This document shows, one piece after another, positions 1 through 64,000 of a stretch of 64,000 nucleotides of DNA. The notes beneath the pieces were generated by a model. The model ran no database searches. It worked only from the letters and a program-made list of their open reading frames with translations, and had not been told where the DNA came from. Within the stretch, counting starts at the first letter, position 1. Each line of letters opens with the position of its first letter. Source of the DNA: Candidatus Omnitrophota bacterium (GTDB taxonomy: Bacteria; Omnitrophota; Gorgyraeia; Pluralincolimonadales; Pluralincolimonadaceae); NCBI GenBank assembly GCA_003141835.1, contig PLNR01000005.1, positions 190,289-254,288 on the forward strand, written 5' to 3'. The position numbers and the translations under genes are program-made.

Positions 1-440
1 TAGCCGGCGCAATGATGTCGATACAGGCGATAAAGGGCGTGGAGATAGGCCTGGGTTTTGCTGCGGCGCGGCTCCCCGGCTCGAAGGTGCACGATGAGAT
101 AATCCTGGACAAACACGGCAATTTCTCGCACAGGACCAACAATGCCGGCGGCATCGAGGGCGGCATAAGTAACGGCGAGCCTATAATAGTAAAGATAGCG
201 ATGAAGCCGATCGCAACGCTGGGAACCCCGCTGGACACCGTCGATATCAAGACGAAGAAGAAGACCGAGGCCCAGGTAGAGAGGCACGACATCTGCGCGG
301 TGCATGCCGTATCCGTGGTAGGCGAAGCCGTGCTCGCGTTTGTAGTAGCTTGCGTTATGGCCGAGAAATTCGGCGGCGATTCCTTAAACGAGATGAAGCG
401 CAACTTCGACGGGTACATAAAACAAGTCAGGACATTTTAA
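1..440 (+). CDS. aroC: Chorismate synthase, C-terminal portion (5' end lies upstream of window)
   Basis: ORF 12-440 translation (GIEGGISNGEPI...RHDICAVHAV...) matches the conserved C-terminal half of chorismate synthase; frame is open to the window edge. Confidence 0.85.
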   Translation, partial: AGAMMSIQAIKGVEIGLGFAAARLPGSKVHDEIILDKHGNFSHRTNNAGGIEGGISNGEPIIVKIAMKPIATLGTPLDTVDIKTKKKTEAQVERHDICAVHAVSVVGEAVLAFVVACVMAEKFGGDSLNEMKRNFDGYIKQVRTF

Positions 441-445
441 ATGTA

Positions 446-549
446 TATTTTGAAATTTAAGTCTCACTCGGCCTTTTTTTATTACTCGCAGAAACCTATA
501 GCAACTGCGTCATAAACCGGCTCTTCGCGAGACGTTAAATTTCAAAATA
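446..549. repeat. AT-rich 20-21 bp inverted repeat (tattttgaaatttaagtctc ... gagacgttaaatttcaaaata) flanking a 63-nt GC-richer loop in the aroC-aroK spacer
   Basis: Arms at 446-465 and 529-549 are reverse complements apart from one bulged C. Confidence 0.65.
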
Positions 550-564
550 ACCGCATAGAAAGAG

Positions 565-1083
565 ATGAAGAACATAATATTAGTAGGATTCATGGGAGCA
601 GGCAAGACGGCGGTCGGAAAGACCCTCGCCAGATCACTCAAGAGAAAATTCGTTGACCTCGATGAGAAGATCGAGGAGCGCGAAGGTATGCCCATTTCCG
701 AGATATTCGCCAAGAAAGGCGAGCCGTATTTCAGGAAGGCCGAGAGGGAGATCGTAAAAGAAGTCTCCTCGTGCGCGGGTCTTGTTGCCGCCACCGGCGG
801 GGGCGCCGTTATCGACAAAGAGAATGTCGTTAATTTGAAATCGAACGGCATCTTATTCTATCTTGACGCATCGCCGACCAGGATCCTGGAAAGGACGAAA
901 GGCCACACCCACCGGCCCTTGCTCAATGTAAGCGATCCCAAGGAAAAGATCTACGAGCTGTTGGCGAAACGCGCGGAATTCTACGCTCAGGCTGACCACA
1001 GGATAGATACCAACAACTTGGGCGTCGATGAAGTCGCGAAAAAAATAATATCCCTGCTCAAAGAAGACGGGGAGATCTCCTGA
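565..1083 (+). CDS. aroK: Shikimate kinase
   Basis: 172 aa with Walker A GFMGAGKT and typical AroK length and layout; directly follows aroC. Confidence 0.9.
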   Translation: MKNIILVGFMGAGKTAVGKTLARSLKRKFVDLDEKIEEREGMPISEIFAKKGEPYFRKAEREIVKEVSSCAGLVAATGGGAVIDKENVVNLKSNGILFYLDASPTRILERTKGHTHRPLLNVSDPKEKIYELLAKRAEFYAQADHRIDTNNLGVDEVAKKIISLLKEDGEIS

Positions 1084-2189
1084 TGACCGAAAAAGAATTT
1101 TTGATAGTTTTGAATTGTATTCCCGACATAGGTTTTATCAGGTTTAGCAATCTGATGAAGCGCTTTGGAGCGGTTGAAAAGATATTCTCCGCCTCGAAGG
1201 CCGAATTAGAAAAAGTAGACCAGATAGGCCCGAAGGTCTCAAGCGCGATAATAAGTTGCGATAAAGATAAAACGCTCAAGGGCGAGATGAAACTTATCGA
1301 GAAGTGTAAAGTCAAAGTGATCTCTTATTTTGATAAAGATTACCCGGTTAACCTTAAGGATATTTATGACCCTCCGATTATCCTTTACGTAAAAGGGGAA
1401 TTGACGGCCGAAGATAAGTATTCTATAGGCATAGTCGGCTCAAGGCGCGCGAGTCGTTACGGCCTGCAGACCTCGGAGAGGCTTGGTTACGAATTGGCCG
1501 CTCGCGGCATGGCCGTCGTCTCGGGGTTGGCGCGCGGCATAGACGCGGCCGGCCATAAGGGCGCGCTGAAAGCAAAAGGCAGGACGATAGCCGTACTCGG
1601 TAGCGGGCTGGCGAATATCTACCCGGAAGAGCATGCCGGGTTGGCCGAAGAAATCTCAAGGAACGGCGCTGTCGTTTCGGAGTTCCCGATGGCGATGGAG
1701 CCTTATAAAGATAATTTCCCGAGGAGGAACAGGATAATAAGCGGGCTTTCGCTCGGCGTAGTCGTCGTTGAGGCCGCGAAGAATTCAGGCGCTTTGATAA
1801 CGACCGATTTTGCCCTCGAACAGGGGAGGGAACTATTCGCCGTTCCCGGACAGGCGCGCACAGCGACCGCTGCCGGGACGAACATGCTTATAAGGCAGGG
1901 CGCCAAACTCGTCGAGTCGGCAGATGACGTCATCGAAGAATTGGGTGATGTCATCAAAGGCCATATGAAGACGGAAAGGCCGGAAGAGCCGGAGCATATT
2001 CCCGAAGGGTTGGGCCGGCAGGAAGAGGATGTATTCGTGAGATTAAGCGGGACACCCGTAAATATAGATGAGATAGTGGACGGGACAGGGCTTCCCGTCG
2101 CCGAAGTGATGCACAGCCTTACCAAACTCGAGCTCAAAGGCATCATCGCGCAGCTGCCCGGAAAATCGTACGTAAGGAAAAGTTTATGA
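1083..2189 (+). CDS. dprA: DNA processing protein DprA (Smf)
   Basis: Core Rossmann region GIVGSRRASRYGL...VVSGLARGIDAAGH with a C-terminal winged-helix-like tail; classic dprA-topA synteny; start overlaps the aroK stop (ATGA). Confidence 0.9.
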   Translation: MTEKEFLIVLNCIPDIGFIRFSNLMKRFGAVEKIFSASKAELEKVDQIGPKVSSAIISCDKDKTLKGEMKLIEKCKVKVISYFDKDYPVNLKDIYDPPIILYVKGELTAEDKYSIGIVGSRRASRYGLQTSERLGYELAARGMAVVSGLARGIDAAGHKGALKAKGRTIAVLGSGLANIYPEEHAGLAEEISRNGAVVSEFPMAMEPYKDNFPRRNRIISGLSLGVVVVEAAKNSGALITTDFALEQGRELFAVPGQARTATAAGTNMLIRQGAKLVESADDVIEELGDVIKGHMKTERPEEPEHIPEGLGRQEEDVFVRLSGTPVNIDEIVDGTGLPVAEVMHSLTKLELKGIIAQLPGKSYVRKSL

Positions 2190-2386
2190 TAAAGATATGC
2201 GTTAACGGAAAAGATATCCAGGCCGATGACGGCATAACGGTCGCGAGGCTCATCTCGGACCTGAAGGCCGACGTGAAATACGCGGCCGTCGAATTGAACC
2301 TCAATATACTCGACAGGTCGAAGTATGATTCCGTTAAACTTAAAGAGGGCGACAAGGTCGAGATAATCCTGCCTGTAGGCGGCGGC
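2186..2386 (+). other. ThiS/MoaD-like beta-grasp sulfur-carrier domain ending in GGG, in frame with topA with no intervening stop or start
   Basis: 67 aa VNGKDIQ...AAVELNLNILDRSKYDSVKLKEGDKVEIILPVGGG strongly resembles ThiS family proteins including the C-terminal Gly-Gly; the next codons are AAG GGC GGC GCA CTG (KGGAL). Confidence 0.6.
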
Positions 2387-4435
2387 AAGGGCGGCGCACT
2401 GGTCATAGTCGAGTCGCCGGCAAAAGCCAAGACTATAGAAAAGTTCCTCGGTAAAGGTTACACGGTCCGCTCGTCCATGGGCCACGTGATCGACCTGCCC
2501 ATGCGGAAGATGGGCATCGACATAGAGAACAATTTCACGCCTACCTATAAAGTGATCGCTAAAAAGAAGAAACTACTCAGCGAGTTGAAGGCCGAAGCGA
2601 AGGACAAAGACACCATTTATATCGCGACCGATCCTGACCGCGAAGGCGAAGCCATAGGCTGGCACCTTGCCGGGTATCTCGGGAAGAACAAAGAGGTAAA
2701 GAGGGTCGTATTCCACGAGATAACGAAGAAGGCGATACTTGAAGCGTTCGATAATCCCGCCGAAATAGATATCAACCTGGTAAATGCCCAGCAGGCCCGC
2801 CGCGTCCTCGACAGGATAGTCGGCTATTCCTTAAGCCCGCTCCTTTGGAAGAAGATAACGCGCGGATTGAGCGCGGGAAGGGTCCAGTCGGTCGCGGTAA
2901 AACTCATAGTCGACCGCGAGCGCGAGATCCAGGCGTTCGTCCCGGTTGAATATTGGGAACTCGTAGCGGAACTCAAGAAGAAAAAAGATAAGAAATCCTT
3001 TTTCGCGCAGCTGGATAAGATAAACGACGCGAAGGCCGAAGTTAAAGATAAGGCGTCCTCGGATAAGATACTCGCGGAGCTCTCAGGCGCGAAATATACG
3101 GTAAAGGATATAAAGGAAACCGAGAAGAGGCTGAACCCGCAGGCTCCTTTCACGACCTCGAAGATGCAGCAAGAATCCTTCAATAAACTGCATTACAGGG
3201 CCGGCAAGACGATGAAGATAGCCCAGCAGCTTTACGAAGGCCTCGATATCGGGACCGAGGGCACCGTGGGCCTCATTACTTACATGAGGACAGACTCGGT
3301 AAAAGTGGCGTTCTCCGCGATAGAGGAAGCAAGGTTCTACATAAAAGACAAGTTCGGGAAGGATTATCTCCCTCCCGAAGCGAATGTATATAAGTCCAAA
3401 AAAGCCGCGCAGGAAGCCCACGAGGCGATCCGTCCGTCCTCTCCGGCCAGGGAGCCTGAGGCGATAAAACAGTATCTCACGCCCGACCAGTATAAATTAT
3501 ACAAACTGATATGGGCGAAATTCATATCGAGCCAGATGAAGCCGGCTGTAATGTCGGTCTTATCCGTGGATATCGAGGCCAATGCCTGCCTATTCAGGGC
3601 ATCGGGCTCGACCGTTATATTCCCGGGCTTTAAAGCCGCCTATGACGATGAAGAGGAAGAGAAAGATAAGAAGAAAGCTTATATCCCGAAGCTCGCCATA
3701 GGCGAGGCGGTAGACCTTATTAAACTCGACCCGACGCAGCATTTTACCAAACCGCCGGGAAGATTTACCGACGCCTCGCTGGTAAAGGCGCTCGAGGAAG
3801 ACGGCATCGGCCGCCCTTCCACTTACGCGCCCACTATCGAGACTGTCGTCGCCAGGAATTACGTCAGGCGCGAAGGCACGGCATTATGGCCCACGGAATT
3901 GGGCACGGTCGTCAACGACCTCCTGACACAGAGCTTCCCGGTCATCATAGACGAGGAATTTACCGCGAAGATGGAGGAGGAGCTCGATGAGATAGAGGAA
4001 GGCAAAGTCGAGTGGCCGCAGGCGCTCAAGGATTTCTACGGGCCCTTCTCGCAGTGGCTCTCGAAGGCCCAGGTCGAGATGAAGGATGTCAAGAAGGACA
4101 TCGAGGAGCTCGATGAGGTTTGCGAGAAGTGCGGCCGGAAGATGGTGATAAAATGGGGCCGGCGCGGCAGGTTCAAGAGTTGTTCCGGATTTCCCGAATG
4201 CAAGAATGCCAAACCCCTGGTCACGACCGGCATTAAATGCCCGGAGCCGGGATGCGACGGCGAGCTGGTCGAGCGCAGGTCCCGCCGCGGCGCGTTCTAT
4301 GGTTGTTCCCGCTTCCCCACCTGCAGGCATGTGGAAAATAAGCCGAAGCCTTCGCCAGAAGGCGAGGCGCAATCCCTGCCCTCAGGCAGGGACAAACCCG
4401 AAGAAGAGCCCAAGCCCACGGAGCCGCAGCCTTGA
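2186..4435 (+). CDS. topA: DNA topoisomerase I with C-terminal zinc ribbons; ORF as read includes the N-terminal ThiS-like extension
   Basis: LVIVESPAKAKTIEKFLG Toprim start, catalytic region, and two C4 zinc-ribbon motifs (CEKCGRK...CSGFPEC; CPEPGCDG...CSRFPTC). Confidence 0.9.
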   Translation: MIKICVNGKDIQADDGITVARLISDLKADVKYAAVELNLNILDRSKYDSVKLKEGDKVEIILPVGGGKGGALVIVESPAKAKTIEKFLGKGYTVRSSMGHVIDLPMRKMGIDIENNFTPTYKVIAKKKKLLSELKAEAKDKDTIYIATDPDREGEAIGWHLAGYLGKNKEVKRVVFHEITKKAILEAFDNPAEIDINLVNAQQARRVLDRIVGYSLSPLLWKKITRGLSAGRVQSVAVKLIVDREREIQAFVPVEYWELVAELKKKKDKKSFFAQLDKINDAKAEVKDKASSDKILAELSGAKYTVKDIKETEKRLNPQAPFTTSKMQQESFNKLHYRAGKTMKIAQQLYEGLDIGTEGTVGLITYMRTDSVKVAFSAIEEARFYIKDKFGKDYLPPEANVYKSKKAAQEAHEAIRPSSPAREPEAIKQYLTPDQYKLYKLIWAKFISSQMKPAVMSVLSVDIEANACLFRASGSTVIFPGFKAAYDDEEEEKDKKKAYIPKLAIGEAVDLIKLDPTQHFTKPPGRFTDASLVKALEEDGIGRPSTYAPTIETVVARNYVRREGTALWPTELGTVVNDLLTQSFPVIIDEEFTAKMEEELDEIEEGKVEWPQALKDFYGPFSQWLSKAQVEMKDVKKDIEELDEVCEKCGRKMVIKWGRRGRFKSCSGFPECKNAKPLVTTGIKCPEPGCDGELVERRSRRGAFYGCSRFPTCRHVENKPKPSPEGEAQSLPSGRDKPEEEPKPTEPQP

Positions 4436-5304
4436 TAGACAGATACGTTGAGAAATTCATAAGATATCTTGAGATCGAGAGGAACGCTTCGAAGTATACC
4501 CTCATTAATTATTCGGTCGACCTCAAATCGTTGAGCGAATTCCTCAAGGAAGAGCCGATAGAGAAGGTCGATTACGTCTCCCTGCGCCGGTACCTGGCGC
4601 ACGTAAAGGAACAGAACCTGTCGAAGGTATCGATCGCGCGCAAGATCGCCTCGATAAGGTCTTTCTTCAAGTTCCTCTTCAGGGAAGGGATAATAAAGAA
4701 CAACCCTGCGTCGTCGTTGTCGACGCCTAAACGCGACAAGCACCTCCCGAAATTCCTGGACGAGAAAGAGATAGTCCTGCTCCTTGAGTCTCCGGAGAAG
4801 GAGGGCGAGGCCGGCCTAAGGGACAGGGCGATACTCGAGACGCTTTATTCCACAGGCATAAGGGTAAGCGAACTCGTCGGCCTTAACATGGACCACATCG
4901 ACCAGATAGGCGGGATCATAAAGGTCTTCGGCAAGGGCAAAAAAGAGAGGATCGTGCCGATAGGCGAGAGGGCGCTGCAGGCGATAAGGGATTACCTTAA
5001 GTTCCGCACTTCCAAGGAAGTGCGGGAGAAAGCCCTCTTTTTTAACAAGAACGGCGGCAGGCTCACCGACAGGTCCATAAGAAGGATAATAAATAAATAT
5101 ATAACGAAGGCGAGCATACAACAGAAGATATCGCCGCACACCCTGCGCCACTCTTTCGCCACGCATATGCTCGACCACGGCGCGGACCTAAGGAGTGTGC
5201 AGGAGCTTCTCGGCCACGCCAACCTGTCCTCGACCCAGATCTACACCCATATAACTACCGAAAGGCTGAAGTCCGCGTATACGAAGGCGCACCCGCGGGC
5301 TTAA
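4432..5304 (+). CDS. xerC: Tyrosine site-specific recombinase, XerC/XerD family
   Basis: N-terminal SAM-like domain plus C-terminal RHSFATHMLDHGADLRSVQELLGHANLSSTQIYTH catalytic motif; TTG start overlapping the topA stop. Confidence 0.8.
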   Translation: MIDRYVEKFIRYLEIERNASKYTLINYSVDLKSLSEFLKEEPIEKVDYVSLRRYLAHVKEQNLSKVSIARKIASIRSFFKFLFREGIIKNNPASSLSTPKRDKHLPKFLDEKEIVLLLESPEKEGEAGLRDRAILETLYSTGIRVSELVGLNMDHIDQIGGIIKVFGKGKKERIVPIGERALQAIRDYLKFRTSKEVREKALFFNKNGGRLTDRSIRRIINKYITKASIQQKISPHTLRHSFATHMLDHGADLRSVQELLGHANLSSTQIYTHITTERLKSAYTKAHPRA

Positions 5305-5316
5305 AACCCAAAATAG

Positions 5317-6591
5317 ATGCTCTACGACCTGTTTTTCATGATCTTTTCCGTCATTTACCTGCCGTATTTTTTGGTATCGGGCAAATGGCGGAGTTTCAGC
5401 CGCCAGCGGCTGGGGATCTTCGACGGCGAGACCCGCTCGAAGATAAAGGAGCCTGGCGCGATATGGCTGCATGCCGTCTCTGTCGGCGAGGTCATAGCCA
5501 GCGTCCCGCTTTATGACCAATTAAGAAAAGAACTTCCCGGCGTCAAGATCATCGTCTCGACGGTCACCGCGACCGGGAATAAGATAGCCCGCGAGAGGTT
5601 TAAGGATGCCGCCGCGGTAATATACCTGCCGCTCGACCTAAGCTGGATCACAGGCAGGGTTGTCAATCTTATAAAACCCGGTACCGTGCTCATAGCCGAG
5701 ACCGAGATATGGCCGAATTTCATAACCTCTTTGAAAAAGAACGGCGCCAAAGTCGTGATATTCAACGGGAGGGTCTCGCCCGGTTCTTTCAGGAATTACG
5801 GGATGGTAAAACCACTGCTTAAAGATCTCCTGCAAAAAGTAGACCTTTACCTCATGCAGTCGCAGGCCGACGCAGATAAGATCGTCTCGCTCGGCGCGCC
5901 GAAAGAGGACGTGAAAGTGACGGGCAACCTTAAATATGACGCGGCCCTGATGGGGGGCGCGGGCGACGCTCCCGATATTTTAAGGAAAAAGCTGGGGCTT
6001 GCGGGCGGGGAAAAATTGTTGATCGCGGGTTCGACCAACCCCGGCGAAGAGGAGAAGATATTACGCTGTTACAAAGAGATGGCCGAGGAATTCCCGGAAC
6101 TGCGGCTGGTTATCGCGCCGAGGCATACGGACAGGGCTGGCAGGGTGGCCGGCCTAATCAAGAGCTGCGGATTCATGCCGCGTCTTGTTTCAAGCCCGGA
6201 AACGAAAGCGTTGGGACAGGAAGAAGTTTTGATATTGGATGTGATGGGAAGATTAGCCCGGCTGTATGCCGCCGCCGATATAGTGTTCATCGGAGGGAGC
6301 CTGATAAATAAAGGCGGGCAGAACCCGCTTGAGGCAGCCTACCATTCGAAAGTGGTTTTATTCGGCCCGTATATGCATAATTTTGAGGAGATTGCGGATA
6401 AACTAGTTTCTGCGAGAGGAGCGGTGAAAGTCGGCGACGAAGCGGAGCTCACGGCCTCGCTGCGCGTCCTGCTCGAGAACGATGCCGAGCGGCGCAAGAT
6501 GGGGGAGAATGCGAGGCGGGTCCTGGAATCGAACGCCGGCGCCGCGAAAAAAGATTTTGATCTCATCAAACCGTTGATCGGAAAGCTATGA
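5317..6591 (+). CDS. waaA: 3-deoxy-D-manno-octulosonic acid (Kdo) transferase
   Basis: GAIWLHAVSVGEV...N-terminal motif and GT30 C-terminal region typical of KdtA/WaaA. Confidence 0.85.
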   Translation: MLYDLFFMIFSVIYLPYFLVSGKWRSFSRQRLGIFDGETRSKIKEPGAIWLHAVSVGEVIASVPLYDQLRKELPGVKIIVSTVTATGNKIARERFKDAAAVIYLPLDLSWITGRVVNLIKPGTVLIAETEIWPNFITSLKKNGAKVVIFNGRVSPGSFRNYGMVKPLLKDLLQKVDLYLMQSQADADKIVSLGAPKEDVKVTGNLKYDAALMGGAGDAPDILRKKLGLAGGEKLLIAGSTNPGEEEKILRCYKEMAEEFPELRLVIAPRHTDRAGRVAGLIKSCGFMPRLVSSPETKALGQEEVLILDVMGRLARLYAAADIVFIGGSLINKGGQNPLEAAYHSKVVLFGPYMHNFEEIADKLVSARGAVKVGDEAELTASLRVLLENDAERRKMGENARRVLESNAGAAKKDFDLIKPLIGKL

Positions 6592-7673
6592 GCGAAAAGA
6601 TAAGGCGGTATTTTTATTCGTTAATGACCGATGAGGCTCAAGGCCCGGCAGCAGCTGCCATGAAGCTGCTCCTTTACGGGCTTTCATTTGATTACGCCTC
6701 TGTCCTGGCGGTCACGAAATTCCTTTTTAGAAAAGGGATCGTCAGGCCGTACCGTCCCAAATGCAAGGTTATCAGCGTAGGGAATATAACGCTGGGCGGG
6801 ACGGGAAAGACCCCTTTGACCGTGGAGATAGCGCGCAGGTTCACGGAAAAAGGGAAGAAAGTCGTGGTCCTTACGAGAGGTTACATGAAGGACAAGAATA
6901 CGGGCGTGGCCGATGAAGCCGAGGTCTTTAAAAGCCTGCTTAAGGGTGTTCCCGTCCTCGTGGGGCGCGACAGGATAGCGTCCGCAAAAGAGGCCGAGAA
7001 GAAATACTCGCCCGATATTATATTGCTCGATGACGGTTTCCAGCACTGGCGGCTCGAGAGGGATATCGACCTGGTCGCGGTCGCGGCCGACAACCCTTTC
7101 GGCAACGGGAAATTGATTCCCAGGGGCATCCTGAGGGAGCCGGCCTCGGCGCTCAAGAGGGCAGATATCATCGTTGTGACGAAAGTCCTCCCGGAAGAGG
7201 CGAGCCAGGGCAGGGCAGAGATATTAAAGGACAGGATAAAAAAAATAAATCCAGGCGCCTCGGTATTCAGCGCTTCGTACCGGCCGCAGCGCCTTTATGA
7301 CGCGGAGGAGGGCTCGGAGGCTGCGATCGATTGCCTGAACAACAAGGCGGTAGCGCTTTTATGCGCCATCGGCGACCCGGCTTCTTTCGAGGATACTGTC
7401 GTATCGCTCGGCGCGAATATCGCCGCGGCTTATTTTTTCATGGACCACCACATCTTTTCTTCCAGGGAGATCGGGAAGATCGTCGCCGAGTGCAAGGCTA
7501 AGCGCATAGATACGATAGTGACTACCGAGAAGGACCTGCCCCGCCTGAGGCAGTCAGGCGCAGCGTACCGGGGATCGGGAGTGAAGATATTGGCGTTGGC
7601 GGTGGAGATAAAAATAGATAACGAGGAAGGATTTTTTGGGAGACTGGATACTTTATCTACTCGTAAGGCTTGA
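6588..7673 (+). CDS. lpxK: Tetraacyldisaccharide 4'-kinase
   Basis: VISVGNITLGGTGKTP P-loop characteristic of LpxK; start overlaps the waaA stop. Confidence 0.85.
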   Translation: MSEKIRRYFYSLMTDEAQGPAAAAMKLLLYGLSFDYASVLAVTKFLFRKGIVRPYRPKCKVISVGNITLGGTGKTPLTVEIARRFTEKGKKVVVLTRGYMKDKNTGVADEAEVFKSLLKGVPVLVGRDRIASAKEAEKKYSPDIILLDDGFQHWRLERDIDLVAVAADNPFGNGKLIPRGILREPASALKRADIIVVTKVLPEEASQGRAEILKDRIKKINPGASVFSASYRPQRLYDAEEGSEAAIDCLNNKAVALLCAIGDPASFEDTVVSLGANIAAAYFFMDHHIFSSREIGKIVAECKAKRIDTIVTTEKDLPRLRQSGAAYRGSGVKILALAVEIKIDNEEGFFGRLDTLSTRKA

Positions 7674-9564
7674 GGCGTCGTTATTCCGCCTGCTTCCGCT
7701 TAGGCTTTCCCTCTGGATGGCCGGGCGGTTCGGGAGCCTCATATATTATACGATGGGCAGGCGTAAGACCGTCGCTTACGCCGGCCTGCGCGCCGCGTTC
7801 AGGGGCAGGTATACGCCGGCGCAGGCGAACCGCATAATAAAAGAGATATACCAGAACCTCGCGCAGTCTTACATAGAACTCCTGAAATTCCCGCAGTTCG
7901 ACGACGCCTACGTCAAAAAATACATCAAGATAGAAGGCCTCGAGAAGGTAAAGGCTGCGGTGAAAGAGGAAGAGAGGGGAGTCATCTTCCTCACCGCGCA
8001 TTTTGGGAACTGGGAACTGTGCTCATTGACCGGTTCGACTATGGGCTTCAAGATGAACGTGCTGGCGCGTTTCCAAAAACTCAAGAGGCTCAACGGCTAC
8101 CTGAACAAGATGCGCGGCTCGAAGGGCGCCAACGTCATATTCAAGGACGACGCGATCGCCGAGACGATAGACGCGTTGAAGAGACACGAGGCGGTAGGCA
8201 TCCTGTCCGACCAGGACGGCGGCAAGAGGGGCGAGTTCGTTAATTTCCTCGGGCGGCCCGCGTCGACCCCGAAAGGGGTGGCGCATTTTTCATTGAGGAC
8301 GGGCGCGCCGGTATTTCCCGTCGCTATAATCCGCGAAAAAGGCCCTTACCACAGGCTCGTGATAGGCGATGACATATCAGTCATGCCGTCCGGGGATATA
8401 AAGAAGGATATCCATGAGATACTCCAGAGGTTCGCCGATTCCCTTTCGAAATATATCGAGAGATATCCCGGGCAATGGCTATGGCTGCATAAGCGCTGGA
8501 AATCCACCCCCGCCAGATATATCCTCGTATTAAATGACGGCAGGGCCGGACATTTCAAGCAGTCCCGTGCCCTTGCCGGCGCCATTAGGAAAGCGCGCGC
8601 GGAAAGAGGTTTTTCCCAGGAAGACACGGTAATAGGGACGGTCGATGTCAAATTCAAGAACGGCTTCGCGAGGGCGGTCTTCGATATAGGTTCGTTCCTC
8701 GGGTTCGGCATCCACAGCCTGTCATGCTGTTTCCCGAAGGAAGTATACGATAACCTTAGGGCGGCTTACGCGGATTACGTGATATCATGCGGCGCATCGC
8801 TCGCCGGCGTCAACCTCGCTTTTAAGAGAGAGCTCGGCGCAAGGTCGGTGGTCATCATGAAACCGAATATATTCAATATAAAGGATTTTGACCTCGCGGT
8901 CATTCCGGTCCATGACAAAGTGGGAGCGTCAGGTAACGTCGTCTTCACCAAGGGCACTGTGACTGGCCTAGACGAAGATTCCCTCCGCGAATACGGGGAG
9001 AAACTTAAAAAGCGGGTCGCCGTGGACAAGGGCAAAGTCCTCGGAGTGCTGCTGGGCGGAGATTCCAAGTCTTACACATTCGAGAAGGAACTGGCGATAG
9101 AGGTTGTCGACCGGGTCATGGCCGCGGCCGCGGATATCGGCGCCGACGTGCTCATAACGACCTCAAGGAGGACGTCGCACGCGGTCGAGTTCGCGCTGAA
9201 GGAGCGTTACGGTAAGTCCGAGAGGGTTAAACTCCTCCTGGTCGCGAACGAAAATAATTTCGAAGGGGCGGTCGAGGGGATCCTCGCGCTCTCTGACATG
9301 ATCGTCGTCTCGGGAGAGTCGGTCGCGATGGTGACCGAAGCCGTGAGTTCCGGGAAACCCGTATCGGTATTCATGCCGCAAAAGACTAATAAATTTTCGG
9401 GAACGAAACAGGAGGAATCCGTGCGCAACCTGGAAAAGGAAGGGTTGCTCGTGGTTAATGCGGATATTGCTGCTGATATAAGACAGCGCATTAACCACAA
9501 ACAGGCCGATATATTAAGCGGGGACATGAAAGCTATCCGGGCCGGGCTGGAAAAGATACTATGA
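7636..9564 (+). CDS. Bifunctional protein: N-terminal LpxL/HtrB-type lipid A acyltransferase fused to a C-terminal ELM1/DUF1022-like predicted glycosyltransferase-fold domain
   Basis: N-terminal ~300 aa has the LPLAT motif HFGNWEL and the C-terminal YPGQWLWLHKRWK typical of LpxL; the C-terminal ~340 aa begins VLNDGRAGHFKQSRALAGAI, resembling bacterial ELM1-family proteins. Confidence 0.6.
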   Translation: MGDWILYLLVRLEASLFRLLPLRLSLWMAGRFGSLIYYTMGRRKTVAYAGLRAAFRGRYTPAQANRIIKEIYQNLAQSYIELLKFPQFDDAYVKKYIKIEGLEKVKAAVKEEERGVIFLTAHFGNWELCSLTGSTMGFKMNVLARFQKLKRLNGYLNKMRGSKGANVIFKDDAIAETIDALKRHEAVGILSDQDGGKRGEFVNFLGRPASTPKGVAHFSLRTGAPVFPVAIIREKGPYHRLVIGDDISVMPSGDIKKDIHEILQRFADSLSKYIERYPGQWLWLHKRWKSTPARYILVLNDGRAGHFKQSRALAGAIRKARAERGFSQEDTVIGTVDVKFKNGFARAVFDIGSFLGFGIHSLSCCFPKEVYDNLRAAYADYVISCGASLAGVNLAFKRELGARSVVIMKPNIFNIKDFDLAVIPVHDKVGASGNVVFTKGTVTGLDEDSLREYGEKLKKRVAVDKGKVLGVLLGGDSKSYTFEKELAIEVVDRVMAAAADIGADVLITTSRRTSHAVEFALKERYGKSERVKLLLVANENNFEGAVEGILALSDMIVVSGESVAMVTEAVSSGKPVSVFMPQKTNKFSGTKQEESVRNLEKEGLLVVNADIAADIRQRINHKQADILSGDMKAIRAGLEKIL

Positions 9565-11663
9565 AGATAATATATATAATACCAAGGCTTAATCCGGGCG
9601 GCGTGGAGCTGGGTGTGGTCGATTACTCCTCGAGGATGGTAAAACTCGGCCACAATATCGTCGTCATATCCAACGGCGGGGAGTTGCTAAGGCAGCTCGA
9701 GGCCAACGGCATAAAACATTATACCCTCCCGGTCCACAGCAAGAACCCGCTGACCGTCCTCAGCATGATACCGGCGGTCAGGAAAATACTGGTGCAGGAG
9801 AAGGCCGATATCCTGAACGCGGAGAGCAGGGTCCCGGCGATAATAGGTTATTACGCGGCGCGGAGCGCCGGCGTCGTCTTCATCACTACCTGCCACGCAT
9901 ATTATTCGAAGAAGCCATTAAGTTTCAGCAAGGTCATGGGCTGGGGCAAGCTCGTCATCGCTGTAAGCCAGGTGATAGCCAAGCACATGATAGACAATTT
10001 CAACGTCCCGTTCCGCAGGATAAGGCTCGTCTACAGGGGCGTTGATGTCGAGAAATTCAAATACAGGGAGCCGGACGAGTCGGTAAAACATGAATATACG
10101 ATAGGCATAGTAGGCAGGCTGACGCCGATAAAAGGGCATAAATATTTCATACGGGCGGTATCGAAAGCGGTAAAATACGTCCCGCGCATCAAGGCCCTCA
10201 TCGTGGGCGATGCCCCGCCGGAGAAGGAGAAGTACAAACAGGAGCTTGAGAGTCTTGTGAACAGGCTCGGCCTCTCCAGGTATGTAGAATTCCTCGGCGG
10301 CAGGAGCGATATCCCGGACATCCTCGCCAGGCTCGACCTCCTCGTCATGGCGAGCATAGTGCCTGAGGGGTTCGGCAGGGTCGTGGTGGAAGCGTTCGCC
10401 TCCGGCGTGCCGGTAGTTGCGACCGGCGTGGGCGGGGTCATGGAGATAATGAGGGACGGCGAGAACGGGCTTATCGTCCCGCCGGAAGACCCGCAGCCTA
10501 TGGGCGATGCGATCGTGAGGCTGCTGAAGGACCGTAAATTCGCCAGGGAGATCGCGCAGCGCGCCAGGAAAGACGTCGAGGAGAGGTTCAATCTTGACAG
10601 GCTGATAACCGAGACGTTGAGGGTATACGAGGAGGCGCTCGAGGTAAAAAGGATACTTATAATAAAGATAAGCGCCGTCGGCGACTGCGTCCTCGCCACG
10701 CCTTCGATCCGCGCCATCCGCCGTAAATATCCAAAGGCATATATCGCGCTGCTGATAGGCAGGGTAGAGAGCCAGGCGCTTAAGGGATGCCCGTATATCG
10801 ACGAGATGATAATATATGACAGGGAAGGCAGGGATAAGGGATGGCTCAGGTTCTTCGAACTGGCCGCCGAGGTAAGAAGGTACGGCTTCGAGGAAGTGGT
10901 CGACCTCCAGAACAGCTCAAAGAGCCACCTCTTCGCTTTCCTCAGCGCGGCCCCGCACAGGTACGGATACAGGAAAGGGAAATACTGGTTCCTGCTTAAC
11001 AGGACTATAGGGGAAGCCAAAGGGCCGCTCGCGCCGGTAGACCACCAGTTCAGGGTGTTGTCGATGATGGGCATCGAGGACGCGCCGAAGAAACTCGAGC
11101 TCTGGCCTTCGGCCGCGGATATTGAAAATGTAAAAAATATGCTTGATGCGGAGTGGGTGGGCGAGAACCAGACGCTCATAGGGATAAATCCGTCGGCGAG
11201 CCCGCGCTGGGCCACTAAAAAATGGCCCGCCGAGAATTTCGCGAGGCTTTGCGACCTGCTGGGCGAGCGGGAGATCAGGACCGTCCTCATAGGCGGCAGG
11301 TCTGAAGCCGACGCGAAGGCCGCGGCCGATATATTATCGCTCGCGAGGTCGAAGCCCATAAACCTGGCCGGGAGGACGTCGCTCCCCGAACTCGCGGCGC
11401 TCGTGAAAAGGTTCAAGTGCCTCGTTACAAGCGACAGCGCGCCTATGCACATGGCTGCTGCCATGTCTACGCCTTTTGTGGCGCTATTCGGCCCGACCGA
11501 TCCCGACCGCCACCTGCCGCCTTCGGGAAATTGCGCGGTCGTAAAGCGGGAGTTAGGGTGTTCGCCGTGCTATAAACCTGTATGTTCGGATATAAGGTGC
11601 ATGAGGGAGATAACCGTGGAAGACGTGTTGAAAGCGATCGACGGGGTGATGTCGCCGAAATGA
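9561..11663 (+). CDS. Fusion glycosyltransferase: N-terminal GT4 (GT-B, EX7E-type) domain plus C-terminal GT9 ADP-heptose:LPS heptosyltransferase domain
   Basis: N-terminal 360 aa with GT4 features (…SIVPEGFGRVVVEAFASGVPVVATGVGG…); C-terminal ~340 aa begins RILIIKISAVGDCVLATPSIRAI and carries the GT9 C-terminal TSDSAPMHMAAAMSTPFVALFGPTDP motif. Confidence 0.75.
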   Translation: MKIIYIIPRLNPGGVELGVVDYSSRMVKLGHNIVVISNGGELLRQLEANGIKHYTLPVHSKNPLTVLSMIPAVRKILVQEKADILNAESRVPAIIGYYAARSAGVVFITTCHAYYSKKPLSFSKVMGWGKLVIAVSQVIAKHMIDNFNVPFRRIRLVYRGVDVEKFKYREPDESVKHEYTIGIVGRLTPIKGHKYFIRAVSKAVKYVPRIKALIVGDAPPEKEKYKQELESLVNRLGLSRYVEFLGGRSDIPDILARLDLLVMASIVPEGFGRVVVEAFASGVPVVATGVGGVMEIMRDGENGLIVPPEDPQPMGDAIVRLLKDRKFAREIAQRARKDVEERFNLDRLITETLRVYEEALEVKRILIIKISAVGDCVLATPSIRAIRRKYPKAYIALLIGRVESQALKGCPYIDEMIIYDREGRDKGWLRFFELAAEVRRYGFEEVVDLQNSSKSHLFAFLSAAPHRYGYRKGKYWFLLNRTIGEAKGPLAPVDHQFRVLSMMGIEDAPKKLELWPSAADIENVKNMLDAEWVGENQTLIGINPSASPRWATKKWPAENFARLCDLLGEREIRTVLIGGRSEADAKAAADILSLARSKPINLAGRTSLPELAALVKRFKCLVTSDSAPMHMAAAMSTPFVALFGPTDPDRHLPPSGNCAVVKRELGCSPCYKPVCSDIRCMREITVEDVLKAIDGVMSPK

Positions 11664-12763
11664 GGATATTACTTGTAACGAGCAACCTGCGTATAGGGGG
11701 TATCGAAAGATATACCGTTACCCTGGCCAATGCCCTCCGGGAGATGGGGCATTCGGTCTTCGTGGCTTCGGCAGGAGGGGAGCTGGAGACACAGCTCTTG
11801 CCGGGGATCAAGGCGGTGAAGATCCCCCTGGGGACGAAATCGATCGCCAGCCCGAGGATAAGCGCGACCATCTTTAAATTATGGGAGTTAGTGAAAGAGG
11901 AGAAGATAGAGATAATACACGCCCAGACGAGGGTCGCGCAGTTCGCCGCATGCATAGTCTCCTGCATGACGAAGGTCCCTTATGTATCCACATGGCACGG
12001 TTTCTACAAGCCTCATTTTTTCAGGAAGGTCCTGCCTTGCTGGGGGGAAATGACGATAGCCATAAGTATGTCGGTCTATGACCACCTGAAAAATGATTTC
12101 CATAGGGACGAGAAGAAGATCCGGTTGATTTACAACGGGCTGGATATCTCAAGATTTGCGCGCGCATATACAGAGAAGGAAAAACAGGAAATAAGGAAAA
12201 GATATGGATTGAAAAGGGGTCCGGTTATCGGTATAATAGCGAGGCTTTCGGAAGAAAAGGGCCATATGGTCCTCGTCGAGGCGTTCAAATCCCTGCTCGA
12301 AGAGATCCCGGACGTCCAGTTGTTGATAGTCGGCAGCGGAAGGATCGAGGGCAAGATAAAGTCCAGGGTCTCGGAGCTCGGTATCGGGGCGAATGTGAAT
12401 TTCATCGGGAACACCCTGGATACCCACGACCTCCTTTCCGTGATGGATGTGTCGGTGAGGCCGAGCATAAAAGAAGGGTTCGGCCTGACCCTCGTCGAAG
12501 CTATGTTGATGGGCGTCCCGGTCGTTTCTTCCGATGTAGGCGATTTCAGGACGATGAATGAAGATTCGGAGATAGGGGTCTTGGCCGACCCGCTGGACAG
12601 CCGGAAACTCAAAGATGCTATCAAGATAATCTTGACCGACAGGGAATTTGCAATAAAGATAAGCGCTGCCGCGAAGAAATACGCCGAATCGCATTTTTCT
12701 GCGGATATGATGGCCAGGCAGGTGGAAAAGGTATACAGAGAGGTGATAGATGCGTCTAAGTAA
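11660..12763 (+). CDS. Glycosyltransferase family 4
   Basis: MRILLVTSNLRIGGIERY... and C-terminal EGFGLTLVEAMLMGVPVVSSDVGD motif; ATG overlaps the upstream stop (ATGA). Confidence 0.8.
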   Translation: MRILLVTSNLRIGGIERYTVTLANALREMGHSVFVASAGGELETQLLPGIKAVKIPLGTKSIASPRISATIFKLWELVKEEKIEIIHAQTRVAQFAACIVSCMTKVPYVSTWHGFYKPHFFRKVLPCWGEMTIAISMSVYDHLKNDFHRDEKKIRLIYNGLDISRFARAYTEKEKQEIRKRYGLKRGPVIGIIARLSEEKGHMVLVEAFKSLLEEIPDVQLLIVGSGRIEGKIKSRVSELGIGANVNFIGNTLDTHDLLSVMDVSVRPSIKEGFGLTLVEAMLMGVPVVSSDVGDFRTMNEDSEIGVLADPLDSRKLKDAIKIILTDREFAIKISAAAKKYAESHFSADMMARQVEKVYREVIDASK

Positions 12764-13559
12764 TTCAAGGAAGATAACCATAATAATCGTCTTGGCTGCG
12801 GCCGCGGTCCTGTATTTCGGCGGGCGCAGTTCCCTTGAGAAGTGTTATTACCCGCCGATACTCATGTACCACTCGATCGACGACCATGGTTCAAAGCTTA
12901 AGTTGAGCGTCCCGGTAAAAGAGCTGCGGGCGCAGATGAAATATCTCAGGGACAAAAAATATGACATAGTTTCGTCCGCGCAGCTTGCTGAAATGATAAA
13001 AAGCGGGGAAAAAATACCGCACAATATCGTGGCGGTGACCTTAGATGACGGCTACATGGATAATTACGTGAACGCATTCCCGATATTTAAGGAGTATAAG
13101 ATACCCGCGACCATCTTCGTCATCTCCGGTTCCATAGGAAAGCCGGATTTCCTTACGGCGGCGCAGATGAAGGAGATGTCTGACGCGGGCATCGATATCG
13201 AGAGCCATTCGGTCACGCATCCCTTTATAGAAGGGCTTACGCCGGACGGGTTCAAGAAGGAAGTTGTCGAATCCAAGAAGGCGATAGAGAAGATCACCGG
13301 CAAATCCGTAGATACTTTTTGTTACCCTTACGGCGGGTTCAAGGATTTTGCGCCGGATGTGCTGAAGGACGCGGGATACGATGCGGCATTCGTGACCATG
13401 CCCCGCGATAACTCGATAGCCGTCGATGCCTACCGGTTAAAACGCGTGAAGATCGCTTCAGGCCCGTTTGGTTCGCTGGATTTCAGGATAAAGGCATCGG
13501 GATACTACATGTGGTTTAAGGCGCACAGGTGGAAAAAGAAAAAATCGACAGAATACTGA
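12750..13559 (+). CDS. Membrane-anchored polysaccharide deacetylase (NodB homology domain)
   Basis: N-terminal TM then VAVTLDDGY...ATIFVI...HSVTHP, the NodB/CE4 motifs. Confidence 0.75.
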   Translation: MRLSNSRKITIIIVLAAAAVLYFGGRSSLEKCYYPPILMYHSIDDHGSKLKLSVPVKELRAQMKYLRDKKYDIVSSAQLAEMIKSGEKIPHNIVAVTLDDGYMDNYVNAFPIFKEYKIPATIFVISGSIGKPDFLTAAQMKEMSDAGIDIESHSVTHPFIEGLTPDGFKKEVVESKKAIEKITGKSVDTFCYPYGGFKDFAPDVLKDAGYDAAFVTMPRDNSIAVDAYRLKRVKIASGPFGSLDFRIKASGYYMWFKAHRWKKKKSTEY

Positions 13560-14572
13560 TAGTCAACGTCAACTGGATAGGGGACGTCCTCTTCTCTACG
13601 CCTGCCATACGCGCTCTGCGTAAACATTATCCAAGCGCGCATATAGCCTGCATGGTCGTACCCCGCTGCAAAGACGTGCTCGAGTTGAACCCGCACCTGG
13701 ACGAGCTGATAATATACGACGAGAAGGGGGAGACCAAAGGGCTGATAAGCAAGTTAAAGCTCATCTCGGCCCTCAAAGCGCGCCGTTTCGATTGCGTCTT
13801 CCTGTTCCACCGGTCGCTTACCCGGACCCTTATGGTCGCGCTCTCCGGGATAAAGGAGCGCGTAGGGATAGACAACCCGAAAAGGGGTTTCCTCCTTTCG
13901 AAGAGGATAAAACCCCAGCCGTCAGATATCCATAAAGTCGAGCAGTTCCTTAATATAGTGAAAGTGATCACGGGCGAGGATGACGGCAAGAGCATGGAGT
14001 TATTTACCGGCAAGGAAGACGAGGATTTCGCCGTCGAGTTCCTGAAATCGAACGGCATAGGAGCCGGCGGCCGGTTCATAATATTGAATCCCGGCGGAAA
14101 TTGGGACCCGAAGCGCTGGCCTTCCGAGAATTTCGCCGCGCTGGGCGACAAGCTGTACGAAAAGTATAACGTGCCCATTATTATTACCGGGGCGGAGAAA
14201 GACATCGAATTGGGCAAGAAGATATACGGCATGATGGAGCATAAGCCGGTCATCTCCGCCGGCAAGACCACCCTAAGGCAGCTGGCCGCGATAATGAAAC
14301 GCGCTTCACTCGTCATTTCGAATGATTCCGGCCCGATGCACATAGCGGTGAGCCAGGGAGCCAGGACGATAGCGATATTCGGCCCTACCGATCCCAAGAT
14401 CACCGGGCCGTACGGCGACGGGAAATATACGGTCATACAGAAGAGTTCAGGGAAGCCCGGATGCGAGATCCCGTGTTATAACCTGAGGTGCGAAGATGCC
14501 CTTTGCATGAAGGCCGTTACCGTGGAGGATGTCATGCGGGAGGCGGAGAAGCTCCTCGAATGGAAGACGTAA
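13529..14572 (+). CDS. ADP-heptose:LPS heptosyltransferase (GT9)
   Basis: RILIVNVNWIGDVLFSTPAIRALRKHYP and the C-terminal ISNDSGPMHIAVSQGARTIAIFGPTDP GT9 signature; GTG start. Confidence 0.8.
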   Translation: MEKEKIDRILIVNVNWIGDVLFSTPAIRALRKHYPSAHIACMVVPRCKDVLELNPHLDELIIYDEKGETKGLISKLKLISALKARRFDCVFLFHRSLTRTLMVALSGIKERVGIDNPKRGFLLSKRIKPQPSDIHKVEQFLNIVKVITGEDDGKSMELFTGKEDEDFAVEFLKSNGIGAGGRFIILNPGGNWDPKRWPSENFAALGDKLYEKYNVPIIITGAEKDIELGKKIYGMMEHKPVISAGKTTLRQLAAIMKRASLVISNDSGPMHIAVSQGARTIAIFGPTDPKITGPYGDGKYTVIQKSSGKPGCEIPCYNLRCEDALCMKAVTVEDVMREAEKLLEWKT

Positions 14573-15549
14573 AAAAGATACTCGTAGTAACGCTTAGCAA
14601 TATCGGCGATGTTGTCCTGACACTGCCGGTCATCGGCTCGCTGCGGGAAAATTTCAAGGACGCGACCATAGATGTAGTAGCGGGGTCACGTGCCTCCGAA
14701 CTCCTCGAGGCCGACCCGCGCATAGGGAAGTTGTATGTCTATGACAAGTCCTCGACGCTGGCCTCCAAAATAATGCTTTTGGCCCGCCTTAGGCGCAACA
14801 GGTACGACCTGCTCGTCGACCTGCGCAACAGCCTCTTCGGTCTTTTCGTGGGAGCGAGATACTGCCCCGCTGAGGCGGGACTTTGCAATAAAAGGTCGAA
14901 AGGCGGGACCGGAGAGGTCTGCCATAAGATAGACGAACATTTGGCGAAGATAAGGGAGTTAGGCGTTGCCGCAGGCGGGCCGTATCCCGTATGGATAGGC
15001 AGGGAGGATTCCGAAAGGGCGTCGAGGCTGTTGACCGAAAAGGGGATACTCGGAGACGATAAATATATATGCGTGAGCCCCGGCGCGAAGAGCCATATTA
15101 AGAGGTGGAGGGAAGACGGGTTTGCCGAGGCATGCGATATGCTGATCGACGCCTTCAAGGTGAAGATTGTGTTCGTCGGAGATGCCTCCGATAAAGAGAT
15201 CTGCGAAAAGATACTGGGAAAGATGAGGAATTACGCGGTATCCGCGGCCGGCCTGACGAACCTGCGCGAGCTGGCGTATATCATAAAGAGGTCGCAGCTC
15301 CTCGTGACCAACGACAGCGCCCCCCTGCATATAGCGGGTTCTGTCGGTACGCCCGCGGTCGCGATATTCGGGCCGACCGACAGCAGGAAGTACGGGCCCA
15401 GGCCAGGCGCCGGGTCCGCGGTATTTAAGGAGCTCCATTGCTCGCCGTGTGAAACGGCATTGTGCAGGTATAACCTCGAATGCATGAAGGCCGTCAGCGC
15501 CGATGAGGTCTTTGACGCGGCGAAGAAGATACTCGATGAAAGAAAATAA
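14560..15549 (+). CDS. ADP-heptose:LPS heptosyltransferase (GT9), second tandem paralog
   Basis: KILVVTLSNIGDVVLTLPVI and VTNDSAPLHIAGSVGTPAVAIFGPTD; ATG overlaps the upstream gene. Confidence 0.8.
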   Translation: MEDVKKILVVTLSNIGDVVLTLPVIGSLRENFKDATIDVVAGSRASELLEADPRIGKLYVYDKSSTLASKIMLLARLRRNRYDLLVDLRNSLFGLFVGARYCPAEAGLCNKRSKGGTGEVCHKIDEHLAKIRELGVAAGGPYPVWIGREDSERASRLLTEKGILGDDKYICVSPGAKSHIKRWREDGFAEACDMLIDAFKVKIVFVGDASDKEICEKILGKMRNYAVSAAGLTNLRELAYIIKRSQLLVTNDSAPLHIAGSVGTPAVAIFGPTDSRKYGPRPGAGSAVFKELHCSPCETALCRYNLECMKAVSADEVFDAAKKILDERK

Positions 15550-16582
15550 AAGAAAATACAGGATACTGGTCGTCAGGATGGACAGGATAGGCGACGTCCT
15601 CCTTTCCACCCCGGCGATAAAAGCCGTAAGGGAGGCGCATCCAAACGCCCACATAGCGGCCATGGTGCAGCCGTATGTGGAGGATATCGTCGACGGCAAC
15701 CCCTACCTGGACGAGGTCATACTCTACGACAAGGATAATAAGCATAAAGGGTTCTTCGGCAGCCTGGCTTTAATACTGGAGTTGAGGAGGAAGGGTTTTG
15801 ATCTCGCGATAATCCTGCATCCGACGGTCAGGTCCAACCTCGTGGCTTTCCTGGCCGGTATACGGGAGCGTGTCGGTTACGACAGGAACTGGGGTTTTCT
15901 CCTGACGAAGCGGATAAAGGACACGAAGCATCTCGGCGAGAAACACGAGATAGATTATAATTTTGACGTCCTCCGCGCGGCCGGAATAACGGCGAAAGAC
16001 AGGGCTTTGTACATGCCCGTAAAACCCGAATACGAGAGGGTGATCGCCAGGTTCCTGGCGTTAAACGACCTCGGCAGTAAGGATGTCATAGTCGCGGTCC
16101 ATCCCGGCGCGAGCTGCCGTTCGAAACGCTGGCCCGCGTACAGGTTCGGGCGGGTGGCCGACGAACTGATGGACAAGTATAACATAAAGATAGTCATAAT
16201 CGGCGGGCCGTCCGACGTCAATACGGTAAAGGAAGTCGAGACCGGGATGCTCCATAAGCCCATAGTATTATCCGAAGAACACTCGCTCGGCGAGGTCGCC
16301 GCGCTGCTTAAGAAATGCAAACTGCTTATCTCGAACGATTCCGGGCCGGTCCATATCGCGGTCGCGGTCGGGACGCCGGTCATCTCGATATTCGGCCGCC
16401 TCGATCCGGGGCTCTCCCCGCAGAGGTGGGGGCCTGTCGGCCAGTACGACATCGTCATCCATAAAGATGTAGGATGCGAGGAATGCCTCGCCCACAACTG
16501 CAAACTCAGCTTCAAATGCCTCGACGCCATCACAGTCGAGGAAGTCTTCTCCGCCGCAGAACGCCTCCTCACCAGGGACTGA
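15536..16582 (+). CDS. ADP-heptose:LPS heptosyltransferase (GT9), third tandem paralog
   Basis: RILVVRMDRIGDVLLSTPAIKAV and ISNDSGPVHIAVAVGTPVISIFG. Confidence 0.8.
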   Translation: MKENKRKYRILVVRMDRIGDVLLSTPAIKAVREAHPNAHIAAMVQPYVEDIVDGNPYLDEVILYDKDNKHKGFFGSLALILELRRKGFDLAIILHPTVRSNLVAFLAGIRERVGYDRNWGFLLTKRIKDTKHLGEKHEIDYNFDVLRAAGITAKDRALYMPVKPEYERVIARFLALNDLGSKDVIVAVHPGASCRSKRWPAYRFGRVADELMDKYNIKIVIIGGPSDVNTVKEVETGMLHKPIVLSEEHSLGEVAALLKKCKLLISNDSGPVHIAVAVGTPVISIFGRLDPGLSPQRWGPVGQYDIVIHKDVGCEECLAHNCKLSFKCLDAITVEEVFSAAERLLTRD

Positions 16583-16622
16583 CAGCCCCCTTACACAACC
16601 CGCTGTGATGAAAGGATATGGA

Positions 16623-16651
16623 TTGACATCCCGCCGGGTTGGTGGTAAACT
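16623..16651 (+). promoter_or_regulatory. Candidate promoter TTGACA-N17-TAAACT upstream of hldD
   Basis: Hexamers at 16623-16628 and 16646-16651, 25 nt before the hldD ATG. Confidence 0.3.
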
Positions 16652-16676
16652 TTGGAAGAACAAGGGGTTATCAATA

Positions 16677-17594
16677 ATGAAATTCCTGGTGACAGGGGCC
16701 GCGGGCCTGATCGGCTCCAACCTCGCTTTAGAACTCCAAAAACACGGCAAAGTCATCGCCTTGGACGACCTTTCAGAGGGCAAGAGGGAGAACCTCGCCC
16801 GCTACGACGGCGATTTCATGCACGCCGATATCCGCAACGCGAATTACCCGAAATTCCTCAAAGAATGCGACGCGATATTCCATGAGGCCGCGATAACCGA
16901 CACCACGGTCACCGACAGGAACCTGATGTTCTCGGTCAACGTCGACGCCTTCAAGCGCCTACTTATTTACGCGAAATCCATCGGCTGCAAAAAGATAGTC
17001 TATGCCTCAAGCGCCGCGACTTACGGGAAAGGCAAGGTCCCGATGAAAGAGGCCGACAGGCCGGCCCCGGCTAACATCTACGGCGAGAGCAAGGTCAGGA
17101 TGGAACAGGCCGCGAAGGCCTTCGTGAAGGAGAATCCGGATTTCTCGGTCATCGGCCTGCGGTATTTCAACGTATATGGCCCGGGCGAGACGCACAAGAA
17201 AAAGGCCGCAAGCATGATCTACCAGCTATACCTGCAGATGGCGGCGGGAAAGAGCCCGAGGATATTCAAGTGGGGCGAACAGTACCGCGATTTCGTATAC
17301 GTCAAAGATGTGGTCGGCGCGAATTTGAAAGCCTTAAAATATAATAAGAGCGGCGTATTCAACGTCGGGACCGGCGAGCCGAATACTTTCAATAAGGTGA
17401 TAGAAGTCCTGGATAAGGCGATGAAGAAAAACCTGCAGCCGGAGTATTTCGACAACCCCTACGGTTTTTACCAGGACAGGACGCACGCGGACATGTCCTG
17501 GAGCAGGGCCGAACTTAAGTTCATCCCCCAATACGGCGTCGAAAAAGGCATAAAAGATTATGTATCCATCCTCAAAAAAAAGAAAAGGCGCTGA
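16677..17594 (+). CDS. hldD: ADP-L-glycero-D-manno-heptose 6-epimerase (SDR family)
   Basis: MKFLVTGAAGLIGSNL Rossmann start, YGESK catalytic motif and YFNVYGPGE region typical of HldD/RfaD; heptose-pathway neighbours. Confidence 0.75.
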   Translation: MKFLVTGAAGLIGSNLALELQKHGKVIALDDLSEGKRENLARYDGDFMHADIRNANYPKFLKECDAIFHEAAITDTTVTDRNLMFSVNVDAFKRLLIYAKSIGCKKIVYASSAATYGKGKVPMKEADRPAPANIYGESKVRMEQAAKAFVKENPDFSVIGLRYFNVYGPGETHKKKAASMIYQLYLQMAAGKSPRIFKWGEQYRDFVYVKDVVGANLKALKYNKSGVFNVGTGEPNTFNKVIEVLDKAMKKNLQPEYFDNPYGFYQDRTHADMSWSRAELKFIPQYGVEKGIKDYVSILKKKKRR

Positions 17595-17595
17595 T

Positions 17596-18600
17596 ATGCT
17601 AAAGCATGACGACCTCTCGAAAATAGAGCATACGATATCGAAATTCAACGGCTTGAAGATACTGGTCATCGGCGACCTGATACTGGACGAGTTCATCTGG
17701 GGCGATTCGTCGAGGATCTCGCCGGAGGCGCCGGTGCCTGTCGTCCTGGTCGAGCGCGAGTCGCTTATGCCGGGCGGCGCGGCTAACGTAGCGAACAACA
17801 TCAGCGCGATCGGGGCGAAAGCATATCTCGCCGGCGTGGTCGGCAAAGACGAACACGGCCGGCAGCTCGAGACCATCCTGAGGAAAAAGGGCGTAAACAT
17901 AGAGGGCATCGTCTCGGATCCCGGCAGGCCCACGACATTGAAGACGAGGGTTGTAGCGCGCCACCAGCAGGTCGTAAGGATAGACCGGGAGAATTCCAGC
18001 CATTTAAGCGGGCCGGTCCATAAGGAACTCGCGGATTATATAAAGAGAAAGATAAAAGATGTCGACGGCATAATAATAGAGGATTACGGCAAGGGGGTCA
18101 TAACCCCGGCCGTCCTGAAAGAGGTGATCCCGCTTGCGAGGAAATACAGGAAAGTGATAGCCGTCGACCCGAAGGAAGAGCATATTTCATATTACAAAGG
18201 GGTGACCGTCATAACTCCCAACCGCAAAGAGGCGGAGGCGATGGGCGGCATAAAGGCCTCTGACGACGCGTCATTGGACAGGCTGGGCCGGTCCCTCCTC
18301 GAAAGGTTAAAACTGCAGGCTGCGCTCATCACATTGGGCGAACAGGGCATGCGGCTCTTCGAGCGCGGAGGCAGGATAACGCATATCCCGACGGTTGCGC
18401 AGGAGGTATTTGACGTATCGGGCGCCGGGGACACGGTGATCGCGGTCTTCGCGGCGGCTTTATGCGCCGGCGCGAAGATGATAGAGGCCGCGCATATATC
18501 CAATTTCGCCGGAGGGATAGTGGTAGGCAAGGTCGGCGTCGCGACGACATCGCAGGCGGAATTGAAAGCGCGCATAAAAGACCACCATTGGCAGGCTTAA
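17596..18600 (+). CDS. hldE: D-glycero-beta-D-manno-heptose-7-phosphate kinase (HldE domain I only; no adenylyltransferase domain)
   Basis: Ribokinase/PfkB fold with ILVIGDLILDEFIWG...APVPVV...GAGDT; length 334 aa matches the kinase domain alone. Confidence 0.8.
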   Translation: MLKHDDLSKIEHTISKFNGLKILVIGDLILDEFIWGDSSRISPEAPVPVVLVERESLMPGGAANVANNISAIGAKAYLAGVVGKDEHGRQLETILRKKGVNIEGIVSDPGRPTTLKTRVVARHQQVVRIDRENSSHLSGPVHKELADYIKRKIKDVDGIIIEDYGKGVITPAVLKEVIPLARKYRKVIAVDPKEEHISYYKGVTVITPNRKEAEAMGGIKASDDASLDRLGRSLLERLKLQAALITLGEQGMRLFERGGRITHIPTVAQEVFDVSGAGDTVIAVFAAALCAGAKMIEAAHISNFAGGIVVGKVGVATTSQAELKARIKDHHWQA

Positions 18601-18603
18601 GTA

Positions 18604-21781
<3,178 letters not shown>

Positions 21782-21785
21782 GGAT

Positions 21786-22742
21786 ATGATGAAGCGGGCG
21801 AAGGAAGTACTCAGGATCGAGGCCGACGCGGTCTCCTCGCTTATAAAGCGGGTCGACGCGAATTTTGAAAAGGCGGTCAGGTTGATGCTTGCCTGCAAAG
21901 GCAAGGTGGTCGTGACCGGAATGGGAAAACCCGGCTTTATAAGCGCAAAAATTTCGGCGACATTGTCGTCTACCGGGACGCCCAGCCTATACCTGCATCC
22001 GGCCGACGCGATACACGGCGACCTGGGCAGGGTCACGAAAGACGATGTCGTCCTGGCCATATCGAATTCCGGAGAGACCGAGGAGATAATGAGGCTCCTG
22101 CCGACTTTAAGGAAGATCGGCGCTAAGCTCATAGCCATGGTAGGGAATACGGAATCCTCGCTCGCAAGGTACAGCGATGTCGTGCTTAACGTTGCGGTCA
22201 AGAGGGAGGCGTGTCCCCTGAACCTCGCGCCTACCGCTTCGACGACAGCGATGCTCGCCTTTGGGGATGCGCTCGCGATAGCGCTTCTCGACCGCCGCGG
22301 TTTTAAAGAAGAAGATTTTGCGTTCTATCATCCGGGCGGCTCCCTGGGCAAGAGGCTTATCCTCAAGGTCGGAGATATCATGAGGAAAGGCAAAGCAAAC
22401 CCTGTGGTGAAAGAGGACGAGAAGGTAAAGACCGTCCTCCTTAAGATAACCGAGGCGAGGGCCGGTTCGGCAGGCGTCGTTAACAAGAAAGGTGTTCTCG
22501 TCGGCATATTCACCGACGGCGACCTGAGGCGGCATCTGGGCAAGGACGCTGCACTCCCGCTCAGGCAGGTCAGGGAGGTCATGACCAGGAGCCCTATCAC
22601 GATATCGAAAGAGATGCTCGCCGCGGACGCGTTCCGGATCCTGCGCGAGAAGAAGATAGACGAGATACCGGTCGTCGATGGTAAGAGGAGGCCCATAGGC
22701 CTTGTCGACGTGCAGGACCTCCTGAAGGCGGGGCTCGTTTAG
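21786..22742 (+). CDS. kdsD: Arabinose-5-phosphate isomerase (KpsF/GutQ family, SIS + tandem CBS)
   Basis: SIS domain GKVVVTGMGKPGFISAKI followed by a CBS pair. Confidence 0.85.
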   Translation: MMKRAKEVLRIEADAVSSLIKRVDANFEKAVRLMLACKGKVVVTGMGKPGFISAKISATLSSTGTPSLYLHPADAIHGDLGRVTKDDVVLAISNSGETEEIMRLLPTLRKIGAKLIAMVGNTESSLARYSDVVLNVAVKREACPLNLAPTASTTAMLAFGDALAIALLDRRGFKEEDFAFYHPGGSLGKRLILKVGDIMRKGKANPVVKEDEKVKTVLLKITEARAGSAGVVNKKGVLVGIFTDGDLRRHLGKDAALPLRQVREVMTRSPITISKEMLAADAFRILREKKIDEIPVVDGKRRPIGLVDVQDLLKAGLV

Positions 22743-22743
22743 G

Positions 22744-23244
22744 ATGGATATCCGCGAAAGGGCAGCCGGGATAAAGCTGCTTATCCTGGACGTCGACGGC
22801 GTGATGACCGACGGCAGGATAATATACGACAACTACGGCGACGAATTCAAGGCGTTCGACGTGCAGGACGGATACGGCCTCACGCTGTGGTGGAGGGCCG
22901 GCTTGAAGTCCGCTATCGTGACCGCCAAGAAATCCCGCATAGTCTCCCGCAGGGGCAAGACCTGCCATATCACCAAGGTCTTCATGAACGCGAAAGACAA
23001 AGGCGCGGTCTATGAAAAACTCCTTAAGATCTTCAAGATCACCGACGCAGAGGCGTGCTTCATCGGTGACGACCTCATAGACATGCCCATTATGAAGCGC
23101 GCCGGCCTCGCCGTTGCTGTCCCGTACAGCCGGCCCGAGGTCAAAGCAGCCGCGCATTACGTCACCCAGGCCGGAAGCGGCCGCGGCGCGATAAGGGAGC
23201 TCATAGAGCTCATCCTCAAGACCCAGGGTAAGTGGCCGGAATAA
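22744..23244 (+). CDS. kdsC: 3-deoxy-D-manno-octulosonate 8-phosphate phosphatase
   Basis: KLLILDVDGVMTDGRIIY...FDVQDGYGL...GDDLIDMP HAD motifs of KdsC. Confidence 0.85.
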   Translation: MDIRERAAGIKLLILDVDGVMTDGRIIYDNYGDEFKAFDVQDGYGLTLWWRAGLKSAIVTAKKSRIVSRRGKTCHITKVFMNAKDKGAVYEKLLKIFKITDAEACFIGDDLIDMPIMKRAGLAVAVPYSRPEVKAAAHYVTQAGSGRGAIRELIELILKTQGKWPE

Positions 23245-23262
23245 GCTTCCTCCCAAAATACG

Positions 23263-23291
23263 TTGACAAAAAAATTCCACTCACGTATACT
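23263..23291 (+). promoter_or_regulatory. Sigma-70-type promoter with perfect consensus hexamers TTGACA-N17-TATACT upstream of the pilus/T2SS-like operon
   Basis: ttgaca at 23263-23268, 17-nt spacer, tatact at 23286-23291; AAGGAG RBS at 23348-23353 before the ATG at 23359. Confidence 0.6.
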
Positions 23292-23358
23292 ATTTAATTG
23301 GAACGAGTTAGCAATTTAAAAAGTCGTAAAAAAGCAGCCCTTCTTACAAGGAGTGTTG

Positions 23359-25056
23359 ATGCCGAAGGGAGAGAAGAAGTCTCTTGGCGAAGCCCTGGTA
23401 GAACGCGGCCTTGTTACTCCCGAAAAACTCAAGAAGGCGAAGGATGAGGCCGACAGGGCAAAAGAGCCGCTTCGCCGCGTCCTGATAAGGCTGGGCATGG
23501 TCGAAGAGGGTGCGATCATATCCTTTTTCGAGCAGCAGCTCGGCATCCCGCGCATAGATTTTTCGAATTATCTCCTGGATCCCAAAGTCGTCGATATCCT
23601 GCCCGAGAATTTCTGCAGAAAGAACATGATCATCCCGGTATTCAAGATAGGCGGGACGCTGACCATCGCCATGGTGGACCCGCTGGATATCTTTGTCCTC
23701 GACGAGGTCCGCCTTAAGACCAAATGCGAAGTAGAGCCGGTCGTTGTCCATGAGAGGGACCTCATCAGGATCTTCGACCAGTATTACGGCGCGCGGGGCA
23801 CGATGGACGACATCGTAAAATCCCTCGATAAGGATAAATTGCAGATAAAAGAGGGCGCAGAGACCGACATCAAGACGCTGCAGGGGCTCGTCGAGGAAGC
23901 GCCGATAGTAAAGCTCGTCAACCTCCTGATAAGCGAGGCGATAAAGGCAGGGGCCTCGGATATACACATAGAACCCGATGAGCTTTCCCTTGGGACGAGA
24001 TACAGGGTGGACGGCGTCCTCCATGAGGTGACTTCCCCGCCGAAGGACCTCCAGTCGGCGATAATTTCAAGGATAAAGATCCTCTCGGGGATGGATATCG
24101 CGGAGAGGAGGGTGCCCCAGGACGGCAGGTTCCAGCTGAAGATCGAGAATCGCCAGATAGACTGCAGGGTTTCCACCATTCCCACCGTTTACGGCGAAAA
24201 TGTGGTCATAAGGCTCCTCGACCTGAACAGCATACTTTTGGGGCTGAGCGACCTCGGTTTCTCCAGCGAGATGCTTCCGGTATATGAGAAACTTATACGC
24301 AAACCTTACGGCATAATCCTCGTCACCGGCCCGACCGGCTCCGGCAAGACGACCACGCTCTACTCCTCGTTAAGCACCATAAATTCACCGGAAAAGAATA
24401 TCGTGACGATAGAGGACCCGATCGAATACAGGCTGAAGCTCGTCCGGCAGATGCAAATAAATACGAAGGCCGGGCTCACCTTCGCGAACGGCCTGCGTTC
24501 CATCCTGCGGCAGGACCCGGATATCATAATGGTCGGCGAGATCCGCGACCTTGACACCGCCGAGATCGCGATACAGGCGGCGCTCACCGGCCACCTCGTG
24601 TTATCCACGCTGCATACCAATGACGCCCCCGGCGCGATCGCGCGCCTCGTGGATATGGGCGTCGAGCCGTTTTTGGTCAGCTCATCGGTCTCGGCCGTCA
24701 TAGCCCAGAGGCTCGTCCGCGTAATATGCAAGGATTGCAGGGAGAACTACGTCCCCTCCGCGAAATTATCGGAGGAGGTGGGCCTGTCATCATCCAAACA
24801 GGTAAAATTTTACCGCGGCAAAGGCTGCGATAATTGCCTGCACACCGGGTATAAGGGGAGGGTCGGCATATTCGAGTTGATGCTGCCCGACGACGTCATA
24901 AGGACGCTTACCGTCGCAAAATCCTCTTCCACCGAGATACGGAAGGCCGCTATCAAGGCCGGGATGAAGACGATGCAGCAGGACGGCATAGAGAAGGTCA
25001 AGGCCGGGATCACGACCTTGGAGGAAGTCTTGCGGGTCACCCAACAGGAAGAATAA
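23359..25056 (+). CDS. gspE: Type II secretion / type IV pilus assembly ATPase (GspE/PilB family) with N-terminal MshEN-like domain
   Basis: Walker A VTGPTGSGKTTT, Asp box, Walker B and tetracysteine CKDC...CDNC; N-terminal LGEALVERGLVTPEKLKKA...RLGMVEEGAIISF resembles the GspE-N/MshEN domain. Confidence 0.9.
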   Translation: MPKGEKKSLGEALVERGLVTPEKLKKAKDEADRAKEPLRRVLIRLGMVEEGAIISFFEQQLGIPRIDFSNYLLDPKVVDILPENFCRKNMIIPVFKIGGTLTIAMVDPLDIFVLDEVRLKTKCEVEPVVVHERDLIRIFDQYYGARGTMDDIVKSLDKDKLQIKEGAETDIKTLQGLVEEAPIVKLVNLLISEAIKAGASDIHIEPDELSLGTRYRVDGVLHEVTSPPKDLQSAIISRIKILSGMDIAERRVPQDGRFQLKIENRQIDCRVSTIPTVYGENVVIRLLDLNSILLGLSDLGFSSEMLPVYEKLIRKPYGIILVTGPTGSGKTTTLYSSLSTINSPEKNIVTIEDPIEYRLKLVRQMQINTKAGLTFANGLRSILRQDPDIIMVGEIRDLDTAEIAIQAALTGHLVLSTLHTNDAPGAIARLVDMGVEPFLVSSSVSAVIAQRLVRVICKDCRENYVPSAKLSEEVGLSSSKQVKFYRGKGCDNCLHTGYKGRVGIFELMLPDDVIRTLTVAKSSSTEIRKAAIKAGMKTMQQDGIEKVKAGITTLEEVLRVTQQEE

Positions 25057-25058
25057 AT

Positions 25059-26273
25059 ATGCCCCTCTATCGCTATAAGGCAAGAGACGGGATGGGAAAA
25101 CTGGTCGAAGGGGTCATGGAGGCCCCGGCCGAACCCGATCTCGTGGAAAAGCTGCGCAAGATGGGATATGTGATAACCGGGGTTTCGGCCGCCTCCGACA
25201 AGTTCTCTATCGGGGAATTCCTAGGCGGGTTCAGCAGCATAAATCCCGAAGACATGATCTTTTTTAATATACAGTTATCGAATATGCTCGATGCGGGATT
25301 ACCTCTTTTAACCTCGCTGCGCACCATCTCAGCGCAGACGGAGAACAGGACGCTGAAGAAATTACTCGAAGACGTCACGTTAAAAGTCGAGACCGGCTCT
25401 TCCCTGTCCGAGGCGCTTATGGCCCACCCGATGACTTTTTCGAGGCTTACGATAAGCATGGTCAAGGCTGGGGAAGCGAGCGGCAACCTGGGCCTTGTAT
25501 TGAAGAGGCTTGCCGATTTCGGCGAGAGCGAACTGGACCTCAGGCAGAAGGTCAGCGGAGCGTTATTATATCCCGCGGTCCTCTCCGTAGCCGCGACAGC
25601 AGTAATATTATTCATAGTGACGTTCATCATACCGAAGTTCGCGGACATATTCGTCAGGGCCAATATCCCGCTCCCGTTTGTCACGCGTATCCTCTTCGGT
25701 GCGGGGATGACGATAAAGGACTACTGGTACATTTTCGTCCTCGGTGCGACGGCATTATTCCTGGCCGCGCGGATATACGTTAATACCCGCGGCGGGCGTT
25801 TCAGGTTCGATGCCCTTAAACTCGCCATCCCGGTGGTCGGGCCGCTCATCCGCAAAGCGTCCATAGCGAAGTTCGCCCGGATGTTGTCCACCCTTTCGGC
25901 CAGCGGCGTGGATATACTCGAATCGTTGGAGATACTTGAGGTGACTATCGGCAATGAGGTCCTGTCGCGCGTGGTCGTGAAAGTGCGCGACGCGGTGCGC
26001 GGCGGCAGCAAGATATCCGAGACGCTGAGAGTGAGTGCGGAGTTCCCTCCGGATACTGTCCAGATGATCGCGGCAGGCGAGGAGACCGGCAACCTTGACG
26101 TCATGTTGAACAAGGTGGCCGATTTTTATGAGGCGGCCGTCGCTTACAATATAAAAAGGCTCACGTCCCTTCTCGAGCCGGCATTTTTGTTGATAATGGG
26201 TTGTGTCGTGGCCGTCATCATGGCTTCGATATTGGTACCGATGTTCGATCTGGTAAAAGTGTTAAGAAGGTGA
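25059..26273 (+). CDS. gspF: Type II secretion system protein F / PilC inner-membrane platform protein
   Basis: 404 aa, two GspF repeats with three TM segments; directly after the ATPase. Confidence 0.85.
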   Translation: MPLYRYKARDGMGKLVEGVMEAPAEPDLVEKLRKMGYVITGVSAASDKFSIGEFLGGFSSINPEDMIFFNIQLSNMLDAGLPLLTSLRTISAQTENRTLKKLLEDVTLKVETGSSLSEALMAHPMTFSRLTISMVKAGEASGNLGLVLKRLADFGESELDLRQKVSGALLYPAVLSVAATAVILFIVTFIIPKFADIFVRANIPLPFVTRILFGAGMTIKDYWYIFVLGATALFLAARIYVNTRGGRFRFDALKLAIPVVGPLIRKASIAKFARMLSTLSASGVDILESLEILEVTIGNEVLSRVVVKVRDAVRGGSKISETLRVSAEFPPDTVQMIAAGEETGNLDVMLNKVADFYEAAVAYNIKRLTSLLEPAFLLIMGCVVAVIMASILVPMFDLVKVLRR

Positions 26274-26350
26274 TGGTTGATGTATATGCATCAACCAGAA
26301 TAGTAGATGTTAGCCATCTACTATGAGTGGTAGATGTTCACCATCTACCA
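26274..26350. promoter_or_regulatory. Three tandem 9-bp-arm palindromes (half-site T[GA]GT[TA]GATG) in the gspF-pilin spacer
   Basis: tggttgatg-tatatg-catcaacca (26274-26297); tagtagatg-ttagc-catctacta (26301-26323); tggtagatg-ttcac-catctacca (26328-26350); centres ~27 bp apart. Confidence 0.6.
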
Positions 26351-26371
26351 TCAACAAAAGGAGGAAGTAAG

Positions 26372-26830
26372 ATGAGGAAGGGGTTTACGCTTGTAGAACT
26401 TCTTATCGTCATCATGGTCATCGCGATATTGATAGGCATCGCGCTGCCGAGGTTCGGGGGTATGCGCGACGAGGGCAACACGACCAAGGCTGCCGCGGAG
26501 TTGAGGACATTGCAGGCCGCGGTCGAGTCGCGGTATATGCACACCAACCCGCATGCTTACCCGGTAGCCGGTGGTACCTGGGAGACAGCGTTGACGTTGA
26601 CGACGGTCGTGCCGCAGATAATCGGCGCTCCCCTGTATGACCCGTTCGGCGCTAACTCGACGACGCAGTACAGATATGCGCTCAACGGCGCATATTATGT
26701 CATATGGTCTCTCGGGCCCAACAGGACGTCCACGATAACCGGCATCAGCGCCACAGGAACGGTGGCCCCGGCCGCTACAGGCGACGACATATTCGTCTCG
26801 AACGGCACGCCTGGTTCGGGAGGTTTTTGA
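26372..26830 (+). CDS. gspG: Major pseudopilin / type IV pilin (GspG-like), prepilin-type N-terminal cleavage/methylation domain
   Basis: MRKGFTLVELLIVIMVIAILIGIALP class III signal; strong RBS AAAGGAGGAAG upstream. Confidence 0.85.
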   Translation: MRKGFTLVELLIVIMVIAILIGIALPRFGGMRDEGNTTKAAAELRTLQAAVESRYMHTNPHAYPVAGGTWETALTLTTVVPQIIGAPLYDPFGANSTTQYRYALNGAYYVIWSLGPNRTSTITGISATGTVAPAATGDDIFVSNGTPGSGGF

Positions 26831-26833
26831 CCT

Positions 26834-27202
26834 TTGTTCAAAGTCGGCGCGCGCGGTTTTACGCTGATAGAGATCCTGATCGTGATCGCTTTTTTTGCGG
26901 CAGGCGCGGTAGTCCTTTTGCAGATATTCAGCATGGGGCTTTACGGCAGCGTCGATAATGAGAATACCATGATAGCTACCGCGCTTGCGCAGGAGAAGAT
27001 GGAAGAGATGCGCAATGAGCCTTATACCTCGATAGTGCCCGAGGTACGCGCGCAGGTCCCGAATTATACCTCCTTTGACAGGGAGATACTGGTCACCGCG
27101 CCGGTATCTAACCTTAAGCAGGTGACGGTCAATATCTACTGGAACGGGAAGACCGGCGACGTGAAGATATCATTGGTTACGTATGTATCGAATATCATTT
27201 AA
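26834..27202 (+). CDS. Minor pseudopilin (GspI/PilV-like), prepilin-type N-terminus; TTG start
   Basis: GFTLIEILIVIAFFAAGAV N-terminal methylation motif; 122 aa. Confidence 0.65.
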   Translation: MFKVGARGFTLIEILIVIAFFAAGAVVLLQIFSMGLYGSVDNENTMIATALAQEKMEEMRNEPYTSIVPEVRAQVPNYTSFDREILVTAPVSNLKQVTVNIYWNGKTGDVKISLVTYVSNII

Positions 27203-27704
27203 GGGCAGGCCGGGTTTTACCGTAGCGGAGCTTATAATCGCTTCGGCGCTCGTATCGGTCTTGATGGGCGCCATACTGATAACTTTCGTTATCGGGCTGA
27301 AGATATGGGGCTCGGAAATGACGAGGACCGCTTTCATAAAAGATATCTCTTATAGCATGCAGGTCATATCTGAGGACCTGAGGCAAGCGACTTCTTTTGT
27401 CCCGGTCACAAACAGGAACAGGATAGGTTTCCTCGCGGATGTCAACGGGGACGGTTCTCCCGAGACTGTCCGGTATAGCGTCGCCGGCGGAAATCTCCTG
27501 CGCACACAAAACGGCACCGCGACGCCTGTCCTGGCAAGGAACGTGCAGGCCATTACGTTCAGGTATTACAGGCCCGACGATAACATTAACCCGATGGGTG
27601 TTGTGAACCGGGCGCAGATAAGGGTCGTCGAGATAGATCTCGTGCTGACGAACGGGAGCGAGTCCATGCAATTCACTACCAGGGTCAGGCCGAGGGGGAT
27701 ATGA
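27183..27704 (+). CDS. Minor pseudopilin (GspJ/PilW-like), prepilin-type N-terminus
   Basis: GFTVAELIIASALVSVLMGAIL motif; 173 aa. Confidence 0.6.
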   Translation: MYRISFKGRPGFTVAELIIASALVSVLMGAILITFVIGLKIWGSEMTRTAFIKDISYSMQVISEDLRQATSFVPVTNRNRIGFLADVNGDGSPETVRYSVAGGNLLRTQNGTATPVLARNVQAITFRYYRPDDNINPMGVVNRAQIRVVEIDLVLTNGSESMQFTTRVRPRGI

Positions 27705-28117
27705 GCAGACGCGGTTTTGTGTTGATAATGACATTTATATTTATGCTGGCCCTTGCGGCCATAGCAATGGTTACGCTCTCGCTCGTCTCATCCAATACGA
27801 GGTTCACGGGATCCCAGCTTGACGGAACAAAGGCGCTATACCTGGCGCAAGCCGGGATTGAAAGCGTATTAAGGAGCGTCCGCGACGGGCACACGCCGCC
27901 GTCACTGCCTCCGGCCATAACGCTCGGGGACGGGACGGTGGAATACCTGTCGGTAGGCTTTCCCGCTCCGAATACATTAAACATAGACCTGCTGGGCAAG
28001 ATCCCGGTTGATTCCTCATCGGGAAAAGAGATAAAAGCGCACGTAGTCGCAGTTTATTCGGACACAGGCAACGGCAAATTTACTACCTGCGCTTCCTGGA
28101 AAGAGAATTACGAATGA
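27701..28117 (+). CDS. Minor pseudopilin (GspK/PilX-like)
   Basis: RRGFVLIMTFIFMLALAAIAMVTLSLVSS...ALYLAQAGIE, typical of the PilX/GspK N-terminus. Confidence 0.55.
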   Translation: MSRRGFVLIMTFIFMLALAAIAMVTLSLVSSNTRFTGSQLDGTKALYLAQAGIESVLRSVRDGHTPPSLPPAITLGDGTVEYLSVGFPAPNTLNIDLLGKIPVDSSSGKEIKAHVVAVYSDTGNGKFTTCASWKENYE

Positions 28118-29553
28118 TGAACTTTAAGAAAAAAGATACCTATATCGGGGTAGATTTCGGTTTCTCTGCGATAAAGGCCGTCGAGATAGAAGCCGGTCCG
28201 GCCGGAGAACTCATTTTAAAGAGGGCGACCCTCGTCCCGAAAGAAGAAGGGGTAAAGAAGGCCGTTGCCGGAATGCCCGTAAGATCGGCCAGGGTCAATG
28301 TCGTCGCAGATTGCCCGGAAGGCTGCCTGCGCTATTTCACGCTCCCGAAGATGTCGGACCGGGAGATACCCGAGGCGGTTAGGTGGCAGGTGAAAGAGAA
28401 GGCATCCCTTCCGCTTGACGAGCTCCTTATGGATTATAAACTGCAGGATATCGTTGAGGCCGGCGTAAGCAAATACAAAGTAAAACTGGCCGTGATGCCG
28501 GCAAAGTCCGTTGACGGCGTCGTAAGGCTCATGGGCGAGGCGGGCATCAGCCCGGTCGCCCTCTTCCCGCCGCCGCTTGCCATAGAAAAACTTTCGGGCC
28601 GCATGGGCCTGAAACGGGACGAGACCGTTGCGATCGTGGATATCGGGAATGACAGTACCGGGATAAATATCATAAAGGGTAACTCCCTTGTTTTTGCAAG
28701 GAAGGTCAATCCGGGCGGCGCGGCGATCACCAAAGACCTTAACCGCCAGGCGGCGGAACGGCTGGTCCGGGAGATCGAGAGGTCATTCCATTACTATGGT
28801 GACGAATCATCCGGTGACAAGGTCAGGTCGCTCATCCTTACAGGAGGCGGCGCGGCGATCAAAGGGCTGGCCGGGTTTTTACAGGAGAACCTCGGTGTCC
28901 CTGCCTCGGAAGGCGATCCTTTTAAGGGGATCACTTTGGAAAAGGGCGCGCTCGCCGATCCGGCATGGCCGGCCGGAGCCTTCGCCAATGCCATAGGCGC
29001 TGCTTTAAGCGAAGGACGGGGGATCAATCTCCTGCCTCCGGAATTGAAACAAAAGACTATACGAATGTTCGAGAAGGCCGCAGTCGAGTCGGTAATAGCG
29101 GCGGTGGCCGTTTCCCTGGTCCTCTCTTTTATCGGCATCAGGATGCAACTCTCCAACTATGATAAGAAGATAGCTTACGCGACGGGAGAACTGACCGCCA
29201 TGAAGCCGCAATTGGAGATAGCTGCCCATTACGAGCGCATGGCCAGGGAGCTCTCCGAAAGGAATGCGTTCGTCTATTCGGTCTCCTCAGGTATCCCGCC
29301 GTGGAAAGAGGTGCTGAAGGAGCTTAGTAACAGGCTCCCGAAATACGCGGTCCTCTCGGGCCTGAAGGCGGACGCGGGTAGTTTAGAGATAAACGGCCAG
29401 GTCACAGGTGACGTAAAGGACCGCGAAAAAGCCCTATCCGGCATCATAAAGTCGCTTGAGGGAGGCATGTTCAAGAACGTGACGCTCGTGAACGCCAAGA
29501 TGGGCGAGGGCACGAATTCAAATACGGAGTTCGATATAAAATGCTCGTTCTGA
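28114..29553 (+). CDS. pilM: PilM-PilN fusion (actin-like ATPase-fold assembly protein fused to a bitopic PilN-like segment)
   Basis: N-terminal ~330 aa PilM/GspL-like (IGVDFGFSAIKAVEIE...), then a TM (VIAAVAVSLVLSFIGI) and a coiled-coil PilN-like C-terminus. Confidence 0.7.
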   Translation: MMNFKKKDTYIGVDFGFSAIKAVEIEAGPAGELILKRATLVPKEEGVKKAVAGMPVRSARVNVVADCPEGCLRYFTLPKMSDREIPEAVRWQVKEKASLPLDELLMDYKLQDIVEAGVSKYKVKLAVMPAKSVDGVVRLMGEAGISPVALFPPPLAIEKLSGRMGLKRDETVAIVDIGNDSTGINIIKGNSLVFARKVNPGGAAITKDLNRQAAERLVREIERSFHYYGDESSGDKVRSLILTGGGAAIKGLAGFLQENLGVPASEGDPFKGITLEKGALADPAWPAGAFANAIGAALSEGRGINLLPPELKQKTIRMFEKAAVESVIAAVAVSLVLSFIGIRMQLSNYDKKIAYATGELTAMKPQLEIAAHYERMARELSERNAFVYSVSSGIPPWKEVLKELSNRLPKYAVLSGLKADAGSLEINGQVTGDVKDREKALSGIIKSLEGGMFKNVTLVNAKMGEGTNSNTEFDIKCSF

Positions 29554-30125
29554 AAAAAATGGGATCTTTTAAGGAGAACAAGGCGGCGATCGTCGTCATC
29601 TCGGGGATCGTCGTATTCATTGTCCTGTTCGCGGTGATCTTCGCCCCGGCGAGGAAGGACCTGGCCGGGAAGAAGGAGATGTACCGGGAACTGGAAGTCC
29701 AGCTTACCGACGGCCGGAATAAACTTTCCGCGGCCAAATCGGACAAGGCCGGTGTCGAGGCGAAAGTCGGGGAGCTGCGCAGGCGGCTTCCTCCGAAGAG
29801 CCCGACGGCGGCGATACTGGAGGAGTTGTCGAAGAAAGGGAAGGGGCTCAATATAGATTTCATTTCGATATCGCCCCAGCCTGCCGAACCGCTCCCGGAC
29901 GTCTCCGCAGCATTCAACTGCAAGGCGCTGCCCATAACCATAAAAATGAAGGCGGCCTATAAGAGCCTCGGGGATTATCTCGGGTCGCTGGATAACCTCG
30001 AGAGCAGTTTTGTGACCGTCCCGGAATTACAGGTCGCAAAAGACGAAAGGACATTCCCGAAACTGACGGTAGATATGAAGGTTTACACGTATATCCTGGA
30101 AGAGGCCGAAAGTGGACAAGAATAA
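29541..30125 (+). CDS. pilO: PilO/GspM-like inner-membrane pilus assembly protein
   Basis: N-terminal TM plus coiled coil plus C-terminal PilO-like domain; position after pilMN. Confidence 0.6.
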   Translation: MLVLKKMGSFKENKAAIVVISGIVVFIVLFAVIFAPARKDLAGKKEMYRELEVQLTDGRNKLSAAKSDKAGVEAKVGELRRRLPPKSPTAAILEELSKKGKGLNIDFISISPQPAEPLPDVSAAFNCKALPITIKMKAAYKSLGDYLGSLDNLESSFVTVPELQVAKDERTFPKLTVDMKVYTYILEEAESGQE

Positions 30126-30525
30126 ACAGCAATTAGCCGTTCTTGGAGTAGTCATCGCGATATTTATTGTCGTCACCGCGATTGCCGTCCTGAAGCCGCG
30201 CGCCAAAATACCGGAACAGGCAAAAGCCGTTCCTGCGGCCGCAGCCCCGGTCCAAAAGCCCGCCCCCCAGAGAGAGCGGATGGTAAGCTCATTCAACTCC
30301 TGGGGCAGGGACCCGTTCGCGACCGGCGGCGGGTCTGCGGAACAGGGCGGACCGGCGTCGCTCAGCGGGATCTTCTGCGACTCCAAGAAAAGCTACTGTA
30401 TAATAGACGGCAAGGTGGCGAAGGTGGGCGACGAGGTCTCGGGATACAAGATATTGGAGATAACGAAGGATACCGTTACCGTCAAGGCCGGTGATGAGAT
30501 AAGGACGCTCAGAATAGGCCATTAA
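30112..30525 (+). CDS. pilP: PilP-like small membrane-anchored protein (Ala/Pro-rich linker plus C-terminal beta domain)
   Basis: TM, AAAAPVQKPAPQ linker, C-terminal IIDGKVAKVGDEVSGYKILEITKDTVTVK pattern resembling the PilP beta-sandwich. Confidence 0.45.
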   Translation: MDKNKQQLAVLGVVIAIFIVVTAIAVLKPRAKIPEQAKAVPAAAAPVQKPAPQRERMVSSFNSWGRDPFATGGGSAEQGGPASLSGIFCDSKKSYCIIDGKVAKVGDEVSGYKILEITKDTVTVKAGDEIRTLRIGH

Positions 30526-30528
30526 AAC

Positions 30529-30557
30529 TTGACTGGGGGCCTATCTTCTGCTATCAT
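30529..30557 (+). promoter_or_regulatory. Candidate promoter TTGACT-N17-TATCAT upstream of lpxL
   Basis: Hexamers at 30529-30534 and 30552-30557; only ~8 nt before the GTG at 30566, so possibly leaderless or the true start lies downstream. Confidence 0.3.
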
Positions 30558-30565
30558 AACGCGTT

Positions 30566-31462
30566 GTGAAGCACAGAATCAGGAGAAGGTATCTTTACTA
30601 CCTTCTTAGGACAGCCAGTTTTATCTCGCTTCTCTTCCCGATAAAAATTAACAAATTTTTAGGCAGGCGGATGGGGGAGTGCGCCTTTTTTTTGGTGCCC
30701 GCCCACAGGAAGAGCGCGATAGAGAACCTAAAGGTAGCGTTCAAAGGAGAGAAGACCGAAGCCGAGATAAGGGCCATCGCCAAGGGGATCTTCCGCAATT
30801 TAGGCGAGAACCTTTTTGAGATATTAAGCGCTTCTAAACTGACCCCTCGGAACATAGACAGGCACGTCAGGATAAGAGGCCTCGATATAGTAGACAAAGC
30901 TCTTTCACAGAAGAGGGGTTTTATCGTCCTTTCGGCGCATTTCGGCAATTGGGAGCTCCTTGCCGGATGGTTCGGCCTCAAGAAATATCCGGTGAATGTC
31001 CTCGCCCGGAGGCTGCGTTACGAAAAATTCGATGATTGGATAAACAGCCTGCGCCGGAAGATGGGCGTCAACGTCGTGATGAGGGACGAGTCGCCCAGGA
31101 CGATCCTTAAGCTGCTGAAGGACGGGCAGTCGATAGCTATCCTTGCCGACCAGGACATCTCCTCCGTCGAGGGGGTTTTTGTGGATTTCTTCGGGCATCC
31201 GGCTTATACGCCGACAGCTCCGGTCATCCTAGCCCTCGCCACGGCCGTGCCGATAATACCGATGTTCATCGTGCGCGAAGGCAACAGCCACACCATATAC
31301 GTCGAGGAGCCGCTCGAGCTCGAGATAACCGGCAACAAAGAGAACGACATAAAAGTAAATACGGAAAAATGGTCTAAGGTCGTCGAATCGTATATACGGA
31401 AGTACCCGTCGCAATGGGTCTGGGTCCATAACAGGTGGAAGACGAAAAATGAAGATAACTAG
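30566..31462 (+). CDS. lpxL: Lipid A biosynthesis (Kdo)2-lipid IVA acyltransferase, LpxL/LpxM family
   Basis: HFGNWELLAGW...LADQD...YPSQWVWVHNRWK LPLAT/LpxL motifs. Confidence 0.8.
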   Translation: MKHRIRRRYLYYLLRTASFISLLFPIKINKFLGRRMGECAFFLVPAHRKSAIENLKVAFKGEKTEAEIRAIAKGIFRNLGENLFEILSASKLTPRNIDRHVRIRGLDIVDKALSQKRGFIVLSAHFGNWELLAGWFGLKKYPVNVLARRLRYEKFDDWINSLRRKMGVNVVMRDESPRTILKLLKDGQSIAILADQDISSVEGVFVDFFGHPAYTPTAPVILALATAVPIIPMFIVREGNSHTIYVEEPLELEITGNKENDIKVNTEKWSKVVESYIRKYPSQWVWVHNRWKTKNEDN

Positions 31463-32243
31463 AAGCGGGTTGGCCGTCGCGTTGTTAACTGCGTTCCTGT
31501 TCACAGGATGTGAGAGCAAACAGGCGAAGGCGCCGGCCCCGTCCCAGGCCGACCTGGAGGCGAACCTCTCCGGCGACCAGAAGATGATGGCCTTCTCGCT
31601 CTCCGGTTTCGAGAAGACAGGCAAGAAGAAGTGGGAGGTCCAGGGCAAATCTGCGGATATCGTCTCCGAGGTGGTCAACCTCACCGATGTAGTCGCGAAA
31701 GCCTACGGCGACCAGACCGACATGACGCTTACGGCCGACAAGGGCTCATTCAACAGGGCGACCAACGACGCGCATTTCGAGTCGAACGTAGTAGTCAGCG
31801 GCACGAACGGCACGGAGATGAAGACGGACGCCCTGGATTGGAAGAACACCGACCAGAAGGTCACCACCGATAAGCCGGTCGTGATGAAATCCGACGCGAA
31901 GGGCAAGGGAAGCGCCGAGCTTGCGACCAAGACGCCCACGACGATAACCTGCGACGGGCCGATGGAGATAGATTACGGCAAGAGCTATGCCGTCTTTAAC
32001 AAGAACGTCAAGGTCGACGATGACCGCGGGCAGCTGTTTTGCGACATGGCAACCGCTTATTACGATACCAAGACGAAGCAGGTCTCAAGGATAGTAGCTA
32101 AGGGCAACGTGAAGATAATGCGGGAAGGCAGCTGGACGTACAGCGACGAGGCGACATACCTCGCGCCTGAGCAGAAGGTCATCCTCACGGGTTCTCCGAA
32201 AGTGATGATCTATCCCGATCAGAAGAAGGCCGCGCAAAAATAA
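31449..32243 (+). CDS. LptC/LptA-family (OstA-like) periplasmic LPS-transport lipoprotein
   Basis: Lipobox LFTGC, beta-jellyroll-like repeats (...GNVKIMREG...LTGSPKV), located immediately upstream of lptB. Confidence 0.6.
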   Translation: MKITRSGLAVALLTAFLFTGCESKQAKAPAPSQADLEANLSGDQKMMAFSLSGFEKTGKKKWEVQGKSADIVSEVVNLTDVVAKAYGDQTDMTLTADKGSFNRATNDAHFESNVVVSGTNGTEMKTDALDWKNTDQKVTTDKPVVMKSDAKGKGSAELATKTPTTITCDGPMEIDYGKSYAVFNKNVKVDDDRGQLFCDMATAYYDTKTKQVSRIVAKGNVKIMREGSWTYSDEATYLAPEQKVILTGSPKVMIYPDQKKAAQK

Positions 32244-32258
32244 GGATCTACTGAGGTA

Positions 32259-32981
32259 ATGCACCTCCTCGAAACGAAGGGCTTACAAAAGACGTATAAC
32301 CGCCGCCGCGTAGTCAACGGTGTCGACATATCGGTCAAACGCGGCGAGATCGTGGGCCTGCTCGGGCCTAACGGCGCCGGGAAGACGACGTCCTTTTATA
32401 TGATAGTCGGCCTGGTCGAGCCGGATAAGGGCCAGATATTCTTTGATAACCAGGACATAACCGGCCTGCCGATGCACAGGCGCGCCCGCTGCGGCATAGG
32501 ATACCTCGCGCAGGAGCCGTCGATATTCAGGAAGCTTACCGTCGAGGAGAATATCATGGCCATCCTCGAGACGCTCAAGATATCCAAGAAGGAACGCCGT
32601 AAGAGGCTCGAGATGCTTTTGGGCGAATTGAGGATATCGCACCTGGCCAAGAACTACGCTTATACATTGTCGGGCGGCGAACGCAGGCGCCTGGAGATTA
32701 CGCGCGCGCTCGTGACCGAGCCCACTTTTATTTTGTTGGATGAGCCGTTCTCGGGCATAGACCCGATAGCGGTGGCTGAGTGCCAGGAGATAATCTGTTC
32801 GCTGAGGGAAAAAGGGCTCGGCATACTTTTGACCGACCATAATGTGCGCGAGACCCTTTCCATAACAGACAGGTCGTATATAATGTCCGACGGAAAGGTC
32901 CTTATATCCGGCACCGCGGAAGAACTCATATCCGATCCGAAGGCAAGGCAGATCTATCTGGGCGAAAAGTTTAGGATGTGA
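32259..32981 (+). CDS. lptB: LPS export ABC transporter ATP-binding protein
   Basis: Walker [21 protein letters not shown] signature, Walker B ILLDEP; 240 aa as in LptB. Confidence 0.9.
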
Positions 32982-32998
32982 GCAACGAAGTTGCTCAC
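32978..32998 (+). terminator. Perfect 9-bp stem / GAA-loop hairpin overlapping the lptB stop (no U-tract); a second hairpin lies at 33027-33043
   Basis: gtgagcaac-gaa-gttgctcac; atcgac-ttt-gtcgat. Confidence 0.35.
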
Positions 32999-33057
32999 CC
33001 TAAGAATGTTTCAGGAAGAAGAGGGTGATCGACTTTGTCGATTAATAAGGAGGCAAC

Positions 33058-33615
33058 ATGAACGTAGTCATCACAGGCAGGCATTTTGACGTCACCGAAG
33101 GAATGAAGGCCCACGTAAACGACAAGATAACGAAGCTGGACAAGTTCTCCCAGAAGATAGTCGAGGCGCACGTCATACTCGAGGTCGAGAAATTCCGCCA
33201 CATAGCCGAGATCACCGTCATCGGAAAACAATTCAAACTGACCGCCACCGATACGACCTCGGACATGTATGCCTCCATGGACGGGGCGATCGCCTCCCTT
33301 GAGAAACAATTAAGGAAATTGCACGACAGGGTCAAGGAACACAGGGTAAAGGGCTCGGCGGGCAGGATACAGGAACTCGCCGTAAGGTCGATATCGGCCA
33401 TCAAGGGCGTATTCAGGCCGGCCAGGGAGAGCTCTGCGGGCCCCAGGATAGTCGAGACCCAGCGCGTCGCCGAGAAACCGATGTCGGTCGAGGAGGCCGT
33501 GGAGGAGCTGAAGATATCGAACAGCGAGTTCATCGTCTTCAGGAACGCGGACGACAACAAGGTGGAAGTAATATATAAGAGAAAGGACGGAGACTTCGGC
33601 CTGATTAAGACCTGA
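33058..33615 (+). CDS. hpf: Ribosome hibernation promoting factor (long form)
   Basis: MNVVITGRHFDVTEGMKAHV... sigma-54 modulation / S30AE family plus C-terminal extension. Confidence 0.9.
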   Translation: MNVVITGRHFDVTEGMKAHVNDKITKLDKFSQKIVEAHVILEVEKFRHIAEITVIGKQFKLTATDTTSDMYASMDGAIASLEKQLRKLHDRVKEHRVKGSAGRIQELAVRSISAIKGVFRPARESSAGPRIVETQRVAEKPMSVEEAVEELKISNSEFIVFRNADDNKVEVIYKRKDGDFGLIKT

Positions 33616-33616
33616 A

Positions 33617-34900
33617 GTGATCATTATGAAAGTAAAAAGTAAAGACCTTGAAGGTTCACGCAGGGGTTTCGAGATAGAGGTCCCGGCGGATGATATAAAG
33701 AAGAAATACGACGAGATCTACGTCGAGATGGAGAAATACGCAGAGGTGCCGGGATACAGGATCGGCAAGGCTCCCCGCTATCTCATCGAGACCCATTATA
33801 AGGATAAGGCCGGCGAAGAAGTGAAGAAGCGCCTCATCGGCGAGTCTGTGATGAAAGCGGTAAAAGACGGCGGCATCGATATGATCGGCATGCCGTCGGT
33901 CACGGAGATCATTTTCGAGGAGGACAAGCCGCTCTCGTTCAAGGCCGAGGTCCATGTGCGCCCCGACGTTAAATTGAAGAATTACAAAGGCCTTAAGGCG
34001 GCCAGGCAGAAAGCCCAGGTAGCTACCGAAGATGTCGATAAGGTCATAGAGGACCTGCAAGAGAGGCATTCCCAGCTTAAAGATGTCGAGGGACGCCCGG
34101 CGAAAGATAATGACTGGTGCCTTTGCGATGTCGAGATATCGGTTGAGGGCAAACCCGGCGAGAAGAACGAGAACGTCTGGTTCCCGCTTAATCCTAAATC
34201 CACGAAACCCGAATTCATGAGCCAGCTTTTGGGCACGGTCCCCGGCGACACGAGGACGGTCAAGACGATAATGCCGCTCAATTACCCGCGCAAGGAACAG
34301 GCCGGGAAAGAGGCGGTCTTCATAATAACGGTCACCGGGGTCAAGGAGAAGATAGCGCCGGCGATCGACGACGAGTTCGCCAAGGACGTCGGCGGGTTCA
34401 AATCCCTCCTCGAGCTGCGCGGGAATATCCGCGAAGAGCTCACGAAGGCGAAGGAGCAGGAGTCGAGGTTCAAGATGGAAGAGGAGCTCGTGGGCCAGCT
34501 CATCAAATCCTCGAATTTCGAGGTCCCTTCGATGATGGTCGACGCCGAGGCCGAGCACCTGCTGAAAGACGCGCAGGACAGGCTCGAGTATATGGGATAC
34601 AAGAAAGAGGATATCGCAAAGGAAGAGGCCTCGATGAAACAGAAGTTCCGGGACGAGGCGGTCAGGCGCGTGAAATCGTATTTTATCCTCGATAAGGTGG
34701 CAGAACTCGAGAACCTGGCCGCGGGCGAAGAGGATATCAACAAGCGCGTCGAGCTTCTCGCCGCGCGCGCCAAGAAGACCACGGAAGACGCAAAAAAATA
34801 TCTCGAGGAGAATAACCTGATGGAAGACATCAGGGCGGAGATATCGCAGGACAAGGCGATGGAGTTCCTGATCGAGAACGCGAAAATAGAGGAGGTCTAA
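33617..34900 (+). CDS. tig: Trigger factor
   Basis: N-terminal ribosome-binding domain, PPIase middle domain, C-terminal arms; 427 aa (true start may be the MKVKSK at 33626). Confidence 0.9.
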
Positions 34901-34901
34901 A

Positions 34902-35510
34902 ATGGGAGACAGAGAACGGTCTCAAATGCTCGTTCCCATGGTAGTCGAGCAGTCAGGGCGCGGAGAGCGCGCGTATGACATCTATTCGAGGCTCCTTGTT
35001 GACAGGATAATCTTTATCGGCACACCTATAGACGATGTCGTTGCCAACCTTGTCATAGCCCAGCTGCTGTTCTTGCAGATGCAAGATCCCGATAAGGACA
35101 TCAGCATGTACATTAATACTCCGGGCGGTGTCGTGACCTCCGGGCTTGCGGTCTATGATACGATGCAGTTCCTGAAACCCGATGTCTGCACCTATTGCAT
35201 GGGGCAGGCGACATCGATGGGTGCCATACTGTTGGCCGCCGGGACGAAGGGCAAGAGGTTCGCCCTCCCGAACGCGCGCATAATGATGCACCAGCCATGG
35301 GGCGGAACGCAGGGCGCGGCCGCGGATATAAGCATCCAGGCGAAAGAGATATTGAGGATGCGCGACAAGATAGAAGAGATACTCGCCAAGCATACGGGCC
35401 AGTCGCTCGATAAGATAAAGAAAGACACGGACAGGGATTATTTCCTGAGCGCCGAAGAGGCGAAGGAGTACGGCCTGGTCGATGAAGTCATAAAAGGCAA
35501 GAAAAAATAA
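34902..35510 (+). CDS. clpP: ATP-dependent Clp protease proteolytic subunit
   Basis: ...[12 protein letters not shown]...[14 protein letters not shown]...MMHQP, Ser-His-Asp triad context. Confidence 0.95.
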
Positions 35511-35532
35511 TTTTATCCCCGGTCCATAGAAT

Positions 35533-37938
35533 ATGAAAAAAGAACACCAGATAAAAGAATCATTGCCGCTTTTGCCGTTAAGGGACATGGTCGTATTCCC
35601 CTTCATGGTCGTGCCCCTCGTGGTCGGGCGCGAGAAGTCGATCGCCGCGGTCGAGGAGGCCTTGTCCAAGGATAAGACCATCCTCCTTTGCGCGCAGAAA
35701 TCGGTGAAGGTCGAAGAGCCTTCACTCGACGACGTCTACCAGCTCGGCACCGTGGGCCAGATAATACAGTCGGTAAAACTGCCGGACGGCTCGTATAAAT
35801 TGCTGGTTGAAGGGATCTACCGCGCGAGGATAAAGAAGCTCCTGCCGGTAAAAGAATATATTAACGCCGAGATCGAATACGCCTCAGTGCCGGCCGAGAA
35901 GACGATGGAGGTCGAGGCGCAGATGCGCTCGCTGGTCAACCAGTTCGAGGAGTATGTCAAACTGAACCAGCGCGTACCTACCGAGGCGTTCGCGACTATA
36001 GCCAACATCCCGGACCCGGACCAGATGGCCGATACGGCCGCATCGTTCCTTACGATGAGGGTAGCCGAGAGGCAGGCGATACTGGAGATCGTAGACCCGG
36101 TCGAAAGGATAAAGAAACTCACCGAAGTCCTCAATTCCGAGATCGGCATCCTTCAGATAGAGAAGAAGATATCATCCACCGTCAGGAAACAGATCGAGAA
36201 GGCGCAGAAGGAATATTTCCTGCAAGAACAGCTCAAGGCCATCGAGAAAGAACTCGGCCAGAAAGACGACTACAAGAACGAGCTCGACGACCTCAAGGAG
36301 AAGATAAAACAGGCGAAGATGCCGAAGGAAGCGCAGGAGATCGCGATGCGCGAGGTCGAGAAGCTCTCGAGGATGTATCCGACCTCTCCCGAGGCGACTG
36401 TTTCGCGTAATTACATCGACTGGCTGGTCGCGCTCCCTTGGTCGGTCAGGACCGATGACAACCTCGATATAAAGAACGCCGAGAAGATATTGAACGAGGA
36501 CCATTACGGCCTCGAGAAGCCCAAGGACAGGATCCTCGAATACCTCGCCGTCCGCAAGCTGGTAAAATCGATGAAGGGCCAGATACTCTGCTTTGTCGGG
36601 CCGCCGGGCGTAGGCAAGACCTCGCTGGCGAAGTCCATCGCGCGGGCGCTCGGCCGCAATTTCGTCCGCGTCTCTCTCGGAGGCGTGCGCGATGAGGCCG
36701 AGATACGCGGCCACCGCAGGACATATATCGGCTCGCTCCCGGGCCGCGTCATACAATCCATAAGGAAAGCGAAATCGAAGAACCCGGTCTTCCTGTTCGA
36801 TGAGGTCGATAAGATGTCCACGGATTTCAGGGGCGACCCGGCATCCGCTTTGCTCGAGGTCCTCGATCCGGAGCAGAACTCGACCTTCTCTGACCATTAC
36901 CTGGAAGTGGAGTTCGACCTCTCGGACGTGATGTTCATCACGACCGCGAATTTCCAGGACAACATACCCCCCGCGCTGCAGGACAGGATGGAGATGATAA
37001 AACTTTCGGGGTATACCGAATACGAGAAGGTGAAGATCGCGCAGGGGTTCCTTATCCCCAAACAGATAAAGCTGCACGGGCTCAAGGAAGAATACATAAA
37101 ATTCACCGCGGACGCCATATTAAGGATAGTGCGCAGGTATACGCGCGAGGCCGGCGTACGCAACCTCGAACGCGAGATAGCGCGCGTCTGCAGGCGGATA
37201 GCCAAGGACGTCGTAAAGAAAGAGAAGGACCTCAAGCTCCGTCTTTCGGGACGCCGCATTGAAAAATACCTGGGACCGGTCCAGTTCACCGAGCCGAAGA
37301 AGGAAGAAAAGAACGAGATCGGGGTCGCGACAGGCCTTGCCTGGACCGAGGCGGGCGGCGATATCATCTCCATAGAAACTACCCTCATGACCGGGAAGGG
37401 AAAATTGACCCTGACCGGAAAGCTCGGGGAGGTCATGCAGGAATCGGCGCAGGCGGCGTTAAGCTTTATCCGCTCGCGCGCAAAGGAATTCGGCATCGAT
37501 GACAATTTTTACAAGAAACTCGATATCCATATACACGTGCCGGAGGGCGCGATACCCAAAGACGGCCCGTCGGCAGGTATCACGATAGCGACCGCGCTCA
37601 TCTCAAGTTTGACGAAGTGCCCGGTCAAGAAAGACGTCGCGATGACAGGCGAGATAACGCTCCGCGGGAAAGTCCTGCCGATAGGCGGGCTCAAGTCGAA
37701 GATGCTCGCCGCGCATATGGTCGGGATAAAGACGGTCATAATACCGAAAGAGAATGAAAAGGACCTCGTAGAGATACCTAAAAATATATTGAAGGACCTG
37801 AAAGTGGTGCCTGTCGAGTATATGGACCAGGTTTTGGAGATAGCGCTCGAGAGGAGATGCAGGAAAGCGCCGAAGGCTGCGCCTAAGAAGGCGGTTTTTA
37901 AGCCAACGGTATATCAGCGGTTACCTATACAAACCTAG
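35533..37938 (+). CDS. lon: Lon protease
   Basis: LON N-domain, AAA+ GPPGVGKTS Walker A, C-terminal [10 protein letters not shown] catalytic Ser. Confidence 0.95.
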
Positions 37939-37949
37939 GAGGGCAAGGA

Positions 37950-39116
37950 ATGAAGAAGAATTATCTTATGACGCCGGGACCGACACCTGTCCCGCCGCAG
38001 GCGTTGCTCGCGATGGCCGAACCGATAATCCACCACAGGACCCCGGAGTTCATGGAGATATTCAAGGAAGTCTGTGACCTTTTAAAATACGTATTCCAGA
38101 CCGGCAACGACGTCATAACGTTCACCTCCTCGGGCACCGGCGCCATGGAAGCGGCCGTCGCCAACCTGCTTTCGCCCGGCGACAAGGCAATATGCGTGCA
38201 AGGCGGTAAATTCGGCGAGAGATGGACCGAGCTGTGCAAGGCATACGGCATTACTCCTATAATAATAAACGTAGAATGGGGAAAAGCGGTCGACCCGAAG
38301 GCCATCGAGGCGGAATTGAATAAGGACGCAAGCATACAGGCCGTATTCACGACCCTTTGCGAGACTTCGACCGGCGTGCTGACTGACATAAAAGCGATCG
38401 CGCAGGTGACAAAAAGCCATAACGCGGTCCTCGCGGTCGACGCGATATCCGGCCTCGGGGCCGAAGATATAAAGACCGACGAATGGGGCATAGACGTCGT
38501 GATCTCCGGTTCGCAGAAGGGATTGATGATCCCGCCGGGGCTGGCATTCATTGCCTTAAGCAAGAAGGCCTGGGAGAAGGTCGAGAAATCGAAGTGCCCG
38601 AGATATTACCTGAGCCTTAAGAAAGCGAAGAAAGCCATCGAGGCAACGGATACTCCTTTCACCCCGGCTATATCGCTGGTCATCGCGCTGCGCGAGACGT
38701 TGAGGATGATGAAGAAGGAAGGCCTTGACGTAATATTCAACCGCCACAAGATACTGGCCCTTGCGACCCGCGAGGCGATGGAGGCGATGGGATTGAAATT
38801 ATTCGCCCCGACCGCCCCATCAAACGGCGTGACGGCCGTGCGCTTACCCGAAGGCATAGACGGCGAGAAACTCGTAAAACATATGAGGGATAAATACGGC
38901 GTGGGAATAGCCGGCGGCCAGGCCGAGCTCAAGGGCAAGGTCATCCGCATCGCGCATATGGGTTATATAACGGATACGGATATACTCATGACGATCGCCG
39001 TGCTCGGCATGGCGCTCGCCGAGATGGGATTCAGGGGCGAACCCGGTGTCGGGGTCGAGGCCGCCGAAGAAGTATTACTCGAAGGCCGGGACAGGGGACC
39101 GGTCGAAGCGGCATAG
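37950..39116 (+). CDS. Class V aminotransferase (AGXT / phosphoserine aminotransferase-like), probably the serine-pathway aminotransferase partner of serA
   Basis: MTPGPTPVPPQAL...SGTGAMEA...SGSQKGLM with PLP-lysine context; adjacent to serA. Confidence 0.7.
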   Translation: MKKNYLMTPGPTPVPPQALLAMAEPIIHHRTPEFMEIFKEVCDLLKYVFQTGNDVITFTSSGTGAMEAAVANLLSPGDKAICVQGGKFGERWTELCKAYGITPIIINVEWGKAVDPKAIEAELNKDASIQAVFTTLCETSTGVLTDIKAIAQVTKSHNAVLAVDAISGLGAEDIKTDEWGIDVVISGSQKGLMIPPGLAFIALSKKAWEKVEKSKCPRYYLSLKKAKKAIEATDTPFTPAISLVIALRETLRMMKKEGLDVIFNRHKILALATREAMEAMGLKLFAPTAPSNGVTAVRLPEGIDGEKLVKHMRDKYGVGIAGGQAELKGKVIRIAHMGYITDTDILMTIAVLGMALAEMGFRGEPGVGVEAAEEVLLEGRDRGPVEAA

Positions 39117-39157
39117 GGGACGTCCCATTTGGGGACACCCTACAAGGAGAGTTTCAG

Positions 39158-39865
39158 GTGTCGAGTGAGATGATGGTGTTAGCCGCCACGGCGGCGTCAC
39201 TGGGTTTCTTTCACACGATAGCGGGCCCGGACCATTATGTCCCGTTCATAATGATCGCGCGCGCCCGGAGATGGTCTTTGTTAAAGACGGCCGCAGTCAC
39301 TTTTTTCTGCGGTATCGGCCATATATTGAGCGCGCTGGTCCTGGGCGTAATAGGCCTGGCGTTAGGCTTCGCGGTCTCCCGGATAAAAGCGTTTGATTCT
39401 TTGAGGGATAACCTGGCCGCGTGGTTTTTCATCGCCTTCGGGATCATTTATTTCACCTGGGGGTTGAGGCAGGCGGTCAGGAACAAGCCGCACGCGCATT
39501 TCCATCACCACGGCAATGAGGATGGGCACGCGCACGGCCATACGCATAACGACGGACATCTCCATGTGCATGATCATGGCAGCGAGGCGAACATAACGCC
39601 GTGGGTGCTCTTTGCGATATTCGTGTTCGGGCCGTGTGAAGTGCTTGTGCCTTTGGTGATGTACCCGGCGGCGAAGCACAACCTGATAGGCGCGATGTGG
39701 GTTACCATCGTCTTCGGCGCGGTAACGATCTTGACGATGATAAGTATCGTGACCTTATCGGCGGCCGGCCTTGAGCTGGTCCCGATGGGAAGGCTTGAAC
39801 GTTATACTCATGCTTTAGCAGGGTTGGCGATAGTCATCTGCGGTGCCCTTATTATGATCATTTAA
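39158..39865 (+). CDS. HupE/UreJ-like (or RcnA-like) metal transporter with His-rich loop
   Basis: 6 predicted TM, HTIAGPDH motif (HxxxGxDH) and loop HAHFHHHGNEDGHAHGHTHNDGHLHVHDHG. Confidence 0.5.
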   Translation: MSSEMMVLAATAASLGFFHTIAGPDHYVPFIMIARARRWSLLKTAAVTFFCGIGHILSALVLGVIGLALGFAVSRIKAFDSLRDNLAAWFFIAFGIIYFTWGLRQAVRNKPHAHFHHHGNEDGHAHGHTHNDGHLHVHDHGSEANITPWVLFAIFVFGPCEVLVPLVMYPAAKHNLIGAMWVTIVFGAVTILTMISIVTLSAAGLELVPMGRLERYTHALAGLAIVICGALIMII

Positions 39866-39880
39866 TAGGAGAGGACGAAA

Positions 39881-41464
39881 ATGTACAAGGTGCTCGTAAG
39901 CGACGCGCTGTCCGAAGAAGGATTAAAAGTACTAAGGGACGAAAAGGAACTCCAGGTGGACGTGAAGTTGAAGCTTGCCCCGGAGGAGTTGAAGGCGATC
40001 ATAAAGGATTATGACGCCCTCGTCGTCCGCAGCAGCACGAAGGTGAACAAGGATATCATCGAAGCCGCGACGAAACTCAAGGTCATCGGGCGCGCCGGCG
40101 TCGGCCTGGATAACGTCGACGCGGACGCCGCCTCGAAACGCGGCATCATCGTGATGAATACGCCCGCCGGCAACACGATATCCACCTGCGAGCATACATG
40201 GTCCTTGATGCTCTCGATGTCGCGCAATGTCCCGAACGCGAACGCCTCGCTAAAAGAAGGCAAATGGGACAGGAATAAATATATGGGCGTCGAGCTCTAC
40301 GGCAAAACTCTCGGCATCATAGGCTTAGGCCGCATAGGCACAGAGGTCGCCAAAAGGGCCATGGCTTTTGGCATGAGGGTCATCGCCTTCGACCCGTACC
40401 TCACGGTCGAGAGGGCCAATGACCTCGGCGTCGAACTCGTCGAAGTCAAAGACATAATACGCGAATCCGATTATATAACCGTCCATACCCCGATAACAAA
40501 TGAAACAAAACATCTCATCGGGGAAAAGGAATTCGACCAGATGAAGAAAGGCGTCCGCCTCATCAACTGCGCGCGCGGCGGCATCATCGACGAGAAGGCG
40601 CTCATCAAGGCCCTCGAGTCGGGCAAGGTCGCGGGCGCGGCCCTCGACGTCTACGAGGAGGAACCGCCGAAAGATTTCACGATGTTCAAGAACGAAAAGC
40701 TTGTGGCAACACCCCACCTTGGCGCGTCCACCGAGGAGGCGCAGGTCAACGTCGCAATAGAAGTCGCCAAACAGGTCGCCGACGCTTTGCTCGGCCGCGG
40801 CTGCAGGAACGCCGTGAATGTCCCGTGCGTCGACCCGGAGATATACAAGGTCATTCGCCCGTACATTACCCTCGCCGAGAAGATGGGACTTGTGGTCGGA
40901 CAGTTGGCCGATGCGAGGATAGCGGAAGTGAAGGTCCAGTATTCGGGCGATATCATCGAGCATGATCTCGCGTCGGTGACAATCGCCTTCCTGAAAGGGC
41001 TGTTGACGCCCATACTCCAGGAGACGGTCAATTTCGTAAATGCTTCGTTCATTGCCAAGGAACGCGGGATAAAGATCGTCGAGACGAAGACCTCGCAGGC
41101 CGAGGAGTTCGCAAACCTCATAATCGTCGAGGCGCAGACCGACAAGGGCAAGGTCGTGGTTGCCGGCACGCTCTCCCCGAGGAAGAACCCGCGCATAGTC
41201 AAGATAAACGATTTCTACGTAGAGGCCTCGACTACCGGGTATCTTTTGATACTCTCGAACGAGGACAAGCCCGGCATCGTCGGCCAGATAGGGACCGTGC
41301 TCGGCCAGCACAAGATCAATATCGCAGGCATGACGCTCGGCAGGACGAAGGTCGGCGGCCACGCGATGACGGTACTGAACCTCGATGAGGAAGTCCCGGA
41401 ACCGGTCATGAAAGAGATACGTTCGGCGAAACATGTGCTGGACGCCAAACTGATAAAATTCTAA
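39881..41464 (+). CDS. serA: D-3-phosphoglycerate dehydrogenase with C-terminal ACT domain
   Basis: 2-hydroxyacid dehydrogenase NAD motif GIIGLGRIGTEVA, catalytic His, 527 aa with ASB/ACT tail. Confidence 0.9.
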   Translation: MYKVLVSDALSEEGLKVLRDEKELQVDVKLKLAPEELKAIIKDYDALVVRSSTKVNKDIIEAATKLKVIGRAGVGLDNVDADAASKRGIIVMNTPAGNTISTCEHTWSLMLSMSRNVPNANASLKEGKWDRNKYMGVELYGKTLGIIGLGRIGTEVAKRAMAFGMRVIAFDPYLTVERANDLGVELVEVKDIIRESDYITVHTPITNETKHLIGEKEFDQMKKGVRLINCARGGIIDEKALIKALESGKVAGAALDVYEEEPPKDFTMFKNEKLVATPHLGASTEEAQVNVAIEVAKQVADALLGRGCRNAVNVPCVDPEIYKVIRPYITLAEKMGLVVGQLADARIAEVKVQYSGDIIEHDLASVTIAFLKGLLTPILQETVNFVNASFIAKERGIKIVETKTSQAEEFANLIIVEAQTDKGKVVVAGTLSPRKNPRIVKINDFYVEASTTGYLLILSNEDKPGIVGQIGTVLGQHKINIAGMTLGRTKVGGHAMTVLNLDEEVPEPVMKEIRSAKHVLDAKLIKF

Positions 41465-41465
41465 T

Positions 41466-42746
41466 ATGGCAAAAAACATAGTCGTAGTGGGGGCACAGTG
41501 GGGAGACGAGGGCAAGGGGAAGATAATAGATATCTTCTCCCGCGATGCCGATTATATCGTGCGGTACCAGGGCGGCAATAACGCCGGCCACACCGTGGTC
41601 ATCGGCGACCATGAGTTCATACTGCACCTCATCCCGTCCGGCATACTCCATAAAGGCAAGATCTGCGTCATAGGGAACGGCGTGGTGGTCGACCCGGAAG
41701 CGCTCATAAATGAAATAGACAGCCTGCGCTCAAAAGGTATAGAGGTTGACGATAACCTTAAGGTCAGCGACCAGGTCCACCTTATATTCCCTTATCATAA
41801 AGAGATAGACCGCTTAAGCGAGCGCCGCAAGAAGATCGGCACGACAGGCCGCGGCATCGGGCCGTGTTATGTCGACAAGGTCGGCAGGAGCGGTATCAGG
41901 CTCGCGGACCTGCTCGATGACGAGCTCTTCAAAAAGAAATTAAAAGAGAATATCACGGCAAAGAACGAGACCCTGCAGAAATTATACGGCCATTCCGGGT
42001 TCTCATTTGACGAGATCTATAACAAGTTCGTAGAATACAGGAAGAAGATAGCGAAGTATGCCTGCAATACCACCATAATCCTGAACGAGGCGGTCAAGAA
42101 GAAAAAAAGGCTCCTGCTCGAAGGCGCGCAGGGGACGCTCCTTGACGTCGACCACGGCACGTACCCGTATGTCACGAGTTCCAACTCGACAGCCGGCGGC
42201 GCGTGCACCGGCACAGGCCTCGGCCCGTCAAAGATCGACAAGGTAGTCGGAGTGGTAAAGGCGTATACTACGCGCGTCGGGGAAGGGCCTTTTCCCACCG
42301 AATTCGGCCCGGACCTGATGGAAGTCATAAGACAGAAGGGGAAGGAGTTCGGCGCGACGACAGGCAGGCCGAGGAGATGCGGTTGGTTCGACAGCCTGAT
42401 AGTCAGGCACTCGGCGTTGGTCAACAGCCTCGATGCCATCGTGGTCACCAAGCTCGACGTCTTGGACGAGCTGGAGACGATAAAGATCGCGGTCGCGTAC
42501 AGGTATAAAGGAAAGACGTATAAGGATTTTCCGGCGAACATCGAAATGCTCTGGGATGTCGAGCCGGTTTATGAAGAGCTTCCGGGCTGGGGAGAGGATA
42601 CCTCGGGCGTCGGGAGTTTCTCCAAATTACCAACTAACGCCAAAAAGTATCTCAGGAAACTCGAGAGTCTCATAGGCGTAAAGATAGAACTTGTCTCTGT
42701 TGGTAGCAGGCGTGAGCAGGTCTTCAAGATGGGAGGAAAGAAGTAA
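41466..42746 (+). CDS. purA: Adenylosuccinate synthetase
   Basis: VVVGAQWGDEGKGKIID GTP-binding start, 426 aa. Confidence 0.95.
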   Translation: MAKNIVVVGAQWGDEGKGKIIDIFSRDADYIVRYQGGNNAGHTVVIGDHEFILHLIPSGILHKGKICVIGNGVVVDPEALINEIDSLRSKGIEVDDNLKVSDQVHLIFPYHKEIDRLSERRKKIGTTGRGIGPCYVDKVGRSGIRLADLLDDELFKKKLKENITAKNETLQKLYGHSGFSFDEIYNKFVEYRKKIAKYACNTTIILNEAVKKKKRLLLEGAQGTLLDVDHGTYPYVTSSNSTAGGACTGTGLGPSKIDKVVGVVKAYTTRVGEGPFPTEFGPDLMEVIRQKGKEFGATTGRPRRCGWFDSLIVRHSALVNSLDAIVVTKLDVLDELETIKIAVAYRYKGKTYKDFPANIEMLWDVEPVYEELPGWGEDTSGVGSFSKLPTNAKKYLRKLESLIGVKIELVSVGSRREQVFKMGGKK

Positions 42747-42750
42747 TAAA

Positions 42751-45099
42751 ATGAAAAGGTTGTCTAGGTTATTCTTGGTTGCTTCACTCGTATTAACGGC
42801 TAATGCAGCGCTCGCCCAGGAAACCGTAGCACCTGTGGTCGAGAAGTTCAAGCCGTTCGCTTTCATGAACGACCCGATATTATTTAACAATATGGAAAGG
42901 GTCGCGCTCTGGTCTGTTTTGGGCGTCGCGATACTGGGCCTTCTCTATGCCGGGTTTTTGATGGCGCAGGTCCTCAGATATGACAAAGGTACGCCGAAGA
43001 TGCAGGAGATCTCCACGGCCATCCGCGTCGGCGCGAACGCGTACTTAAGCCGCCAGTTCAAGGCGATAGTATTTTTGGTGTTCATCCTGACGGCCGCGTT
43101 ATATTTTACCGCGGGCGCCACGCACATACAAATAGGAAGGTCCTGCGCGTTCCTTATGGGCGCGTTCTTCTCGGCGATGGTAGGTTTCGTCGGCATGAAC
43201 CTGGCTGTCCAGGGTAATGTCCGCGTAGCCGCGGCCGCGAGGACGAGCTTCGGCCAGGCGCTTAAGATCGCCTATCGCACGGGAACCATAACCGGCATGC
43301 TTACCGACGGCCTCGGGCTGCTGGGCGGCACGGTGATATTCATGATATACGGCGAGCAGGCGTATGAAGTCCTGCTCGGTTTCGGTTTCGGCGGTACTTT
43401 ACTCGCCCTCTTCATGAGGGTCGGCGGCGGTATCTACACGAAAGCGGCTGATGTCGGCGCAGACCTCGTCGGAAAAATAGAAAAGAACATCCCCGAGGAC
43501 GATGCAAGGAACGCCGCGACGATCGCCGATAATGTCGGCGATAATGTCGGCGACTGCGCGGGTATGGCGGCCGATATCTTCGAGTCTTATGAAGTCACGA
43601 TCGTCTCTGCGATGATCCTCGGTTATGCGTCGTTCGGCCACAAGGGAGTTATATTCCCGCTTTTGGTCCGCGCGGTCGGCGTATTGAGTTCGATATTCGG
43701 CACCTATCTTGTCCGCACGAGCGACAAGGTCAGGAACGCGATGCACGCCATCAACGTCGGTTTCTGGTCATCGGCCGCTGTTTCAATAATCGGTTTTGTG
43801 GCCATAGGGTTCTATTACCTGAGGTTCTCTGACAAGCCGCAGCTTGCGAATTGGGCAAGCCTCGGCGTGGCCGGGCTTGATATGAGGCCTGTATACACGA
43901 CAATGGTCGGTATCATCCTGGCCATCGTCATAAACCGTGTTACGGAATATTTCACTAAGCCCGACGCCGCGCCTGTAAGATCGATAGCCAGGGCTACGCA
44001 GACCGGCCACGCGACCACTATCATTACCGGTATCGCGGTCGGCTATGAGTCGACGGTGTGGGCCATTTTAATTATTGCGGCCGCCATCGGCGCTTCAGTC
44101 TTTATATACGCCGGCACGAACCCGACGTATATTGCTTATGGCGTCGCGATGTGCGGTATCGGCATGTTGACGTTGACCGGAAACAATATCTCGATGGACG
44201 TCTTCGGGCCTGTCGCGGATAACGCGAACGGCATCGGCGAGATGGCGCACCTCGATAAAGCCACGCGCCAGACTCTGGCCGACCTCGATGCGGTAGGCAA
44301 CACCACAAAAGCTATCACAAAAGGCATCGCGATCGGTTCGGCGGTCGTCGCGGCCGTTTCGCTTTTTAATGCCTATATCACTGACATCGCGAAAGCCACT
44401 CACTCTACATATGAGCAGATAGCGGCTTCACTATCTATCTCAGAGCCGAATGTATTCATCGGCCTGTTGATAGGCGGCGCGATACCGTTCTTGTTCAGCT
44501 CAATGACAATAAGGGCGGTAGGACGCGCAGCGTTCCTTATCGTCCATGAAGTTAGGAGCCAATTCAAGGATAAAGAGATATGGGAAGGCACGAAGACGCC
44601 GGATTACGGGCGCGTGGTTGACATCTGCACCGCTGCCGCTCAGAGCGAACTTATCGGCCCGGGACTTTTGGCGATACTCGCTCCCATACTTGTAGGCTTG
44701 CTGCTCCATAAAGAGGCGCTCGGCGGTTTCCTTGCCGGCATGATCCTCTCCGGCCAGCTGCTGGCGGTCTTTATGTCGAACGCAGGCGGAGCGTGGGATA
44801 ATGCCAAGAAGACGATCGAGGACGGGCTTTACGGCGGGAAAGGTTCCGAGGCTCACAAGGCATCGGTAACCGGGGATACCGTAGGCGATCCCTTGAAAGA
44901 TACCGCGGGCCCTGCGCTCAATCCGCTCATTAAAGTCATGAACATGGTCGCTTTATTGACCGTAGGCATCATGATAAAGAACGAGAAACTGACTCCCGGC
45001 ATTATAATTATAGGCATCGCCGGAATATCGGTCATACTTTGGGTCATTTTGAGGTCCAGAAGAGAAACGAAAGAGATGTCCCTGGGCGATACAAAATAA
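42751..45099 (+). CDS. hppA: Membrane-bound proton/sodium-translocating pyrophosphatase with N-terminal signal-peptide-like extension
   Basis: Multi-TM protein with GGG(I/L)YTKAADVGADLVGK and DNVGDNVGDCAGM H+-PPase signatures; the N-terminal ~50 aa (MKRLSRLFLVASLVLTANAALAQE...) precede the first conserved TM. Confidence 0.85.
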   Translation: MKRLSRLFLVASLVLTANAALAQETVAPVVEKFKPFAFMNDPILFNNMERVALWSVLGVAILGLLYAGFLMAQVLRYDKGTPKMQEISTAIRVGANAYLSRQFKAIVFLVFILTAALYFTAGATHIQIGRSCAFLMGAFFSAMVGFVGMNLAVQGNVRVAAAARTSFGQALKIAYRTGTITGMLTDGLGLLGGTVIFMIYGEQAYEVLLGFGFGGTLLALFMRVGGGIYTKAADVGADLVGKIEKNIPEDDARNAATIADNVGDNVGDCAGMAADIFESYEVTIVSAMILGYASFGHKGVIFPLLVRAVGVLSSIFGTYLVRTSDKVRNAMHAINVGFWSSAAVSIIGFVAIGFYYLRFSDKPQLANWASLGVAGLDMRPVYTTMVGIILAIVINRVTEYFTKPDAAPVRSIARATQTGHATTIITGIAVGYESTVWAILIIAAAIGASVFIYAGTNPTYIAYGVAMCGIGMLTLTGNNISMDVFGPVADNANGIGEMAHLDKATRQTLADLDAVGNTTKAITKGIAIGSAVVAAVSLFNAYITDIAKATHSTYEQIAASLSISEPNVFIGLLIGGAIPFLFSSMTIRAVGRAAFLIVHEVRSQFKDKEIWEGTKTPDYGRVVDICTAAAQSELIGPGLLAILAPILVGLLLHKEALGGFLAGMILSGQLLAVFMSNAGGAWDNAKKTIEDGLYGGKGSEAHKASVTGDTVGDPLKDTAGPALNPLIKVMNMVALLTVGIMIKNEKLTPGIIIIGIAGISVILWVILRSRRETKEMSLGDTK

Positions 45100-45116
45100 C
45101 ATAACGGAGGAATCTC

Positions 45117-45737
45117 ATGTTTTCGCTGATCCCGAAGGAAGTGAAATTTTTTGATATGTTCGTCAGAAGCGCCGAGAACCTGTTGAGGGGCGCTAAGCTC
45201 TTGAGGGAAATATCGAACGATTTCAGCACTTTGGCCGAGGACGCCGCCAAGCTCGAAAGGCTCGAGCACGACAGCGACCAGATCACGCATGAGATAATGG
45301 AAAAACTCAACACGACATTCGTTACCCCCCTGGACAGGGAAGACATACACGAGCTCACGGCGGCCCTCGATGACGTCATGGACTTCATCGAGGCCGCTAC
45401 CGAGCGCATGGTCCTCTATAAGCTGAAGGCCCCTACGCCGGAGATTAAAGATATGGCGGAAGTCATATTGAAGCAGGCGGAAGAGATAAATTTAGTGATG
45501 CCGAAGCTCAAGCAATTGAAACACGCCCAGGTCATGGAGCATTGCATCGAGATAAACCGCCTCGAGAACGAGGGCGACAGGATACAGAGGGAGGCTGTGG
45601 CCAAATTATTCGACGAGAAGGCCGACGCGCTTGAAGTCATCAAATGGAGGGATATCTACGAATATCTCGAGACGGCGACCGATAAATGCGAAGACATAGC
45701 TGTTATCATAGAGGGTATAGTCCTTAAGCATGCATGA
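45117..45737 (+). CDS. DUF47 / PhoU-like phosphate-transport regulator family protein (Pit accessory)
   Basis: All-helical 206 aa with conserved Pit-accessory architecture, immediately upstream of and overlapping pitA. Confidence 0.7.
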   Translation: MFSLIPKEVKFFDMFVRSAENLLRGAKLLREISNDFSTLAEDAAKLERLEHDSDQITHEIMEKLNTTFVTPLDREDIHELTAALDDVMDFIEAATERMVLYKLKAPTPEIKDMAEVILKQAEEINLVMPKLKQLKHAQVMEHCIEINRLENEGDRIQREAVAKLFDEKADALEVIKWRDIYEYLETATDKCEDIAVIIEGIVLKHA

Positions 45738-46737
45738 TGGCCTCCTGCTTGTCATACCGGTAATCGCTTTTGCGCTGATCTTTGATTTCCTGAACGGTTT
45801 CCACGATTCCGCGAATTCGATAGCGACGGTGGTTTCGACTAGGGTGCTTTCCCCGCGTTTCGCGGTCATCTGGGCCGCGTTCTTTAATTTTATCGCTTTC
45901 CTTTTTTTCGGCCTCCATGTCGCGAATACGATAGGCAAAGGCATCATTGATATCGCCATCATCGACAAGACGATCATTTTCGGGACACTCGTGGGCGCCT
46001 GCGGCTGGAATATCATCACATGGTTTTTCGGGCTCCCGACAAGTTCTTCGCACGCGCTTATCGGAGGGTTGGTCGGCTCGGCATTGGTAAAAGCCGGCAC
46101 CGGCGCTCTTGTATGGAACGGGATAATTAAGACGGTGGTTTTTATTTTCGTTTCACCGATACTCGGTTTTTTCCTGGGCCTGGCCTTCGGCGTGGCGGTA
46201 TACTGGATCTTCAGCAGGAGCTCGCCGACCAGGGTCGACCACGTTTTCAGGAAAGGGCAGCTTGTATCGGCGGCGCTCTATAGTCTGGGCCACGGCGGCA
46301 ACGACGCGCAAAAGACGATGGGCATTATCGCCAGCCTTCTTTTCAGCGCGGGTTACCTTGGCCCGACATTCCACATCCCCCTTTGGATCGTGTTGACGTG
46401 CCATGCGGCTATTGCCCTCGGCACGATGTTCGGCGGGTGGCGCATCGTCAAGACTATGGGCCAGAAGGTCTCGAAACTCAAGCCGGTCGACGGTTTTTGC
46501 GCCGAGTCAGGCGCCGCGGCCACATTGTTCATGTCTTCGGCGTTCGGCATCCCGGTGAGCACCACGCACACGATCACCGGCGCTATCATGGGCGTCGGTT
46601 CGCTCAAAAGGTTGAGCGCGGTCAAATGGGGCGTCGCGGGCCAGATCGTATGGGCGTGGGTATTGACCATACCGTGCTCGGCGGCGATATCGGCATTGAC
46701 TTATTTTTTGATCCGTTTCGCCAGATCCCGCTTTTAA
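45730..46737 (+). CDS. pitA: Inorganic phosphate transporter, PiT family
   Basis: FLNGFHDSANSIAT and GHGGNDAQKTMGII twin PiT signatures. Confidence 0.9.
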   Translation: MHDGLLLVIPVIAFALIFDFLNGFHDSANSIATVVSTRVLSPRFAVIWAAFFNFIAFLFFGLHVANTIGKGIIDIAIIDKTIIFGTLVGACGWNIITWFFGLPTSSSHALIGGLVGSALVKAGTGALVWNGIIKTVVFIFVSPILGFFLGLAFGVAVYWIFSRSSPTRVDHVFRKGQLVSAALYSLGHGGNDAQKTMGIIASLLFSAGYLGPTFHIPLWIVLTCHAAIALGTMFGGWRIVKTMGQKVSKLKPVDGFCAESGAAATLFMSSAFGIPVSTTHTITGAIMGVGSLKRLSAVKWGVAGQIVWAWVLTIPCSAAISALTYFLIRFARSRF

Positions 46738-46766
46738 TTGACATAGAAGCGCTTTTTTGATAAGAT
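46738..46766 (+). promoter_or_regulatory. Candidate promoter TTGACA-N17-TAAGAT
   Basis: Begins immediately after the pitA stop; AAAGGAG RBS at 46772-46778 before the GTG at 46786. Confidence 0.35.
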
Positions 46767-46785
46767 TAAAAAAGGAGTTGCTCCG

Positions 46786-47499
46786 GTGCGGAGGCCTTTC
46801 TATACAGCGGTTTTAGCCCTCATTTTGATTTCGTTCTTCAATTCGGCAAATCCGGAAGAGAAGGCCATAGAGGCTGCGCCCTCGCCCGTAACATCGTCGA
46901 CGGCGGCAGCCGTTGAAGTTCCGGCACCGCCGGCGTTGCCGGCGGCAACACCGGCGATACCCGAAGAAGAATCGGTGAAGGTCCTTATCGATGATTTCCT
47001 TCCCGACGGGGCCGTGGCACAGGGTACATGGGATTGGGATAGTGCGTTAAAATACCGCGGCGAAAAGTCCCACACGCAGCCGGCGGCGAAAGGTTTGACA
47101 GAGCATTCTTACAGGGCCGCTCCGGTAGACGTACCGGAGGGCTGTTTATTGGAACAATATGTATACCTTGATCCCAAGGATACCCCGACCGGGATAATGC
47201 TGACGTTCAAGTTCGAGGCCGAGGACAGGGAAGGCGAGATCGGCGTCTATCGCGAGGGCGAGGAAGAGGTATTCGTCTTCAATGAAGACGAGCCGGTGAT
47301 ATACGATGGTACGTTACCGGAATCCGGCAAATGGGAAAAATGGACTATCGATCCCGATGACCTCGACCTTAAGGGCGCCAAGATAACAGGTATCTCATTC
47401 GCGGTCTACGGCGGAAAGGCGAACTGGGACCTTACGCGTTTCGTTCCGTCGAAAAAAATAAAACAAAATTCGGAACCCTGGAAGGGTCCTAATAACTAA
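46786..47499 (+). CDS. Hypothetical secreted protein (signal peptide, Ala/Pro-rich linker, acidic beta-rich domain)
   Basis: N-terminal hydrophobic signal, no recognisable catalytic motifs. Confidence 0.5.
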   Translation: MRRPFYTAVLALILISFFNSANPEEKAIEAAPSPVTSSTAAAVEVPAPPALPAATPAIPEEESVKVLIDDFLPDGAVAQGTWDWDSALKYRGEKSHTQPAAKGLTEHSYRAAPVDVPEGCLLEQYVYLDPKDTPTGIMLTFKFEAEDREGEIGVYREGEEEVFVFNEDEPVIYDGTLPESGKWEKWTIDPDDLDLKGAKITGISFAVYGGKANWDLTRFVPSKKIKQNSEPWKGPNN

Positions 47500-47510
47500 A
47501 GGAGAGGGGC

Positions 47511-48011
47511 ATGTCAAAGAAAAGCGTGGTAGTGTTAGTGGTAGTGTTATCGGTATTCCTTTTGTCCAGCATCGTCCTGGCGATGGGCAGGAAAGTAAAA
47601 CCCGCAGAACAGCAGCCCGCGTCGCTCGGCACGTCACAACCGGAAGTCGAATTGGTAAAACCCGAACAACTCGAAACAACCCCTCCTATAACCGAAGAGA
47701 TGAAAGAGAAGAAACCCCAGGATACGGGCATACAGCTCGCCGGGGATGAAGCGACGAAGAACAGGCAGGTACAGGCCGCCCTTAAGAACGCCGGCTACGA
47801 TCCCGGGACCATCGACGGGAAATTAGGCGCCAAATCGAAGAAGGCGATAAAGGATTTCCAGGCAGCAAACGGCCTTAAAGCCGACGGCAAAGTCGGGGCT
47901 AAGACATGGGCGAAATTGAGCACATATATTTTACCGGCCGGGACCACGGAGAGCGGAGCCGCCCCGGTTACGAATTTTGAAAAGGCCGCGCCGAAAAAAG
48001 GAGGCAAATAA
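47511..48011 (+). CDS. Peptidoglycan-binding domain (PGBD-1-like) protein with signal anchor
   Basis: C-terminal ALKNAGYDPGTIDGKLGAKSKKAIKDFQAANGLKADGKVGAKTW PG_binding_1 motif. Confidence 0.7.
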   Translation: MSKKSVVVLVVVLSVFLLSSIVLAMGRKVKPAEQQPASLGTSQPEVELVKPEQLETTPPITEEMKEKKPQDTGIQLAGDEATKNRQVQAALKNAGYDPGTIDGKLGAKSKKAIKDFQAANGLKADGKVGAKTWAKLSTYILPAGTTESGAAPVTNFEKAAPKKGGK

Positions 48012-48682
48012 TGTTCAAGATATCCAGGTTAGGCATAACTGCATTATTATTGGCCGCGGTCTTCGCGGCCTCAGGTTGCGCGGTAGGATTCTACAAGCGC
48101 AGCCCCAACGACATGAAGAAGATAGAAGACCTCAAGGGCGAGGTCGATCGCCTCATGTTATTGAGGAACCAGGAGAACAGGGAGCTTGAGGCTGCCAAAG
48201 CCGAGCTCGAGAAGAGGCTAAGGGGCGAGCAAGGCGTAAGCGTAGAGATGAGCGAGCGCGGCCTCGTCGTGACTTTCCTCGCAGAGGTGCTCTTCGATTC
48301 CGGCAAGGCGAAAGTAAAGGCCGGCGCGCACGATGTTTTGGATAAAGTCGCGAAGGTAATTACCGATAAGGCCCCGGACAGGAACATCGCGGTCGAGGGC
48401 CATACCGATAACGAGCCGATAAAGAAATCCGGCTGGAAGTCGAACTGGGAGCTTTCCACGGCCAGGGCGACGTCGGTCCTCCATTATCTCGAGGAGAAGG
48501 GCATGGATCCCAGGAAATTACAGGCTACCGGTTACGGCGAATACCGTACGGTTGCTTCCAACGATACAGTCGAGGGCAGGCAGAAGAACAGAAGGGTAGA
48601 GATCATAATATTGCCTAAGATGTCGAAGGCTGAATCCGAATTCCTCAAGGAGCACGAGAAGGAGTCGGAATACACTAAATAG
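48011..48682 (+). CDS. OmpA/MotB-domain lipoprotein with coiled-coil segment
   Basis: Lipobox AASGC; C-terminal OmpA-like ...NIAVEGHTDNEPIKKSGWKSNWELSTARATSVLHYL...NRRVEI. Confidence 0.8.
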   Translation: MFKISRLGITALLLAAVFAASGCAVGFYKRSPNDMKKIEDLKGEVDRLMLLRNQENRELEAAKAELEKRLRGEQGVSVEMSERGLVVTFLAEVLFDSGKAKVKAGAHDVLDKVAKVITDKAPDRNIAVEGHTDNEPIKKSGWKSNWELSTARATSVLHYLEEKGMDPRKLQATGYGEYRTVASNDTVEGRQKNRRVEIIILPKMSKAESEFLKEHEKESEYTK

Positions 48683-48708
48683 GACGGCTTTAGATAGCGG
48701 AAGCGAAA

Positions 48709-48741
48709 AAACGTCGTCCTCATCATCCGGGGACGACGTTT
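48709..48741 (+). terminator. Stem-loop (11-bp stem aaacgtcgtcc/ggacgacgttt) after the OmpA-family gene, followed by a T-rich tract
   Basis: Inverted repeat 48709-48719 / 48731-48741 followed by tgattatc. Confidence 0.45.
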
Positions 48742-49798
48742 GATTATCGGGAGGAGGCGGATTTTCATGAAGAAGAAAAAGACCAAAATCGCAAAGAAGA
48801 TCATTAAAAAAACGGTGAAAGCCGTGAAAAAAAAGGCCGGGGCCGCTGCCGGGCGGGTGATAAAGAAGGTGAAGCCCGCCGCAAGAAAGGCTAAAAAGAC
48901 GCGCGCCGCCAGGAAGATAGCGGCGATCATGACCCCGAGGGTCGAGGTGGGCCGCGACAGGGCCGAGGAATCCAAATATTACCCGCGTCCCACGCCTTAT
49001 CTGCCTCCGAGGCAATGGGAGCACGAGGAGTTACCGTCGAAATACGGCGATACCCGCATCGTCGCGATGACAAGGGATCCCCATTGGATATTCGCTTATT
49101 GGGAGGTCACCGACGACAGGCGCATGCAGGTCGAGCGCGAGGCAAGCGCTTCGTGGAACGACCTCAGGAAAGTATTGCGCGTCTACGATGTCACCGGCAA
49201 GGACTTCAACGGCTCGAATGCCAACAGGTTTTTTGATATAGACATTAACTCCGAAGCCATTAACTGGTACATCAACGTCGGCGAGCCGAACAGGTCCTGG
49301 TGCGTCGACTTGGGCGCGATCACGTCGAGCGGAAAGTTCATCATGATCGCCCGCTCGAATATCGTCTCCACGCCGCGCGACGGCGCCTCTGACGTCATCG
49401 ACGAAGAGTGGATGTCGGTCGAGGAGCAGTTCCTGAAACTCTACGGCCTCTGGGGAGGGTTCGCCGGCGCGTCGCCGGGCAAAGCCCAGATAAAAAAGAT
49501 AATGAAGGAACGCCTCCAGCAGGCGCTTGCTTCCGGAGGGATCAGCTCCTTCACCCGGCCGGAAAAATTCCGCGGCTTTTGGATGGTCGTAAACACGGAG
49601 CTTATAGTATACGGCGCGACCGAGCCTGACGCGACTGTCACGGTCCAGGGCAGGCCCATAAAGCTCAACCGCGACGGGTCGTTCTCGCTGCGTTTCGCGC
49701 TTCCCGACGGGGAGCAGGTGATACCGGTGAAGGGTGTCTCAGCCGACAAGGCAGAAGAGAGAACGATAACGCCCATAGTCAAGAAATACACAAGATAA
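48740..49798 (+). CDS. DUF4912 domain protein (Lys-rich N-terminus); start may be the ATG at 48767
   Basis: ...RDPHWIFAYWEV...INWYINVGEPNRSWCVDLG..., typical DUF4912; adjacent to GH57 as commonly seen. Confidence 0.7.
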   Translation: MIIGRRRIFMKKKKTKIAKKIIKKTVKAVKKKAGAAAGRVIKKVKPAARKAKKTRAARKIAAIMTPRVEVGRDRAEESKYYPRPTPYLPPRQWEHEELPSKYGDTRIVAMTRDPHWIFAYWEVTDDRRMQVEREASASWNDLRKVLRVYDVTGKDFNGSNANRFFDIDINSEAINWYINVGEPNRSWCVDLGAITSSGKFIMIARSNIVSTPRDGASDVIDEEWMSVEEQFLKLYGLWGGFAGASPGKAQIKKIMKERLQQALASGGISSFTRPEKFRGFWMVVNTELIVYGATEPDATVTVQGRPIKLNRDGSFSLRFALPDGEQVIPVKGVSADKAEERTITPIVKKYTR

Positions 49799-51379
49799 AT
49801 GGAAAAAGGCTACCTCTGCATAGTCCTGCACAGCCACCTGCCCTATGTCCGGCATCCGGAATATGAGGACTTCCTCGAGGAGGACTGGCTTTACGAGGCG
49901 ATAACCGAGACATACATCCCGCTTATCAGCGTCTATAACGGGCTGGTCAAAGATGGCGTGGATTTTCGCATAACGATGTCGATCACGCCTACGCTATGCT
50001 CGATGCTCGCCGACCCGCTCCTCCAGGACAGGTATGTTAAGCATCTCGAATCCCTCATCGAACTCTCCGCCAAAGAAGTGGAGCGCACGAGATGGGAACC
50101 CGCATTTAACAGGCTCGCCCTGATGTACCAGGCGAAATTCATCGAGACCCGCCAGATATTCGCCGACAAATACCATAAGAATATCCTGACCGCGTTCAAG
50201 GAATTCCAGGATATGGGCAAGCTCGAGATAATAACCTGCAACGCCACGCACGGCTTCCTGCCGCTCATGGAGGTCAACCCGAAATCGGTGCAGGCGCAGG
50301 TCCATGTCGGCGCCGACAATTACGAGAGGTTCTTCGGCAGGCGCCCGAGGGGCACGTGGCTCGCCGAATGCGGTTATTATCCCGGCGTCGATAAGTACGT
50401 GAAGGAAGCGGGGGTAAGGTATTTCTTCGTCGATACTCACGCGATACTCCACGCCAGCCCGCGCCCGAAATACGGCGTCTACGCGCCGATATTCTGCAGG
50501 TCCGGCGTCGCCGCCTTCGGCAGGGATTTCGAATCCTCGAAACAGGTCTGGAGTTCGATCGAGGGCTATCCCGGTGATTTCAATTACCGCGACTTCTACC
50601 GCGATATAGGTTTCGACCTTGATTTCGATTACATAAAACCCTACATACAAAAAGACGGCATCAGGATAAACACGGGGATGAAATATTACAGGATAACAGG
50701 CAAGACCGACCAGAAGGAACCGTACAATCCCGACTGGGCGCGCGACTCGGCCGGGGCTCACGCCGGGAATTTCGTCTTCAACAGGGTGAAACAGGTTGAG
50801 TACCTTTTCGACGTGATGGGGAAGAAGCCGATGATCGTCGCCCCTTACGACGCGGAGCTCTACGGCCACTGGTGGTACGAGGGCCCGATGTTCCTCGATT
50901 TCCTTTTCAGGAAACTGCATTACGACCAGAAGACGGTAAAAGCCATAACGCCTTCGGAATATCTCGAACTGAACCCGCGCAACCAGGTCTCGACACCGTC
51001 GATGTCGAGCTGGGGTTACAAGGGATACGCCGAGCACTGGCTCGACGGCTCCAATGACTGGATATACAGGCACCTGCATAAGGCCTCTGACCGTATGACT
51101 GAATTGGCCGGTACTTACAAGGATGCGGCAGGGTTGCAGCGCCGCGCCCTCAACCAGGCGTTACGCGAGCTGCTGCTCGCTCAATCCAGCGATTGGGCCT
51201 TCATAATGAAGACCGGCACCGTCGTCCAGTACGCGGTGAAGAGGACCAAGGACCATATTTTAAGGTTTACCCGGCTCTATGACGACATAAAGGCGGACCG
51301 CGTAGATGAGGCGTGGCTCGCCGATATCGAATCGAAGGATAATATCTTTCCGGAGATAGACTACAGAGTCCATACCTAA
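49799..51379 (+). CDS. Glycoside hydrolase family 57 alpha-glucan branching enzyme-like protein (DUF1957)
   Basis: N-terminal GYLCIVLHSHLPYVRHPE GH57 signature, 526 aa. Confidence 0.8.
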   Translation: MEKGYLCIVLHSHLPYVRHPEYEDFLEEDWLYEAITETYIPLISVYNGLVKDGVDFRITMSITPTLCSMLADPLLQDRYVKHLESLIELSAKEVERTRWEPAFNRLALMYQAKFIETRQIFADKYHKNILTAFKEFQDMGKLEIITCNATHGFLPLMEVNPKSVQAQVHVGADNYERFFGRRPRGTWLAECGYYPGVDKYVKEAGVRYFFVDTHAILHASPRPKYGVYAPIFCRSGVAAFGRDFESSKQVWSSIEGYPGDFNYRDFYRDIGFDLDFDYIKPYIQKDGIRINTGMKYYRITGKTDQKEPYNPDWARDSAGAHAGNFVFNRVKQVEYLFDVMGKKPMIVAPYDAELYGHWWYEGPMFLDFLFRKLHYDQKTVKAITPSEYLELNPRNQVSTPSMSSWGYKGYAEHWLDGSNDWIYRHLHKASDRMTELAGTYKDAAGLQRRALNQALRELLLAQSSDWAFIMKTGTVVQYAVKRTKDHILRFTRLYDDIKADRVDEAWLADIESKDNIFPEIDYRVHT

Positions 51380-51381
51380 AG

Positions 51382-52089
51382 ATGCCCGATAAAGAAGATC
51401 TTCCTTTGCATATCGCCGTCATAATGGACGGCAACGGCAGGTGGGCAAAGAAACGCGGCCTGCCGCGCGTTATGGGCCACCGCGCCGGAATGAAATCCGT
51501 CAAAGAAGTCATAAAGTCATGCCGCGAGCTGGGCGTAAAATACCTGACGCTCTACGCGTTCTCCTCGGAGAACTGGAAACGCCCGAAAGCGGAAGTCGAA
51601 GCCCTGATGCGCTTCCTTAATGAATATATAGACAAGGAATTACGGTCCTTCCTCAAAAACGGGATAAGGCTGAATTTTATCGGCAGGATATCCGGCCTCC
51701 CGGATTACGTGCGCCCCAAATTAAATGAGGCGATGGAGGCGACGAAGGGTTGCGGCGCGATGACGGTCAATGTCGCGCTCAATTACAGCGGCAGGGGGGA
51801 GATCGTGGACGCGGCGAAGATATTCGCCTCGCAGGTAAAGGCCGGAAAGCTCGGCGCTGACGATCTCGATGAGGATTCTTTTTCCGGGTTCCTGTACACG
51901 GCAGGCCAGCCGGATCCGGACCTGCTGATACGCACCTCAGGCGAGATGCGGATATCGAATTTCCTCCTCTGGCAAATATCTTACGCGGAATTATACGTGA
52001 CGCCGAAACTCTGGCCGGATTTCAGGAAGGGCGACCTGATGGACGCCATAAAGGAATACCGGAAACGCGAAAGAAGGTTCGGGGCATGA
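51382..52089 (+). CDS. uppS: Ditrans,polycis-undecaprenyl-diphosphate synthase
   Basis: HIAVIMDGNGRWAKKRGLPR...RISNFLLWQISYAELY. Confidence 0.95.
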   Translation: MPDKEDLPLHIAVIMDGNGRWAKKRGLPRVMGHRAGMKSVKEVIKSCRELGVKYLTLYAFSSENWKRPKAEVEALMRFLNEYIDKELRSFLKNGIRLNFIGRISGLPDYVRPKLNEAMEATKGCGAMTVNVALNYSGRGEIVDAAKIFASQVKAGKLGADDLDEDSFSGFLYTAGQPDPDLLIRTSGEMRISNFLLWQISYAELYVTPKLWPDFRKGDLMDAIKEYRKRERRFGA

Positions 52090-52952
52090 CCGGACAACCT
52101 GGTTGCGATCACAGCAACCATAATAAGCGCAACAACCTCATTCCGAGGCTGATAAGTTCGGTCCTTATAATATTATTCGTGATCTTCACCGTCCTGGTCT
52201 GGCCGGATTGGTTCTTCTGCCTGGTCCTTACCGTCATGATAGCGATGGCGCTCAACGAGTTCTACTCGCTCGTCGAGAAAAAGGGGATACCGATATTCAA
52301 GATAAGCGGTATCTCGATAGCCATCCTCGTCCCGACATCGATATTCTTCGCCTTCGAGCCCACGAAAGGGTGGGAACTGCTTTTCATCATCGCCGTAGTC
52401 CTTACCATATTTATTCTTCAATTCACGCGCCGTGAGAGTGAGAACGCGATAGCCGGCGTCTCGACGACGATATTCGGCATCCTTTATATCAGCTGGACGT
52501 TCAGTTTCCTGATGAAGCTGAAGCTTATAGAGCATGACGGCCTGCCTGACGGGAGCCTGCTGGTAGCGTTCCTGCTCCTGGTCACGAAGATCGGCGATAT
52601 AGGCGCTTATTTTGTCGGGACGTATTTCGGGAAGCACAGCCTCATAGCGAGGATAAGCCCGAAAAAATCCGTCGAGGGGGCGATAGGCGGGTTCGTATGC
52701 AGCGTGGCTGCCGCCCTTATAAGCAAGTCGTTCCTGCCGTCTATCTCCCTATACCACCTCTTTATCCTGGGCTGCATCCTGGGGGTGCTGGCGCAGGTCG
52801 GCGACCTGACCGAGTCATTGATAAAACGCGACAGCCAGGTCAAGGATTCGGCGTCGCTTATCCCTGGGATGGGCGGGATGCTCGACCTCATCGACAGCAT
52901 TTTATTTACGGCGCCGACGTTATATTTTTACGCCCTTAAATTCCTCAAATGA
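52086..52952 (+). CDS. cdsA: Phosphatidate cytidylyltransferase
   Basis: Multi-TM with C-terminal [25 protein letters not shown] CdsA signature. Confidence 0.9.
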
Positions 52953-54094
52953 AGAAAATAAACATTCTGGGTTCTACGGGCTCTATCGGCACTAACGCGC
53001 TCGATGTCGTCTCAAGGCATCCGCGCGAATTTTCGGTCACGGGTCTTGCGGCGCATTCGAACGCCGACCTGCTCATCCGCCAGGCAAAGAAATTCCGCCC
53101 CAAAGCCGTCGCGATATGCAACGAATCGAAGGTCAATGGGGTAAGGAAGGCGCTATCCGGCACCGGGATAAGGGTCCTCGGAGGCTACGAGGGCATAAAT
53201 GAGCTAGCCGGGCAAAAGGAAGCGGATGTCACGCTCGTCTCGATCGTCGGGGCAGCCGGGTTACTGCCGACATTATATGCCATTGACTCGGTAAAAACGG
53301 TGGCACTCGCGAACAAAGAGCCGCTTGTCATGGCCGGCGGGATAATCACGGCGCGCGCGAAAAAGCGCGGCACGAAGATAATCCCGGTGGATTCCGAACA
53401 CAGCGCGATATTCCAGTGTTTGAACGGCCACAACAGGGAAGACCTGAAAAAAATATACCTTACCGGTTCGGGCGGGCCGCTTAAGGATGTAGACGCGGAA
53501 AAGTTCGAGGTCCTTTCTCCCGAGGAGGTCGTAAACCATCCCCGGTGGAAGATGGGCAAGAAGATATCGGTGGATTCGGCGACGCTGATGAACAAGGGCC
53601 TCGAGATAATAGAGGCGAAATGGCTCTTCGGCGTCGGCGCAGACAAGATAGACGTCATTATACATCCCGAGGCGATAATACATTCGATGGTCGAGTTCGT
53701 CGACGGCTCGATAATGGCGCAATTGTCGCAGACGGATATGCGGCTTCCGATAATGTACGCGTTTTCGTATCCGCGCAGGGTAAAGTCGACGCTGCCGGCG
53801 CTTGATTTCGTGAAGCTCGGCAAGTTCACTTTCTCGCCGCCGGATTTCAAGAAGTTCCCGTGCCTTAAAATGGCGTACGAGGCGGCGAAGAACAGCGGGA
53901 CGCAGCCGGCGGTATTGAATGCCGCGAACGAGGAAGCCGTGTTGGCGTTCCTCGGAAAGAAGATAAAATTCACAAAGATACCGAAGATCATCGGGGGAGT
54001 CTTGGCCAAGCACAGGTCAAAGGCTGATCCTTCGCTCGATGAGATACTTCAAATAGACGCCTGGGCAAGGTCCGAGGCGAGGAGGTTGATTTAA
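52949..54094 (+). CDS. dxr: 1-deoxy-D-xylulose 5-phosphate reductoisomerase
   Basis: [24 protein letters not shown]-binding start; 381 aa. Confidence 0.95.
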
Positions 54095-55152
54095 TGGTGA
54101 TCTGGATCATTGTCGCGCTTGCTTTTTCCTTTTTGATATTAGTGCATGAACTGGGCCATTTTATTGCGGCTTTGAGCCAGGGTATTAAAGTTGAAATATT
54201 TTCTTTTGGATTCGGCCGTCCCCTGGTCTCATTTAAAAGGAAGGGTATCGAATACAGGATATCGATATTCCCGTTCGGCGGTTATGTGAAAATGGCAGGG
54301 GATGAGATGCAGGAAAAGAGAGAAGGCCATCCATGGGAGTTTTTGTCCGCCCCAGCCGGTAAAAAGATCAAGGTTGCTTTCGCCGGCGCATTGTGTAATT
54401 ACCTGGCGGGACTGGTGTTGCTTTGCCTTATATTTTATATCGGTTACCCTATTTCAACAAAAGTCGGTTCAGTGCTTCCCGGGTATCCTGCCGAAGCCGC
54501 CGGTATTAAAGCAGGCGATACTATCGTCGCGATAGACGGGAAACCGGTAAGAAATTGGATGTTTATGACCGATGTCATAAAAGGCAAGACAAAAGGTTCC
54601 ATTGCTTTGGCGTTAAAGAGGGACGATTCTGTTGTTAATGTGAGCATAACACCCAAAGTGCAGACAGGCGAAGATATATTCAGGAGAAAAGTAAAGATCG
54701 GATTGATCGGGATAACTCCGCAAATCGGCGGGACGATCGAATATGAGAAATTCGGGATCATGAAATCCGTAGAATTAGGTGTCAGCGAGCTCCTTTGGAT
54801 GACCAAGGTGACCTATAAGGGCATCTGGTACATGTTGATAGGACAGGTTTCGATAAAAGAATCGATGGGGCCTATCGGGATAATCAGCGTAATAGGAGTG
54901 GCGGCAAAATTGGGCCTTACCCCGTTATTGGGCTTGGTGGCGACCATAAGCGTAGCGTTAGCGGTATTTAATCTATTGCCGTTGCTTCCGCTGGACGGAG
55001 GGTATATCATATTTTTTGTGATCGAAAAGTTAAGGGGCAGGCCTGTCAGCAAAAAGATATTTGAGAATTTCATGAATGCAGGTTGGTTTTTAGTGATATT
55101 GTTATTTATGTTCACGGCGTATAACGATATACCCAGGATTCTTGGAAAATGA
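54094..55152 (+). CDS. rseP: Site-2 zinc metalloprotease RseP (M50) with PDZ domain
   Basis: HELGHF zinc motif in TM1, PDZ segment, LPLLPLDGG motif. Confidence 0.9.
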   Translation: MVIWIIVALAFSFLILVHELGHFIAALSQGIKVEIFSFGFGRPLVSFKRKGIEYRISIFPFGGYVKMAGDEMQEKREGHPWEFLSAPAGKKIKVAFAGALCNYLAGLVLLCLIFYIGYPISTKVGSVLPGYPAEAAGIKAGDTIVAIDGKPVRNWMFMTDVIKGKTKGSIALALKRDDSVVNVSITPKVQTGEDIFRRKVKIGLIGITPQIGGTIEYEKFGIMKSVELGVSELLWMTKVTYKGIWYMLIGQVSIKESMGPIGIISVIGVAAKLGLTPLLGLVATISVALAVFNLLPLLPLDGGYIIFFVIEKLRGRPVSKKIFENFMNAGWFLVILLFMFTAYNDIPRILGK

Positions 55153-56252
55153 AGATCACAAGACGCAAGACAAGGACTATAAACTTAGGCGGGGTAAAGA
55201 TAGGCGGGACGAGCCCTGTATCGGTGCAGTCGATGACGAAGACCGATACCATGGACGTTGCCGCGACGGTCGCGCAGATAAAAGAGCTTGAGCTCGCCGG
55301 CTGCGATATCGTGCGCACAGCCGTCAAGGATGCCTCGTGCTGCGATGCCCTTGCGAAGATAATGAAGAAGATAAACATCCCGCTCGAGGCCGACATACAT
55401 TTCGATTACAGGCTGGCCATAAAGGCGATAGAGGCAGGTGTTGACGGTGTCCGGCTAAACCCCGGAAACGTCTACAAGAAAGACGAAATCGCTGCGGTGA
55501 TAAATCTTGCGAAAAAGCGTCATATACCCGTTCGCGTTGGGGTCAATTCTGGTTCCGTGCGACCCCATGGTGCGCGAGCCATTAAGCTACAATCAGGGCG
55601 AAGCGAACCAAGGCTTCCAGAGCTCATGGTCAAGACCGCCTCGGATTACTTGAAACTCATCGAGTCGCTCGGTTTTCGCGACCTGATGGTCTCGTTGAAA
55701 TGCTCGGACGTGCCGCAGACGATAGACGCTTACCGTCTTATGGCAAAGAAATGCGACTACCCGTTCCATCTGGGTGTCACGGCAGCCGGCCCTGAACTTT
55801 CGGGCACGGTAAAGTCCACGCTAGGTATCGGCATTTTGCTTGCAGAGGGGATAGGTGACACGATCCGCGTCTCGCTCACAGGAGACCCTGTTCAGGAAGT
55901 CATCGTCGGAAAAAATATAATCCAGGGGCTCGGGCTTCGCAGGTTTGGCCCCGAGGTCCTGTCATGCCCGACTTGCGGCAGGACAGAAGTGGATATCATA
56001 GGCATCGCCAATAAAGTTGAACAGGCGCTCGGCAAGATAAAAGATAAAAAGGGCAAGCTCTCAAGCCTGCGGGTGGCTGTCATGGGTTGTGTAGTCAACG
56101 GCCCGGGAGAGGCGAAAGAGGCCGACCTCGGCATCGCCGCGGGAAAGGGCAGCGGATTTCTCTTTATTAAAGGCAAGCCCGCGCGTAAAATAAAAGAGAG
56201 CGAATTCGTCAGCGCGATCGTTACCGAGATCAATAAAATACTGAAGGGTTGA
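55149..56252 (+). CDS. ispG: 4-hydroxy-3-methylbut-2-enyl diphosphate synthase
   Basis: IGGTSPVSVQSMT...RLNPGN...CPTCGRT...MGCVVNGPGE Fe-S cluster motifs. Confidence 0.9.
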   Translation: MKITRRKTRTINLGGVKIGGTSPVSVQSMTKTDTMDVAATVAQIKELELAGCDIVRTAVKDASCCDALAKIMKKINIPLEADIHFDYRLAIKAIEAGVDGVRLNPGNVYKKDEIAAVINLAKKRHIPVRVGVNSGSVRPHGARAIKLQSGRSEPRLPELMVKTASDYLKLIESLGFRDLMVSLKCSDVPQTIDAYRLMAKKCDYPFHLGVTAAGPELSGTVKSTLGIGILLAEGIGDTIRVSLTGDPVQEVIVGKNIIQGLGLRRFGPEVLSCPTCGRTEVDIIGIANKVEQALGKIKDKKGKLSSLRVAVMGCVVNGPGEAKEADLGIAAGKGSGFLFIKGKPARKIKESEFVSAIVTEINKILKG

Positions 56253-56256
56253 CAAC

Positions 56257-57579
56257 ATGAGATGGACGCAAGCTTTAATCCCGACACTTAAAGAAGACCC
56301 GGCAGAGGCGGAGATAATAAGCCACAAGCTTATGATCCGCGCCGGGCTTATCCGCAAGCTCACCGCAGGCGCTTACACATACCTGCCGCTCGGATGGCGC
56401 GTCCTCAACAAAGTAGAAAATATAATCCGCGAGGAGATGGACGCCAAAGGCGCGCAGGAGATCCTGATGCCCGCGCTCCAGCCCTCCGAATTATGGAAGG
56501 AATCCGGAAGATACACCGCCCTCGGCGAAGATATGATCAAGTTCATCGATCGCCACGGCAAGGAGACTATCCTGGGCCCGACCCACGAGGAGATAATAAC
56601 CGACCTCGTCAGGGGAACTGTAAAGTCCTACAAAGAACTACCCCTCATACTTTACCAGATACAGGTCAAATTCCGCGACGAGATACGCCCGCGCTCCGGT
56701 GTCTTGCGCTCGCGCGAGTTCATAATGAAGGACGCCTATTCATTCGACCGCGACACCACCGGCCTCGACAAAAACTATAAAAAAATGTACGACGCCTATT
56801 GCGCGATATTCACCCGCTGCGGCCTGAAGTTTTTGGCCGTTGAGGCCGATACCGGCGTAATGGGCGGCGACGTCTCGCACGAGTTCATGGTCCTATCCGA
56901 GAGCGGCGAGGATACGCTCGCCCATTGCGCGAAATGCGGATACGCGGCAAGCTTGGATAAACATCTTTTGAATCTTAATGTCAAAAAGGATTTCAAGATA
57001 GAAACTCTTGACGATATCAAGAAGATAGACAAGGGTGACAAGTGCCCGAAATGCGGCACCGAGATAAAACTTGAACAGGCGATCGAGATAGGCCATGTCT
57101 TCAAGCTCGGCACCAAATATTCGAAGGCGATGTCCGCCAATTTCCTCGGCGAGGACGGCAAGGAAAGAATATATATAATGGGCTGCTACGGCATTGGCGT
57201 CAACAGGATAATCGCCGCGCTCATCGAGCAGAGCCACGACAAGGACGGCATCATCTGGCACCAGTCGATAGCGCCCTATACAGTCGCAATACTCCCGCTC
57301 AACACCTCTCACACAGCTTCGATGGAGGCAGCCGAGAAGATATACGCCGAGCTGACCTCCGCCGGAATCGAATGCATCCTCGACGACCGCCCCGAACGCG
57401 CCGGCGTAAAGTTCAAAGACTCCGACCTCATCGGCTTCCCGATCCAAATAATCATAGGTGAAAAGAATATCGCCAACGGCGAAGTCGAGATCAAAGACCG
57501 CAAGACTAAGGAACTTAAAATAGTTAAGATAGATGAGGCGGTTAATACAGTAAAGCAAGTTTTAGCCCTTAGTTCGTAG
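56257..57579 (+). CDS. proS: Prolyl-tRNA synthetase (short form lacking the INS editing domain)
   Basis: Class II aaRS motifs 1-3 plus anticodon-binding domain; 440 aa. Confidence 0.9.
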   Translation: MRWTQALIPTLKEDPAEAEIISHKLMIRAGLIRKLTAGAYTYLPLGWRVLNKVENIIREEMDAKGAQEILMPALQPSELWKESGRYTALGEDMIKFIDRHGKETILGPTHEEIITDLVRGTVKSYKELPLILYQIQVKFRDEIRPRSGVLRSREFIMKDAYSFDRDTTGLDKNYKKMYDAYCAIFTRCGLKFLAVEADTGVMGGDVSHEFMVLSESGEDTLAHCAKCGYAASLDKHLLNLNVKKDFKIETLDDIKKIDKGDKCPKCGTEIKLEQAIEIGHVFKLGTKYSKAMSANFLGEDGKERIYIMGCYGIGVNRIIAALIEQSHDKDGIIWHQSIAPYTVAILPLNTSHTASMEAAEKIYAELTSAGIECILDDRPERAGVKFKDSDLIGFPIQIIIGEKNIANGEVEIKDRKTKELKIVKIDEAVNTVKQVLALSS

Positions 57580-57748
57580 TTCTTAGTAAAGCGGTCCCCT
57601 GCTTCGGGATTCATTCTTCGCTCGGATCTCCTCGCCGCTGTTTCACAGCGACTGCGGGGATAACTCGCTCAGAATAGAATCCGCTCGCGGGGCCCCTTTT
57701 ATCGGTGCAGCCGTCATTCCCGCGCAAGAGGGAATCTAGGAATAAAGC

Positions 57749-57774
57749 GGAATGTTCCAAAGTCACACGTCCCC
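57749..57774 (+). repeat. Island repeat A1 (ggaatgttccaaagtcacacgtcccc)
   Basis: 22/26 identical to A2 at 58664-58689; its ACGTCCCC core is the reverse complement of the GGGGACGT core of repeats B1/B2. Confidence 0.6.
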
Positions 57775-57805
57775 AAAATAATATTAACTATCAAAGGAGA
57801 ACAAT

Positions 57806-58612
57806 ATGCCAGAACCAGTTGGCATACGAGCAGCGAAAATAGGCGCCGCCGCTGTTATTATTGCAGCCATTGTCACAGGGCTTTTTTTAGTACTTAAGCC
57901 TTCTCAGAGCTCTCAGCAGAAAGCTACCATAGATGGAGCCAACAACCCAATTGCCATGTTTGGTACGGCTCGCGACGTAACTATTAGCTACAACATGCCT
58001 GATACGGCTACGCGAGAGGCAGTTGACTTCCTGAAAAAGAAGGCTGAAGATACCGATGCAGCGATCGGACTCACGCGGAAAGAAATTCTGCTTCTTTCTA
58101 AAGCCCTCCAAGATCTCGACCAAAGAACTTCCGGGCTACAAAAACTTCCCGATGGGCGAACCTTGTTTGGCAGTTTAATTTCAGGAAACCCAACAATCGT
58201 TATCCAAGAGCATGAGGCCGCAGCAACCCTGTTTTCTGCGGGGGACTACAAAACCGCTTTAGAACATTCCCAGAGAGCCATAAAAGCCTATGAGGATGCG
58301 AAACAGATACCGGCCAGTATGAGTACAGGAGATCTGGGACCAGAAGACGTCAGCAAACTATATTACCTGGCCGCATTAATTTCCCAAAAGCTTCAAAATA
58401 AAGAATTGGTATACAAGTATGCAGTGAAAGCTGCAGAGATACAACCATCATCCGAACATCAAGTGTTTCTTGCTACGGCTCTCTTTAACATTGGGAGAGT
58501 TGATGAAGCTATCGCAGTTATAAGTAAAGCCGTAGAAATGGAACCGAGTAATGGAGAGTACAGGCGGTTGAAGGATGAAATGTCTAAACGGATGGAAATT
58601 AAAAATAAATAG
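57806..58612 (+). CDS. Membrane-anchored TPR-repeat protein (hypothetical)
   Basis: N-terminal TM (AAAVIIAAIVTGLFLVL) and three TPR-like helical repeats in the C-terminal half; lower GC than flanks. Confidence 0.6.
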   Translation: MPEPVGIRAAKIGAAAVIIAAIVTGLFLVLKPSQSSQQKATIDGANNPIAMFGTARDVTISYNMPDTATREAVDFLKKKAEDTDAAIGLTRKEILLLSKALQDLDQRTSGLQKLPDGRTLFGSLISGNPTIVIQEHEAAATLFSAGDYKTALEHSQRAIKAYEDAKQIPASMSTGDLGPEDVSKLYYLAALISQKLQNKELVYKYAVKAAEIQPSSEHQVFLATALFNIGRVDEAIAVISKAVEMEPSNGEYRRLKDEMSKRMEIKNK

Positions 58613-58628
58613 GGGACGTGTCAAAAAG
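58605..58628 (+). repeat. Island repeat B1 (ataaataggggacgtgtcaaaaag), overlapping the TPR gene stop
   Basis: 22/24 identical to B2 at 59226-59249; the 11-mer ataggggacgt also occurs at 39113-39123. Confidence 0.6.
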
Positions 58629-58663
58629 GCAAGGTACCCGTTAGGGTAGACAGGTCGCAGAGC

Positions 58664-58689
58664 GGAGTGTCCCAAAGTCATACGTCTCT
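58664..58689 (+). repeat. Island repeat A2 (ggagtgtcccaaagtcatacgtctct)
   Basis: Direct repeat of A1. Confidence 0.6.
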
Positions 58690-58862
58690 AGTTTCATTCA
58701 CCAGACGCGTGGTACACTTGACGTAAATAAGGACGACATCGTCCGATTGTGCCCCGGATGTAGGAATAAGCCCACCTGCGGGGAGTGGGATAAGGAACAG
58801 GAACTTACGTGTTTTTGCCTGGAGAGCGTGTTTTAAATTAGAACAGAAGGAAGCAAACTGAT

Positions 58863-59219
58863 ATGGAAAAAATGTTAATTTTATTTTTGCTGGCAACCAT
58901 TATTATGATAATTATTATAGTAAAATCGAAAATTCGATTATTTAGTATGTACTTTTTTATTGTCGGAGCCCTAATGCCGTTAATATTATTTGCTTTTTGT
59001 TTTATTATTAGAAATACTGCCTTACCGGCTAAAATCTTTTGGATAGTTAGTTTCCCGGCCTTTATTCTTTGCGTGCTTTCATCGATTGGGGGTATTATTG
59101 AAATTTTTGCACGAAAAATAACTAGAAATTATTTATACCTTCCGATTAGCGGTCTGGTTTGTTCGCTCTTTTTATGGTTATTTTTGGTTAGTGCTTTGAG
59201 AATAGTGAATGGTGCCTAA
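58863..59219 (+). CDS. Small hydrophobic membrane protein (3-4 TM), hypothetical; very AT-rich
   Basis: 118 aa, strongly hydrophobic, ~30% GC versus ~58% for the genome. Confidence 0.5.
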   Translation: MEKMLILFLLATIIMIIIIVKSKIRLFSMYFFIVGALMPLILFAFCFIIRNTALPAKIFWIVSFPAFILCVLSSIGGIIEIFARKITRNYLYLPISGLVCSLFLWLFLVSALRIVNGA

Positions 59220-59225
59220 CAGAAG

Positions 59226-59249
59226 ATAAATAGGGGATGTTTCAAAAAG
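59226..59249 (+). repeat. Island repeat B2 (ataaataggggatgtttcaaaaag), containing the ATG of the next ORF
   Basis: Direct repeat of B1. Confidence 0.6.
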
Positions 59250-59524
59250 TGACAAAGGGAAGAATAGCATCTGCGGTAGTAGCGGTCTTTTACGTCGTTC
59301 TCGCGTCTTTGGCGGGAGGGCCGGAGGCAGCATTTAAAGTTTTTATATTTATCCTGCTTCCGCTCGGATGCATTTGGTACGGCCAAGCTCTCGGGTCATT
59401 TAAAGGCATTATGCGCGGACAATACGTTGACACCCCTACCCCCGGCTGCCTTGTAACATTTCTCGGATGGATAATCTTGTTACTTCCTGTGGTTATGGTG
59501 GTTTTTAATTTACTTAAAGGATAA
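59237..59524 (+). CDS. Small membrane protein (3 TM), hypothetical
   Basis: 95 aa hydrophobic ORF whose start lies within repeat B2. Confidence 0.45.
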   Translation: MFQKVTKGRIASAVVAVFYVVLASLAGGPEAAFKVFIFILLPLGCIWYGQALGSFKGIMRGQYVDTPTPGCLVTFLGWIILLLPVVMVVFNLLKG

Positions 59525-59544
59525 AAAGTGACAGGTCATAAAAC

Positions 59545-59775
59545 TTGGTAAAAATCTATTCTCCCAAAAATGAGGCCGAGCTTTCCATTATTCGCAGTAT
59601 CCTTGACAGCGAGGGCATCGCGTATTATATCCATAATGATGATTTCGGTTCTCTGAACGTAGGGTCCAGCATGTCCTCATTTAACGAAAAAACTATTATG
59701 GTCGATGAAAAGGACGCGGAAAGGGCAAAAGAGCTCGTTTCGGATTATCTGAAAACTACAAAAGAAGGACCGTAA
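59545..59775 (+). CDS. DUF2007-family small protein (putative signal-transducing protein); TTG start
   Basis: VKIYSPKNEAELSIIRSILDSEGIAYYIHND matches the DUF2007 N-terminal pattern. Confidence 0.55.
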   Translation: MVKIYSPKNEAELSIIRSILDSEGIAYYIHNDDFGSLNVGSSMSSFNEKTIMVDEKDAERAKELVSDYLKTTKEGP

Positions 59776-59813
59776 GTAGCTTAAATCCTCGTATTTTACC
59801 CCCAAAAAACCCC

Positions 59814-59842
59814 TTGACACCATAGCTCCATCGTAGTATACT
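59814..59842 (+). promoter_or_regulatory. Sigma-70-type promoter with perfect consensus hexamers TTGACA-N17-TATACT upstream of rimP-nusA-infB
   Basis: ttgaca 59814-59819, 17-nt spacer, tatact 59837-59842; hexamers identical to those of the promoter at 23263. Confidence 0.6.
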
Positions 59843-59877
59843 AACTTTACATTCAGCACCACTTTTTAAAAGGAGAA

Positions 59878-59904
59878 GTGGGTAAAAAACTACCCGCTTT
59901 TTTT
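59878..59904 (+). terminator. Leader hairpin plus U-tract (gtgggta-aaaaac-tacccgc then ttttttt) between the promoter and rimP; possible attenuator or tiny RNA 3' end
   Basis: 7-bp stem with one G-U pair followed by a T7 run at 59898-59904, ~35 nt upstream of the rimP ATG. Confidence 0.5.
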
Positions 59905-59938
59905 GTTGTCTTTTTCCGGAAAACAGCCCTAAATAGCC

Positions 59939-60403
59939 ATGGAAGAGAACGTTATAATAGATAAAGTCGGGGAATTGGTGTCTCCGCTCCTTTCGGAAGC
60001 GGGCGTTGAGCTTGTCGACCTGACTTACCGCAGGGAGACCGGCGGAATGGTCCTGCGTTTCTCGGTCGATAAGGCCGGCGGGATAACGGTCGGCGAATGC
60101 GGTGCCCTGAACCGTAAAATAGCGGCGGTCCTCGACGAGACGGACCTGATAGATGGTCCTTATACGCTCGAAGTGCAGTCGCCCGGCCTCGACAGGAAGC
60201 TCGTAAAGACGAGCGATTTCGAGCGGACTATAGGCAAGGACATATTTGTGGTAACTTATGGCCCGGTTGAGAACAAGAGGGAGTTCACCGGGAAACTTAA
60301 ATGGGTCGGCGAGGATAGCATAAAGTTAGAATTTCCTGCGGGCGGTGAGGTGACGATCCCCCGTAACATGATAGCGAAAGCGAAGCTTCACTTCGAATTT
60401 TAG
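59939..60403 (+). CDS. rimP: Ribosome maturation factor RimP
   Basis: 154 aa, ...LEVQSPGLDRKL... conserved RimP core; upstream of nusA. Confidence 0.85.
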   Translation: MEENVIIDKVGELVSPLLSEAGVELVDLTYRRETGGMVLRFSVDKAGGITVGECGALNRKIAAVLDETDLIDGPYTLEVQSPGLDRKLVKTSDFERTIGKDIFVVTYGPVENKREFTGKLKWVGEDSIKLEFPAGGEVTIPRNMIAKAKLHFEF

Positions 60404-60416
60404 AAAAGGAAAAGAT

Positions 60417-61595
60417 ATGAACGGAGAACTATTATCGGTTTTGGACCACTTAGAGAGGGAAAAGGGCATCGACCGCGAGGTACTGATAGCGGCCGTAGAG
60501 AGCGCCCTTGTCAGCGCCGCCAAGAAGGCGCTCGGCTCCCAGACTGAGGACGTCGAGGTAAAGATGGACAGGAAATCCGGCGAGGTAACGGTATTATCGG
60601 GCGGGAAAGAGGTAAAGTCCGGGGACTTTGGCCGCATAGCCGCGCAGACAGCCAAGCAGATCATCATCCAGAAGATCCGCGAGGCCGAGCGCGACGTCAT
60701 ATTCACCGATTACACCAGCCGCGTTGGAAGCGTCGTGACCGGCACGGTATACAGGTTCGAGAAGGGAAATATAATCGTGGACCTCGGCAAGACCGAGGGC
60801 TTCATCCCGAAGAGCGAGCAGTCATCGAAAGAGAATTTCAGGCAGGGTGACCGCATAAAGGCATATGTCGTCGAGGTAAAGAAGACCGGCAAGGGCCCGC
60901 AAATAGTCTTATCGCGCGCCAACACCGGCCTTATAAAGAAGCTCTTCGAGCTCGAGATACCCGAGATATACGAGGGTATCGTCGAGGTAAAGTCCATTTC
61001 AAGGGAAGCCGGCGACAGGACGAAGATCGCCGTATTCTCGAAGGACGAGAAGATAGACTGCGTGGGCGCGTGCGTCGGAATGAGAGGTTCGCGCGTAAAA
61101 AATATAGTCAAGGAGCTGCAGGGCGAGAAGATAGACATCGTCCGCTGGAGCGACGATACAAAAGAGTATATATTGGCGTCGCTTAATCCGGCGAAGATAT
61201 CTACGGTAAAGCTCGACAAAGAGGCGAAACGGGCGCAGGTCACGGTCGATGACGACCAGCTGAGCCTCGCCATCGGCAAGAAAGGCCAGAACGTCAGGCT
61301 GGCGTCGAAGCTGACCGGATGGGAGATAGATATCAAGCCGAAGGCCTCGCTTCTTGAGGCTGCGCCTGCCGCTGAAGGCAAGAAAGAAGCCGGGAAGGCG
61401 GAAAAAGAGGAAGTTTCTGGTATATCATCGCTCGAGGGAGTAGGGCCGAAGACCAAAGGCTTGCTTGAAGAGGCCGGCCTTGATTCGATAGAGAAGATAG
61501 CCGCGTCCTCTGTAGAGGATCTCACTAAGATAAAAGGCATCGGCGAGAAGACGGCAGAAAAAATATTAAAAAGCGCGAAGGGGCTGGCAAAATAA
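60417..61595 (+). CDS. nusA: Transcription termination/antitermination factor NusA
   Basis: N-terminal domain, S1, two KH domains, C-terminal HhH (GIGEKTAEKIL). Confidence 0.95.
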   Translation: MNGELLSVLDHLEREKGIDREVLIAAVESALVSAAKKALGSQTEDVEVKMDRKSGEVTVLSGGKEVKSGDFGRIAAQTAKQIIIQKIREAERDVIFTDYTSRVGSVVTGTVYRFEKGNIIVDLGKTEGFIPKSEQSSKENFRQGDRIKAYVVEVKKTGKGPQIVLSRANTGLIKKLFELEIPEIYEGIVEVKSISREAGDRTKIAVFSKDEKIDCVGACVGMRGSRVKNIVKELQGEKIDIVRWSDDTKEYILASLNPAKISTVKLDKEAKRAQVTVDDDQLSLAIGKKGQNVRLASKLTGWEIDIKPKASLLEAAPAAEGKKEAGKAEKEEVSGISSLEGVGPKTKGLLEEAGLDSIEKIAASSVEDLTKIKGIGEKTAEKILKSAKGLAK

Positions 61596-61598
61596 AAT

Positions 61599-63785
61599 AT
61601 GAAGAAGGCTAAGGAAGAGAAGAAGGAAATAAAAAAGAAACCGGTCAAGGCTGCGGCGAAACCAAAGGCAGCTGTCAAGAAAACCAAACCGGCAGCTCCG
61701 GCCAAAGTTAAGAAAATCGTTAAGGCCAAAGTTGCGGTTGAGGCCCCGCGGGCCGAGAGGCCAGCTCCGAAACTTGAGGCCCCACGGGCCGAAAGGCCGG
61801 CTCCAAAACTGGAAGAAAAAACGGCCCGGAAGCCCGAGATAGTCAAGCCCGTGCCTGTAATTAAGCCGGCGCCTGTGATAAAGCCGGTGCCTGTACAGCC
61901 TCCGGTTGCACCGAAGCTTGAGGTCAAGCCGGCTCCTAAGCCTGAGGCCCCGAAGCCTGAAATTAAAGCTCCGGTAGTTCCTCCGACTCCTCCCGCTCCT
62001 CCTACTCCTCCGGCGCCCCCGGTCAAGAAAGAACCCGTTAAGATAGAATGCAAATTCCCGATAACCTTAAAAGACCTTGCCGCGAAATTGAACGCCAAGC
62101 CCAATGAGTTGATAATGAAACTCATGAGGCAGAAAGTCATGGCGACGATAAACCAGGCGGTAGATTACGATGTCGCCAGCCTTATCGCTGCCGATTACGG
62201 ATTTATATTTGATAAACCGCTTACGAAGGAAGAGGAACTCACGAAGTCACTTGACGTCGAGGATAAGACCAAAATGGTCTTCCGCGCGCCGGTAGTTACG
62301 TTGATGGGCCACGTCGACCACGGCAAGACGTCCCTGCTAGACGCGATAAGGAAGAGCCGCGTCACAGAGCAGGAATCCGGCGGCATTACCCAGCATATCG
62401 GCGCTTACGAAGTGGCTGTCGGAAAGGGCCATATCACATTTTTAGATACGCCGGGACATGAAGCGTTTACGGCCATGAGGGCCCGCGGCGCCCAGGCGAC
62501 AGATATCGTCATCTTGGTCGTCGCGGCAGATGACGGCGTCATGCCCCAGACGAAAGAAGCCATAGACCACGCGCGCGCGGCCGGAGTGCCGTTGGTCGTC
62601 GCGTTGAACAAAATAGATAAACCCGACGCGAACCCGGACAAGGTCAAGAAACAGCTGATGGATATCGGCCTCATGACCGAGGACTGGGGCGGAAAGACTA
62701 TCGCCATCGGCGTTTCGGCGAAGACAGGAAAGGGCATAGACGAACTATTGGAAATGCTCCTTCTAGAATCCGAGATGCTTGAGCTCAAGGCCGACCCGAC
62801 AAGGGCGGCGAAGGGCGTCGTCATCGAGGGAAGATTATCGAAGGGGGGCGGCCCGATCGCGACCGTCCTCGTCCAAAAAGGGACTTTAAGGCCGGGGGAT
62901 ACGGTCGTCGCCGGACAGCATTACGGCAAAATAAGAGCCATGATAAACGACCTCGGCCACAGGATAAATGAAGCGCCGCCTTCAAAACCGGTTGAGATAT
63001 TGGGCCTGGCAGGCGTACCGGAGGCAGGCGATGTATTTTTTGTCGTGGCCGACGAGAAGGCCGCGAGGGAGATCGTCAACAGGCGCCTGGACGTCGCGAA
63101 AGCTACGCACTTGCAGCCGGTAAAGAGGATAACCCTCGAGGAGCTTTCCCAGCAAGTCAAGGAAGGGAAAGCCAAGGAACTCAAGGTCATCCTCAAGGCA
63201 GACGTGCAGGGTTCGGCCGAGGCGCTCGAGCAATCGATCAAGGGCCTTGAGACGAAAGACATCACGCTTGACATAATACATTCCGCGGTCGGCAGCATAA
63301 ACGAGTCGGATATCATGCTTGCCGCGGCTTCGAACGCTATAATAATCGGTTTCCACGTCGACCTTACGCCCGAGGCCGCGCCGAAGGCGAGGCTCGAGGA
63401 GGTCGATGTCAGGTTATACAGGATCATATACGAGGCGATCAACGACATAAAGAGCGCCATGGAAGGTATGCTTGAGCCGACGATCTCCGAGGTCTTCATG
63501 GGCCGCGCCGATGTCAGGCAGGTCTTCAAGGTCTCGAAGGCCGGCACGATAGCCGGCTGCTTCCTTGCGAAAGGCAAGGCGGTAAGAGGGGCCTTATGCA
63601 GGCTCTGGAGGGATAAGGATAAGGTCTACGAGGGAAGGATATCCTCGTTGAAGAGGTTCAAGGATGACGTCAAAGAGGTCGCCGAAGGTTTCGAGTGCGG
63701 CATATCGCTCGAGAACTTCAGCAACATAAATGCCGCCGACGTGATAGAGATATACGAATTGAAGAAGACTGCGAGGAAATTGTAA
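61599..63785 (+). CDS. infB: Translation initiation factor IF-2
   Basis: Repetitive Pro/Ala/Lys-rich N-terminal linker, G-domain GHVDHGKTSLLD...DTPGH...NKID, C-terminal domains. Confidence 0.95.
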   Translation: MKKAKEEKKEIKKKPVKAAAKPKAAVKKTKPAAPAKVKKIVKAKVAVEAPRAERPAPKLEAPRAERPAPKLEEKTARKPEIVKPVPVIKPAPVIKPVPVQPPVAPKLEVKPAPKPEAPKPEIKAPVVPPTPPAPPTPPAPPVKKEPVKIECKFPITLKDLAAKLNAKPNELIMKLMRQKVMATINQAVDYDVASLIAADYGFIFDKPLTKEEELTKSLDVEDKTKMVFRAPVVTLMGHVDHGKTSLLDAIRKSRVTEQESGGITQHIGAYEVAVGKGHITFLDTPGHEAFTAMRARGAQATDIVILVVAADDGVMPQTKEAIDHARAAGVPLVVALNKIDKPDANPDKVKKQLMDIGLMTEDWGGKTIAIGVSAKTGKGIDELLEMLLLESEMLELKADPTRAAKGVVIEGRLSKGGGPIATVLVQKGTLRPGDTVVAGQHYGKIRAMINDLGHRINEAPPSKPVEILGLAGVPEAGDVFFVVADEKAAREIVNRRLDVAKATHLQPVKRITLEELSQQVKEGKAKELKVILKADVQGSAEALEQSIKGLETKDITLDIIHSAVGSINESDIMLAAASNAIIIGFHVDLTPEAAPKARLEEVDVRLYRIIYEAINDIKSAMEGMLEPTISEVFMGRADVRQVFKVSKAGTIAGCFLAKGKAVRGALCRLWRDKDKVYEGRISSLKRFKDDVKEVAEGFECGISLENFSNINAADVIEIYELKKTARKL
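61740..61811 (+). repeat. Tandem 36-bp direct repeat (x2) inside the infB N-terminal linker (encodes APRAERPAPKLE twice)
   Basis: gaggccccgcgggccgagaggccagctccgaaactt / gaggccccacgggccgaaaggccggctccaaaactg. Confidence 0.7.
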
Positions 63786-63787
63786 AT

Positions 63788-64000
63788 ATGAAGAAACGCA
63801 TCTTAAGCGGAATGCGCCCGACCGGGAAGCTGCACTTGGGGCACCTGGCAGGCGCGCTTAAGAACTGGGTCGAGATGCAGGAGAAGTACGACTGCTTCTA
63901 CATGGTGGCGGACTATCATGCGCTGATGAGCGAATACGCCGATCCGTCCGCCATGAAAGAGAACATAATAGATAACGTCGCCGATTTTCTCGCGTGCGGC
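63788..64000 (+). CDS. trpS: Tryptophanyl-tRNA synthetase, N-terminal portion (runs off window end)
   Basis: MKKRILSGMRPTGKLHLGHLAGALKNWVEMQ... class I HIGH motif in TrpS context; open to the window edge. Confidence 0.75.
   Translation, partial: MKKRILSGMRPTGKLHLGHLAGALKNWVEMQEKYDCFYMVADYHALMSEYADPSAMKENIIDNVADFLACG

What the first reader, a model, noticed from the sequence alone, without database searches (positions are those of the whole stretch)
57580..59938. Low-GC cassette-like island between proS and rimP bounded by recurring A/B repeats with an inverted ACGTCCCC/GGGGACGT core
GC drops from ~58% to ~30-45% over four small co-directional genes: a membrane-anchored TPR protein, two tiny multi-TM proteins and a DUF2007 protein. 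The genes are framed by direct repeats: A1 (57749-57774) and A2 (58664-58689) match at 22/26 and each lies upstream of a gene; B1 (58605-58628) and B2 (59226-59249) match at 22/24 and each sits at a gene's stop. A and B carry the same 8-10 nt core in opposite orientation (tcacacgtcccc versus ggggacgtgtca), so each gene is flanked by short inverted repeats, as in a cassette or MITE-like module. B1 reads ACG where B2 has the downstream gene's ATG, and the sequence after B1 translates to a degenerate copy of the 59237 ORF N-terminus (TCQK versus MFQK), suggesting a decayed duplicated cassette. The function of this gene set is undescribed. A membrane-module accessory, immunity or defence role is speculation only.
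Basis: partly seen in the sequence, partly recalled or inferred. Interest (0 to 1): 0.7.

Follow-up and report, generated by a model that had tools for sequence, protein, structure and literature searches.

The report
Hairpin repeats punctuating a variable gene islet
Between two housekeeping genes of an uncultured Omnitrophota bacterium lies a small foreign-looking block of accessory genes, and the "A/B repeats" around them are the two arms of an apparently undescribed 60-80-nt hairpin repeat found at the joints where close relatives carry different genes.

Summary
A1/A2 match at 23/26, B1/B2 at 24/27, and A1 and B1 share a perfect 10-nt inverted core. The islet has the lowest GC in the window (43% against a 54.5% median).

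A and B are not two repeat families. They are the right and left arms of one imperfect-palindrome element. B1+A2 (58612-58689) is a full 78-nt copy. A1, B2 and a remnant at 59522-59542 are lone arms. About two dozen full copies and a dozen lone arms occur in metagenome contigs. They almost always lie 1-42 nt after the stop codon of a same-strand gene. The family has no Rfam match and no literature hit.

The proS-rimP junction is a variable slot. Other Omnitrophota have a 14-179 nt gap there, and three relatives with 89-91% identical ProS each carry different genes. Homologues of the TPR gene elsewhere are canonical integron cassettes. This window has no attC site and no integron integrase.

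The "decayed duplicated cassette" reading is wrong. B2's ATG lies inside the arm, and orthologues of gene 3 start at GTG 59249.

Best reading: a REP/REPIN-like repeat family whose arms mark recombination and indel joints in a variable accessory-gene slot. A dedicated cassette recombination system is not excluded.

The parts
57587..57750 (+). Nested insertion of 148 nt (57595-57742) flanked by an 8-nt direct repeat TAAAGCGG (57587-57594 and 57743-57750). It carries a roughly 100-nt long hairpin and an ATTCCC-N8-GGGAAT palindrome (57716-57735). It splits the proS stop from arm A1.
   Evidence: In relative L121 the proS stop is followed directly by TAAATAAAGCGGAGTGTCCC with no insert. Repeat coordinates are, the fold, and the palindrome. 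The palindrome resembles an inverted pair in L026.
57746..57774 (+). A1: lone right arm of the hairpin element (AGCGGAATGTTCCAAAGTCACACGTCCCC), 31 nt upstream of the TPR start.
   Evidence: Model R1 gives a weak half-hit at 57726-57778 (16 bits). It is orthologous to the proS-proximal right arm of L121.
57806..58612 (+). Gene for a 268-aa protein with an N-terminal TM segment and TPR repeats. Its last 7 codons and its TAG stop come from the sequence leading into arm B1.
   Evidence: Pfam TPR hits and TM scan. There are 20 homologues. Those at 56-71% identity sit in integron-type cassettes in L085/L086, L212, L214 and L216. In the homologue contigs read (L083/L084, L212, L214, L216) the ORF stops right after ...MSK/...SK/...FK (TAAGTGA), where the window's ORF reads on for 7 more codons.
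58612..58689 (+). B1+A2: one complete 78-nt hairpin element. Left arm GGGGACGTGTCAAAAAGG (58612-58629); 19-nt insertion CAAGGTACCCGTTAGGGTA (58630-58648); inner stem and loop GACAGGTCGCA (58649-58659); right arm GAGCGGAGTGTCCCAAAGTCATACGTCTCT (58660-58689).
   Evidence: Model R1 scores it 69 bits, E about 4e-16/4e-17, but it was part of the model seed. A 97% identical copy lies in L121 at 867-790 on the minus strand, between unrelated genes. Alignment with 14 other copies is. The sense-strand fold is -26.5 kcal/mol (z -3.0); the antisense fold is -17.1 (z -0.5).
58697..58837 (+). Non-coding mosaic upstream of gene 2. 58697-58721 (TTCACCAGACGCGTGGTACACTTGA) recurs in L088 at 39-63. 58780-58837 is a remnant homologous to the 3' end of a 73-aa ORF in L121.
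   Evidence: Alignment. Sequences. The 73-aa ORF has no Pfam match.
58863..59219 (+). Gene 2: 118-aa ORF with four predicted TM segments, 30.8% GC. It is an orphan.
   Evidence: A search of 1.84 billion representative proteins found only itself and one repetitive partial hit. No Pfam or NCBIfam match. GC, TM segments.
59229..59254 (+). B2: lone left arm (AATAGGGGATGTTTCAAAAAGTGACA), fused to the start of gene 3. The ATG at 59237 lies inside the arm.
   Evidence: Model R1 with filters off scores 59229-59278 at 12.7 bits, third best in the window. In L088 the same gene is preceded by a longer left arm plus spacer.
59249..59524 (+). Gene 3: small membrane protein. It is 91 aa from GTG 59249, or 95 aa if the ATG at 59237 is used.
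   Evidence: Only two homologues exist (77% and 74% identity). Both begin MTKGRI. In L088/L089 the gene sits between other genes and hairpin arms. Its C-terminus (..NLLKG) differs from that of the homologues (..FSQKQ), and the stop codon lies in the next arm remnant.
59522..59542 (+). B3: remnant of the inner half of a left arm (TAAAAAGTGACAGGTC) plus the junction GACAGGTCATAAA, directly upstream of the DUF2007 start (TTG 59545).
   Evidence: The pattern search finds it as one of two matches at up to 2 mismatches (0.16 expected); the other, at 21358, shows no other arm features. The 13-mer occurs elsewhere only in L088/L089, upstream of the gene 3 homologue. Model R1 with filters off scores 59523-59571 at 10.5 bits.
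59545..59775 (+). DUF2007 gene, 76 aa. It is truncated at the 3' end relative to close homologues of 109-111 aa.
   Evidence: Pfam PF09413, E = 6e-14. Homologues P0027 (80% identical, 109 aa) and P0028 (60%, 111 aa) and the L005 copy all carry a C-terminal extension that is absent here.
59814..59904 (+). Right boundary of the islet: the native rimP-nusA-infB promoter (TTGACA-17-TATACT, 59814-59842) and a leader hairpin with a U-tract (59871-59904).
   Evidence: A 23-nt block is identical in L001 at 10726-10748. Fold.

Best explanation
The proS-rimP junction of this Omnitrophota lineage is a variable slot for small, low-GC accessory genes. All of them point the same way as the flanking operons. 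The slot is punctuated by copies and half-copies of one repeat family.

The repeat unit is a roughly 27-nt imperfect palindrome, (ATAAATA)GGGGAC-GTGTC-AAAAAGG-GACAS... It occurs singly, or as an inverted doublet that folds into a 59-78-nt hairpin (GGGGACGTGTC / A-rich 5x5 internal loop / GGGACAC / variable loop).

In form this is a REP/REPIN-like extragenic palindrome family. It sits just after stop codons on the sense strand, and its left flank supplies TAA and TAG stops in two reading frames.

Shown: the anatomy of the family, its strand and position bias, its clustering in the islet, the variability of the slot, and the coincidence of homology breakpoints with arm edges.

Inferred: the near-identical 25-30-nt arms and their hairpins act as preferred break and rejoin points, through homologous or illegitimate recombination, slippage at hairpins, or repeat insertion. 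Gene modules are gained, replaced and eroded at these points. Some modules come from the integron cassette pool. This would leave the full element, three lone arms, the ORF remnant, the truncated DUF2007 gene and the nested 148-nt insertion seen here. In mRNA the sense-strand hairpin probably acts as an intercistronic or 3'-end stem-loop.
For: - One element, two arms. Contigs retrieved with the left-arm pattern alone carry the right arm 30-60 nt downstream (for example L112 GCGGAGTGTCCCAAAGTGACACGTCCCT).
- Family size. Model R1 finds copies that were not in its seed at 38-75 bits: L132, L146, L120, a second copy in L101, a second copy in L206, L095 and L153.
- Compensatory variants keep the stem paired: GTTTC/GAAAC in L146 and L120, and G-C changed to A-T in the second L101 copy.
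- Lone left arms are common: L093, L094, L100, L104, L124, L138, L142, L149, L184, L204.
- Position. 21 of 23 left arms have a same-strand ORF of at least 100 aa ending 1-125 nt upstream, 18 of them within 42 nt (p = 6.6e-5). The next gene is usually on the same strand and often starts 5-63 nt downstream.
- Variable slot. The gap is 14-179 nt in five Omnitrophota MAGs. L001, L005 and L121, with ProS 89-91% identical, each hold different genes there. Their islets are also low in GC.
- Breakpoints. Homology between the window and L121 ends exactly at the end of A1 and at both ends of the 78-nt element. Homology between the window and L088 ends inside or at the arms.
- Erosion: the ORF remnant, the truncated DUF2007 gene and the nested insertion with an 8-nt duplication.
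- REPIN criteria, namely inverted doublets forming hairpins, singlets as remnants and compensatory changes, are taken from PMC3116915.
Against: - No REP-associated transposase (RAYT) or any other transposase or recombinase was seen near any copy.
- Copies are not scattered through extragenic space. Four of the five best model hits in 64 kb lie inside the 2.4-kb islet, and there are none in a further 10 kb. REPINs are typically dispersed in hundreds of copies.
- The two arms are not true inverted copies. The 7-nt centre is A-rich on the sense strand in both arms (AAAAAGG and CCAAAGT).
- Several short contigs show gene-hairpin-gene-hairpin arrays: L101, L137, L088, L206, L143. Together with the arm asymmetry, this fits a strand-specific recombination site or an RNA element as well as, or better than, a selfish repeat.
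- No consistent target-site duplication flanks the element.
Confidence: 0.5

Rival explanations
1. The hairpin doublets are recombination sites of a dedicated site-specific system, functionally like attC or Acinetobacter pdif sites. A recombinase encoded elsewhere (Xer-like or unknown) would recognise each arm (11 nt, a 6-7 nt A-rich spacer, 11 nt) or the folded hairpin (outer stem / unpaired spacer / inner stem). It would exchange gene modules at the arms and so build cassette arrays outside integrons.
For: - Architecture. Outer stem, 5x5 unpaired internal loop, inner stem and variable loop mirror the R box, unpaired spacer, L box and variable end of attC. Each arm alone has the layout of a tyrosine-recombinase core site.
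- The spacer has the same polarity in both arms.
- Strict co-orientation with genes, and a start at or overlapping the stop codon.
- Gene-hairpin-gene-hairpin arrays.
- The same 78-nt variant lies between unrelated genes in the window and in L121, and its left half lies upstream of the gene 3 homologue in L088.
- Gene 3 keeps flanking arms but has different neighbours in two genomes.
- The genes concerned circulate as integron cassettes elsewhere.
- Arms alternate in orientation (A1, B1, A2, B2), as pdif sites do around dif modules (PMC13141974).
- A XerC/D-like gene is present in the window.
Against: - No recombinase is linked to any array.
- The arms show no resemblance to the dif/pdif binding-site sequences tabulated in PMC13141974 or to the attC cores.
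- Junctions are imprecise. The TPR gene and gene 3 lose their native 3' ends and borrow stops from arm-adjacent sequence. Lone and truncated arms and a 49-nt deletion relative to L088 are present. A conservative site-specific system would regenerate whole sites.
- Many copies are solitary and sit next to ordinary genes such as helicase, nuclease and hydrolase genes.
Confidence: 0.2
2. The element is mainly a cis-acting RNA structure. It would be an intercistronic or 3'-end stem-loop, or a protein-binding hairpin, that stabilises, processes or translationally insulates the upstream cistron. Its link with variable genes would be secondary.
For: - Sense-strand bias and placement 1-42 nt after stop codons.
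- A-rich loop residues are conserved on the sense strand in both arms.
- The window copy folds well only on the sense strand. The three right-arm substitutions in the outer stem are C-to-T changes that become G-U pairs.
- Stems are kept paired by compensatory and wobble changes.
Against: - No Rfam family matches, even at E <= 1.
- The wobble pattern is what neutral transitions opposite a G/T-rich left arm would give: 15 changes at the 8 positions where a right-arm transition keeps the pair, against 2 at the 2 positions where it breaks it, for a neutral expectation of 13.6 to 3.4 (my count).
- RNA structure alone does not require near-identical sequence across unrelated contigs.
- It does not explain the lone arms or the arm-edge breakpoints.
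- There is no U-tract, so it is not an intrinsic terminator.
Confidence: 0.2
3. The islet is a degenerate canonical integron array, that is, a cluster of attC sites that has lost its integrase.
For: Homologues of the TPR gene are first or internal cassettes with GTTAGSC / GGCTAAC...GTTRRRY cores, and one lies next to a degraded intI. A homologue of L001's first islet gene (85% identical) sits between attC-like repeats in L104, and that array ends with a lone left arm.
Against: No RYYYAAC...GTTRRRY pair was seen by eye or by a crude scan in the islet, but that scan also missed the integron-type sites in L086, L104, L212 and L216, so it proves little on its own. No IntI is present in the window. 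The hairpin ends are GGGGAC.../...GTCCCC. The only GTTAGGG lies in the loop of a small hairpin inside the 19-nt insertion.
Confidence: 0.04
4. One reading: a duplicated cassette that has decayed, or ordinary promoter/RBS motifs or chance matches.
For: B2 overlaps an ATG that has a purine-rich stretch just upstream. B-like strings of the form TAAATA(A)GGGGA precede gene starts in L001 and L005.
Against: Similarity between the B1 and B2 contexts ends with the arm. Orthologues of gene 3 start at the GTG. The arms belong to a family with strong model scores in unrelated contigs. The motif occurs nowhere else in the window.
Confidence: 0.03

Closest known systems
REP sequences, REPINs and E. coli BIMEs (with RAYT transposases)
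   Same: A short imperfect palindrome in extragenic DNA at the 3' ends of genes. It occurs as singlets and as inverted doublets that fold into 60-110-nt hairpins in ssDNA or mRNA. Singlets look like remnants. Compensatory changes keep the stem paired (PMC3116915; here).
   Different: No RAYT was found. Copies cluster in a variable islet instead of being dispersed. There is a strong sense-strand bias and stop-codon proximity. The arm centres are not complementary, being A-rich on the same strand in both arms.
Integron gene cassettes and attC sites (including integrase-less attC clusters)
   Same: Small, co-oriented genes, often without their own promoter, each followed by an imperfect hairpin that starts at or overlaps the stop codon. 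The hairpin has two stems around an unpaired spacer and a variable end. The same genes (the TPR gene and L001's first islet gene) are true integron-type cassettes elsewhere.
   Different: No RYYYAAC/GTTRRRY cores and no IntI. Lone and rearranged arms are present, including an inverted A-then-B order in L121. Junctions cut into the ends of ORFs.
Acinetobacter pdif sites and dif modules (XerC/XerD)
   Same: Sites of about 28 nt built as arm, 6-7-nt spacer, arm. They flank small accessory modules in alternating orientation, and module content is shuffled between relatives (PMC13141974).
   Different: The sequence is unrelated to the XerC/XerD binding consensus. The location is chromosomal and between housekeeping operons. 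The sites mostly occur as tight inverted pairs 8-35 nt apart. No Xer dependence has been shown.
Bacterial MITEs (for example Correia, ERIC/IRU, RUP)
   Same: Short non-coding repeats with terminal inverted repeats that are co-transcribed with neighbouring genes. The nested 148-nt insertion at 57595-57742, with its 8-nt duplication, behaves like one.
   Different: The A/B hairpin has no consistent target-site duplication and is only 59-78 nt long.

Membership tests
REP/REPIN | Short imperfect palindrome (about 20-40 nt) located in extragenic DNA | tested here: met
   Each arm carries GTGTC-N7-GACAC within a conserved stretch of about 27 nt. Of 37 left arms, 3 lie inside a long ORF.
REP/REPIN | Inverted doublets separated by a spacer that fold into a hairpin; singlets occur as remnants; compensatory changes are seen | tested here: met
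   About two dozen doublets of 59-78 nt with fold z-scores of -7 to -9. About a dozen lone left arms. Compensatory variants in L146, L120 and L101.
REP/REPIN | Tens to hundreds of copies dispersed over the extragenic space of one genome | tested here: inconclusive
   In about 74 kb of this genome all four arm sites lie within 2.4 kb. The rest of the 443-kb contig and of the MAG could not be read.
REP/REPIN | A cognate RAYT (Y1/HUH transposase) gene, usually flanked by the repeats | not testable with these tools
   None appeared among the top families from 116 ORFs near elements, or among 20 individually scanned ORFs.
Integron attC / cassette array | Conserved cores R'' RYYYAAC and R' GTTRRRY at the hairpin ends | tested here: not met
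   The element ends are GGGGACGTGTC and GACACGTCCCC. No core pair was seen in the islet.
Integron attC / cassette array | An integron integrase (IntI) and attI at the head of the array | tested here: not met
   tblastn with IntI fragments from L086 finds only a XerC/D-like ORF at 4432-5304. proS sits directly upstream of the islet.
Integron attC / cassette array | Co-oriented compact cassettes, each ORF followed by its own hairpin | tested here: inconclusive
   This holds for the TPR gene here and for the arrays in L101, L137 and L088. Gene 2, gene 3 and DUF2007 have only half arms.
pdif / dif modules | Sites that match the XerC-6 nt-XerD binding consensus | tested here: not met
   The layout is similar (11 + 6/7 + 11 nt), but there is no sequence resemblance to the pdif sites listed in PMC13141974 (compared).
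pdif / dif modules | Modules bounded by inversely oriented sites, with crossover inside the spacer | tested here: inconclusive
   The orientation alternates A1, B1, A2, B2. The crossover position cannot be determined from the few relatives available.
MITE | Terminal inverted repeats plus a target-site duplication of fixed length | tested here: not met
   The flanks of 15 aligned hairpin copies show no consistent duplication. The nested 148-nt insertion, a different element, does have an 8-nt duplication.
Known structured RNA (Rfam 15) / tRNA | A match to a curated covariance model | tested here: not met
   No relevant hit at E <= 1 in the window region or in eight element-bearing loci. No tRNA or tmRNA was found.
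Intrinsic terminator | A GC-rich stem followed by a U-tract on the transcribed strand | tested here: not met
   The stem is followed by AAAATAAT or AAGATA. The terminator scan did not flag it on the + strand.

The most novel reading that the evidence does not exclude
The hairpin doublets are the recombination sites of a cassette-shuffling system that does not depend on an integron integrase. Each arm, or the folded hairpin with its unpaired A-rich spacer, would be a core site for a recombinase encoded elsewhere. Omnitrophota would use it to capture genes, including former integron cassettes, into co-transcribed arrays at fixed chromosomal slots such as proS|rimP.
Probability: 0.15. Interest if true: 0.75.

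Novelty: new member of a known kind. Interest (0 to 1): 0.4.

Why it matters
Omnitrophota are uncultured, so little is known about how their genomes gain genes.

This locus gives three concrete things:
- a fixed chromosomal slot whose content differs among genomes with about 90% identical ProS;
- a conserved, strand-specific hairpin repeat with no Rfam match and no literature hit for its sequence, which sits at the joints;
- evidence that genes move between classical integron cassettes and this hairpin-bounded context.

If the arms are only REP-like debris, this is a useful annotation and a source of mis-called starts, such as the gene 3 ATG. If a recombinase recognises them, this would be a second cassette-type system besides integrons and dif modules.

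Tried and rejected
- **Rfam and tRNA.** Rfam at E <= 1 on the region and on eight element-bearing loci gave only spurious miRNA and lncRNA hits. No tRNA or tmRNA was found.
- **Literature.** Searching for the arm sequences returned only unrelated primer matches.
- **Viral contigs.** Two chance matches with no extended similarity.
- **Metagenome scan.** It returned 120 stretches. Many are chance or unrelated hairpins, such as the L116-type GGGGACGTGTCAAAAAGGATGTCCCC and the ccctctgccatagg... group, and were set aside.
- **attC scan.** My crude regex scan found nothing anywhere, including in true integron loci. It is uninformative, and I relied on reading the cores directly.
- **Flanking genes.** Pfam on 116 + 20 ORFs near elements showed diverse families, with no transposase or recombinase among the 25 families listed or in the 20 ORFs scanned singly.
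- **Gene 2.** No homologues, so its reality is unproven.
- **HNH endonuclease idea.** From memory I thought the 73-aa ORF of L121 was an HNH endonuclease fragment. Pfam does not support that, so I dropped it.
- **G-U wobbles as evidence for RNA selection.** Rejected, because neutral transitions opposite a G/T-rich arm give the same pattern (my count).
- **L001 B-like strings.** I treat the strings at about 10255 and about 10645 as possible degenerate arms only.
- **Taxonomy.** The organisms behind most element-bearing metagenome contigs could not be identified.

Full report
**Origin and setting**

The window is identical to part of a 443-kb ENA contig and a 50-kb Logan contig. Its ProS is 90-91% identical to those of two MAGs labelled Candidatus Omnitrophota (L001, L005).

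The local gene order is uppS-cdsA-dxr-rseP-ispG-proS, then the islet, then rimP-nusA-infB-tyrS/trpS-like, all on the + strand.

**Checking the observation**

The repeats are real.
- A1/A2 match at 23/26 and B1/B2 at 24/27.
- Each pattern has only its two copies in 64 kb at up to 3 mismatches, with none expected in shuffles.
- The 10-nt inverted core is perfect between A1 and B1.

The composition is foreign.
- The islet is 43.2% GC, the lowest of any 2359-nt window (median 54.5%).
- GC3 is 29-47% in the islet genes, against 63-70% in ispG, proS, rimP, nusA and infB.
- The flanks are 52-55% GC, not about 58%.

The genes are as described. Pfam confirms TPR repeats and DUF2007. A hydropathy scan supports the membrane segments.

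**What A and B are**

B1 and A2 lie 32 nt apart and pair with each other. A metagenome scan with the B core returned many chance hits. More than 25 contigs, however, share an extended element:

(ATAAATA)GGGGACGTGTC-AAAAA-GGGACAC-[8-35 nt loop]-GTGTCCC-AAAG(T)-GACACGTCCCC

So A and B are the two arms of one hairpin element (alignment).

A covariance model built from 15 copies finds further copies that were not in its seed, at 38-75 bits.

In the window, run with filters off, the model's best hits are:

| Site | Coordinates | Bits |
|---|---|---|
| Full copy B1+A2 | 58608-58693 | 69 |
| A1 | 57726-57778 | 16 |
| B2 | 59229-59278 | 12.7 |
| Coding-region hairpin (noise) | 22409-22443 | 11.8 |
| Remnant before DUF2007 | 59523-59571 | 10.5 |

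No copy occurs in the next 10 kb to the right. The family is absent from Rfam, and the arm sequences give no relevant literature hit.

**Anatomy of the element**

- Each arm contains GTGTC-N7-GACAC and can fold on its own. Short single-hairpin forms exist in L143, L173 and L177.
- The two arms together form a long hairpin: an outer stem of 10-12 bp, a 5x5 internal loop and an inner stem of about 7 bp.
- The centre of each arm is A-rich on the same strand (AAAAAGG and CCAAAGT). The arms are therefore not simple inverted copies.
- Variants keep the pairing: GTTTC/GAAAC in L146 and L120, and G-C changed to A-T in the second L101 copy.
- The window copy and copies in two related contigs (L121, L088) share a 19-nt insertion in the left arm.

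**Position and orientation**

Of 23 left arms with an ORF of at least 100 aa within 150 nt upstream, 21 have that ORF on the same strand. In 18 of those the ORF ends 1-42 nt before GGGG (p = 6.6e-5). The next gene is usually co-directional and often starts 5-63 nt after the element.

The left flank, ATAAATAG, supplies stop codons in two frames. In the window the TPR ORF ends at that TAG.

Several short contigs show gene-hairpin-gene-hairpin arrays (L101, L137, L088, L206, L143). Longer contigs mostly hold single copies next to ordinary genes.

**The slot is variable**

proS and rimP are 14-179 nt apart in five Omnitrophota MAGs. Relatives with 89-91% identical ProS differ completely at this position:

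| Genome | Content after proS |
|---|---|
| L001 | TM protein, DUF4430 and SnoaL_2 genes, with a B-like start right after the proS stop |
| L005 | 501-aa MORN-like gene, then a full-length DUF2007 gene |
| L121 | Right arm, 7 nt, left arm, then five unrelated genes, then a 97% identical copy of the window's 78-nt element |

These islets are also low in GC.

Homology between genomes stops at the arm edges.
- Window against L121: at the end of A1 and at both ends of the 78-nt element.
- Window against L088: within or at the arms flanking gene 3.

**Erosion inside the islet**

- A 148-nt insertion with an 8-nt duplication separates proS from A1.
- 58780-58837 is a remnant of an ORF that is intact for 73 aa in L121.
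- Gene 3 most likely starts at GTG 59249, so B2's ATG is arm sequence.
- Relative to L088 the window lacks 49 nt between the arm and that start.
- Gene 3 and the TPR gene both take their stop codons from arm-associated sequence.
- The DUF2007 gene is 76 aa, against 109-111 aa in its homologues.
- Gene 2 is an orphan.

**Link to integrons**

The TPR family occurs elsewhere as integron-type cassettes. In L085/L086 the TPR gene follows a degraded intI in the same orientation and is followed by a strongly folding attC (TAAC...GTTAGGC) and a HicAB-like cassette. In L212, L214, L216 and L083 it is preceded by GTTAGSC. In L212 and L216 it is also followed by GGCTAAC...GTTRRRY; L214 has TCTAAC after the stop.

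In L104 a homologue of L001's first islet gene (85% identical) lies between attC-like repeats. That array ends with a lone left arm and a terminator.

The window itself has no such cores and no IntI. It has only a XerC/D-like gene at 4432-5304.

**Interpretation**

In form the element meets the structural criteria of REP/REPIN repeats: singlets, hairpin-forming inverted doublets, extragenic location and compensatory changes (PMC3116915). The copy-number and RAYT criteria could not be tested.

The imprecise junctions and half-arms argue for break and rejoin at repeats or hairpins, not for a conservative site-specific reaction. On the other side, four features keep an attC-like or pdif-like recombination role open (PMC13141974): the clustering in a variable slot, the strict sense orientation, the polar A-rich spacer and the cassette-like arrays. 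The same features also keep an RNA-level role open.

I put about 0.5 on REP/REPIN-like repeats acting as passive recombination and indel joints. I put about 0.2 each on a dedicated recombination site and on a primarily RNA element. The last two are not mutually exclusive with the first.

**Verdict**

The object is a new member of the extragenic-palindrome kind, sitting in an ordinary though nicely resolved variable gene slot. Interest is moderate.

Noticed in passing
window 59814-59938 (and L001 10680-10771): The rimP-nusA-infB leader has a near-consensus promoter (TTGACA-17-TATACT, 59814-59842). It is followed by a hairpin with a U-tract (59871-59904) just before the rimP start. An upstream stem (CCACTTTTT...AAGTGG, about 59860-59882) overlaps that hairpin, so the two could be alternatives. 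A 23-nt block is identical in L001. This looks like a transcription attenuator for the nusA operon.
   Followed up: partly
window 57595-57742: A 148-nt insertion flanked by an 8-nt direct repeat TAAAGCGG. It holds a roughly 100-nt long hairpin and an ATTCCC-N8-GGGAAT palindrome (GTCATTCCCGCGCAAGAGGGAATC). A 92% similar 24-mer occurs as an inverted pair in a Rickettsiales MAG locus (L026 622-645 and 666-689). This is probably a separate MITE-like repeat family. It also creates a spurious ORF at 57705-57842.
   Followed up: partly
window 56257-57579 versus L005 458-2161: ProS is 440 aa here (441 aa in L001, 429 aa in L121) but 567 aa in L005, which is 91% identical in the shared parts. The short forms lack about 130 aa between ...CAKCGYAAS.DK and ...DKCPKCG. 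From general knowledge, that is where the bacterial ProS editing (INS) domain sits. Close relatives therefore differ in having this domain.
   Followed up: no
L085/L086 4831-5451: A degraded integron integrase split into two ORFs, with the middle of the protein missing. It lies on the same strand as its cassettes and directly upstream of the TPR cassette. A HicB/HicA-like pair follows as the next cassette, and a DDE transposase lies further downstream.
   Followed up: partly
L121 3478-3415 (minus strand): Right after the proS stop the arms occur in the reverse order: right arm, AATGGTA, left arm. This forms a perfect 28-bp-stem hairpin (-46 kcal/mol). It is the only such arrangement seen, and I have no explanation for how it arose.
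   Followed up: partly
window 58630-58648; L121; L088 698-716: The 19-nt insertion in the left arm (CAAGGTACCCGTTAGGGTA) is itself a small hairpin. It contains GTTAGGG, one base off the integron R' core GTTRRRY and similar to the GTTAGSC boxes in front of the TPR cassettes. This could be coincidence or a scar of integrase activity.
   Followed up: no
L083 (GCA_040961595.1, JBFOND010000002.1) 1600-9500: Downstream of tig-clpP lies a run of a dozen small co-directional genes of mostly unknown function with 200-450-nt spacers. It includes a TPR homologue preceded by GTTAGCC. It looks like another cassette-type array at a housekeeping junction. Model R1 finds no A/B hairpins there.
   Followed up: partly
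window 4432-5304: A XerC/XerD-like tyrosine recombinase gene lies immediately downstream of topA. It is the only recombinase detected in the window.
   Followed up: partly
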